Source: Catajapyx aquilonaris
Lineage: Eukaryota
Reading direction: 5' to 3'
DNA length: 64,000 bases
Assembly (NCBI GenBank): GCA_000934665.2
Contig: KZ538007.1
Coordinates: 1-64,000, forward strand
Shown: positions 1 through 64,000 of the stretch, in pieces
Layout of the letters: every line of letters begins with the position of its first letter
Position numbering within the stretch: the first letter of the stretch is position 1
The notes under the pieces: generated by a model
What the model saw: only the letters and a program-made list of their open reading frames with translations
What the model was told of the DNA's origin: nothing
Database searches by the model: none
Translations under genes and position numbers: made by a program

Positions 1-208
1 ACACTGGTTTTTCAGACACTTTCTCAGTTGCTTCACTTTGACACTCAGTGTTGGCTTCAGCTTCATCTCTTCTGCTCTGAATGTTGTCAGCTTCTTCTTC
101 ATCTGGTTGTATTTTATTGCTGCTAATTTGTGAGTCCTGACGTGTAAGTTTCGCCCAGGAAAGCGTTCTGGCCTTAAAAAGAGCATTTCGGGATCTGGCC
201 GTTTCATT

Positions 209-404
209 AAACCGTCCATCCTGCAGAATTGATGGTTTGAGAAAGGAGCATTCTGCAGAATGGACGGTTTAAAACTGTTTAAAACATCCATTCTGCAGAA
301 TGGATGGTTGGACAATGAGCATTCTGCAGAATGGACGGTTTGACATGGAGCATTCTGCAGAATGGATGGTTTGGCACAGATCATTCTGCAGAATGGACGG
401 TTTT
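209..404. repeat. Tandem array of six palindromic units, core CATTCTGCAGAATG, period 31 bp (one 40-bp step)
   Basis: Cores start at 218 (degenerate), 249, 289, 320, 351 and 382, each followed by GAYGGTT. The first unit (209-238) is a near-complete 30-bp palindrome. Confidence 0.92.
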
Positions 405-3400
405 TTTCGCGCAATGGCCGTTTTCGGGGTTTGAGCCTAACATATACATCATGAACGATGTCAAAAATAATATTGTTAATATCAGGAAAACAGGAAGCAT
501 ATAGTTGATATTTACTAAGTGTTTAAGAGATATACCGTATATGGTTTTGACATATATTAGTATTTACATAGTGGTAATGAGCAATACTACAATAATCAAT
601 CTCACATTTGCCTTCGGTGATTCTAAATTCATCGAGTTATACTAAATTTGTGCAGAAACTGCTCATGGCGAATACCAATTAATCGCATTTCATATTCAAT
701 AAACTATGATTGATTGATATGCTTATTTGATATGGGGTCAGCAAATGATAAATAGCTTTGCGTTGCGTTTTCGGGTCTAAATTTAGCTGTAATATGTCAC
801 ACAAAATCCGCTGGTAATTTGCATCAAAAAGGCGTTACGTATAGGAACTATACACGACACGGTATCAGCATTACAGAACAATAATATTTTTGAACATTGG
901 AGGTATTACTGGAGATACTGAATATTTGGTAGGAGCAAATATTATAACTGGCACACGCATATCCAATGTGATTTTTTCACGATGCATTCCTTTTAAAATT
1001 AATGGACGTTAAAGTCTTACCATTGTCAGTGGTTGCAATCGCTGAAATGCCACAGGCTTTTACTTGTAGCTTCCAGAGACCAAACCAAGTGCGGATAAGT
1101 TTTACTAGTGCTTTCCTTAAAATTGGTTATTTCATTTCCCCGTAGGAAAAACAGTAACATAAGGGCAGTAATTGCTGCAAACTGAAAACTAGCGTTAAAT
1201 TATTACAGTGAGCGCACACTAAGACAACAGGTGCGCAATCGTTAACAATAACCTAATTCTTTTACAGAATTACGTTTTTTTTCTTACAAAGGCTCCGAAG
1301 ACATCTAAGTGCCTTATTAAGAGCCTTTATATGGGACAAAAAAGTGATGCATGGCTAGACACAATTTCCGAGTCGAAAATGGTTACTTCACAGCATTGCG
1401 CAACGTTTCTCTTAGCGTTCCCTTACAGTTTAAAGGTATTGTTGCCATGCAGTTTTGAGAATTGCCAATTTTTCATAACTTGCTAATATGAATGTCTTCC
1501 TCATTGGTAAGATTACACTACCACACAACATATTTCGGACTCAACCTATCCCTTCAACATCTCTCCAAGTCAGTTCGAATCAGCAAAGGATTCCCTACAC
1601 CGGACAACAAGTGATAAAGTCCTCAGCCCCGAGATCTCACCGTGTTACTATTGAATTAGTCAGAAAGGAGGTGCCCCCAAATGAGATGCAAATTCCAACC
1701 TTGCAGAAGGTTGCCGAGTCAGTAAAACCGTGGTTGCAGCCTCCGATCAAACATGGCGCCTTTCCCTTCGATCATCATCAATCCCCACCCTTCTCCCCAG
1801 ACACGCGGTACGGGTAACGGGGAGGTGCACCGGATAACTCGAAATGATAAATTCGTCGTCGGAAGGGCGGAGTCTCCGCATTAACTTACTGATTAGAGCG
1901 GAAAGTGTGGCGGTCGTCCCTCTAAATCCATCAAGGGACCGGATTAAAATGGCGTTACTCTCACCCTCCACCCCATCCTTCGCCCTCATCACCCACCCAT
2001 TTTTCCCCCCCTTCCATCTATATATATCCGGAGGACTTGCAGTGAGGAAGGTAGGTCTTTAAATTATCCGGAAGGCTGTACGGGTACCTGCGAAAGATGG
2101 CGGAGATCAAAGCAAAGGCGAGGAGGAAAGAGCCCAGCAAATTAGGATCCTTGTGGGGAAAAGCTTGGGGAAGGGATTTGAAGGGGGTGGCGGAGGTGAG
2201 CGGTTTAACAGAAAGGAATGGCGGGGGAGAAGGTGGGGGTAATTTCTTTTATATTTCATATTACACTGGGTTAAAAGGCGCCCTTTAGTCTGCTTCTGGA
2301 AAGGGGATGGTAGGTACCCCGTAATGGAGTTGTTGAGATCAGACGGTGTCTCAGAAGGCGGAGGAGCAGACAACTAGGGATTAGGTGAGTCCTGCTACGA
2401 TGGAGAGGCAGAATTTATTAGAAAGTAAGTTACGTAATATACTGTGTGAGGGAATGGGAATTATGAGCCGAGATTGTGGCGTCTGGTAACTGAAAGATCA
2501 TTGGATCAAGAAATAGGTGATTTTGTGGTACAGTCGCCAGCACAATGACGATACAGTAGGCCTGAATAAGGTATATCGTCAAGGATGGGCCATTTTAACG
2601 AGGACAAACGGACGGTGTTATGCAATAATGAGTCGACCCACCGTTCCGTTCATTTATGGCAGAAGTATGCAGATTTTGCCAGCTTGATTTTAACTGAATG
2701 AAGTACGATTCTTTGGGTATAAGTTCCTGGGGTTACCTCAATTTTGGAATTTTTATGGGTTGATACATTATATAGCACCGTCCAAACAGGCTTGGAAATG
2801 ACGAAGCTCTTGCTGCCTCATTTCCAAGCCTGTTTGTTATCGTCCAGGTGGTGTGGGTGGCATATCCGTCAGGATTCAGGTATGATACACGTTCTTACCA
2901 TTTATTCAAAATCTATGCTACCCAGTCTCAGTAAACAGGCCAGGAGCAGCTAGCTATAACCCGAATCTATAGAGGCTTTATCTGTATTTTTTGTTTAAAC
3001 ACACTCTGAAACCGGTGGCGTTATTCATGCCACCCATCCCGGATCCATTTCCGTGTCTTGGTTGCAATTAACGACCTAAAACAGACACTTTAGTGACGCA
3101 TGTTCCGGGGCGATAGTCCCCCCTAAAAATCGTGCCCGCGACTAAAATTCGGCCCTCCCGTTATAGACCATAGATGTAGTTGTTGACAAGTCTGCTCTTG
3201 ATGCCCAGTCCCACAGTGCCCAATGTCAAAAAAATCTGTCCAAGCCGAGTGGATTACGAGAGCGGATAATCAGTCGGACGTTCAATGCCGCACTCCACCA
3301 ACGTACTTTGTGTCTCAGATATACGGACTGACCCTGTGTTGTTTTTTTGGTACCACGGGTTATGTTAATTCGTAACGACCCCAATAATGTTGATCCATCC

Positions 3401-3939
3401 CTGGGAACTACAGGACGCATCGGGGATAAATCAGGGAAGCGAAGGGGGGGATCATGGGGAGTGTCGCTCGCCTTTGATAACGGATTAAACAATGTGGGAA
3501 GGATTTGTCAGTGCAAGGCAGGTTGTGTCAGGTCGCGTGTGGTTGATGAAAATTCAGACTACATGCAGTGGTTCACCCACTCTAAACAGGTGGAAGTATG
3601 GGAACTTTTGGAGATTGCAACAGGGCTATAAGTATTGAGATGTTGGAAGGCATTTCATTATTGTGAGAAATTTTGTGTAGAATGAAATGATTATTCCAAT
3701 AACTTTGACATTGGCGACTTAATTTTCCAGACGGAGACTGTGACTGTGGTTAATCTAGAGTTGTCGCCTGGTTGCTGCTCTATAGAGTAACCAGTTACTA
3801 GCACATTCTAGGAATATGGTACCTGGTGTGGGAAGGGCAGGAGAAAATTCTAGGCATTTCATTGAAAAATTAAAAATTCTCTTGTACTGTCCTGAATAAG
3901 CTATATCAAGTGGGCCAAATGTTATCTAAGCTGAGGGTG

Positions 3940-4140
3940 ATATCGTGGTCTATGGCCACAGGTTACCGCCTCTGAAATCCAGCGTTCGATTCCTGGGTCG
4001 GACAGAGGACAGAGTCTCGTCCTTGGTCTCGTGCGGAAAGAATTTTGATGGGTTCTTCCTGTGAGGTAGAAGGGTGTGTAAGTGAGGATCCGCGAGATTT
4101 TCCCCGAGTTGACCTTTGTTTTGCTCGGGGCATTTTATTG
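3940..4140 (+). mobile_element. Possible degenerate tRNA-derived SINE
   Basis: A-box-like TGGTCTATGG (3946-3955) and B-box-like GTTCGATTCC (3984-3993). No TSD or second copy seen; ends are approximate. Confidence 0.35.
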
Positions 4141-6237
4141 ATGCTGTCAGATATTTCATCGGATATTGGGCGTGCCTTGAGTCTACGATGTGATCTCGGC
4201 TGCAATCATCAGCATGACACGACGCGAAACCCACGTCACATAATTCCTGCTAAAGCTTCGCCGGTAATCTCTCCTAATATTGTATTTCATAATAATCTAT
4301 TGACCCAAAGCAGTCCATGAGATTACTCTGTCGGGGACGGTAAATCATTCTGAGACTGGATTCCGCCTACGCTATGTTCACATTTACGTAACTCCTCATT
4401 TTTGATTTAAATACCGGTACAGAATTATTTATATACCAGTAAAGGATATTATGTTAACAGCCAAATTGGATGGTGTAAATAATTATAGGTGAAGAGAAGT
4501 GTAATTTGATATGTCATGGTTTTGAGAGTATTTTGTCAATAAATTTTTATGAACGACTCACAGTCAGTCAACTAATCGCCGTGGTGTAATCCCGACAACA
4601 TTAAATGTTGTAGAATAAATTGGAATTTTAAAACTACAAGTACAAAACGATCGGCTCCTTTTAAAATATTGTACTTCAACTGAAGTGTATACGATGGCTT
4701 CAATTTTCTGCTGCAGTTTTAGTTTGTTCAATAAGGTGCGCACCAATCACAACAATGCTAATAATAAAACCTCTACGTAAGGTGCAAAAAATGCGAGACA
4801 CTCCACTAGGCTCGATAGAAAAAAAAACTACAAATCACTTTCAGAATAGTGCAAAATTAGATTCAGCAATCCCCAATGTTTACACATTTGTGATAACTTT
4901 CCTCTCACCGCACCGATCCTAACACACGACTGAAGTTAAACAATAACAGTATTAAGAGCTCCTTTCCGTGGCAATCGCGCAACTCCAGAACTTACTCGAT
5001 TGGAACATATTCCGTTGGCCGGAGTGCAAAATAATCTTCCGGAGTGAGAGGGGGGGGAGTTGGGGACGAAGGAAGGGGGAGAAATTACGCAGCTTAATCC
5101 GGATTATGGGCCCAGTGGTCCAGACAAAACCCATCAATAGACGGGTGTGCATCTTCCCACTTGTCTGCACGAGAACTAACGGACAAATTGTTCCTCCCCC
5201 CCCCCCTGCATCCCCCATCCCCAAACCACCCGTCCCTTTCCCCAAGTCTTCATACCTCAGAGTCTATGGAGAGTTAGGTAAAGCCTTATTCATTCACCCA
5301 CTAAGCCAACCACCAACCTTCACCTTTGTGCTTACGTAAGTGGTTGCTAGAATTTCCTCACTAATTAACTGATAATTTCGCTCTCCCCCTTTTCCTCCCC
5401 TTCTAGCATACACCCTTCTCATCTATCCCCCTCCCTATATTCCCTGCCTCTCTAGTGCCCGCAATGAAAACACAATTTAGGGTCCAGCCCCTTGTTAGCT
5501 TTGGACAGAACTGGCTGCCATTGATGTTGCAGCTTCCCCCCCCTCCCCCCCATTGCATCCCACCTTCCCACCACTACACGTCCGTGTTATTATATTCAAC
5601 ATGAATTCAGGGGGGCCAACCAGTTATGCTTCTGGAAGGCTTCCAGAAATTACGCGGTTTTGCCCCCAAATTTTCTAGGAAGTTGGAAAACGCTTTGAGA
5701 CAAGAAGTCATTCATTAGGCTGTCTTTGGCAACCAGTGGAATAGGACAGTTGTAGTGGACATTTTGGCTAGGGTGTGGGTATGGACATGGTAGTGTTTCT
5801 TGTTCAAATATGATGCTGGGAATAGCAAATGGATTGGAGTCACTTGTGTTGCACTTTTATCGATTAGGAGCACACTAAAAGGTTTGGTGTATTTTCCTGC
5901 ACAATTTGTGTCCGATGATGCAATACATACTGTACAGTGTGGTTCACACTAAATAATGGGACATGTTTTAGGTCGCAGGTTTATTGCCACTGGAATGTTC
6001 ATGCCAGAGTAGCTTGGATATAAATGAACTAGTTGGAATGTAGGTATGATTGTAAAATAAGGGAGGTATTTTATGGTCCTGTTGAGCAAATTAATGATTA
6101 TCCGGTTGGTTTGGATTTTACTCATGCTAGATGCAAGTGATGATGGATATTTATAATAACAATGGGCTTACGGGAACAATTTTGTAAAAGTAAAGAAAAT
6201 CAACTTTAAAATTAAAGTAATGGGAAGAATACATGTA

Positions 6238-6379
6238 CTATGGGGCTCATATTCTTTTGGCCACTTTATCCTGGTCTTGAAGCAACCCTTCACACAAACA
6301 CACTTCCTCACCGTGGGGCCTGTGCGAAGGGTTGCTTCAAGACTAGGATAAAGTGGCCGAAAGAATTTGAGCCCCATAG
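6238..6379. mobile_element. Foldback MITE, Tc1/mariner-type (TA TSD), 142 bp
   Basis: Arms 6235-6296 and 6321-6382 are reverse complements with 4 mismatches over 62 nt, loop 24 nt. CTATGGGG...CCCCATAG is flanked by TA on both sides. Confidence 0.8.
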
Positions 6380-8794
6380 TACTTTGCTATATTTTGGCAC
6401 ATGTCCGAAAGATTTGTTACAAATTGAATATATAATGAATGAAGAATATCAATTTCTACAACTATCATACATTGTTGCAGTAATCCCTTCGATTTTCAAG
6501 TTAAAACCTAGCGCTATCTTCCTCTGCATTTGCCGGCTAAACCATGCATCTGTTGCTCTCGTTCCAGAAAAATAATTGCACAAAAATGCAGTCTTCCGAA
6601 CCCATTTTTTTGTTTTCTCTTTTTTTTGCGGTTAATAGTTGTCTGCTGCTTGGAAACTGTCCAGATTTCCAGTGCTGATGACTCTTGTGTATAGCCCTCC
6701 GCTTGGAGAGCCTTTGATAAGCATGACAGGCAGGACGAATTCAGGAAATTTAAGGTTGCGGAATAGGAAGGACGGCAACAATGGCCATTTCTAAAAAGTT
6801 AGTGGTCAACTTGCAACTGTCATTTTGGCTCCAGGTTCAAAGAAAACGAATTATATGTTGCTCCGTTTTGTCATTCGGCCAGTGACCCCTTGGCCATAAT
6901 ATACGTTTTCAGTTATGTGGAGCAACAGAACAAAACGAACCTATAATCTCTCCTTTTGCTCTAGAAAATATAAATATCTGAGAATTTTCTTGATTCCGTT
7001 TGAGGTCACAGCCGACTGCAGTTTTTGGCGCCACTGCAGTGGTTGTAACATGATTTTCAAATGTTACTTCACCCGGGTGCATGACCTCACTATACGAACC
7101 TTTCTAGAAAAGGCGGTCTCACCTACCGTGAAACTTAAGCAAAGTCATAAATAATTCGCGTTAAAGAGCGTGCTTCCTGCTATACACCTACCGTTTTTTT
7201 TTAAAAGCCTTGTTGTTACGCTCAGCTCATTCGATGCAAAAGGTTAGCACTCTCTATAGGTAATGTTGATCCCATTTCTCTCTGCCCTCTAACCGGACTG
7301 GGTATAATTTACATTGTAATCGTCGCGAGCCCCGAGAAGATTTTTTGGCGCATCAAAAATAGCAGTCAGTGCGCCCTGGGCTCTCGCTATGGATCATTTG
7401 GCACGTGAGATGACTTGTGGTCCAATGGCGACCGCACTAATAAAGGGCAATTAAATCTTGTTTACCGCGGCTGTGGGTGAAAAATAGATCTAGGATGCGT
7501 GTGACGTGATGATAACGAGTCGAATGAGAGAGAGTCAACACAGGGTCCCCACTGATCGTGGGGAGGTGGAGTCCTCTTTAAAAAAAAATATGAGGGGGCA
7601 ACAATGTGTCACGACTCATGCGTGTAAATGCGTCCTTTAATCAGACATTGTTGGTTCGATATGGGTGTTGCTATTACATGCTTACATTTAGTGGGACAAA
7701 ATTACAAAAATTGGAAACGGGGTTTCTTCACAATTTTTTGGGGGGTGTAATGTATATCAGAATCTGCTTTAAAATTGTGTAAACTGGCCTAAATCCTACC
7801 CTTGCGGATAATTATTTTTGGATAACTTTTGTGCGTGGCTGCAACCCCAAAAGTTTCGCTCAACACGAGGTGACGACCTCTATTAAAAGTTTGATAGCGT
7901 TTTATATACACGGGGAAAGCGAGAAAACTGACAAAAATTTTTTGTGTGGCACATGCTAAAAATCGGTGCTCGTAACGCGACTCTTATTATACGTAACGTG
8001 AATTTAACTGTCGGTCTAAATGAGGTGTTCTCGTAACATTACACTGTATGCGAAACGCTAGAGAAAACGGCAAAAGTATAACTGAATCTACTGTACGCCT
8101 GTATGTACTAATGTGGTGTTAATGTCATTTGCAACGTAAGTTGACAAACTCCAACATGTAGAAAGTGGTCCTTAATGAGACTTTTGTAATTATGCGGGAC
8201 TTTTCTTTTCCTGTGGACGTAATCAACGCACAAGTTGCAGTGATGAATCAGAGAGAGCCCAGAGAGCCGCAACAATCCGCTTGGAACCATGCACTTTAAT
8301 ACAGTGATAACACGTTGGACCTCCCCAAAGGAAATAAATGCAAATTGGCTACCTTATTGTTATTTATCCTCGGGAGAGCTCGGACCACCATTATCAAGCA
8401 TCGCAGCCCAATCAACTCTAGTGTCACGTATTCCATGAAGGATAAATATCGTTCAGTTAATTAAAAATACATGGCGTTGTAATAATGGAAGTAAATCAAG
8501 CGATGGCTGGGGACCACAGCTAGGGCGGGGCATGGAGATAGATGCAGTACAGTATAATAGGCTGTGTGATCTGCTTGGAAAGTAGGTACTGTATTGTATG
8601 AGCATGCTGTAGCCTCATTCAATAAGGCATGTTGGATTTTTAAATGCAAACATAGTTATAATGTGGTAGTTTACCTGCAATCAAAATTTACTATTCATGG
8701 CTTTGTAGCCCGGTGGAAAGTGATTTCATATTTGCTTTGTTGCTACTGTCTACGTGCAGCAATTCGACGCCTCGTTACGCTTTGTTATTCCTTA

Positions 8795-9421
8795 TGGGTC
8801 TGTCATACACACGCTGCGCGAGCTGAGTCCCACGTTTTCTCGTCGTGCGCTGCGCCCAAAACCTGTCAGACAGCGAGCGCACGCCACAAGAGGGGGTGGT
8901 TCGTGGTTGGGAATAATAAAGGGAACACAGGAATGGAACGGCAAGGAACGTTCCGCCGTGAAAAACCACCAGTCACGCTGCTGTTCTGGGGGACCTCCTC
9001 CCGTGCTCTCTCTTTGTAATCCGTGTTTTGCCGAGTCCACACGTCCCAAATAATGGGTTTCTCCTCAATGCATGCAACCATGCCACAAACACCTCGTCCG
9101 ATAATGTTGCAGCCGGGTTGCAGCCATCTTTTTTTCTGACCAAGGAACCGGCAGGAAGTGGAGCAGGCAGGCCGAGGGGTGGTCGCGGGGAGGGGTGGGC
9201 AACATGGTGCGAAAGGTCTCGACCAATCGTGGAGGCAGCGTAGGACGTAGCGAAGTACCAGAGCCTAGCTGCGTTCCCCCACTTTCCACCCCAATTTCTG
9301 GTTTCAAGTAGGCCTTCCGGGCTCAGCGCGGCGCCACGAGCACCAGTGTGACAGGGCCGGCGAAGGAAAGTTGGCTCGCTGGGGCCCGCGCAAGCGGCGC
9401 AGCGTGTGTATGACAGACCCA
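8795..9421 (-). mobile_element. Non-autonomous PIF/Harbinger element, 627 bp
   Basis: Perfect 25-bp TIRs TGGGTCTGTCATACACACGCTGCGC. TTA TSD at 8792-8794 and 9422-9424. Internal MADF-like coding relic. Confidence 0.9.
8995..9127 (-). pseudogene. Frameshifted 5' relic of a MADF (Myb/SANT-like) DNA-binding protein gene inside the Harbinger element
   Basis: Removing two short local duplications (11 and 8 nt) gives MAATLSDEVFVACIEEKPIIWDVWTRQNTDYKERAREE. This resembles the MADF pattern L/F-I-x-x-V/I-x-x-x-P-x-L/I-W-D...D-Y-K, and Harbinger elements encode such a protein. Confidence 0.7.
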
Positions 9422-9452
9422 TTATGATTATTAACTTGATGTGTATGTCGAG

Positions 9453-9697
9453 CAAGGGGTTAACCACTTCGGTACTCCGGTGTACACCTGCAGAGGTACT
9501 TCCAGGTACTCCTTAGGTATAGTACTTTACTCTTTGGTACTCCTTGGTACAAGGGGGTAATCACTTCGGTACTCCGGTGTACACCTGGGAGTGGTACTCC
9601 CTGGTACTCCTCAGGCACCTCACTCTTTATTACTCCGTGGTACTCCTTGAATTTGGTACTCCAGTGTACACTTTACAGTCGAGTGGTTAACCCCTTT
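9453..9697. mobile_element. MITE with 15-bp TIRs and 8(-9)-bp TSD (hAT/P-like, superfamily uncertain)
   Basis: AAGGGGTTAACCACT (9454-9468) and AGTGGTTAACCCCTT (9682-9696). ATGTCGAG at 9445-9452 and 9698-9705. Interior is made of repeated GGTACTCC motifs. Confidence 0.85.
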
Positions 9698-9799
9698 ATG
9701 TCGAGTGTAATCTAGGTTTGATGATATACACGTATTACGTGGATATAGTCTCATTATACTGTATAAAACAAACTCATTGTTCTTTAATGATGTTTTGAC

Positions 9800-10105
9800 A
9801 CTGAAGCAGCAGTAGGTGAGAGGATATGGTATCCGGCTGCTAATCGGGAGGTCCGGGGATCAAATCCCGGGACCGGCAACTCTGACCGTGGTTTTCTGTG
9901 GTTTCCCACGGTCCCTCCCAGAAAATTCCGGAATTGTTTCCGGAATTAACAGGCCACAGCCGCTTCCTTCCATCCCTATCCCTTCCCAAAAAGCGAAGCA
10001 AAAAGTAAAAAGCAAAGAATTCCTGACAAAAAAATTGGGATGAAATCCCCCCCTAAGGGAGCCAATGGCTCTATCACGGGGTAAATTTTATATATATATA
10101 TATAG
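9800..10105 (+). mobile_element. tRNA-derived SINE, near full length, (TA)n tail
   Basis: tRNA-like head with B-box-like GGATCAAATCCC. Body GTGGTTTTCTGTGGTTTCCC...AGGCCACAGCCGCTTCCTTCC resembles insect SINEs. Related copy at 46168-46409. Degenerate TSD ATGATGTTTTGAC/ATAATGTTATGAC. Confidence 0.85.
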
Positions 10106-13100
10106 ATAATGTTATGACTTGAAAGTTTCATTTAATGTTAAGGCAGTTAAGTTTTCATTACAATCAAGAGGCGAACATGGCCGACAAGAGATGCATGCAA
10201 GACAATGTTCTCTATATTGTTATGCTGATACTTGCTCGAACTTTAGAAAAGGCCTTTGATAGACTAGTGTAATTATTATCATTCAACCTGCACAAAAGTG
10301 TGTAAGGTACACTACAGTATGTAAATTGTGTACTTCGCAGGTAAAATATTGTAAATAAATGGTAAATGGTAAATAAAATCTGTCTGTCGCCCATGGTCAA
10401 AAGTTGCTGGAAATTTTTCTCATTTGTAAATCGAAAAATAAGTAGATACCGTATTTCCGGATAGAAAAACAATGAACATCATAATTATACCAATTGAATG
10501 CATCAGTTTAAAGTGTGGTCAAGTGTACCAAATAAGTTGAGTCATGTATTGTGTTTCTGAATGGGCAGTGCATTATTATCTACATGAAAACTGATATATT
10601 ATTATAGCATCAAACGCATAGATAATTACAGTGTATTGTTGCTCTGCCTTGGTAAGGGACTATTGTGAGAGTGATAACACATGAATGTATGGAGGTTGAT
10701 GACTTTCAGAGTAGCAATATGCACAGTGCTGTGTTCAAAATTAACTTGAGCTTGTTACGTCGTGACTATCGATTATGCCTGAAAGGTATTCGTCTATTAT
10801 TCCATTATTATAAATATCGGTGGTGAAGTTTCACTACATGCCCAGTAATCAATACTGTCAATATGAGTTGCTTCCCCACTGTTCTAACACACTTGGCTGT
10901 CGCCTAGAACCACCAGCACATTCCACCCCCACAATTTCCTCCAAATTTGACGCAAGGATGACTACAGGTGTGCAGATATGGCCAACAACCCTGACAAAAT
11001 CACCTGTCCAAATGCGACAAGAAGCAATTGCCCCAACCTTTTGATGGTATCTGACACATACAAAGGAACCAACTCCATTACCGTTTGTCCCCGCTTGTGG
11101 AATTAATAATTCCCTTTGTCTTGTAAACAATTACTTCAACTCTGCTTGATTTAAGCGCTTCCTGAAGCTTCCCCTATATCCCTCCTCCTCCTCCTTCCTC
11201 TGAAGCTGAGCGTTCCCCAGGGAGAGTTTCACTTGCGGAAGATTTGATTTTCTAGTATAATGTCTCGTTCTTGACTAATCCCTTTTGTTCTCGCCGGATC
11301 CACGCAGAAACGATACACCGACTTGCAATTAAGTGGGGGCGGGAAAGTGAAGGAGGAGGAGGAAGGTGGGGTGGGAGGGTGGGCTTACAAGTACAACAAG
11401 AGATGTAACGCAGGACCCTGCTATTAATTTATTATTCGCTGGGAAATAGTCATTAGGAGCTGATCGGAACTTCCCGAAGTTTGGTATGAGAGGAGTAGGA
11501 TGAGGGGATTATTATTGGAGATTTTTTTAATGATTAGGGATGGCGGTAGAAACGGAGTTGAGTCATCTTTATCATGATACTGTGAGTGGGAATGCATATA
11601 GGTACAGTGTGTTTATAAAAAAACACAATTTAGAAAATAAAGTTGATTTTCATTCATGAAGTTGTCGGGCAGATTAAAGCAGTGAAAAATTTTCAATATC
11701 AGGCAGTCGTTTACATTCTTATTAAATGTGAGTGGGGATTAGACACTGTTATGACTTGTAAAAATTAAAGCTTTATTACAATTTGGGGAAATGTTGAACG
11801 TAATATAGGTATTTGTCATGTCCAAGATGGTTTCATTTGTTATGAAAAGATAGTTAAGAAATTGATTTTTAGTTTTTTACCGAAATTTCCTTCCAAAAAT
11901 AAAAGTGAAAGCAATCTGACGGTCTCCTTTCTTTAACAATGCAGTCTTCCTGTATTTTATGTGTAAAAAATTTTACAGAGTGACATAACAAATCAGCGTT
12001 TCATAAAATACTTTCTCGCTTTTGAACAACACATTATGTTGGAACTTCATAAAGAGAGTTAGTGCCCTGCAGATCCCAAACGAACTATTGTACAGGTATC
12101 CTGCAACATCACTTAAAGACCTTGGTCATGTATGTTACACAAATCATTAAAAGCTGTAATTATTATGTATTATCTCTTTCGTTATTCTACACTGACGTGT
12201 TCTGCTCTATCAGTTATGTAATTTTTTGCAAAATCTTTGAGCCAGATGGTATCTCTCAAGCTGCCAAATACGACCATTGCACCTGAATTTAAAATGTCTG
12301 ATAACTTACTCTGCATGACGAGAGCCAATAATAATTTTTGTAATCCCCCAAAGATAATGCTCATAATTCCATACATTTAGCAACCATCAATGGTACAATT
12401 CGACATATAAATGCATGAATACAAACACTGCCAAATAAAAATACGTGGCATCTGGCTGTCGCACAATAGCACACAAGCTTTTAACATTTCAGAGAGCGTG
12501 TTTACTTTTCATAAAGTGTTTACTATTTTGTTTTCTCTGGCTGAAACGAGAGACGGCGAATATGCAACACCAGCTTGTTGTGGCGAACAAAATCTGCACC
12601 GGATGGAATCGTGTCATGATATGCAGCTTAGCCTAGGAAGCTGTTGATTAAAGGGAATAATTAGCAGGGACTCTAATTTGTTCTGATCAAACAGGGGGGG
12701 ACATTTTTTTATTTACCCAGGTCGAGTTAAAGCGCACCCATGCCGAAACCAGAATTGCTTACTGGCGCTCTAATTGAGATATTAGCACTTTTTTTCTTCC
12801 TCCCCATGCTGACCACAATATTTTTCTGATGCTCATAAAGCTGTTTTTATACAGTGTGGGCAAAAAAAGGCGATGATGCAGTTCACTGCAATTTTTGGTC
12901 TTTGTGCAGTGGCTTACTGATTCCGAACAGATAAAAGGCTGGATAAAATGTTGTGTAAGGTCTTTTGTACACCAAAGTTACCTAGGCCTCTGCGTTGTAG
13001 TTAGGTGTGCTATGATGAGGGTGTTCCTACTGCCATTTATAGGTAGAGCCTATAGACTTCCTGTGTCGGGAAAGGCAGTTTCAGTGCCATTAAAAATTCA

Positions 13101-13759
13101 ATAGCAAGCACTATTTATACTGTATAACATTTTAGGGACGCATGAAGTCAAGCGGCTGCTTTCTTTACGGTTTGTCACCCAGTGGACCACTGATGTACAC
13201 AGTTGCAGTTAATCATTAGGCTCCGGCTGATTATTAGAAGAAAATATCCCCAGTTAGAGCAGCAATCCGTGACAATAATTCTAATGAAAGAATTTGTCAG
13301 CTCAGTGTTATTACTTATGACTAATTAGGTTATTGACGTATATTATTGGCTAATTTTAGGCCATCGTGCCTATTGGTTCACTGCAGGGTTTGGTTAGAAA
13401 TAGATATCCACTTCCTCGGAAAAGCCATTGCCATCAATCATAGCCCTACCTCGTTTACCGAAACTATTGATTGACATCAGCAGCACACTCCGAACCTCCG
13501 GGGTGTTCAAGTGGTAAAATGCTGTTACCGAACTTTTTAGGCCACTATGAATGGGATATGATTTTATAGAACAATAACACTTCAAGCCCGGTTTTATTTA
13601 TGCAGTGTTATGTACTGCACAATATTTTAAACAATATGTAGCTTGACGCCTGCAATAGACAATTTTATAATAGCATGTAAACCCAGCAATCATGCGTATC
13701 ACTTCTATTCTTATGTTTTTACAGCCTCTGTAACCCTGTGTGCTTCTATTCGACAGTAA

Positions 13760-14807
13760 CTATACGCAGTGACGTAACGAACATCCCACCCCCAGGCATT
13801 GAACCAATGACAATCAAAGGCATTTCACTTTACAATCTCTACTAAGCTTTTAAAGTGCTTAGGCTCGGTTTTACGACTCCAGGGCACGTCACGCCAAAAA
13901 AAGGGACGCCGAATTTAAACATTCTGGAGCCGGATTACGTCACAAAACCTTCCTTCATGCATACTGTCCCACAGTCCACCTTGGACAATGCTCCAGCCAA
14001 TAAATCAGTGACTCCATAGGTGCTCAAACACCTCCAAAGCCCACACCTAAAACCCACCCACGACACACTGATCACCCCGAATCCTCTACTAGTTGGTGCA
14101 AGCTGGCCCGTAATACTAGTAGGAGAATAATAAGATCAGTCCCAAAAAAGTTGTGGTAGGCGTGCAAGAAGCGGGCCCGCGCGCTGGCGAGCGGTTTGGC
14201 CATGCTCCGCGCCGCCACCCTGCGCGCGCTCTTGGAGCTTTGGGGGGCTGTAGGCTGGTAGGGAGGCAGCTAGCGATAGACGTTGGTCCGGGCCGGGGGT
14301 TCCAGACAGAGTTGGGGGGTGTTTGACGATAGTGCGGCGCAGGGCTGGTTGCGAGCCAGTCGGAGGCAGGCCGCTGTAGGGTTCGGTTCGCTCCTGCTCT
14401 TCCGAAAAAAGTAGAGGAGAGAAGGGTGCGTGGTTGGTGGTGATGCGGGACACGTTGCGAGACAGTTAGCGGGGGGGACGGGGGAGGACTGCTGACCGAT
14501 AGTGTGTGTTTGGTGATGTTGCAAGTGGAGCGGGCTGTTGACACTTCCGGACTAGTGACTCTGAGGTTGTGATTACCACAAGGGTAGATGACAAGCCCGA
14601 GTTGTGGTGTCTTATTAAAGGGCCGCGCCCGAGGCAGATAACAAGGTGGGGGGTGGGGGGTGGGTTTGTATAATAGACAGGATATTGAATAGGGTTGGGC
14701 GAGCGTGAAAGAGAAGCCTCGGAAGAAAATGGGTGTAGTCTAAGGGGACATCGGGGGCGGTGGTCCGGAAGGGACCGGCTCGGGTTTGGGGGTCGTATGA
14801 GGTCGCG
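13760..14807 (+). promoter_or_regulatory. Putative promoter and 5'UTR of the AP-2 gene (CpG/GC-rich)
   Basis: GC/CpG-rich block about 14160-14500 directly upstream of the coding exon. CRE/ATF-like TGACGTAA (13770) and TTACGTCA (13935), CCAAT (13804, 13997), Inr-like TCAGTC (14136). The TSS cannot be fixed from sequence. Confidence 0.55.
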
Positions 14808-14993
14808 ATGCTGGGTCGAGAAGGCAAGCAGCAAACCCCTCCTGGACACTCCCATCATTCCCATTCCCACCTCCCTCACCCTTCCGCCTCACCCGGTTGG
14901 CCAGTGGAGTTGGACATCCAGGAGCACATTCAACGCTGCCCCTGCACCTGCGACCACATGGGATACGGCAATTACCTCGACTACCAGCTGCAG
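14808..14993 (+). CDS. TfAP-2: First coding exon (62 aa, phase 0) of transcription factor AP-2; remaining exons lie beyond the window
   Basis: ATG at 14808 opens MLGREGKQQTPPGHSHHSHSHLPHPSASPGWPVELDIQEHIQRCPCTCDHMGYGNYLDYQLQ, with C/G-ending codon bias and a strong donor CAG|GTAAGG at 14993/14994. The LDIQEHIxRCxCxCxHMGY motif is recalled from insect AP-2 N-termini (not database-checked). Confidence 0.78.
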
Positions 14994-17900
14994 GTAAGGC
15001 CAACTTCTCTGCAAAAACAATACATTTTTTTTACCTCTGTCCTATATGATCGATGTGCCCGCCAGATATGGTTTTGCCGGAAGCGGAGCCGATTATATGG
15101 GGCTGTCGGACGTCCAGGAAATATACGGACCACTAGGTTAAGGTGTACCGATGGGTGTAGTTTGTACTTTTCAGTGGAGTTTTGCTGGATTATATCGTCG
15201 GGTGGGGGGTTTCCCAGATAATTGTTTCTCGTAAGAGTGTTGCTGGAGCAAAATCTGATAGAGTGGGGAAGAATCTCTTTAAATTCGAGGATCCGTCAGG
15301 CGTGAGAAGTATCCCACGCTACACGAGATCCTTCGACGCGATAATCGAAATGCAGCCCTTCAGGCCGATTTAGAGAAGGATGAATCGCTACCTGGCCCGG
15401 GACAATAATCGCCGGAGATCCCTGGTAACACCTTAGAATAATTTGCGGATATCTCAAAAGTTATGCGAGTGTTAAAAAAATTACATTAGTCAAATTTTCT
15501 GCCCATTGGCTATGGCCACGTTTACTTTGAAGCCAGTTGACTGACTTGTCCAAATCAGCGTTACGTTAAAACGTGATCGATAGACGGAGTCATTTCGGAC
15601 ATGCCCTTTAGGTCAACACCCGGCAATGTCAACATGTTTATGCCCGCAATCGAATGTATCTGATAAAATGTTGCACATTTTCCTCGTTTTCGTCGCGTGC
15701 CACCTCGTTCTGCACGAATGTAGCATTGTGCCTCTTGATTAATGGTCAAAATTTCTTATCTGTCTAGCTGCGCGGCAATTTAGTGCGTTGACTAGACGGC
15801 AAAAGGTTGCATGAAATAACAAGACCGTGAAATCGTATCATTACAGTAATTGGACTCCCTGTTAATCTATCAAAAAACGTTAGTCCCGCAAGATGGGTGG
15901 GAATTTTTATTGGTATGGGCAACTAGAGATGAATTAGAGCGACATCAACGAGCTACTTATTAGCCTCGTTACAGGTTCAAGCCATGTAAAAGTTGGTCAT
16001 TAGTTTGCCAAAGACATGTGATGTACTGGGATCAAATGTTTCATACACAGTCGAGAGGTTCTCGGTTTTTACCATGCACATTTCGCGCTATATACCCTGT
16101 AAATGTGATGCCATCTATTGGCTTCCAGTAATAATCGTGCGGTACAGGCTACGCGGAAGGTTCCCCTTAATATTGTGTCGTTGAGCTTCGCAAGTGAAAA
16201 AAAAAAGGTGGGCAGTTACCATATCTCTGGCCTCCAAAAGTCAATATTGGCTGCCAAATGATCTGACGGCAGACTTTTTGGGGCCTGGGTCACTGCAGTG
16301 TGTATCAGCGGCACATTCATTCCGTGTTTATCAGCAGGGATGGACCGACCTTTTGGTGGACCGCGGGATCAAATAAGCTGAGGCCACATTTTTGGGGGAG
16401 CTCTTCTCCATCATAACCTTTAGAAATATTGCGGGAATAACGTAGAGACTGATTTAGCAAAAGGTCCAATTTGCCAATTCAGAGGGGGGACTCTTATGCA
16501 GGTCCGTAATTTTTTAAACGTTGCACAAACACGTTATTTTAGATGGGAAAATAACTGGCATCCATATATCAGAAGTTAAATTTGAACGTCATACACGGTC
16601 ATCGCATTTTTGCATTTTGGTGTCAATTAACAATGTTTTTGCCAGATCAGCGCAGAAGGGTGATGACGGCATCTAGCTTTACTCCCATATATCAGCGGGG
16701 TAATTAATGGGCGAGGGTTAGGCAGTCATGTTGTACTAGCACGTGAAGTTGTGGAAAAAACCAATATGATAGGTGCAGTAAAAATAGAATGGGCCTAATA
16801 TTTCCGTAATGTTTTGACAGCCAACTGAAAGGGCGCCTTTCTTACCACTGTACTGCAACCACAGAATAATAACGTTATGACATGGGGGTGATTGGCATGT
16901 TGAACATTTCGCTTTTATTGGTAGCTATTATAGTAGTACTTTTATAGTACTGAATTTTTAAACTTCCAGGAAAAAAGTGCGAATTTTTCAGGCTATTTCA
17001 TATGGAAGAGTCAGAAAAAGGGTTCCAATACCGTCTATTTTTGAAACTACTGCTCCATGTCGGATTTAATATGTCGTGGTTTTGACCAAGTCTGCATTAT
17101 CTGGGAACATCGCAAAATTGTAACTTACATTGGACCATTCATTGAAATCACGGGGGGCCTTTAAAAGTGCGTGCAGGTCTCCCCTAGGGGGTGAATCGAC
17201 CATTTCGTCCAAACGGTTTGCTGCTAGTCACGATTTTTTCTCGACTCTCTTTTTACTATTTGGTAATATATTCCACTATACAAATCACCCAACGGTGCAC
17301 ATCCCATATTTCTTTGCCTCAAACTAGTTCAGATATTTATGCCAAAGGAATAGCGCAGGTTAAATTTCACGTAGATAAGGTCAGTTTATCCAATATTAAC
17401 TCACTGGGCTCACTCAAAGTTACATAGAGTCTGAAACCCCTCTAGAGTAAATATTCATTCGAGTGGCTATACTAAAGGTTTATTTGTAGAAACGTGTGAA
17501 ATCCATCAAAGACTAGTCCACCGTAAGCACTAGAAAATATTGCTGTTGCGATTGGTCAATTTGAAAATTTTTATATCAGCAACTTAAATGTCGATTACTG
17601 TCTTCATTACCGTAATATACTGTAGAAAAATTGATTACATCCAGAAACAGATAATACTTGGTCTCATCGCCCTAACTCTTATGTTGGTTTTATGATATGA
17701 CTACAAGGTAATAATTATAGCACGTGCCTAATGATTGGCAGCCATCACCGGACTTTCACGCTTTGAGCAATTTCTCGAAAAAATAAACACTCCTTTGTGC
17801 TTTCTTATCACTCTTCATTAGAATTACAGCCACCCCAACGCACAACAATAGAACCCTCTAAATATAGTATAACAAGTGAAAATACCGGCTGCGATATTGC

Positions 17901-19068
17901 TCATGCAGAAACAAAAATAATGGAAAAGGTCGCTATTTGGTGTCAACTGACCGTTAACTCGTTAAAAATAATGATTACAGGATGGGGCTCCCGAATGTTG
18001 GGATAGACCAGCGGAGTGGTTAGCAGGCCGAATGTGCAGCAAAGTGCAGCGTATTAGGGCTAGACTGCAACAACAAACGATGCAACATGCCACGTCATAA
18101 CTCTTTATTCGACGTGCTGATTGCGGCGTTTGGCGACGTTTTGACAATTTGGTCATTTTTTTCCAGCAATGCTATGCGACCATTCAGTGTGCAATAGCGA
18201 AAGACGTGTTTCAAATTGTTATTTTTTTGTGCCAGACCAACGAGATGGGCTTTCGAATACTTTTGGTTTTTCCCCGCGCATAACTTTCGGGTACATGGAA
18301 TTAATATAGCAGTCTATAGCAAAGCGTTTCGGGCTATGAGGAAACTTCAGGGCACAGTGTAATAAAAGAAACGGGAAAAAGTTTGATACTGTAAGTCCTT
18401 GTGACTGGGAAATTCTCGGGTCATTCTCAAAGCGACGTAATCTACAAATTGTTTCATGAGCTGCAAGGGACACGCCAAATCGTAATAATTCAGTAAGATA
18501 AATAACTATGACTACCAATGTTATTTTTTAGCAAACTACTTTCAGAAACATTGTGAACTATTGAGACGTTTATCCCACCTGCAGGGAAGCTGTGGCAACC
18601 CTGCCGGTGGGATAAACGTCTCAATATGTCACAACATTGCTTTTCCAAATATACACTTGCACCTCGTAAGCTAAATGCCGGCCTGCACACTCCAGATTTA
18701 AAGAGAAGCGGACTAATATGCGAGATTGCAAAACCAGCTCTTGCAAAATCCGGGTGTGGAAGTATGCGCAATTAACACGTTTCCGGCCGTGGATCCCATG
18801 GGCGTATGTTTTCTTTGCGTATTTTAATGAATATTGGTTCCCGGTGTGTGTAGAATGAAGACACACCACCCCAGCCAGGTAGTTCACAACGTGGCTGGTC
18901 GTTGACTGTTGGATAAACGTGTTTATAATGTAATTCAGCCTGAAAATTAGCGCAGTGTAAACTAGAGGGATCAGGGAAATTGCACTGCTAATACATAATC
19001 AATAAAATGATTAAGCAAGGAGAGGAATTCGTCCAGCCTCGTCAAATTGGGTCTGAGCTACGCCTCTC

Positions 19069-19069
<1 letters not shown>

Positions 19070-19129
<60 letters not shown>
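19070..19129. repeat. (ATT)20 microsatellite
   Basis: Perfect 60-nt ATT run. Confidence 0.98.
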
Positions 19130-22100
19130 GAAAACGTCAAGCGGCCTGTATTTTTGATAGCAATATCACCACGTTTATGTGACAAAATTATTCTATATGC
19201 GATGTGGCTTCCTAAATTAGGAAATATGATTAATTTCTGGCTGCAAACCAGTTTTCACTAGACACGATAATGTCAGAACCAAAAATATCGGAAAACGTCC
19301 GGATCATCCAGCAACATTAATCACTCCACCGCAAAAATGGGCAATGGATATCTCCTGAAAATAACAAATGGCACGCCCCAGTTGTTGGAATGGAGGCGGG
19401 AAATATGTACAGTGTTTCCCTAGTGGGCTTAGATTCCAGTGGGAAGCTTAAATAGTGACCTTTGCTCTTATTAACCGTTTGGCTTCTTGGCCTTCTTTTG
19501 GCATGACCCCAATGGCCATTCCGTTCCTTCCTGACAATAATGTCCGTTTCAAGAGCATCTGAGCAAATTAAAGCGGGGACTAATTCCAATTTATGGCTGC
19601 CTAACTCCCCTCCCAGCATTTTCCCTTTGCATGCAAAGTCGAGTCGGCACACAGCGCCCTACTTGTAGGTTGGTGTTAATGCTTCCAGTAAAACCCGGGT
19701 CTCAGAAGAGGGACAAACACGGCAATCCGGAGCTTGCGATTGTCCAGTGCGTGGTGGGTGCGTGTTAACAGAGCGTGATGTTGAATTTCGTCACAGACGG
19801 GTGCCGAGGAGAAATGGCTGCAAATAAGGTTAGCCAGCGGCTGCTGACTAATTGCGTGCTTTTTGTCGTTACGTACCGGCGGACAGATGGCGTTTGCATT
19901 GAAGTAATGGCCGGAGAGGGTGGCTGTGGTGGATTCTGGAGTATTATGCAGTACAGGAAGTGCGACAGAGGGATGAGTTCGGGAATTGTGTACAGTACGG
20001 CTATTATACGATGTGATATGCACTGTGACAGTGGTGTACAATGTCTAGCACAATTAGGGTACCATACCTGAATCAGATTTATTCACCGGGTCCACATCCA
20101 GCCCAAGAAGACATCATTTCCAAGCATGTTTGACCACGTCGAGACAGGTCGAGATGGTACAGGTGGCCTACCTTTCAGGATATACTTGATTCAGGTATGG
20201 TACCCTGATTGTGCTGGCGACTGTACCATCACTTCATATCAAATATTGTCCAGAAATGCCTCCATGTGCCGACTTATTCACATTCACAATAATTCACAAT
20301 TTAAAATCCAGCATCATAATCTCAATGCTTATATATTTTTGATTGTGTGAGGAAGCGAGAAAACCCATTCGAATCCGGAGAGAACCCACCGAATCTCATT
20401 CCACATGAGACAATACTCCGCCCGATCCGAGGACACCAGTGCAGTGCCTGGACTAAAGCATGAGGCCTTTAAAATTGTCAGTGCTGGAACATTTTCTACA
20501 CCAGTTTCCGAAAATTGAATCTGGTGACAAGTTCTATCCCTGAGGGCTAGAGCTAAAAATGTGGTATATTTGCACACACAGTGAGAGCAGAACAATAAAA
20601 TGATGAGCCGACATTGTAACGGGATATTTCAAAAAGCATCGTACCTGTACTTCTCTGAACGTACGCTTAAATTCCAGACTTGACTCGATTCGTTATGCAA
20701 AGCACACTGCAGACCAGGCAGATCCTATAACCTGCGCTTGCGAGTGAATACATTCCGTTCATAACTCGCATTGCGTGGCAAAAATTATCCACTTTTCTCC
20801 CCAGCCGCGTCTTTTATTGCCAAAATATTACGAAAGCCAGCGTTTATTGCAACTCGCATTAAATGATCACACTATACAGTCATGCGACTCGGGGGATAAC
20901 TTTATATCATCATGTACCGTAGTATCCCGAGTGAGCAAATTTTGATAGCTTATTGTGTGCGGCTCGCCAGTGATTATTCCCATGGTTAAGAGGCGTTCGT
21001 TTGCATGTGAAAGTGATTCCCCAGGTTCTTAATGGAATCGATGTTGGCACACCTTCATTATCCCAGTTATAGAAGCCAATACTCTATCCTCAGGATAAGA
21101 GAAAATCCCAGTGGAGCACTCCTTTTGTATCCTTGCTTCCAGGAAGCAGTACTTTGCTCTCAAAAGCGCTTTTTTATGAATAATCTCCACCATGTTCAAG
21201 GATTCTGGTCTAGTGCCACCACAGAAGAAATCCTGGTTTTAGTAAGTATATTTAGGTTTGTGTTGAAAAGTTTTAGTTTGTTAAAAAAGTGTACATTTTT
21301 TAGTATTTGAGGAAGGGGATATCCCCTTTCGGCAGTTGGTTAGTTTGAAAACCGCGTCTGATATCCACGAACTTTGTGAAACCTCGAGCTTAACCTAAAC
21401 TGGCCAGAAATTGCGGTGGCTATTTCGAGGGTTCGTACTCTCCCAACAATCTGTGGCGTTGTAGGATACGTTTATTCTTCTCTATTTTCGGTGAATTTTT
21501 TTTTCGAATCGTTGCAAAAAAAAAAAATCGTTTTTGAGCTTTACGGGTGCGGCTGGACGAAATTGCTCAATAATTTGCACGCAGCAAAATGGAAACTCAT
21601 TCGTAATACAATGGCACGCATGTTACGTTTGGCCCACCGCATTCTGCGCCGTTTATTGAGCGAGCCCGCGGGCTTTAGGCAACTTTGCTAGGAACGGCAT
21701 TGTGGGCATGTTTATTCTTCTACATTATGTTGGTATAGTTTTGAGACGAGACTTTCAAATAACTGCTCCTCCACTGGTCAGCAGTCAGCGGAGTGGATAT
21801 GTTTTTTGTGATATTTTCATTCATGCTTTGAGTGAATGGGTTCCTTTCATTATGTATAGGACCCTTTATTAGGGATTCAACAAATTGGAATTAATTATGG
21901 GGAGGTGGTCGCGACTGGTACGTGATAATAGCCAATCAGAATTGTTTTAATTTTAAAATTTCTATTCACATTCTTAATAATATAATATGTTGCTGATGGA
22001 CAAGTAGACAGTAGATGGCCTCTCACCTTCAGAAGAACGTGCCCTTGTGGAATGAATGCCACATAATGTTTCGCCCGTTACTATATACGCTAATATGACC

Positions 22101-25100
22101 GAGGCATGTATCATTATGTTGCTCCGAGCCCCTCATTATTTCATCCCAGCAATGGATGGTACCATCAAGACTGGCCTGCATAGGTAGGCGTACAAGCTAA
22201 ATGAAAATAGAGATAATTAATATAACATCGTGCGCATACAATTCCTGCTTAATGGGCATTATTTGGCATGGAAGAATGAATACTTTCAACCATAGCCCAC
22301 ATGAGGGTGCAATTTCACATTGTTAGTGTATGGACTGTTATTTTATAACACTACAAAAGCTACCTTGCCATGTCCTTTTGAGCTCTGACATTGTTACCAT
22401 ATTGTAACTGTACAATACATAATGTTTCTTGCACTCAAATTATAACCATCCTCTTCCAAATCTACCTATATACGTCTGTTGCCGTGAGCCATATTGAAAC
22501 ATAAAATAATATATTACTCCATACTATGTCAAATTGTTGCGCCATTATGGAATACCCATACAGATATATTCCACTATATGAACCAGCTGCATTTGGAATT
22601 GAACCTGAAGATTATTCAGTAAGCTTTTTTGTGAAACTTTATTGCAATGGGTTCTGTATACAGCAGGTATTTCAATAAAGAGTCATACGAGAAAGGTACC
22701 TGAGTAAGCTTCATGATCAATTCACCTGCTGCTATAAAGCTTGCATGCCAATGCTCCATGTATTGAAAAGGAAATGGCAAAATGCGCAAGAGCAGGGCTT
22801 AACAACATGTAGGTACGTATTTTAATAACACCTTTGATGAGAGTTTGAGACCGTTCAGATCCACTCGCAAAAAGCCATTAGATTCATCAGGAAATGTGAA
22901 CCATGGCCTGCGGGTATAATTTTCAGATATATAAAAAATGCGGTCCGGCATGGCCCAGCCTTTTCGCAGTATTTAGCGTGGAAGAAAAGGGGGAAACGGA
23001 CGTCCTTACGATGATACGGTGCAGCAGGGCCCATATTGCGGCGCCGTGTTCACTGCGCCATAATTATCGTAAATTTTGGGATCTCGTCGTCTCTGGACGG
23101 CCGCAATCCCTGCAAAGTAAAAAATTAATCATTTCCCGGTTTAAAACCCGCGCCACCACCGCAGTTTTGGCGTCATCAATGCGACCATCAAGAGGTTATG
23201 AATGCCGCAGAATGGGTTTCCATCTGCCAGTATCGACGCCCAAATTTCTAGGACAAAATAGAATGCTGCACGGGTCAATTGTGGTGTCAGATGAAATGTG
23301 CACAATAGATACACTGGACTGGGATGTGACCATGATGGCAGCTGTAAATCAGGCCAGAGCGGGTTTCATCTGGCCACAAACTGGCGATACTATCGATAGC
23401 AGTGTTATTGGGACTCTAGAAGGGAGAGGGGCAGGGAACGGCTGTAAAAGTTGGGGACGTGGTTATATTTCAGATGGGACCAACTTTCGCAATAAGTAGA
23501 CCTGAAGGACATCCGAAACAACTCCTTGACAATGCTACACAACAACGTGCAGTGAGTCTTAATATTACCGTACTGTGCAAAAATGAAATTTTCCGATAGT
23601 GTCTAAGGTTCTGAACACCGACTGGGCACATTTCTGTTGTGTTTACCCATCTGCTAACATAACTGGTGGTATACCCAAGGGTTATGTCGGTGTACGCAAC
23701 GGTACCATCCATGACTTGACCCTAAGCCCAACCAATATCTGCCTGCCCCACCTTTCAGCAATCCTTGCCAAAGTGCCTCCATTGTTTTACATTATGCAGA
23801 AGGCTTTGAGAGCGACAACAATGTTGCAAAACGTCTACCCCCGCCTCCGAGTTGACACCGGCACGCATGGGTTCAAGCAAAGGATAAACACGAACCGAGA
23901 GATTAGCGCCCTGGTGATGGACACGTAATGACCCAGGTGTCAAAACGGGCCGGAAGATTATACCCACGGGTGTTAACCCTGTCCATTTAACCCCCTCCCC
24001 CCTAGTGTCGAAGTACGTTGACCGCTATTTTTTCATCTAAAAAAAACCTATCTTTTACCTTCTGAAAATCATCCAGTACATACCCATCCCTGTGGGGCTC
24101 TGTGATCCACTCTAGAATTCAAATGCAAAGGTTGGATTTTGTCCCGAGGAGTAGATACCTGCCTTTGGGTTGTAGGGTGGCAAGGAGATGGGGGGTAGTT
24201 GGGGGACAGCCCCCACAAGCTAAAGCAATAACGAACCCATCCAACCCAGGGAAACTCGACGTGCATGTCAACTAAGGAAAGTGCCAGGGTTGTTAAGTCT
24301 CCAGGGTGTTTTCCAGTATGCAGAACGGACTAACAATTATGGCGTAAGTGAAGGGGAGTCCGGCGGGGAGAAGGGGGCGGAGGGTAGCGGGGCCTCAATT
24401 TACATCCCCCCCCCCCCCCNCCCCCCCAACATGCTTGAACTTCTCGACGCCACTTTGGAAAGACTCGCAATCCTAGTAGCTTTCATGGCGGGATATAGTG
24501 TGCACTGTACAGTATCTATGTGTGTGGGAGTCCCCTAGTAGGCTTCTCTAGGGATTGCTAACGACGAGGCAGTTTTGTAGCCATATTGGTCTAGGTGGCA
24601 GATGTTGGCATTCAAGTCAGGGCTGCTGGCGTATGGAGGGTTGAATGAATTTTTTTGTGCTGGATACTCAGGGTTATTTTGTTTCTGGCCTCTAAGAAAC
24701 TTGTTAACAAAACCTGACGTGGAATTTATTAAAATTTAATACTGTTCTGGAAAGTGTAACATTTATTTGGAAAATATTAGAGATGTGATGACCTTCTCTA
24801 ATGCATAATGATGTAACCAGTGCTAAATTCATTCACCTGGGAAAAAATTGAGAAAGTTTCTCTGTGTTTCTTTTTTGTTATAATAATTATAATAATAACA
24901 GTTACCGGTAAGTGTTACGTCAATATAACAATGCACCTATATTTACAAGTGAGAGAATAATAGAGCATGTTGAAAGTTTATGCCACCTGGTGTAAAGCCA
25001 CTCTGTAGGCTACAACATGTTACAGTATTGCCCTGTGCACTCTGTGATTGGCACAATTTGGCCAGTTCCAACTGTGTTACTCTACTACTTCCAAACTCAT

Positions 25101-26697
25101 TACCATTGTGGTTGTGTTTGTGACATTGTGACACGCGTGACAATTACATGTGTGTGTAGAGCAGTGGTCTGCATGACCAATATATTTATTAGTAATCACG
25201 CATTTTAAAACAGAACAAAATAATCGAATTGTGTAAAAGCAGGTGCTATTAATATGATAGAGACTAGGTGAAAATTAACTAGGATTTTGTAAGGTTTATT
25301 TCATCTATTGGCATTATTGTAACTGGCGTGGCAGCAATGAACGTACAGTACGCGATGTAGCGATTTATCCATTTTTCCCGGATGAGCAACCGAAAATAAG
25401 CCGCAGTTCGGATGAATGATTTTTAAATCCTCAAACCGTAGCCAGTTAAAAAGCGTCACGAAAAAATTCGCTGCATTAACAGTCCTATATAATGCATGTC
25501 GAACACTGATTTAATTGCCTTCAACTTTTGTCAGCTAGGACCTCCCAGGTCAAATGTGTCCATTAAATATCACATCCCTACGCCAACAGCACGGCCATAA
25601 ACTGATAATCTTAAATTCAGTGTTTTCCAATGCACCCATAAAAATGACCATCCGACATTGCAGTTTTTATTTAAATATTCCGCGGATAATCAGCAATTTC
25701 CTATGTCCTACTGTGCAACCCGATCGTTTTAAAATCACAGACCATTTGCAAGCTCGCATCGGATTTTAATGCCTCACATTCCTCCACTCCCTACATATTG
25801 CATTCACGAGGATTCATAAAAATAATAATTACTACCCCCGTTGTAAAAATTGGGTCAAAAAAAAAAAAAACGCCAGCTCTCTTTCTCCATTGTAAGGTCC
25901 AGGCCCTGACAGTTTGTAACGGATATTTAGGGAAGCCACGTTGTGTAACACTATGCTACATTGCTGCGATACCGCAATAAACTCACAAAAAGATAATTTT
26001 TCCCCACCGCCTCCGCGTGTGACGTTATTGTTACCCCCCTAGCCCTCCCTCTCCTAAGGCACAATGTATTTTGTATAGGTACGATGATGAATGATCCTGC
26101 CATGGAACAGTTACTCGAACAAGTAATCTACCCCACTTTTTTTTCCACCCCTTCTTCTCTCTCTGGTACGCCAGTATAGTAGGCCCAGCTCTAATTGTTA
26201 TAGTCTGAGATTTTGCACTAAGCCGTTAACCCAATAAAGCTGACAGTCACCGCAGCTGCCACCAGAAAGAGAGAAAAAAAGGGAATAATGCAACAGGAGG
26301 CGGCAGATGTACTGTATGACAGATTAGTTGATTTAAGGATTATAGACCCAAACCGCAGAGTATCACTTTACACTGGGAATGGTGAGGTTTGAGGGGCGGT
26401 GGGGGAGGTAGGCTGGAGGTTATAAGCGCAGTGAATATGGACTTCAAGGAGTGTTGTAGCCCCTGCCGAGTAGGATATCGGGTGAGCGAGAGAGGCATTT
26501 TGGTTGCGGATAAGTTAGGATGAACACCTATTGGAAAGGGCCGCTTCAAGGAGGCGGCAAGGATTATTGTGCTGCACTTATAACCAGCAGTAAAGGAATG
26601 GATATAACTGTAGATAATCAGTGTTATATGCTTTAATAACAGGAGACCCCGTACTCTTACCTACTTTCCTAGGCGTGCTGCTGATGTAGGTATAGGA

Positions 26698-26951
26698 CAG
26701 TGCTTTCCAACCGGTGGGTCGCGACCCCCATGGGGGTCGCGAGCCTTGGTTCAACCTTTATTTTTGCAATTTCTGTGTCAATTGAACCATTTTTGCGGTC
26801 GTACAAAGTGAACAGTATGTTTTCTGGAAACGGCGCAGTTTTACTGTAGGAGGGGCCGAGAGGGGAGGAAGGGGGGGGGGGGGTCGCGCATTTATGGAAA
26901 CATGTTTAGGGGGTCGCAGTTTCGCAGTTGGTAAAAGGTTGGAAACCACTG
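26698..26951. mobile_element. hAT (Charlie-like) MITE, 254 bp
   Basis: Ends CAGTGCTTTCCAACC and GGTTGGAAACCACTG. 8-bp TSD GTATAGGA/GTATAGGG. Internal GGGTCGC repeats. Confidence 0.88.
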
Positions 26952-27016
26952 GTATAGGGTGAATCCGCTGAAGGATAGGCGTGTATCTGCTGAAGCATAG
27001 GCATGTATCCGCCTAA

Positions 27017-27183
27017 AGCCCCGTTTACATGTGAGCGATTTGACAAGCGAAGTCATCGCCGAGTGACGTAACCAATATTGTTTGAGGTGAAAGTAACAAT
27101 CGATTTTTGCCTCAAACAACTCGAGTTACTCAGCTTTGTTATCGCCGGCGAATGACATCGCGCGATCAAATCGCTCACATGTA
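27017..27183. mobile_element. Foldback Harbinger-like MITE with truncated right end
   Basis: TAA|AGCCCCGTTTACATGTGAGCGATTTGA pairs with TCAAATCGCTCACATGTA (27166-27183). Inner arms TTGTTTGAGG/CCTCAAACAA. About 9 terminal nt of the right TIR are missing where the next element begins. Confidence 0.7.
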
Positions 27184-27184
27184 C

Positions 27185-27343
27185 AGGTCGGGTTGCACCG
27201 GCTCCGGGAAAATTTGTCTGGCCGAAGAAGAGCCAGGATAGTTTGTTGTCAATTGTTGTCAACAATTCTATCAACAATTGATAACAAACTATCCTGGCTC
27301 TTCTTCGGCCATTCAAATTCCTGGAGCAGGTGCAACCCGGCCT
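27185..27343. mobile_element. Foldback Harbinger-like MITE, 159 bp
   Basis: AGGTCGGGTTGCACC...GGTGCAACCCGGCCT. Arms of about 72 nt (27185-27258 and 27272-27343) are nearly complementary. TSD is not clean. Confidence 0.8.
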
Positions 27344-27410
27344 ATAAGGAAAGGCGTGTATCTGCTGAATGATAGACGTATATCCTCTGGAAGGAAAGGT
27401 TGGGTCATGG

Positions 27411-27649
27411 TAGGGCTGTGCGATATCCGAAATTGCATATCGACTTTCGATACTCAAAAAATATCGCATCGAAGTCGATATATTGAAAAACGAAAAACCG
27501 ACATCGCAAAATATCGCACATCGCAAAATATTGAAAACCGACATAGCGATATTCGATACATCGCACATGCCAAGCGTCGGATATCGCAACTTCGATATTA
27601 GGAAAATATCGCATCGACACTCGATGTATCGAAATATCGCACAGCCCTA
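27411..27649. mobile_element. hAT (Ac-like) MITE, 239 bp, with ATATCG/CGATAT subterminal repeats
   Basis: Perfect 16-bp TIRs TAGGGCTGTGCGATAT/ATATCGCACAGCCCTA. Flanks GGTCATGG and GG-CATGG. Many internal ATATCG/ATCGC motifs. Confidence 0.88.
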
Positions 27650-30600
27650 GGCATGGCCGGTCCTAATAAAATCCTATTAAAGCCCTAGGTCATGGGGTAT
27701 AGGTTGGTGCCACATTCGGTCTCCCATTACGAAAGTTCTGCCACCACCAGTTAGTAGGCTGGGAACCCCATGCGGATCTCACACTTTTGGTCATATATCT
27801 AAACGGTTTATGATTTTCATGATAGTTGCACCAACGAATGCATAAATGAATGACATAACGCAAGCCTCTCCGTTAATGCGATTCACGCCCGAAATAAAAC
27901 CGCCATGGCTGATAAGTCATCCCTAGGGGGATAGGTATAGGGTGGTGGATGTTGGGGGAGTTCTTCCGACCTTTTGGCAACATCAGTAGCAACGCCCCTC
28001 GCACCCCAAAAAAATATGGCGTTGGCAAGTTTTCTGATCCCTTAATGCGAATCTGATGGCCGGAGATCGGGCAAGGATTTTTCTTCCCGTGCTGAGGCGC
28101 GAAGGAAGGATGAGAAAAAAAATATTTAAAAAGGGATAAAGCAAAAGAGTCAAGTGGCAAAGATGAAGGAGGGTTGTGCAGAGATTGCTTCAAACCCTGA
28201 ATCTTTTTACCATGCTTTGGTGGAAGAGAGACTGGGGTAAAACAAGACCGCAAATTGTGGGTGCGTTTATATCTTGGAGGCCCATTTCCGGTGAGTGGCT
28301 CGCAGGCCGGAAGCGGAAGAGTTGAGGGAGAAAAAATTGGTGCTTACCCACAGATGGACGCACCGGATACTGCCCGGAACTTATTTCCCGTCCATCTTTT
28401 TTTCTATGAAGAATGGGCGTGCCAAAGGGCGAGATTCATCCGGACTTGATTAGTCTCATTTCTTTTGCTTGGAAAAGCGCGACTGATCATTGTTGATTGG
28501 GTTGTTTTTCTAAAAGGAGCGTCTTTTTTGTGCCGAGTGTTAGTGCAACCAAAGCACGCTTGCAATGAAATGTTTCTTTTTAGGAACAGAGTGGTGCTGA
28601 CTGCTGAGTCATATTCTTGCTTGGGGGACCGATATGCTGGTGTCATATGGCTCTTTTGGCAGGGATGGTGCTTTATAGAACATATCACCTACGCACTAAA
28701 CCAACACATCAACCCTCCAATCCTCTTGATCTAAACACTAAACACACAGGAAAAGCCATTAAAGGGGTTCTGATGATGAAATACTGTACTGTATTTTGTG
28801 AGATTTGACCTCCATAGGTCATCTCCACAGACCCTGAAGAGCCACTGAGGGTCGTGGTCGTGGTCTAATAATACACTGGTTGCCAACAACCTATTTTATT
28901 AGGCCTAGCCTCGCTCTATGGTGCTTCACGACTTACTCAAATCTGCAAGCCTCTCCAGGTCCCCACCTGACACCCCCTGCATCCATGCCATCTCTTGGCA
29001 AAACTGCTAACTCACACAACTCACTCCATGTTCTGAAGGCAGGGGATGTTACAATAGTCTTGGACTAGCGCATATTCGGATAATATTTTCTTTTCGCCCT
29101 GGTGATCGTTCGCAAAACCTGAATTTCATTTCAGTAAATGGATAATTTCCAGTAATACTTGCACTCCCAGCGGGTGCTTGCATTAGTTAACTACAGTAAT
29201 CACTCTATAGAGTGCTTACATTGTTCAACATATGATACAATTTTCAATAATGATATTGTTAGCCTGGTCATGATGGTGACAGATTGTACACAATAATAAT
29301 AGTGCCAATCAAGTACGTTAGCCTGCTTGTTTAAAATGTCAGGTGCAACGATTATGGATGATCAAGAGCACTTTCATTGTGATGCATACGTACGTATATA
29401 AATAAATTAAATTAATAACAATCATATGAGCATCAAACGAATTAGTTACTAGGTTGGAACCAATCAAATCAGCGTGTATGTTTTTACACCGTTATTGCCA
29501 TGTTACTGTGTCTTTCAGCTGCGTATAGTTACAACTGCAAACTGTCCGCGACAGACATGCATGCTGCGTTTTGTACTGTTCAGTATACAAGAGTAAGTTT
29601 TAATACCATGACCGCACCCGAAGTCAGCAACTGGCTTAATTTGTAATGCACCAAAAATAAAGAGGGATGGCATGCTAGAATATAATGAGATTTCTTGTTC
29701 AGCTGACTACAAAGCGTTTTACAGTTTCCTCCCAGAAGAGAGCTAAAAATACACAGCTTCCAAATTGCTTATAAATTACTCATAGAGGTGCACCATTTCA
29801 GATTATTCTTATCTAAATCGCACGATTATAATTATTTTACATCCAGTTCTGAGTTCTACATGAGACTCTTTCACTCTTTGCCATTGCTGGTGGTGGCTGC
29901 CAAGACCTGTGCCGCAGTAAGAGACATACCCCTACTACCTCATCGATATCGATTTATTGATTCATGGTGCCTTTTAAATTGATAGGCCCGCAATTCATTT
30001 TGGACGAGAATGGAAAGTGGGGATAATTTGTCCCGATGAATTATGCGACTTGCTCACTGAATTCAGACCGTGAAATTTTCATTAGTATCTTATGCCAAGG
30101 GATGGGATCAGTTTATTTGAACGTTAGGTATGCCTTTCATTAGTCTGCGTGGTTCATAGCTCGGTGTTTGATTTTTTTTTTCTTTGAAAAACCAGTATTG
30201 TATTGTTGCAAATGCTGCAGAACTGTTACCGATGCCACTGAAGCGATTATTACCGTGGTAACTAATTTAAGAAATTAAGTGCATATTTAATGCTTAGTTA
30301 CACCGAATAATAGTTTTAATTAGCTGTGATGTAACCACGAATGAGCATGATATGCTGCGGTTTCAGGTGAGCGTATGATGTAGGGTCCAAAAGTGGGGCA
30401 TTTTTTTGTCAATTTATCTATCAGTAGCAAGGGGAATGGCGGAATTTAAAAAAAATCTTTACCCCATTAGAGGGAACAGAGCCCGTTTAGGGGGGTGGAT
30501 TACCACCATTTTTCTTACGAAATTTCATCGCATAATGGCGGAAAATATATTCAGGCACATTCATATTTTTAAAACAGATACTATATCTGCTAGACGCGCT

Positions 30601-31736
30601 TCATATGAATGAAACAATTCGTTAAAAAATACAGTCGTAACATTTGGTTTTTAGAAAGCAGATTACACGGCCGCTGATTAATTCATGAAAAATAAGCGAA
30701 ATCGATAAGCAGTGTACCCGAGTGTACCTCCAATATTGCCTGTCCCTGCATCGGATAGCAATGTATCGCCTAGATTGGGACACTATCCACTGCTTTATTA
30801 ATTTGGACCCCTCATTGGCATGCAGGAGAGCCATGTTTGTTTTTGTGAAATACCGGTACATGAATAGCAATACAATAATAATGAAAACGTGCTCACAAAT
30901 GGGCCCTACTCTCATCGCAAAACACGTCGATGTAGCAGATTCACTCCTCCAATAGTGAAGTCCCAGAAAAAAAGGAGCAGCCTGACAACCTTCTATTGGA
31001 AATCACTATCACTTTAATTAAGGTTGACTCCAGACTTCCAATTCCGCTTTTCATAATCCTTGAGAGCAATACCGGCATTTCTATAGTCTTCTCTGGTCCC
31101 CCTACGCGTTATATGGTATAGCATACCCGCATAGTGATCCTCATAACTCGGCCATAAAGCGCGTAATAAATTTTTGAGGAAAGGAAGCTGTCATTGCCAT
31201 CTTCGGGGGTCTACTGCCCCATTTCGTCAGAGGGGTTTGGACCGCTATAAATCTCCTCTCCGACACTTTCTTTACGGCCGCATTCACAGCAATTAGAGCC
31301 CAAGTGACTTTTCGGGAGAGTCATAAGGTGGTTCGTCGAAGCTTGGCCCCCTACCGTGTGTAGAACGATTGTGGTCGTGACCGATAGAGGGTTTTCGAAT
31401 GTGGGTTGACTCTATACGTTTATTTTCTTGTAAATTCTAGGTAGTTGACCTGGCCGTATAATTTGGTTAAAATGTTGCTGGAGTGGTGGAAAGTTGAATA
31501 TACATATATCATATATCAGTGCTGATGGCAGAGTGCACGTTATATAGTTTATGAGAGAATGGTAGCCAAATGAAGTTTATTTAACGATGGTGCAGTGCGT
31601 AATGCTGTGTATAATATACTCATGTGTATACTGTACACGGGGTTTCATGCTGAGGCATGCGTTCATAAAGAGAGGGTATGAAAAATGCAGTTGCGACTAC
31701 CTCCATTTTAAAAAGTTATAATAGCTATCGCTTTAA

Positions 31737-32173
31737 AGGGACACTCCACTCAAAATACAAGTTGGCCCCCAAAAATCGGGCAAAAAATCCGATGTGCAAT
31801 CGTTTTTTTTCTACGCCCAACGGTAACACGGAAAATCATATATCTACACACGTCGTCTCGCGTCGTCTGCTAAGAAGGGCGATACAACAGCATCTCGCGG
31901 CAAACCGGAGAAGTAGAGAAGGAGAGAAGAGGAGAGCCGCGCCAGGCTGGCGCGGCAGTTGTTTGTTGATCACCTTCTCTAGTTCCGCCCGGTTCCACTC
32001 TGGTGGCGTCGCCACCTGCGCCCACCGCCCCGCGCGCGGTTTTCGAATGACACACTTCCAGCTTTCACACTGGCCTTACCGTTCGTCTCTAAGAAAAACT
32101 GCTTATACCCTCGGAATCAGGATTTTTTGCCCGATTTTTAGAACCCAACTTGTATTTTGAGTGGAGTGTTCCT
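31737..32173. mobile_element. TTAA-specific MITE with AGG termini (Kolobok/T2-like), 437 bp
   Basis: TTAA|AGGGACACTCCACTCAAAATACAAGTTGG...CCAACTTGTATTTTGAGTGGAGTGTTCCT|TTAA. Imperfect TIR extends about 55 bp. GC-rich core. Confidence 0.9.
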
Positions 32174-35100
32174 TTAAGCTATTTCGGAGGAAGAACGGAA
32201 AGATTGTGCTATATACGTTGAAGAATATTATTACGCACCTTGTAAAAATCAAAATTGACCTTTCCAATTCCCAAGGTTTATTACACTGAGCTTTAAAATG
32301 TCACGAACATCTTCACAATATTACGCTCTGACTATAAAGAAAATATTTGCTGTAGCTTGCAGAGTATGTACATTGTGGCAAAGAATAACTGCAGGGGAAA
32401 CACATTATGCAAAAAAATATGGCATACCCTTGCGAGTAAATTGTGTTACCCCTGTTTGTCAATGGCCGTTGCTATGTACTGTAGTATAGGGCGAGTGGCC
32501 CGATTCCAATTTTCGAAAATACTCTGTTTTGCGACTTAATCACGCAGCAGGTTTAGTAGATGGTTGCTGAAACCACTGCGCTGTTTTATACTAGAGAGAA
32601 AAATGTTAACAGGACCTCGGAGGAAGATTACATTCTGCAATAGCTTTTCGGAATACATTGGTGATATGCAACGCACCGTTTACGACTCATTTGTAAGCAA
32701 TTGGGATGCTGTTTATTTTTAGCGCATCCACCTTTTTGTAGATGATACCTTTTTAATGCATCATCATCTTCATTAACGTGAAATGAGGAGGGAAAAAGGT
32801 GCCTACTAACAGGCCTACATAGGGGCATTTTCTCATTACTTGTTTTCTGATCTTTGTTAGAATGCTTAGAAACTTACGCAACAAGCGTTGGATTGCTCTC
32901 CAGGTTATTAGCTTCGCTATTCTGGTATAGGTCGAGCATGCGTTAGAAGCAGTGGATGAGTTTAATTTGTTCTTTATTGCATTTGTTATGGGCATAGTCC
33001 CGGGTAGCTGCCTGGTGCCAGGCTTACTTATACTTATCCTGTTCTTCATAGACCACATTATTAGATCAGTAAAGTGGGCTGTTTGATGTATTGTTAAAAA
33101 TATTCTCCATTTCAGCTCTTTTTGCTAGAGAATTTACATTTCTCTTGGGAATAGGATATTGTAAAATGTAATGTGATGATCGTGACGTCACGCACCACTT
33201 CACGCACGCAAATCCCTCGACACTTTTTTTTTCAACAGACATAACTATATTATGCGCGTAAGGTGAGAGACTCGCGCACCTATTTTGTCCATTTTCCCAC
33301 TTGCCGCAGACTATAGAGACGTGTTTCTAGTTTTAAAGTTGCGACCTTCTGGCTTCGCAGTGACGAAGTGATGTCGTTGATACTACACCTCTCCACTAGT
33401 TTTACTGTCACATTTGACTGTAGTGCAGTAAAAACTGCTGTTCTAGTGGAGTTGTTTTATGTGCAAGTGGAGTACACTGTTTACAAACACAGAAAAGTCT
33501 CCTGGTTACAACACGGATCTAGTTTCCTTTTTAAACATCAATGGTGCGTAACCTGTACAGTAAACAGTATTACTGTATTATATGAGCACAAAGTCTACGA
33601 CCATAGGTGCATTAGGCCTACTAGATAGGCTATTAATGTATTGGCAAATTGTTAGGTGTATTACTGAAGCTATAGTGAATAGATGTGATCACTCTGATTT
33701 AATATGACTGACGGCATACATTGTCCAAATGGAGATGAGACATTGCCGCACTTTTAATTACACGTGTCCAGCGAGTTAAAAGACGCTTAAGTTGGTAGAA
33801 AGTCGCAAGACAAACAGTCAAGCTGAACTGAGCAATTTCCCAACCAAAGATAGTTCCCATTTCCATAATTAAAACCCGCATTTGGAATAAAAAATGAGGG
33901 GGAGCTGGGGAATCCTCAGAGGTCATATTTAAAGGGTGGTTTGTGGGAGGGAAAGGCTCTCTCTTATCTGCGTTTCACGCCTCGACTGCAGCGCTGCTCA
34001 GCGGTCGATAAGAGAGATCGCGAGCGTCGACGAGGAAACAATGGAAATCTGAAGAAACACCGATGTGTTCTACAGTGGGCGTTGGGGATTGATTATTTTG
34101 GCTGTTTGTCTTTTCAGGAGATTTTCCCAGCCATTTTCCCACCGCATTCTCCACTTTAAATCCCCCCTCCACTTGTCGCTTGTTGACAATGTTGCATTTC
34201 GACTGGTTGCTTTTGAGCCGCCATGTTGACAATCCTGATGATTGGCTTCCCGAACATGAATTGGATTTCCGCTGGATTTCCTGCTCGACTTGGCGACGAA
34301 AAGAGTGTAGGCCTAGTGAAGTCCCTTCCTCGCCGTCACCAGAACCACCTACCTCAGTTCGTACACCTTCCTTTTCTCGACGCTTCTGACGCGACCAAAT
34401 TTGGTTATAATTTAATGGTCCGGACCGCTCGTGACGAATCCCAAAGTGTGACATGCAGTGGTAACTTGTTCAAATTGCATTAAATTTGAAAATTAATCGG
34501 CTTTCCTAAACACAGGTCACAAAATTAGTTTGGCTAACCGAATTCTGTACGGGCATATCACGCTATTGTTGGGTATACTTGGATCAAGTTAATACAGCTG
34601 CATGTGAAACACCTAATATGTAACAGAATCTGTGTGTAATAGATTTTTGGACCGACATGTGTCTGTTACCTTATATGAATCTGAAACTGCGTTGTTGGTG
34701 GTATCCGGGTAATTTGCTTGAAGAACTTTGAACAACTGTGAGCAAATGAGTGCTCCAATTTTTGGTGTGACTTCTATCCCGTCAGGTAGGGTATGTAATC
34801 TGTAGGATTTTGGTTCGTTTACACTAGACCTGAACACAGGTGAGGAGCAATCCCTACCAGGATTTAGTGTGTTCTAACGCAGTAGCTAGTAGGCTATTTA
34901 CAGGTGATGTATCAGGTAGTACCATGTATTTTACCCATTTATTGAACATCTATCACTTAACACAATTAGCATGAGCCTATTTTTATCATTAAATGATAAA
35001 TATTTACTGTAGCCTATACAAATTTTGTATAGGCTACAGTAAATATTTTGCAGCGTCACTTTATGACGTACTATGTCGCTTTTTTTGCAAGTTGACCTTT

Positions 35101-37649
35101 TACATGGAACTCTGAGGCCTCGAGTAGTACATAATATATAACTAACGGCATGTGGGGAACTAGCGACCGTAAAATTAGATAAATTTTCCAACTCAATATT
35201 AGCAAGTACCCCAAAATTCATGGGCATGCCGCTTTTTCCCCCTCCCACATATCCATTCCAGCAAATACAGCTCTGGTGCCAATGACGTCAACCACTATTC
35301 AGTTTATTTTACGCGCAATCGGTCAAAAAACAAACAAAAAACACCCTGTGCATGAAAGAATAATTTATGGTTTCGTTTTACAGCTACATTTAACTCCAGA
35401 AATGGACGCGATTCTCATATGAACAGAACCTTAAAAAAAACTTTCATCTCCAAGACGAATGAAATTTACATAACATTTCCTTAACCGCGGCGTAAACGTA
35501 GAAGCGAAGGAACTTGAGCACATTTTTTTTTTTTTTTGCAACCTTAGTTTCTTCAACCCTCCCACCCCCAAGGACTTGGCCGTAGCAAAATGTAGGCAAT
35601 TTGCAGATTGTAATATGGCGAGAGAGTCTCTGCCAGATGTGGATGAGGACCCATGTAGCAACCCCAGAGATAGAGTAGTAGACTGGAAAGGGGGAGTTGG
35701 ATGCAGTGAACGCTCTGAATTTTCCAAACAAATCATCCCGATTTGCAATTCCATGATCTCCCGTCAGGGTACAGTTGGTTTAATCCGCGTACGATGGACA
35801 CAGCTGGGACTGCGGACATGGGAACAGCCTGGTGGATGTACATGTGTGAAAGGGGGGGGGNCTTAAGTGAGTCGTCCGGGAGAGCTGTGCTGGAGATGGG
35901 TTTGGAAGCTGGGGGGGGGGTGTTCGCTATTTCGCGATTAAAACTGGGCAGCCCCGAAGCCATTAGCGAAGAACACGCGCCACACCCCACATCCCACCCA
36001 CTCGCCCTTATGAGCCCAGTGGGCTTCTGCTTCTAGCGGGGCTTGAATATAGGCGCGTTGTGGTTCATCAATCATTATGAGGACAGGAGGATGTTGCTTC
36101 GACTGGTGCAATCGGCCCAGGCAGGTGTGTTGCTAGTTTATTTGTACAGGATGAGTCTATAGTGCTGATTAAGCTGTTTAGTCATCACCGTGATTGATTT
36201 GCACAGTTCTAAATTAAGTCGGGCGTCACCACCACTTAGGTTCTTAGTAGGGACAGCGGGACACTTTCCGATATATGTATTGCTGACTCGACGCCTGCGA
36301 ACCATCCAGATTTTAGTTTCATGGTTTGTGCTATAGCGTGCATCCACGATTTTCGCTATGGCAGTTGAGCACCTTGTCCCAAAGGGCTTGGCTGCAGGGG
36401 AGAAACTACGCAGTTAGAGCCGCCAAACCCCCTTGACCTGCACACGGGCTTGACTCGCTTGAGAGGATCAGAGCTGTCCAGGGACGTCATCTCCGGAAGA
36501 GCCGGTCGCCGCGTCAAATTCCGCCCGGCCAAATACTCAGAGATATTATCTCGCCAACTTGATTGGAATTGCCAAACGGAATTAGCCGTGACCTCGACAT
36601 GGCCTTGTCCGATGCGGCAATGTATTAATAATAATATATTCATGCATTTGTTCGTTACAGCTTCGTATAATGGAAGGTCCACTGCATTAATTAGCATCCT
36701 TATTAAAAGTGTATACTTTTCTATTTTGGATCGACGTGCTTAGGTTGTACGAAACTAAGGGAGAGGCGTATCGAAGCATTTTGAAAATTTGTTTGATGAT
36801 GATAATCAGAAATATTTTCCTAATTTGCATTGGTACAACCCCTGAATGAACTGGTGTAATCTGGCATACTGTATGGTATTATCGGTAAACAGGGCTCTTA
36901 TTCCTGTCTTTTACACATCTCTTAAGTCATATGACCGGACTTTTCACAATTGGTATAAAAATCAGGCTAAGTCTATAATAAGTGAATAACTTAATAAGTA
37001 AGCGGCAGGGTAAAAATATGCTAACTATAGGAAACTAGTTGAAATCAATAACAATGCAATTTTTGAAAATTAATAGTGTGTAAAACAAAATTGCATCTGA
37101 TGTGTATTATTCTGCAAAAAAGCGTAACCTGCAAGGGTCCATAGTCTCTCCGCTCGTATTGACTTTTAATGTAATCCTAATTACGTTTTATCAAACTGGG
37201 AGAGCAGCAGAAAGTAATCTGATTTTGATAAGAGTACATTTAATATAACGGCATCTGCAATATAATCTCTCTCCCGCACGGCTCCATTTAATTTGAGGGT
37301 ATTATGCGACCTTCCTGACACTTTATTAAAACACTTGTGCCATTTATTACAGTACGTGCTTTTAAAAATTCATATCTCATTAGAGAATGAAGTGGACCAG
37401 GGAGGTATTGCACAGATTACTTTACATATTATGATGCCTCGGAATATTTGTCAGCTTGTTTAACTCATTATGACTGAAAATTTGACTTCTCATAAATTTT
37501 TACTCGAAACCTACTCATTTATCGTAAAATCTGTGGCCAGAAACCGAGGTTGTTTTCTATTAACTGCACATTACCGCAAATGTATTAGATTACAGAGGCC
37601 AAAAGGTGTAAGCAAGCAAATAGTAATTAGTAAGTTTGTGTTCTTCGCT

Positions 37650-37744
37650 ACTTATATTGCATCTTCTAATTCAAAAAAATTATTCTTCATCGCTGACTAC
37701 CCCTCATAGAGAAGTGTCGTGTTGTTGTTGTTGTTGTTGTTGTT
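37650..37744 (+). mobile_element. Extremely 5'-truncated RTE-family retroelement end with (GTT)8 tail
   Basis: TTCATCGCTGACTACCCCT...GTCGTG(TTG)n is shared with the minus-strand element at 51608-51932. TSD TTGTGTTCTTCGCT at 37636-37649 and 37743-37756. Confidence 0.8.
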
Positions 37745-40700
37745 GTGTTCTTCGCTGCGATTGGCTGGTCATGCTCGGCAGTCCGACAGCACATAATTCG
37801 ACTCTTTTGTAGTCCATGTTGTTCCCCACGACATTGGAAAACTATTTTCCACCGCTGTTTTATTATGAACCACAACCTTCCCCATATGAGACTACCAGCA
37901 TGCTTGTTTTGCTGAAAACCCGACTCCCACTGTCGCAATCAGGGTATGCCATGTCCTGGCTTCCTGCGGACTTCCTCACAAACACCCTACAAATTTTGAT
38001 TTATATCTACGTCACGCGACTTACACCCCCCCTAACAATTCCACATTTTCTGCAAAAGTGCCCAGCACCCCATTTGTCAATCGTACCCCCCGAAAAAAGA
38101 TTCTCGCATTTCTACGTGTCACCAGTTTGTCAGCAGTGTTTCATCGCCAATTCTACCAGCTCCCGGATGAATCATTTAGCATAATTTTGCATGCGCACTG
38201 AAAAGGGGTCGCCACTGACTGATCCTTAGCCAGGTTCCATAGAAGAGCAGGGAAATACCGGACCTTAAAAAAAAAGAGAGAACGTTTTTCTGAGAAACGG
38301 GGCGGTCCGTTACCAATCCCGAAGCTTATGTGCCGCTGTAGGCCGTAGGGCGCATTTTTATGTCATGCTGCGTCGTCAGTTATGGAGACGGCGTCCAACT
38401 TCCCCCTTTCCCGCCGCCTTTGAAGTGGGCTGCTACTGGAATGACGCCTGGGGAATGTCGACGAGCTTCTCGTTGCATATATATACCATGGCTGGGATTT
38501 GTGCTTCCTGGAAAAGGGGCGGGGAGTGTAAGGTGAAGGTTTGCAAGGGTTAGGGAGAGGAAGGGGTGGGAGGTAAATCGGGTTGAGGTGCCCCGAGGAA
38601 GATTCGCCAGCTTGGAATTCACAAAAGGAAGCTCAGACGACACTTGCCAAAGAGGGGGGGGGGCGGGTACTGGGGGTAAGGAGTGGGGGAAGCGTTTGAC
38701 TTGACGCCGAAAACCCTCCGTTTCTAGGATGCCCACGAGGGCAAGGATGCCAAGTGCAGGTGGGGGTTCCTATTCAGTCTGGGAGATATGGCCCACAGGG
38801 ATTCCGCACTTCAAAAAGTTCGGCTAATCGAGGTTTTCTTTGAGTTCCCAAGGAGAAAAGGGGGGGATCGATTGAAATCACAATGTTTTATTTCCTTTTT
38901 TTTTGAGGCGTGATTGTTCTATGGATGGTTGGAAGTGTTCAAAAGGTGCGGGAATATTTGTCGATTTATGTGGTAGAGAGACGTCCGATTGATACGGAGA
39001 TTCCTTGCGTGCTCGTGCATCGACAAAGTCCGGGGCCGGATAGCGCTATCGCTGTATATTCCTGAATGCTCATGGCGATTCTAGCAGCCCTTATCATTTG
39101 GTTGGTTTTCATGGGCGTTAGAATGATATTGCTCATGGGCACAGGTAGGACATCAAACAACATAAATGCACCCGGTTAGATGATAACGTTTGGTATGTGG
39201 TAGTCTTCTCTGCAGACACCAACTTTTGCTTCAGTGTACTTGATAGTCGCGGAGGAATTTTTCTGGAGATGCGTTGATGGTACTGTACGATGAAATTGGT
39301 GATTCAACCGAAACTTCGGGAAATACGTACAGTAGCCCTGAAGTCAAGTAGCATGGTCCGAGTGAGCTATAAATTTTTAAGAATCAACGACACATTTTGG
39401 TCGGGTAACAGCCTCATACGGCAATATTGCTCCGGAAACTGAAACACAAGCGCACGTATATTTCCTGTTGTAATATTTGAAGAGGAACTCCAATCCAAAG
39501 TTACATATTTAGTTAGGCGCCAGTAGTAAGGTATCTGTCTTATTTGACTTGATATTGAATCAACAACCAGCACTGTTTATCCTGCTCTGTAGTATACCTT
39601 GCGTACGTGTATGACTGGCTTGTAAGTTTCTATTGCTCTTCATGTGCAAAGTAACGTTTTCATCATAATAACTCGTAATTAAATAGTAATTTCGTGTGCA
39701 TACAAGAGAAACATGCTAAGTACCATTTTGGCGGTTTTGGGTTACTTATACGAATAATAATAAATTTACTGTTATATCACCTGGTGAGGTCCTAAATAGT
39801 CATAATGAGTCAGGAATTTCTGTCAACATAAGCATGTAAACAAATGCAAAGTCAAATTTTTGCCAATTTTCTTAAAACTAGTTTTTGGACTTCTTAGACC
39901 AATCTATTTCTATGCGACGGACGTGACAGTGTCATCGTCCATTCTTGTTGTCAGTGAGCATTTTGTAGCGCATCCTTTGGCTTGTAGATTACCTTAAGGA
40001 AGGCCGTGTCGAACTAGGGAGTAATTTAGCCGCAAATGCAGTCCATTATTGACACTCAAATGGCGGAGCTTAAGTAAACTGTGCCTGCTGATGAGTTTCC
40101 GACCAATTAGCAGCCAATCAATGGTGATTTGAATGAAATTTAGTTCGGGCCCATGTTGGAGATGTATTTGGCCAACCAATATCCCTAGAATTGGAGCATG
40201 TTGGCCCGATTGACGAGTTGGAAACCAATTAAGTGGTCTTTCAACCAGTGATATGTCAATAACGCCCGTTGGAATAGTGGACCAGATCTTCTAAGTTGGA
40301 ACATGTTTGCCTTGTGACGACAACCTTCGATTCGTGACAAATTAGAAGAGAATCATGCCTGGACCTCCATACTACCATATTATGGCGTGAATACCCACCC
40401 TTTTAAAAATTAATGCCATGACCATCCTTTGTACCCATTAGCGTATCGGCACGGTATAGCGACATTTTTATAACAAACTCGTTTTCATTATGGGAGCATC
40501 GCTGGCCCTTTGATGATTAATTAATGATCGGTCCTCGGGCATCATTGCACTCTACATTTTGTATGTTATCAATTGGGGCCAGGCTTGTTTACGGTACCGT
40601 ATTAAGTGCCCCACATGGCCAAAATCCTCTGTACGATAAATTCTAGCACTGGTATATTACCCGCGGAGCACTACAAAAGTCAGGTGGAGGGGGACCCCAC

Positions 40701-43700
40701 CTGGCCTCCCGAAGAGATGTTTCTCAATCCGATAAGTCACGGCGGGGGGCAATTTCCTGGCGAATAAATCCCAAATCTGTTCACTTCCTACGTCTATTCT
40801 CCTTCCCCGCTCCATTAGAGAAGTTGTGCCGGCGTAATCCGACGATTTAGTCAATTGGCTGCGAATAATCCTCAGACCCCGGGATGACTGGAGAGTATGG
40901 AGGCAGGGACGGGCAGGGAAGGGCAAGGCAGGGAAAGGGCTTACCAACGGAGCTAATTACAAGTCTGCACATTAAAAGTGTGGAGGCTCGGAGATGTAAC
41001 AGTGAAGTAAAAAAAGGACTGCTCTTTTAGTCATTTCCAGGCTCTCTTGGGCCTCAGGTTTTCTTCCACAGTTGCCAAGAGATTAAAACCAACTGGTGCT
41101 GGGAGGATGCCCAGAGCTTACCCACACTTCTTGGTGCCCATTTCAACCCCCTTCTCTCCACCCCTGATCCCAACCTCCGCCTAGCAAGCTCCCCCCCCNC
41201 CCCGATGTGAGTTATTACCCATCCTTTTTCCCTCCCGTATCTTCTCCAGATTGCCGGAGTCAGCCGCTTTTGTCTGCCCGCATGCTCCGGCGCCAGATTC
41301 ACCCTGTCTCTTATAGGTCCAACGGGCTCATCTATTCCTACCTTGAAGCAGGTATTCGAGGGAGAGAGGTACTCATTCAAGTCTGTTTTCAAGGGGCTTG
41401 GACATAATTTAGTAGAGAATGAATGGCCGATGGATGGACGTTCGAGTTTCATTTGTACATCTGGAAGGGTGCTATGGCTGATAGAGGGCGATGGGATACC
41501 AGCACCAGTAGGGGCTTCTCACGTTCTTGTCCATGCCTGTATATGTAGTGTACACTAAAGAAATATTTAGGTAAATTCATTCAGCCAAATCAACCATTTC
41601 TGTGTTTCAGTGTTTATTTTTCTATATATCATAAAATGGCAAAAAGGCTTTAGTAACGAAAATTACGAGAAAACGTGTGATTATGCATAGCCAGATATTT
41701 TCTCTTAATTTGAGTAGATACAAACTAGCCCTACGCTTCGATGCGCTTAGCACATGGCCGCGTTGGAAGCGTCGCCTGAAGTGTAATTGATGGCCATCCC
41801 GGTAATGGGGGCGCTTGCACACGTAATGGGGTCGCCACCCCCTGTTGTACCTTCTAGTAATTTGTGGCCAGCCAGCTAAAGGGGGCGCTCAGGGTGCTTC
41901 AAAAAGCACCCTCATCCCTTGATAATATTTGGAAAGTGCATTCGATGCTCTCCCAACTGACTCTAATATTCGTTGGTATTACGAGCCACTAAGTTTTAAA
42001 TTAATTACATTCTTGTCGAATCTCTGGATGTTTTGGCAAAAAAATCAAATAAAATAAAGTAGGCTTTAAAAGCGAATAGTTGTTGCCCTCCCCCATCTCC
42101 CATCCTCATATTTATGCAGTACAGATGTGGATGGTGGCACGTGGCGTCATCAAGATACCCGGCATGAATTTTTGAGAGACACGGGGGCCGCTACCACTTG
42201 GCAATTCAACCAGGTATCGCTTTATCGGTCCTGGAGGCTACTACACTTTCCTCCCCGCCTTACCCCTCCTTCCATCCCTCCCACTCCTAGCCTTCCATCT
42301 CTCCGGCGCAAAGTTCGTCAATACATCTCCGGAATTGGCCTCCGCGGGCCCGGAACCCAGTTTGGCACCTAATGAGATTATAATTACGAGATTTTGCAGG
42401 GGAATTTCCATACTGGCTTTTCGGAGAGGGATGTCGGTAGGGAGGATAGCGGGGAGAGGGAAAAGGAGGAAGGAAGGAAAATGTCGGGAGGTATGGAAAC
42501 GAGGTGAAATGGGACGTGCTATGAGATAGGGTGAGGGGGGGGGGGTAGAGGGGAAAAAGGGAGGCATTTTTTTCCCTGAAGAAGTGAGAGGCAACCACCG
42601 CTTCTCTTTTCATGCTGGGGAGACAACAAGGAGGGATTCAAGTGAGCTCCCTCATTAGCGTTTGTCATAGCGCGATTAATGGTTTTATGGCGCCTTTTTC
42701 AATTTCAGGATAAGTTGGGCCCTGGGGTGTTAGCACATTTCGGCAGTCATTTTGGAGGCGGATGCAATCAGGGGGGTTTAAAATTTGGTGTTAGGGTTGG
42801 ATTTCACGGGGGGTCGTGGAGTACACCTTGTAGGTTACGAAACTTTCAATTTTACTTTCCAGACGAAAATAGAGGCTCGTAAGTTTTACGTAACTTGGAA
42901 CTTGGAACATTTCATTCACTCTTAATAATTCATTTACCGATTTCGAGATGAGAATCCGGAGAATCCATTGTCACTTTTCCTGTCGCGGCAAGTTTCCACG
43001 TGGGTATTATAATAATAATTTATTGTTATGTTCGCAGAACATCACTGAGATACCCACAATGTAGAGATATGGATGGGCAAAATAGTCTTCATCTAGCTAG
43101 AGTGTCTGTGTAGCACCAGCAAACATTTCGTCTTTGATATGCAATACGCTTGCATTAAAATTACCTCCAGGACTTGAAGCGGTTAAGAGAAAATGTGTTA
43201 GTCTAGTGATGTTTGTCTGTGTAACATGAAGGAACAGGGTTGGAGTGCTGCTCAGTGGTAAATTTATTTGACTTTCCAAGATTTCTCTTTCTCTTCTCTG
43301 GGAGACAATGAGCAAAATACCCGTAACTAGTTGGTTTAAGAATTACCACCTTGACAACGGCACAGAGAGGTATTTAGGCTGACGACGTAGGCGGTGGCGG
43401 AAGTTAATGACATGACAGGTTAAGATGAGCGCATGACTGTACATATAACACAGTTAAAGGAAAATCAATAGACCTCCTACCTGAGGGGACCATTTCAATG
43501 TACCAATGATGGCCAACGATTACGAACATTATGCATATGTGCATTCGGGTAATGAGTGTCCAAAACTACTTATTCCCACGATAATCACTAAATACATTTT
43601 CAGGTACGTGGGATAAAGTAGAGCTCTAACGACCCCTTTTAAACTTCATGTTATTAATGAAGATGACATTTTTGGTCTTTGACAATGGCGCTGCTTCACC

Positions 43701-45496
43701 ACTCTTATAATAGCATGTCAAAGGCACAAGCTTGTAAGCCCGAAGTGCGGTACTACATGGATAATGTCGTTATTGCTTCAACGTGGGTGACGGCGCAGCT
43801 GTGTGACACGCTCCGCTGTGTGAGCAGCTTTTTAGCAATTTTTTTAACGAATTGTCAAATTGACTCATTGGTTACGTCGCGATGTTGACACGTCATCAGT
43901 ATAAAGTAAAAGTGCATTGAGAAAATGTTTCTTCGTAACTTTTCAAGAAATTTGTGCTGTAATGCGTAAGGCTGTGTCATTACAAGGGCGTCGACTGAAT
44001 TGACAGGTTCAGTTTCTCATATGGACTTGACATGATTACAGTTCATATTTAATTGACATTTCGGTACATCAATAAAGTGATGTTGAACAAGCGCCATATT
44101 TAAACACCATGATTCTTCCATGGTGGCGTCACTTCTACATACTGTAGTGCATCAGAGCGGCCTTCAAAGTAATAATGGATGTATACTGTAAACGCTGTCA
44201 AAAACAGCTAGTGTAGATGTAGTGCAATGCTTTTTCAGTAAATTTTCTCCCTTCAAATTAGTCAAATATTGAATGTAGTAATGTACTGTACGCTGTAGAT
44301 GGAATTAAAATCGCCTGGCGAACAAATAGTAATTACAGTTATTATTTAGCAGCTGAGTGAAGGTTACACATTAAAGAGAAATCTGTTGTACAACAATATA
44401 CTGCACAAATGTCATGAACACTGGACAGGTACATTGCGCAGAACATTGTTGTGGGCGTGGAAATGACACCTTCAATTATAGTGGTGCGGTTACATAAACA
44501 TTCTGGCCCTCGCAGTATGCAAGCATTGCTCATTTATTATACAAGTAGGTGCAAGTCAAGTGCTAAGCAGTTCCATAATTATGAAATGAGCAATTTGCAA
44601 CGCGATGGTTTGAAAATGAGTCTGAGATCTCTTTTGTGTACTGCGTAGGTCCAAAGCTAAGTAGTCTGTATAACATCAGTTACTAAGTTATAAACATTTT
44701 CTAAGGATTATCTCTAGCAGAATCACTAGTGCTTCTTCCATGTTGGATACAGCCTTATGACCTAATATGTTAGGAGTTCCTACTGTTGCAATCATAATGC
44801 AATTATAGACGCGAATTGTCGTAAGTTCTGCACGTCTGGTAAATGATGGTTTCTTATTAATTACATTCTTGCTTAAATTCTTGCTATTTTTGAACTTCAT
44901 GATTCTCGCTCCTGCGCACGTACTGCATATTAAACTTCATAATCTCATACCTTAGTCTGATATACGGTATAGGTTGCACGGTGCAGTTTTTTTGCGGAAA
45001 AGAAGTCTACCTAGTAACAAAAATTTAGGGAGAATCACCATACCCTTCTGGGCAACGATTTTTTTTGACCTTGTTTTCTGAAGGGAGGATTGGGGTAAAG
45101 GGATTTTGGGCACTATCCTGTTTCAGCCAGGCTCCACTAATTTATTTATAAAGGCCCTGAGCGCACATTTGCGCCCACGTTATTTTGCTTTCAAACCGTA
45201 TTTTTTTAAAAAAGGGAGAGCACAGTAGACTGGACCTAATTGACTTGCTTTCACTAACACTCCGCATCCTGTTACGTGACAATCGCATCGTAAGTTTGTT
45301 ATGCAAGAGACATGTTAGTGTTGGAAGTACGTACCTTCACTTAATGCCAGGTGGTAGAAAGGGTGTGATAAATTGCACTACTGACGCCACCTCTATAGGC
45401 GAAAAAGGAAAACATAACTCTTGATTGCCTCGATGTACACGGTAGCCATATATTTATTAATTTATTTTATTATATAATAATTAATTGTTGTCTTAA

Positions 45497-46045
45497 TAGT
45501 AAAACTTCTATAAGTCGAAGTTCTCTATGAGTCGAAGAAAATGTGAGCTTGGTTGGTCACAATGTAAAATAATAGGAAATAAACTTCCCTAACTCGAATT
45601 TCTACAACTCGAAGTGCAGGCAGGGCCTTACGATGGGATATCAATGCATTTTCAGTCTCCCTAAGTCGAAGTTCATGTTGGCGAGTACGGAAAATTTTCT
45701 CATTTCCCAGCCGAAGGGTCGAGAGTAGGCCACGTGTACAGAAAGGCCCTATTTCCTGATCTCTGTCTACCAGACGTATCGAAAGAAGTGTTTGACTCGA
45801 TTGTGACAATCGAATCCTTGAATCTAAGTGTAGGCAAATGCCCATAACATATTTTTTACAACAAAACAACGACGAACATTGTAAACTGTGTGATAGTGAC
45901 AGTTATTTTAAAGTTTTGAACACCTTTCGTCGCTGGATATAAAGGTAGGCTTTCTTATAGAGTTATGTGCTTTAAAAAATCCAAACTTCTCTAAATCGAA
46001 GTTTTTTCACGTCCCATGGAGATTCGACTTATATAAGTTTTACTG
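45497..46045. mobile_element. pogo/Tigger-like MITE, about 549 bp
   Basis: TIRs TAGTAAAACTTCTATAAGTCGAA and TTCGACTTATATAAGTTTTACTG (21/23 match). TA follows the right end. Internal AAGTCGAAG repeats. Confidence 0.8.
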
Positions 46046-46167
46046 TAGGTATGCGTGAAATATGCTGGTGTTTATCAATATTGTGTTAGCCTACGCCCTA
46101 TACAGTAAGCAAGTAGGCCTAATTCTAATAGTTATATGGTGGGGAGTGTATTATTACAAGCTGAAAC

Positions 46168-46409
46168 ACCGAAGCTAATCGGGAGGTCCTGGGTTCGATT
46201 CCCGGGGCCGGCGATCCTGACGTGGTTTTCTGTGGTTTTCCACGGCTCCCCCAGGATAATTCCGGGATTGCTTCCGTATAACCAAAACAGCCTCCCTCCT
46301 TCCTTCCTTCCATATCCTTGGCCCAATGCAATGGTGGTATTCTACCACCCCAATGGAGCGCCGCTTCTCCCAATGGGGTAAAAAAATTAACAATGAAATA
46401 ATTTAAAAA
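46168..46409 (+). mobile_element. 5'-truncated tRNA-derived SINE with 19-bp TSD
   Basis: B-box GGTTCGATTCCC, body homologous to 9800-10105, A-rich tail. Exact TSD TATTATTACAAGCTGAAAC at 46149-46167 and 46410-46428. Confidence 0.92.
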
Positions 46410-49400
46410 TATTATTACAAGCTGAAACCATATAAATATGTTGGTAATGTCAATACAGTATTTCGTATCATTTCTTGACATGTAGAAGTATAAAAATTGA
46501 CATGTAACAGTAATTTTTATGAGACATTTCTGTTCCATAATTGTATAATTATTACAATAATTATTTAGTCACACACATATATGCCTCCAAATCAATCCTA
46601 CTTCTGCTAAATATCACTCCATATCAAACATTTTTTGAGGACGATGCTACCACTTGAGCCCCCCCCCCCCTTAAAAAAAATGTTCGAAGCGTGTAACTGA
46701 AACCCAGGCTAATATTGAAATAGCCTAATCGCTTCCAGACCATTTTCCCTCCCACGTGCTCGTTCCCCATTTTTGTTGCACACCTTGTTTGCACCGAGGG
46801 CGACAATCTGGCTGTTTCTTTGTCCGGAACGGCTCATTTACCCCGGATTGAATGTGTGGACAGCGATGAGCCCGATTATAGCACAGCAACGCCACTTGAC
46901 ACTCCGCAGGCACTCACTTTTCCATGTAAATGAGAATGTCTACGAAGTGCCAAATTACTGTAGGGAGGAGAAGAGGAAGGGGTGGTGGTGGGGAGAAGGT
47001 TTGGAAATCCTGTGTCGTATGGAAAGGAGGGCACTTGGGGCCTTGGCCTCTGCCTGCCGCTGACGTTTCATCGCCGCTCGGGAGACTATCAGCCAGAACC
47101 TCGCTTTTCATTTCCCCAGTTTTCCTCTTTTCCCTCCTGCCGGGAGCTGGATTGGATGCGGAAAATCTGCCATAAATGGAAGGGATGTATAGGGAGTGCA
47201 GGGGTGGGAAGGGGCGCGGGGTCGGGATGGGGGGAAAGCGGGAAGTAGGGGGTGGAGGTGAAGGGGGGGGAAGAAACCCTGCCAGGCGAAAACTTATAAC
47301 TCGGTGTAAAATGAAACTTTGGGCCCCCCCTCCTATACCCCCAAGATGTGAAACAATTCGTTTTCGCGTCTGCTAATTCGTGAGTCTCAAGTTTGACAAG
47401 AATTTTCCCGAGTTATTGCAGCTTTAGGCGGATTTGCCCCCCCTCCCCCCATTCCGGCCATTTTTATTTTTTAATTTGAATTTGACATGTAGAACATGAA
47501 GGATTTGGGGGAGAACCCCCAGGGGGCGGGCTCATATCGAAAGAAATTATATCCAGATAAACTTTGTTGCCGGTTGGAAATGTTACGCTCTGCTGCCATG
47601 TACCGACTCTGCCGAGTGGAATTGACTCTGCAAGTCATTCGGCGTTATTTGCACCGCCAACGTGGATTTATTTGATAAGGTAATGAAAGAGATGCCGTGA
47701 TGTACTGTACGCTGCAAATAGAAAGTGTGTCGCTTTATTAAATTTGCCGCCTGGGTTTCAGTTTTCGCTCTCGACTTCATGGCGTTGCATCAACGTATTT
47801 TTGCTAGGCTTGTTGCAGTATCCTGACAGCCTAGAGAGGGCTTGATTTTAGAAGGAGGTAAGGAAGAAGTTCTTTCAAGCAGACTGCACCATTTGCTAGG
47901 GAGTATAAGCCTCTTGTCGGATATGGAAGCGGCATGTAGTCTTTGTATTGAAGGGTAGAAGCCACCAGAAGAGGCAGCCATTTTTGTGAAGAAGTTTGGA
48001 GTCTTTTCTTGAATAGAAGAGGATAGGAAATGATTATCCGTCGATGGAGTACGGGGATCTGTTGATACAGTAAAAAAAAGTTAATAGCAACTCTTGGCCT
48101 ATTCCTGTATATTTACTTTGAAAGCAATAGGCAAATGCAAATATTATATGATTATACCACATTAAAGTCAGAAGTTTGCAGACTGTTGTTTTGGCTTGGG
48201 CTTATTTTCATTTACATGTTGAGTCCTTAAATTCTTGGAAGCTGGTAACGTTATAGTACACGAAGCCAATATTCTCTCCATATCACATTTGATATTCTCA
48301 AAATTTGCTGATACATAATGGATGACTTTCAGTAGTGATTGTATCTTTGAGTTGCATCAGTTTAGTAACTTATACCTGCATAACGTAGCAGCGCAATAAT
48401 AAAAGGCTACCACATTAAGAGAAAAATGGTGATGTTTGTTGCTTTCCAGTGTGTGAAAAAAATTGAAATCGTTAATGCCCAGTGTATAGACTATTGTACT
48501 CACCTCGGGTTATGGTTGGTTACATGCGCCCATGTTGTTTGAATTGGGTCCATGGGCTGCCTTGTTTATGCTGCAACTGACACAGCAGTACCTGCAGGCT
48601 GACCCAGCTTGCATTGCTTCCTATATGGCGGATTTTCTAACATCAGTATGCTGCACCTGCTGCATAACTGCCCATTGATGTTTACAAACTTCAAAGCATA
48701 TTAGTTAGGAGCTCGATTGATTAAACAAAAAATATAGACGCTTTCTCTCAAGAGACGCATCGTTTTAATCTTGATCTCCATTTAAATGCGTGAATATAAT
48801 GAGGGAGTGAATTTTTGATTCAAAATTTTCGACGTCGGATGCACATTGCGAGGACCGAGTTACCGCATGTTACATGGTAAATGCAGAAATCTGTCACAGT
48901 AGTGTCTGTCAACCAATCTTTGAATGCGAAACACAAATAGCCATATGAACTTGTACATACGTAATTACTCCCTGCGCGTATGTCATAGTGCGCATTTAAA
49001 TATGACTGAATGAAAACCTCATCCGTTGCTTTAGAAACGGGCCCCTAATTGCGAAACGTGGCATTATGAAAATTGCATAACCCATATAATTAGACCCCCT
49101 CATGTACTAATGGTCCGAAAATAGTCAGCGTTCCCATGCAAAATTATTCTGCGGAGATGAGCATTAAACATTAAAAAGGTACCCGAAGGCCACCTGAAAA
49201 TTTAATCACATCTGCAGCAATCTGCCTGACCTTTTAACTCCGTGGACAATCCCTGCAGTAGCCTTGTGAACTTGGTCCAGTTCAAAATTCATACTAAAGA
49301 CTATTTCATTCGAATAAAACCTGACGCTGAAAACATCCCAATTCCAGCCACAAATTGCAAAGAGAAAAAAAAACTCCCACATATATCCCATCCAATGTAT

Positions 49401-50407
49401 TCAGTGCGTGGCATACGCACACGCACGTCGGACATATTTTGTCTCTCAGCTTTACTAATGCACTATGGTAATTGGAGGCTGCCCCATGTCCAGACAATGA
49501 AAGGGAAGGATTTCCAATTCATGCCATAGCTAATGAAACCTTCATTAACTGTGTGGTAACAACTGAGGCGTTCGGAGTTGAAGACCCGGGTATTAATGCG
49601 GGGTGTCGTACCCCATTATTTTTCATGTGTCTCCAAAGTGTAACGTGGGGGATTGCATATAATGGCAGTGTTGGATTGCAGGAGGGGTTATGCCTTTTAG
49701 TCACTGTGATTAGATGGTCTTCGGGCGAAATCCAGTTGAGGACATCAAGGGCGTAAAAATTTACGACTTCCTTTTTGACCATTTTAAGTTACTAATGACT
49801 CCAGGTTGTGTTTCATAGGGCCGTATCCTTCGGGCGAAACGAATTTGGCAAAAGGAAATATGGCCGTAGATGAGGTATTGAATTTCCATAGGCGGATTAT
49901 TGAAACTTGTACTTTGCAGTGGTGTGTAATATTAACGAAACAGTACCCTATACAGGATAGGCGCGATTTTTTAAAATGCCGTACATAAATATTGTACATC
50001 GTGTGTAATATTGTGAGAGGAATTACGTAACGTACTCTAGAATGTACATCGTTTGTAATATAGTGCCCTTATTTAATTTTTAATGGGGTTGTAACTGCTA
50101 TATCTGGATGCATATGAAAATTAAGCAAGCATGTGTTTTTAGAAGACATGGAATTTATGATTGCCCTTTGTGTCATTGTTGCATTTTTACTTACATAATT
50201 TTTGTGAGACTTTAAAAAGTGGAAATGCGATAGTGTATCCATATAATTTGTTAAGAACAAAAGAACCGCACTGAATGTACCATCTCGTAATTTAATTTCC
50301 CATCAGTAATATAGTTGAAGCAAAATTTCACTGTATTTAATATGCACAAACAATTCACAAGAGAAATACCAATAAACAGCATAATTTATGTTATGATGGT
50401 CATATGG

Positions 50408-51367
50408 CAGGTGAGTCGGGGCAAGTGCTACCCTGTTTTACATAGGTTGACTTTGGGTGAGGATTGTGCCGCTCAGGAAGCTGCAAAATGTTGAATGTAT
50501 AACCACGTGTAGAGTAACTAATTATCTTTTAGTGATCACAGCATCAATAGGGTATGGTTTTGCAATTGTCTGAAAATTAATTATTCCCGAAACTGTGTCA
50601 CGGATTTGGCACTTGCCCCGACGTGGGGTAAGAGCGACTACTGGCCTTATCTTTGCAGGAGAGCATCGGGTAAGGGAAATGAGGTACGTGGCGACTAGGA
50701 TAGCACTTGCTATAGAGTTCTTTTCCGAATCAAAATACCTTTTCCCATTGTCAATTATCAACTTTCAATGAAAATCTGCATAAGACTTGAGTATGCCCAG
50801 AGGAGAAAAAGTCCCCAAGTTACATAGTATATGAGTTGACCGGCATGTGAATAAAATAAGTTAGTATGTCTCAGAAGCACTTCTTCAGTAAACGGAATGC
50901 CGCACTCACACGTTTAGCACACATTTAAACATGAAAAATCCACTCCAAATAGTAATGCTCCACGTCTGGGGTCTTCCTAGGGCGCACTTGCCCCAGTGTC
51001 ACATTGTCATGGGCAACTGCGACCTAGGCAACTAAAGGTGACGTCATAATCTTATTCGTTAATTACACAACATCTATGAAAAGGCCATAGAAAATGCTTC
51101 GTAACTATGCAAAAATAGAACACCCAGCATGTTGAACTGCACCTACAGAAAATATCATCCGAAGTTCGTCGATCTTCTGAAGGTGAGATGTGAGGGTCGC
51201 GCGTTCTGCCTCCATCATAGCCACACAAAGCCAGTAACGCTGGAAAATATTTGTGCCCTACGTTGACCGAGGTCAGGACAATCATATGGGGCTGTCGCGA
51301 AAAGTGGCAGGATTTTTTTTCCGAAGTCGCACTTACCCCGATTCGGCACTTGACCCGACTTATATTG
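50408..51367. mobile_element. Old non-autonomous DNA transposon (Tc1/pogo-like), about 960 bp
   Basis: Degenerate TIRs CAGGTGAGTCGGGGCAAGTGC and GCACTTGACCCGACTTATATTG. GCACTTRCCCC recurs at 50609, 50984 and 51329. No clean TSD. Confidence 0.55.
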
Positions 51368-51607
51368 ATAGTGATTTTTAACGCAGCGGGCTGGTTCACT
51401 TTTGAGGTGTAGTTAATACTATCCCAGGGGATGACTCTAAAATGCTACTGCCGTTTTCCCACATCAAACTCGCCACTAACTAATTTAACTGTCTTCTTTT
51501 TTCATACGTATTATTGTTGAAAGCTCCGTTTGATACATAAATAATATACCATAATTATAATGCCCAGAGGTCCAGTATGTAAAAGATTCATGACAGCTGT
51601 TGGTCAA

Positions 51608-51932
51608 CAACAACATCACGACATATCCCTATACATAAGGGGTAGTCAGCGATGAATGGAGACGCAAGATAACTCCACATATGAACTAAATTAAAACTTG
51701 TCAAAATAAAAATATAAACTACTCATCCCACCTCCTACCTGTGTACCTCCCTCCTCCTCTATTACTCACCCCCATTTATAATCAACCTACGCCATTTACA
51801 CCTGTCTAAACAAACAACCTTAGCCTCAGCCGTGTCCATGGTCCTATTGACACATGAACGTCTAGGCTTAACACTATACGCTATACTAGCAACGCCCTTA
51901 TGACACTGACCCACCTCGTCCAACCTTCCTAG
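51608..51932 (-). mobile_element. 5'-truncated RTE-clade LINE (ORF C-terminus, 3'UTR, (GTT)n tail)
   Basis: Minus-strand peptide ...RLDEV...RRSCVNRTMDTAEAKVVCLDRCKWRRLI resembles RTE ORF C-termini. The tail reads as AAC repeats on +. TSD GCTGTTGGTCAA (51596-51607) and GCTATTGGTCAA (51933-51944). Confidence 0.8.
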
Positions 51933-54774
51933 GCTATTGGTCAAGCAGAGGTATAATGTGTAAAAACTGAATAATTTACATTTTTAAAGTTGAGTTTTTG
52001 TTATTTAAGTAGTTTTTTTCAAGGAACTATTGTGCGTAAATTACTGATTGGAATCATTAAAGAGAGGGGCGGAATTTAAAAAGCTGATAGTACTTGGCGA
52101 GACAGCCAGTTTCGGGCTTACCCACTGACACTGCACTCACAAAAGCAGTGGTAAGCATGTGGCACACCTTCTATCACTATGAGGTCTGCAGAATCTATTG
52201 AAACCGGAGATACAAAGGTTCGGATATTTTTGAAGTTCATACTATACGTTTATGAGTCAAAGTTCACCGACTAAACTGTATCAAACCAACTACTGTACTA
52301 CTGTTCCAAGAGTTATTAGCTCTTGCTGTTACTGATAATGATGATATGGAAGCCTGAACAACTACGTGGTAAATAATAATTTAAAAATTACGTGTGGGAG
52401 GAGAATTCACTGGACATAATTATGATGATGTGCAGGTAGTTGCTCATAAAACATACAGAGACATGAATAAGGATAAGACAGTAACGTACGCAGAGCGTAT
52501 GATACGGACTTCTCTACAATACGTAATATTTTCCCATACTTTTCTAGCTACGTGTCTTAATGTTCTCATAATACCTCTAACTAATAATACTTCGCACTGC
52601 AAAATTATTCTCTAAATCCAGCAGTTGCTGCAGTTAACCAATGTAACGAAGCCACTAGCGAATGAAACCCCTGGAAGGAATCCGATTTTTCCCCCCCTTC
52701 TTCCTCCTTCTCTTCCTACATTGTGTTGTAAAGTGTAGGAAACATGTTGCGTGTCAGGCACATAGAAGAAGCTCCCTATTCAGCAAGAGCGGCTAAAAAG
52801 TATGGAAGAGCTTGAGAGAAATCCCGTCAATAATTCAGGCAGTAAAAAAGGGCCGGCTCCACAAGGGTTTTCCATTCAGTGGACACCTAGTGTAGAAATG
52901 GAAGCGTGGGAGAAAAGGAAATGGGAGGAAGTATCTCTCTTGTATACGAGAGCTACTTCGAAGATCATGATGACTTGTTCGCTTTTGGTCTCTGTCTGAC
53001 AACATGGAGGATGAGCAGGTCGCCACTTTCAGCCAACTCTGAGCAGGATTAGCTGGGATTAACAGGGTACGTGTCGCAAGAAAGCGAAAAAGTTGGCAAG
53101 TTGGATTGAAAGGTAATTGGAGGTGATTGTGGGCTGAAATTGGATGACGCCTAGAGCCGTCAGCAAAAAAAAAAATGGGCGCGTTTCAGTCGCAGTTAGT
53201 CTAGGAAGCAAAAGGCCAGAGGTCCTAACACACGAACCGACAAGCCCTACTTTCTACCTTGATACATATCCTAAAAGCACTCGTGAATAATTGTCACGTC
53301 TTGAAAATTTCAAGCCTCAGCCCCGAGGACCAGCCCGTTATCATCATCATCATTTGAAACTTTCGCGTGCACAGGATCTCTCCATACAGGTAATTGTCTT
53401 TCAAGAAGCGGGGGACCGGGTCCTTGAACCTCGCTCTCCCGGTTAAATCCAGAAGGCAGATTAGGAACAGGTGACTAATGGCCTTAGTGGGACGCCACCT
53501 TAATCCTGGATGCACACCAAAGTGCAAGCGGAAAGCCAGGGTGAAAGCTCCTGCTTCTCTTTCGTCCCTCTGGAATTGGCCCTCGACCTCCAAATTGTTG
53601 TCGGTTCCGTCAAACGTTTCAATTTTGCACTTTCCTTCTCGAAATCGTGCAAATTGGCAACACGGCAGTCTCCCGGGCCAATCAGCTCCATTCACCTCCC
53701 CAGGCGATTGGCCCCCCGCACCTGCGCGCGGTGTTGCACTTTGCCCAACTCCAGCTTTCAGCTCTAATTTGATTTTCCCCTTGCGGACGACACGATTCAA
53801 AGTGTCGCATGCTCGCCACAAGGTGGGTGCCACACTGCGATTGCACTCTTCGATATTATCAACTTTACCTCCCATTCCCCAGGTTACTTTTAATTAACTG
53901 GATGCGGAAAAGCAGCCTAGTTCCAAATCTATTCGTTCATTTTCTGCGAGTTAGGTTGCCATAAACCGAGTTTTGCAGTGCTTATCCCCGAGCAAAATAC
54001 CTGATTCAAGCAAATCAGTCTTCCGAAATAGAATTCTGATGATGCCAAATTTTTGAGTGATGGTCACCTGCGAAGAAGCAGTCCTTCGTATTTAGAAAAA
54101 GCTCTCTGAATTAAGCCGGTCTGTAATTCATCCCTATTTATGGTTATTGGTTTGAAACGCATACCTAATTGGAATGTAGCCTTTGATTAATTAATTCCGG
54201 GATCCAATATCAAACCAGTCTGGTTCCGATACCGCACCACAGGGCATTTTTCGATTCCCAACGGCGCACAGTTTTCGCCAAAAGGGACGGGATGTGGGAT
54301 GTTGGGGGATGGGAGGTAGGGATGGACGGGGGAGAAATTTAGGAATCAGTTTTGCAACCGGCCATACCTATGGCAGAGGAAAGCATGCTAAAAATTTCGA
54401 ATTTGTGTAAATGATATGCCGTGACAAATTAGCAAAGTGATTTAAGCAATATCAAGTGGACTTTTATGGTGTGGATCCAAATGGGGCTGGGCTTTTTGAA
54501 CACATGGCGGTGTGTGTTCACAGGGTGTTACAGCATGTAAATGTTTTGCATTTTTGATGCCGGCACACTGTGCTGCAACTAATAATGTTAGCGTCGTAAT
54601 ACAAAGTGCCCTGTAGCACTATTTTTCCACCCAGTATACGGGACATTGACTCCTCGTGACCAAACTGTTGTAAGTGCATTGGGTAACACTAGTGTCGACT
54701 AATTTTTTACTGAAAATATGACAAACAGAATATTATGAATAGTGAAGTCACAAGGGAACGTACCCTAAATCATG

Positions 54775-54847
54775 AAACTAAATTCATGTGTAAACAATGC
54801 ACTTCTTATGGGGATAAGAAGTGCATTGTTTACACATGAATTAGTTT
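54775..54847. repeat. Perfect 29-bp inverted repeat with GGGG loop
   Basis: 54781-54809 is the exact reverse complement of 54814-54842, and pairing extends a few more bases past a 1-nt bulge. Confidence 0.95.
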
Positions 54848-56469
54848 AATGTTACTGTGCACTGCAATGAATGTTCCATCACAGAATACTTGTAATAATT
54901 ATTTCTCAGTGTGTTTCGATTTCAAAACTTCACACTTGAACCTAGTGGTCGGCCCATACTATGCCAAAAATATGATATCTCCATTCATGTAACCTTGTTT
55001 CCCGAGATGGCGATACGTTGTGACCTCGACATGATAAACCCAAGCTATGTGCACCCATTTGATGTCCGTAATAAAAATCCTCACGACGAAATAAAACATG
55101 GTACAGGGCACCTGCAGTAATGGCACGCGAGTTACTATTTCATTTCGTCAGTGTCATTTAACCTCGTTATTGTGCACCGTGATGCTAGGGGATTTCATGA
55201 GTCGGGCTCATGCATTTCTGGGGCGATGTTCCGAGTGCTATTCTGCTCCCATGACTTTTTCATTAGGCGGAATAAGATAGTACACAAAGACCTTTTGGTT
55301 TTGCTCCTTGGCGATTTTGTATGGCCCTAGCCTGGTTGCCTCTTGTTGACATGGTGCTGAGGTTGCCTCCGCAGCAAAGGCTCATTTAAGACCGGCACAA
55401 AAGCTAGGGACGATGGTACATTCACTCACAGTACCAGTTTTATTCACCCACTCGCAAAATGTGGCTGCTGCCTGCTTGCCTGCCTCAATGGATGGTTGTG
55501 GGCACAAAAGGGCATTTTTTGCACCATTTTTCATTTTTTGGGCTGTGACTGGATGTGATGGACAGTTTTTGACGGAAACTCGTCCCTTTGTCACTTGCCT
55601 GTATGTAGTAAGGTAGACAATAACGGATTTTGCACACTGGCGCAGTTATAATTTATTCCATAAGTTCAAATGACGTGATGTGACCTTCATCAGTAACTGC
55701 TGTCATTTCGTGTACTTTTTTATTAGCAAGAATCTCTAATAATTGCGCAAACTTATAATTTTAGCCAAATGCTATTGAAATATAGTCTCATTACATGATT
55801 GAAATTTAATGATATGTCTCATAAATTAGGTTTTGTAAATACTGTATCTGCATTAGGGCTTATGAACGTAATGCACCTCTAATTAAAATGAATATATTCA
55901 TGTATGTATTAATAATAGGGTACATTTTTATTGAACGTGGTAATATAATGCATAATGTACCATTCATAATGACAATATTATGGGTATAGTCCGGAATTGA
56001 AATGGGACAGTTCAGCGGCAGGTCCTGGAATGAGGCAATCAAAAATGTAGTGTGACGAAAAAATATCGCCTGGAATTTTTCATAAAATAGATATTGCGAA
56101 TAGTATACATTTTTGTATATTTACATTTAATATTCTTATTGACTTCACCGCGACGTGCAGGTGAGCATATCCAATTTAATTCTGGACCACCATGTACTGT
56201 ATATTGCAACCATTGTAGCGTAATACAGTACACCTTGATGCAAATAGTTTAAAATGAACGGCTATAAATGAGGGGAATAATAATTGCAGGATTATATTGT
56301 TAACCGCCGGATTGCAACAGTTAATGTACGATATCAGCGTATTGATTACCTTACGCTAATAAATTTCATTAAACAGTCGGAGGAGAGCTGTTAATGTGGC
56401 ATTTCTAGCAACCGTGCGAGACTAATCCCATGTTAGTAATCTAACGCAAATTATGACTAGAAAGTACAA

Positions 56470-56561
56470 GAACCTAAACACAATCTTCTTCTTTCAGGTA
56501 AGATGCGTATCATCGCATTCACACTCTAACCAACATTACATTTGATCCTGACAAGGTAAGT
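56470..56561 (+). promoter_or_regulatory. Candidate recursive splice site (ratchet point) plus 58-nt cryptic exon
   Basis: TCTTCTTCTTTCAG|GTAAGA at 56497/56498, with no AG in the preceding ~25 nt. Downstream donor AAG|GTAAGT at 56555/56556. Same strand as the AP-2 exon. Confidence 0.65.
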
Positions 56562-58833
56562 AATAATAAATCATGCAACATGGCCGTATCAAATATGAGT
56601 GTCATGCATTGTGGTTGTTGCACCTGCAGGAACAATATTGACGGGGAATTATTTTTGCTGATACGTTGTTATTTGCGGGCTGATAATTAATGATATGATA
56701 TTATTTTTCCTGCGAGGGAATTAAAATGACAATTATTGGACAGGATGTTTAATTTGGTTGTTCCCACAACCGGATAAAATAAACATCAACTCTGCGAGAT
56801 CCCCACAATGCAGTATTACAATAATTATAATTTAATCCGTAATGGTCTTGTTTTTGTGAGGCGAGGGTTGGTACTAGTGGTGAGCACTGTTGTTTTGATG
56901 CAGTGTATGAATGGCTGATTCAGAAGGGTCAAATTAGTATTCAAAAAGACCGAGAAATTATTCCTGCGAAGGGCCATTAAAAAGTCGTCTTGAAAAAACT
57001 GCAAGTAAATAAGCGCTCCTTGAGGTAAATAATATGGGCATGTTAACTAGAAAGGACTGTATATGTTGACACGGAAAATACTGCATTTTATTTTGAACGC
57101 TACGATTGGCACATTGAAAATATTTCAACCATCTTATTTGTAAACATGTCAGAGTCAGTATAGCGTAGAAAGGGCGAAAATTATTATGTCGATTTAGACA
57201 AAAGTGGTTAATTACGTTGGAAGCAATCGAAAACAAAGTGCAATATAGAATTTTAAATGCTTTATGATAGGTTCATCCAATTTGCGAGGGAAAAAGTTGT
57301 TTTTTACTACTTGTCACATATGGTTCAGGATGTATAGTACAGTACAACCAACATGTAGTGGCGGCTGGTATTTCCATGCATCATGTCGAACCTGCCTATA
57401 TCCGCTTACATGTGAGATGGGCATGTGGAGGCTAGCTGCCTTTATTACTAACCGTACTATCCCCCACCCTCTCAAAGCCCAATCTGACTTTCCTACCTCC
57501 CATAAATGGACAGGTAGGCCTACTATGCGATAAGCACACAAGTCTCCACTACGTGGTGGTCTTACAGGCACTGTACCCTTCCCTCAAACTTCTCAGAATC
57601 TAGTGAATGGCACGGAGAGTTAGGAATACTACTACAGTTCCTATCATCTTCAAATCAACGTTGGCCTACAGTAAGTTTCCTTTGTTCGCAGTAGAGTAAC
57701 TTATTGTATTTGACTCTCATGAAGCACACTGTATTTCACGCATAGCAAGTGATTATTCTAGATGCAGTCTGGATGAAGTCTAGGACTCGCTTTCCAATTT
57801 CCTTTCAAGGGCTATGTATAGATTTATCTAGATTGTCTCGTACTTTCCTTATGGCAACTAATAGTTGACAAAGTACTGTAGTAATATTAACAGATTCCGA
57901 TTTTACGCTCTGGGATTCCTGATAAAAAATCATATCGTGTGTAACTAAATTTGAGGAACAGTTCTATGAATCCAATGTGACTCTAATCGTTCTGCGTTTC
58001 ACGTTTTTTATTTATTTATTTTTATTTCCCATGCCGTAGCAAGCTTGCTACTTTTAGTTCAATATGAGTTAAAGTAGCAGTAGTGACAATGCCTTGCAAC
58101 GTAATATTACAGGCCTGTTTAAAGCATTTCACGCGGGGGAGATTGCGCTTCACATTCTGCAAAGAAATACTAGTCTCACATTCTAAACATTGAGCCAATT
58201 TTGGCGAATGCTTCGCGATATTTTGGCATTCTGGTTATGTTTATTAGTGTATGGGTGTGGCCTGGCAGGAGCCCTGTGGTACTCCAGCAGCGGTCCATAT
58301 GAAGTGTTTTGTTTGCTTGTTTTTGTACCATAATTTTGCAGGAAACATTTTAGCGGAAAAATTTGCCGGGAATTCTCCACTATGTACACAGGGAACTGTA
58401 CACCGACAAGTACTTCACTTTATAACGCAGATCCATACCATTTTCTCACATTATTATTTGTTGCTAATGAACAGTAGTTGATTATATGATGTGGGTAAAG
58501 CGACATACCCTCTACACTGATGCAATACAGTCACGTTTGAACAAACTAAAGTTAAGTCATTTGGACCTCTGACCCGGATGGTCTGGCTCTATCTTGTCTC
58601 GGGACTGTACGCACAGGATTCAGATTATGTTAAAGAGTTTGACAGAATGTTTAGCTAACAGACAGAAGCATATACTTGTATTCAACAGTAATTACAAAAT
58701 GATAAAATTTCTAGTTTTTGATATTGATTATGTGGGGAGGACGGCGATTGGAGGGTTATATATGACATGAACTAATTATTTGTAGTTGAGTGTCCCGGCA
58801 GTAGGTGAATTTATGTGCCATAATTTCTATGGG

Positions 58834-58930
58834 GTTTGTTTCACAGTAGTGTCGACTGGAGGCGTCATCAAGTGAAAATGAAAAATGGGCTTGATGACGC
58901 CTCCAGTCGACACTAACATGTGAAACAAAC
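58834..58930. repeat. 97-nt hairpin (26-bp perfect stem plus 12-bp basal stem)
   Basis: 58847-58872 pairs perfectly with 58890-58915 (17-nt loop). GTTTGTTTCACA (58834-58845) pairs with TGTGAAACAAAC (58919-58930). Confidence 0.93.
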
Positions 58931-61900
58931 AAGGATGATGGGAAAGTTGTTTGACAAATACTAAATATACGAGTATGCCACACGTCGGAGTTATTATTTT
59001 AGCCTACTCCTCTTGGCTTGTTCCTGGCCCTCTAATTCTGGGTAATTGTAACATAATGCACTAAACACACTATTGTAATGGGCAGTATAAGACTGTGCCT
59101 CCTTTTGTAGTACTGCCTTTAAATAGCATGTGCATTTCTCCCCATCACTCATAACTTAGGGGTGAGCAACAGGCAAACATGCTCCACAGAAATTGTGAAG
59201 ATAACTAAGTACAAAATACTTCATTGCTCTGTGAGGAATGTAGCATGCAATGTGTGTTGAAAGTTGAAAAAATGTCTGTTAGTTATCAAAATTTTGGCCC
59301 TAAAAGCTGTTACTTTCAGGTACTTATGATTTTTTTAACTTTTAGTTTTATTTATTGCTACAAAATATTGTTTTCATTAAAATATTTTTGATGCCAAATT
59401 GGGACAGATAATGAGGACAATTAGCATGTATAGTAAGTGGAGACACCTATAGATGTAATCTCTCATCTAACCTCTCGTCTCTTTCACGTCAAAATCCATG
59501 AAGCGGTCAATGCGACCAGTGTATTAATGTGAGCTAAATTATTAATCAAATGTTATGCACAAGGTGGAGAGTACTTGGGAGAGCCCTTTCTATTGTTCGT
59601 AGGTGTTGCTAAAATGATAATTACGGTACGCAAAGTTAGAAGTTATAACACAAAAGTGTGTAGGTGACTCCAATTGTAAAGGGAGAGAAGATGGGCGTAA
59701 TCTACAATAGTTTGACATATTTTACAGTATTCAGAATCAAAATTTTACTGCGGATATAAAAGCGAGATATCATTTTTATGCAGAAGGTTTACACATATTA
59801 CGACATTCTTCGCATCCAGATTCATAAATTCAGGCAAGAGGCAGCATTGTGCCAATTTTATACCATCGGGAAGTGTTGGTAAAAATGTAGACTATCACTC
59901 ACTTTTTGTCGAAATTGAGGTAAGCATTGTGTAATAATATGATTTTTGACACGTACTTTCTGATGATAAAGTGAGTCTGATATAAAAATTAAAATCGCCT
60001 ACAGAATGTTGATTTAAAATGGGTATATACTGTACTCCCGGATAAAATTAACCGGCTGTTTGCTGCACTAAACAGCGAAGCTTCTCTGTCAATGTACCGA
60101 TTTTTTTGGATTACAGAAACATTTGGACCTATGCGAATTAAATTAAATTTTAATAATTTTTTCCTTAAGGTATTGATGGATCTGGGTGAACAATTCTGAC
60201 CCCTTTTTGCTGTAGTCATTGTTACTATTGACCCTACTTTGTGAATGTATTCCCAGTTGTGAAATTACCACTTCTATAGTAAATAATTACACAGTTTATC
60301 ACTAAATCACACTATGATTGTAGTCCATTTTATATCATAATGCTATACAGAGTTTGTCTCTTTAGTTTAAAAGAGAGGAAGAATTAAATGAAATATTAAA
60401 GTCTCCTGAAACATCCCTCTCTCCTCCATCAGCAGCCAACCGCCAGCGACACCAGAACTGATGAGGTTACACATTCAGGATTTTGTGGCTCTCTGACAGT
60501 GTTACAAATGTGTGCTTACTGTACACGCAGGACTGTTGCAAATATTGTGTGGTCCTGTGTGCGTTTTAACGGTAAAAATGTACTGTACGTTTAAGCTGGC
60601 AGTACTGTTGAGGATCGTAGAATGATATTGCGCTGCGCTCGGGATTTGAGGATTATGAGTGTCCAATAACTGGCTCTATTGAAATCACGGCACGGTGGGT
60701 GAAATACCGCTGTCCCGGAAATGTCGGGCATGTAGGGCTAGTTTCATATTTTGCTGACAAAATATTGACAGTCATTCAGGCATTTTTAAATCCCATCCAA
60801 AGCAGCATCAGTCATTAATTGAGCAATGGAAGAGGCAAGAGGCAAAATATTCTTCCGAAATTGTGAGATTTTACACGGGCCAAGTACAACCCTTTTTTTC
60901 AGCACTGTTACTATTGTAATACATAAATTTAATAAGTGAATTAATTTGGCCCTTTTTTTCGTCTCGATTGAAAAGTGTGCTAATAATTAGATTGGAAGAT
61001 CTATTTGCAACACACCTTGACTCTAGTTGCATACTACTTCAACCTCTTCAATGGAACACTATAACCACAGGCTTACTAAAGTATACCCTTGTAGATGCAT
61101 CTATACATATGGTATACCAAAACATGTATAGGGAAAAAGCGCACTTGACACATGATGTGTCCAACCTTTGTGGTTCCATAGGATAATGCAGGGGGTTACA
61201 GATCAGAAGCCAGACTATAGCATCGTCACCCAACTACAAGTACCAATCAGAAGGGTGCACGAGGGATTACGCCTACAACACACACCAATAGGTGTGTCGT
61301 GACAGTAAGAACACTCTGCTTTATTGTGATCCGGATATGTTTGAGCTTTCCCTTCTGTACGAAAAAGCCACAACATCCGCTTAAAAACCTGCGAACCCAC
61401 TAATCTGAACTAATTCCGCTTGTGGAAAATTAAGCCTCGTTTTATGCCTTTTTTTTCTCTCTCTCTCCCTCCAAAAGCTCCGGTTTCCTGGGCCAATGCT
61501 CAATTCACTAAACGAAATTTCAAGTTATTATTACGATTAGCCCTAGTTAAAAACAAGCATAGAAAAAGGGAGGGGTTTCTCCTTCATGATTATAATCGGC
61601 GTGAAGTGAACCCAGAAGCACGCCATTTCCAGCAGGCGTTGGTGCTAGAAAATGCTATAGTTGCTATGCAGTTGTTTTTGTTTTCATTTTTTTTGTGAGC
61701 GTGTGTGTGTTCGTCCGTTGAGGACTAGTTAACGCGAAAGCCCGTTAGAGCTGAGTACGAGTGGTATGACGACTGTTTTATAAGCTGTAGAATATAGTGG
61801 GAGATCAGAGGTTTTAGTGCGCTCATTTTTGGCTCATTTGCCTTTTTTCAGGTTTTTGTCTCGGTTGTTTCACTCCGCTTCGGAAGCTATTCAAGTAGTC

Positions 61901-62089
61901 ACAATGTTGTTGGTTTTTTCCGTGTGAGACGCTTTTTTATAGAAATCCTGTACTCTGACTAGTAGGCCTATGTCAAAAAATATATACGGTAACTGCAGGG
62001 TTGTGAGATCAATTTGTAAATACTTTTGGACAATATTATTTACTTTCTTCTGCTATACGTATTGATTATGGGCTAGTATTTCCCTTCCT

Positions 62090-62300
62090 ACAATGTATCT
62101 CTTTGCGACCTAGACAACCTTAATTCCGATAAGTTCGGTTGGTCAGTTCCTAGCCTGCTCTTTGTTTAGCTGAAAGGACTAACTGCTATCTTAGGTTAGG
62201 AAGCAGGTGGTTTTTTCGGTTTCAGTCGCGGGCGTCTGCGGATTTGAACCCGGATCCCCGGATTCGCAGTCTAGCATGTGAGCCTTCCCTGAGTCGCTCT
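62090..62300 (-). mobile_element. Probable tRNA-derived SINE of a second family
   Basis: Minus strand reads GCTAGACTGCGAATCCGGGGATCCGGGTTCAAATCCG, an anticodon-arm-like segment plus B-box (62240-62250). No acceptor stem; ends are approximate. Confidence 0.55.
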
Positions 62301-62773
62301 TGAAGACATGGTACAAGCTCGTTCAGAAAAATCGTTGCAGTAAGCTTAGATTGTCGTTATTATAAGACCAGTAAACAATGTCTGAAAGCGTAACTGTTTG
62401 CAATTAAAGCCCAAATTAATGCTTCTATTCAACCTAATATACGCTAATGTTTCGGCAAGCCACTAAAAGCAACTTAGTATAGAAAACTCACTAACTGAAA
62501 CAGACACCTCAATTGAAACACACTCTGTTCTGCTCAACTGCCGACTGCCTTCTCACTAAAAGAAGCACGTGCTATATAACTGATTTTTATACGCACTCAA
62601 AAGTGCAAAAGCCCGTTCCTCAAATGGAGTGGACAAGTTTGTAACCTGCTTTTAAAATACACCAGATGGAGCCCGTAATGAATCCAGTGACATACAATTT
62701 GAACACTAAATGTTGACTTCTAACACTGAGACCGTATTTGAAATTCAAATAGAAGATGGCAGTCCCCCCCCCC

Positions 62774-62863
62774 NNNNNNNNNNNNNNNNNNNNNNNNNNN
62801 NNNNNNNNNNNNNNNNNNNNNNNNNNNNNNNNNNNNNNNNNNNNNNNNNNNNNNNNNNNNNNN
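62774..62863. other. Assembly gap (90 N) between poly-C runs
   Basis: Run of N flanked by C homopolymers. Single Ns also sit in G/C runs at 24420, 35861 and 41199. Confidence 0.99.
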
Positions 62864-64000
62864 CCCCCCCCCCCCCGACCCAAACAGAAAGAGGGAGAGT
62901 ATGGCTAGAAATAAAAAAGAAGGGGGTGAGGGTAGGGTGGGCTTTGCTAGAGAGTCGGATCTCTCCCCACAGTTCTCCATCTTGGGAGAACATTGGAATG
63001 GTTCCCAGCAGTCTAGTTACTGTATATTCCGAGCACAGAAGGTGAGAGTATATAAGTTGGTGGGCAAGGGAGCAGGAGGGCAAAGTATCTTTCCCCGGAT
63101 AGGAAGTGGCCTGAGGCTTGCCAAGTAATTGAAAGAAGTGATTCTGGCCGGAACTTTCCTCTCAAGAATCGTGCGGCCTGCCAGAAAAGGAGAGTGCTTC
63201 GATTCACACTTGCACAATTGCAATTCCACACGGAATCGGGACGTGTGAGCAGCATTGGCACAAGTGCGTTTATTCTTCGCCCTTTGCACGCCCCTGCTTC
63301 TTTTTTTTCTGTCCCTCTTGCGGGACATGGTTGCAGGTTGGGGTTGCGGAATTGTCGTAGATTTATGTGTTGGCATGGGCTGTGACTGCTTTGAATTGCA
63401 TCAGAAATGTACTGCATAGTGTGCAGGTGAGCAGAAGCTGCTGTCAACCCCTACCGTGCAGCTGAACCGGATTTCAGAGTTGAGGTATTATGATGCGATG
63501 GAGATACACTTATGATTTAATTATAATTTAATATTATTTCATGTATACTCGAATTTAGGTTAATTATTTTATGATTAATTTTTAAAATTTACGCTTCAAT
63601 AATTATTTGATATTATCAAGTAATTTTTTTATTTTATTTTGCTTAGCATAATACTGTAGGCTACGTGTAAACATCACTTATGAACAAAGTTCCTGAAATC
63701 ATTCTCAATAATATTTCACCTAATACTGTCAACGATGTTTGCTTGCATGTCCGCTGGAAGTTACCTCGCTCCCCACTGGGTGCGCCACCTCTCTGACTAC
63801 ATCCATGCTTAGCCCCCCTCCCCACACACCTTCCACTACCTTCCGCTAGAGGGTGCTCCACACGCTGCCAGGTGGCGCTCACGTACAGTTACTGCTCGCT
63901 ACGGGTACTCTTACCGCGGGCTTGTTATCTAATAAAAAGTGGATGGTTGGCTTGTTGGTTGCGTCTAAGGCTATCATTCTGGCATTCGTGTGATGGGTTT

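Follow-up and report, generated by a model that had tools for sequence, protein, structure and literature searches.

Our analysis of a 64,000-nt stretch of DNA (hereafter, the window) revealed a splice acceptor and a splice donor joined back to back at 56497|56498 on the + strand. This pair may constitute a recursive-splicing ratchet point of the Drosophila type, accompanied by a cryptic RS-exon of 58 nt and situated 41.5 kb into an intron of at least 49 kb in a gene that homology identifies as a Peptidase_M19 dipeptidase. We put the prospect that the site is used recursively at a little short of even. The initial annotation, which had proposed stepwise removal of this intron and had named the gene AP-2, finds partial support, in that the site has the expected architecture; its gene name is wrong.

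Host Gene

The first coding exon in the window (14808..14993, + strand) runs as an open reading frame from an ATG at 14808 to a splice donor and ends in phase 0. It encodes ...WPVELDIQEHIQRCPCTCDHMGYGNYLDYQLQ, which is the conserved N-terminal motif of the insect Peptidase_M19 protein 'dipeptidase 1', HIQxCxCTCxHMGYGNYxDYQ; the version found in the window is HIQRCPCTCDHMGYGNYLDYQ. A phmmer (HMMER) search of 1.84 billion representative sequences with this reading frame returned 74 homologues at E<=1e-3, all of them matched via the stretch that contains the motif. When all 74 were scanned with Pfam, Peptidase_M19 was found in three and TF_AP-2 in none. One of the 74 has ankyrin repeats, with the dipeptidase motif at its very end, and is probably a fused gene model; in addition, one homologue showed a sub-threshold RVT_1 match, one showed assorted weak matches, and the remainder matched no family. 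Full-length homologues from Diachasma, Diachasmimorpha and Daktulosphaira are named 'dipeptidase 1' by their sources. Further homologues include a hypothetical protein of Drosophila setifemur and fragments from a cockroach, a stick insect, a thrips, a louse and a springtail, and the closest relatives of the exon include a cockroach fragment. By homology, then, the host gene is an insect membrane dipeptidase (Peptidase_M19), and the AP-2 label of the initial annotation does not hold, given the Pfam counts and the names used by the sources.

The window keeps all 15 invariant columns of an alignment of eight sequences. Pfam recognized no family over the motif itself; a word search for longer relatives of the exon-1 peptide scored none, and a search at near-equal length gave one match. 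The exon-1 donor, CAG|GTAAGG (14994..14999, + strand), agrees with the consensus at 8/9 positions. Valine, encoded by GTN, directly follows DYQ in 51 of the 68 homologues that bear the motif, which points to a conserved phase-0 donor that has been read through in these sequences. The donor of the window lies two codons (LQ) beyond DYQ and is still in phase 0. In full-length proteins DYQ is followed by sequence of the TTCLTELPDV or TTGFGGLPDV type and then by the M19 domain. Conservation of the motif, and of the phase-0 boundary at which its exon ends, extends from springtail to Drosophila. The G+C content of the segment 14001-16000 is 0.512, compared with ~0.37-0.48 elsewhere; it is the sole 2-kb bin above 50%, the first coding exon falls within it, and its composition fits a promoter or first-exon region.

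Intron Extent and Contents

No later exon was found in the window, and the intron is therefore at least 49 kb long: from its homology-supported donor it occupies 14994..64000 on the + strand (at least 49,007 nt) and runs off the end of the window. A tblastn search of the window with its own peptide and with the 74 homologues gave nothing credible outside exon 1. Motif searches of the window for M19 or exon-2 sequence produced no acceptable candidate; exon 2 is short and poorly conserved and may have been missed. Upstream of 56498, neither homology nor motif searches turned up a further exon of this gene. LPDV matched the + strand at 35630 and at 45767, but both matches were rejected as exon 2, since a phase-0 acceptor with a pyrimidine tract is missing from each. 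The 49 kb that follow 14993 thus appear to behave as the beginning of a long intron. Its minimum length lies within the fly range for long introns (11-133 kb) and the site is on its sense strand, with the status of the region as an intron derived from homology.

Pfam assigned no family to any of 43 open reading frames, and Rfam and tRNA scans of the window were empty. Single N bases occur at 24420, 35861 and 41199, the one at 35861 ending a run of G, and a gap of 90 N occupies 62774-62863 between G/C-rich flanks that translate as GGG/PPP. These Ns look like assembly gaps and show the source to be a draft assembly.

Two other places in the intron have some of the features of the site. A second AG|GT is located at 34785|34786 (within 34764-34845, + strand) and reads CCCGTCAG|GTAGGG; it has no TT at -5/-6 and is weaker. 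A donor, CAG|GTGAGG, lies 54 nt downstream of it; besides this AG|GT and the site itself, none has a donor close by. It is 19.8 kb past exon 1 and 21.7 kb before 56498, and this even spacing is suggestive, yet the motif is within chance expectation. Within 50290-50416 (+ strand) lies CAG|GTGAGT, with GT at 50411; apart from the donor at 56556, no other donor on this strand is perfect. At ~50305, 105 nt before the 50411 donor, TTAATTTCCCATCAG| may be an acceptor, and the two form an exon-like unit that contains stops.

Sequence of the Site

The acceptor with its pyrimidine tract, TCTTCTTCTTTCAG (56484..56497, + strand), has TT at -6/-5 and ends in the AG at 56496-56497. The donor GTAAGA (56498..56503, + strand; GT at 56498-56499) follows immediately. 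Read directly from the sequence, TCTTCTTCTTTCAG|GTAAGA is a juxtaposed acceptor and donor that covers 56484-56503. It lies on the sense strand, 41,505 nt after 14993|14994, in agreement with the distance of 41.5 kb from the exon-1 donor that had been reported for it. Joining of exon 1 (..CAG) to this point would regenerate CAG|GTAAGA, a donor that matches the consensus at 8/9 positions. The region is unique within the 64-kb window, being neither a tandem nor a dispersed repeat. The pattern YYYYNCAGGTRAGT had no matches; position +6 at this site is A.

The consensus donor expected 58 nt downstream is present as AAG|GTAAGT (56553..56561, + strand; GT at 56556) and conforms to the consensus at all 9/9 positions. 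The putative cryptic RS-exon bounded in this way is 58 nt long (56498..56555, + strand), a length that is not a multiple of three, and each of the three reading frames contains a stop. Its phase-0 reading after exon 1 is VRCVSSHSHSNQHYI followed by a stop, the in-frame TGA at 56543..56545 (+ strand), exactly as initially annotated; this TGA is reached after 15 codons. The phase-0 reading and homology together indicate that inclusion of the 58 nt would introduce a premature stop ahead of the M19 exons, which must lie downstream.

The sequence upstream of the acceptor bore out the initial annotation only in part. Both of the branch-like motifs that it listed are present, CTAAAC at 56474..56479 and CTAAC at 56441..56445 (both + strand), but three AGs (56459-60, 56463-64 and 56469-70) intervene between the distal CTAAC and the acceptor. 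The distal motif is consequently unusable, and the proximal CTAAAC is the sole usable branch-point candidate. The A of CTAAAC is at ~-20/-21 from the acceptor, at the short edge of the interval occupied by the branch points of fly ratchet points (-36 to -21). The AG-free stretch described upstream of the acceptor also exists, but it extends over just 25 nt (56471-56495) and is weaker than had been claimed.

Frequency of the Motif and Chance Expectation

Two definitions of a ratchet motif were applied. The strict one, which follows published descriptions of TT at -5/-6, a prominent pyrimidine tract and a GTRAG donor, demanded AGGT with TT at -6/-5, a pyrimidine (Y) at -3, >=10/12 pyrimidines at -15..-4, and GTRAG; the lax one demanded >=9/12 pyrimidines and dispensed with the TT rule. 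The sense strand of the intron (14994-64000, 49,007 nt) contains 177 AGGT sites; 15 of them have TT, three also have Y at -3 and the required pyrimidines, and one, the site at 56497|56498, also has GTRAG, a count to be read with the fact that the thresholds are partly post hoc, having been fixed after the site was seen, while the TT rule is derived from the literature. On the antisense strand of the same interval there are 169 AGGT sites, 10 with TT, and none that pass the further steps. The upstream 15 kb has 64 AGGT sites on the + strand (eight with TT) and 43 on the - strand (five with TT), and here also none has the Y and pyrimidine content or the complete strict motif. The strict definition accordingly had no match in 79 kb of control sequence, made up of the 49-kb antisense strand and of the 15 kb upstream read on both strands. 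The description of the site as the best AG|GT context in 49 kb is borne out, as it is the sole strict match among the 177 sense sites.

Chance expectation was estimated with dinucleotide-preserving shuffles, a null that may understate the background of real sequence. The strict definition alone was matched in 22 of 1000 and in 38 of 2500 shuffles, and the lax definition alone in 445 of 2500. When a donor of >=8/9 positions had to lie 25-250 nt downstream, the numbers were 2/2500 for the strict and 29/2500 for the lax definition; the lax definition combined with a downstream 9/9 donor was found in 4/2500. The pattern YYYYYYNCAGGTAAG had one match, against 0.05 expected on both strands, and 5 of 100 shuffles matched it. 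Perfect MAG|GTRAGT donors occur twice on the + strand of the 64-kb window, at 50411 and 56556, and nowhere on its - strand. Exon-like acceptor-donor pairs at moderate thresholds are about as frequent on the sense strand (5) as on the antisense strand (4); the rare element is the juxtaposition AG|GTAAG alone, not the presence of exon-like pairs. The observation itself is confirmed, and pure chance is an unlikely source of it. A rarity of ~0.001-0.012 under the null favours a real site, given even a modest rate of fly-type sites in the long introns of the host.

Donor-like 9-mers (>=8/9) in 14994-64000 are about twice as numerous on the sense strand (20) as on the antisense strand (11). This excess accompanies a G>C and T>A skew of the + strand. 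The same counts show no sign of depletion of cryptic donors on the sense strand of the intron.

Donor Balance and Proposed Mechanism

Duplex energies with the 5' end of U1 were -11.0 kcal/mol for the regenerated CAG|GTAAGA, -12.2 kcal/mol for the downstream AAG|GTAAGT, and -11.5 kcal/mol for the exon-1 donor CAG|GTAAGG. In Drosophila the ratchet donor is generally stronger than the donor of the RS-exon, with exceptions such as hth. Here the downstream donor is slightly the stronger of the two, in duplex energy as well as in agreement with the consensus (9/9 against 8/9 positions). This reversal of the usual Drosophila pattern predicts appreciable inclusion of the 58 nt. It is compatible either with a switch or with a non-functional decoy.

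The mechanism that we propose presupposes transcription of the + strand across the site and use of its acceptor, both of which we infer. The 58-nt unit would be recognized by exon definition, with U2AF bound to the TT-containing pyrimidine tract and AG (56484-56497) and U1 bound to the donor at 56556. Splicing of exon 1 (..CAG) to 56498 would remove the first 41.5 kb of the intron and regenerate CAG|GTAAGA. The outcome of the second step would then depend on the donor: the regenerated donor would discard the 58 nt and lead to a productive mRNA, and the donor at 56556 would include them, giving a TGA after 15 codons together with a frameshift.

Near-equal donors would also suit an NMD switch, as had been suggested initially. 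That the choice between the nearly balanced donors (-11.0 and -12.2 kcal/mol) is regulated, so that recursive splicing is coupled to NMD as a switch on the membrane dipeptidase gene, is conjecture, and we regard it as improbable.

Comparison with Known Recursive Splice Sites

In flies a ratchet point consists of an acceptor and a donor in tandem within a long intron, and 196 of 197 such points have TT at -5/-6. Evolutionary conservation of these sites is strong, and the associated cryptic exon is short (~50 nt), poorly conserved and usually out of frame. Ratchet sites are carried by 63-70% of the fly introns that exceed 40 kb, with enrichment in first introns. Recursive segments in flies are typically 9-15 kb long; an earlier study gave a mean of 18 kb and a range of 2.6-63.6 kb. 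The candidate site shares with the Drosophila ratchet points (Burnette, 2005; Duff, 2015; Joseph, 2018, 2021; Pai, 2018) the tract-CAG|GTAAG arrangement with TT at -5/-6, the very long intron of the first type, and a cryptic exon of ~50 nt that is out of frame and has its own donor. It differs from them in its non-drosophilid insect host, in the slightly stronger downstream donor, and in a first segment of 41.5 kb instead of the usual 9-18 kb.

The Ubx microexons mI and mII have the same regenerated donor, GTAAGA, straight after the acceptor, and a similarly short exon (51 nt, as against 58 nt here) that is included or skipped by choice of donor, as is proposed here. Unlike the 58-nt interval, which is closed in all frames, they code for protein, keep the frame and are ultraconserved from end to end. 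Vertebrate RS-exons (Sibley, 2015; Blazquez, 2018) belong to a different lineage; in common with the candidate they bring in a premature stop when included, and competition between two donors decides the outcome. The nearest parallel in its setting is the 230-kb intron of NPF1 in the migratory locust, where, according to the published account, a recursive site was likewise predicted by motif; that intron too is very long and its host an insect outside Diptera. The kinds of evidence differ: the Drosophila set is defined by conservation and junction reads, control by the exon junction complex and coupling to NMD have been demonstrated for vertebrate RS-exons, and the locust site is reportedly backed by a U2AF65 pull-down, whereas the present site is known from its sequence motif. 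Outside Diptera and vertebrates recursive splicing is barely documented; as far as the accessible portion of that literature goes, the predicted locust site is the one case known.

The supplements of Pai (2018) contained neither 'dipeptidase' nor any of four M19 gene names, which may be incorrect; these data concern S2 cells only and have little weight. Among metagenome contigs the 23-mer of the site had no matches. Its 19-mer core occurred at 19 loci in the same collection, all attributable to chance and none with flank similarity beyond the seed, and these matches are uninformative on conservation.

Alternative Explanations

Several considerations pull against recursive use of the site: the uncertain prior outside Diptera, the post hoc element in the thresholds, the donor balance, the marginal branch point, and the long first segment, 41.5 kb with no equally good site upstream of 56498. 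One alternative is that the site is a chance decoy or pseudoexon, in which a (TCT)n-like run happens to abut AGGTAAG with a consensus donor 58 nt further on, and the splicing machinery ignores the whole or uses it as noise. Long introns are full of exon-like pairs, as the nearly equal counts on the sense and antisense strands (5 and 4) illustrate; the lax definition alone was matched in 445 of 2500 shuffles, and the 19-mer core had 19 chance occurrences without flank similarity in the metagenome collection. Fly ratchet points, moreover, do not typically show such a donor balance, a first segment of 41.5 kb or so short an AG-free zone. What a decoy explains poorly is the joint configuration, which is rare in shuffles (2/2500 under the strict definition, 29/2500 under the lax one and 4/2500 with the 9/9 donor) and has no counterpart in the 79 kb of real sequence used as control, and the fact that the site obeys the TT rule of the literature, which just 15 of the 177 sense AGGT sites do. 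We consider a decoy a possibility of some substance, with a probability well below even.

The same signals would serve a genuine exon of 58 nt under conventional splicing. Such an exon might belong to the dipeptidase gene, as a poison or non-coding cassette, or to a separate + strand ncRNA, in either case with an incidental GTAAGA that is not spliced again. The strong acceptor and the 9/9 donor 58 nt from it fit such an exon, and the downstream donor, whose strength equals or exceeds that of the ratchet donor, favours its plain inclusion; with all three frames closed, it could be only a non-coding or a poison exon. This explanation has to accept GTAAG as the first five bases of the exon, a coincidence of ~1 in 1000 as estimated from base frequencies, and Drosophila expressed RS-exons of the same layout were re-spliced when tested. 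A conventional exon is on this evidence unlikely. The motif would be irrelevant altogether if there were no + strand intron here, either because the exon 14808-14993 is a stranded or duplicated relic or because the transcript ends before 56 kb. The later exons of the gene are absent from the window, and continuity of the transcript is accordingly presumed. The exon, however, keeps an open frame and 15/15 invariant residues that lead into a good donor, and annotated relatives splice the same exon to exons of the M19 domain, all of which makes the lack of an intron very improbable. Recursive splicing at 56497|56498 is the explanation that we prefer.

Implications

At present the site stands as a prediction, made from motifs, that a known mechanism operates here; it is a well-specified target for RT-PCR and RNA-seq, and its gene is relabelled as an M19 dipeptidase instead of AP-2. 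Should the site prove real, the locus would offer a pair of near-equal donors with which to ask how competition between donors divides the output into productive and poisoned mRNA. If the reading as a regulated switch is true, the fly-type architecture, including the TT rule, would extend to large-genome insects. Recursive use of the site would mean that the fly-type ratchet grammar, namely a tract with TT at -5/-6, AG|GTAAG and a cryptic exon of ~50 nt, operates in another insect lineage with long introns.
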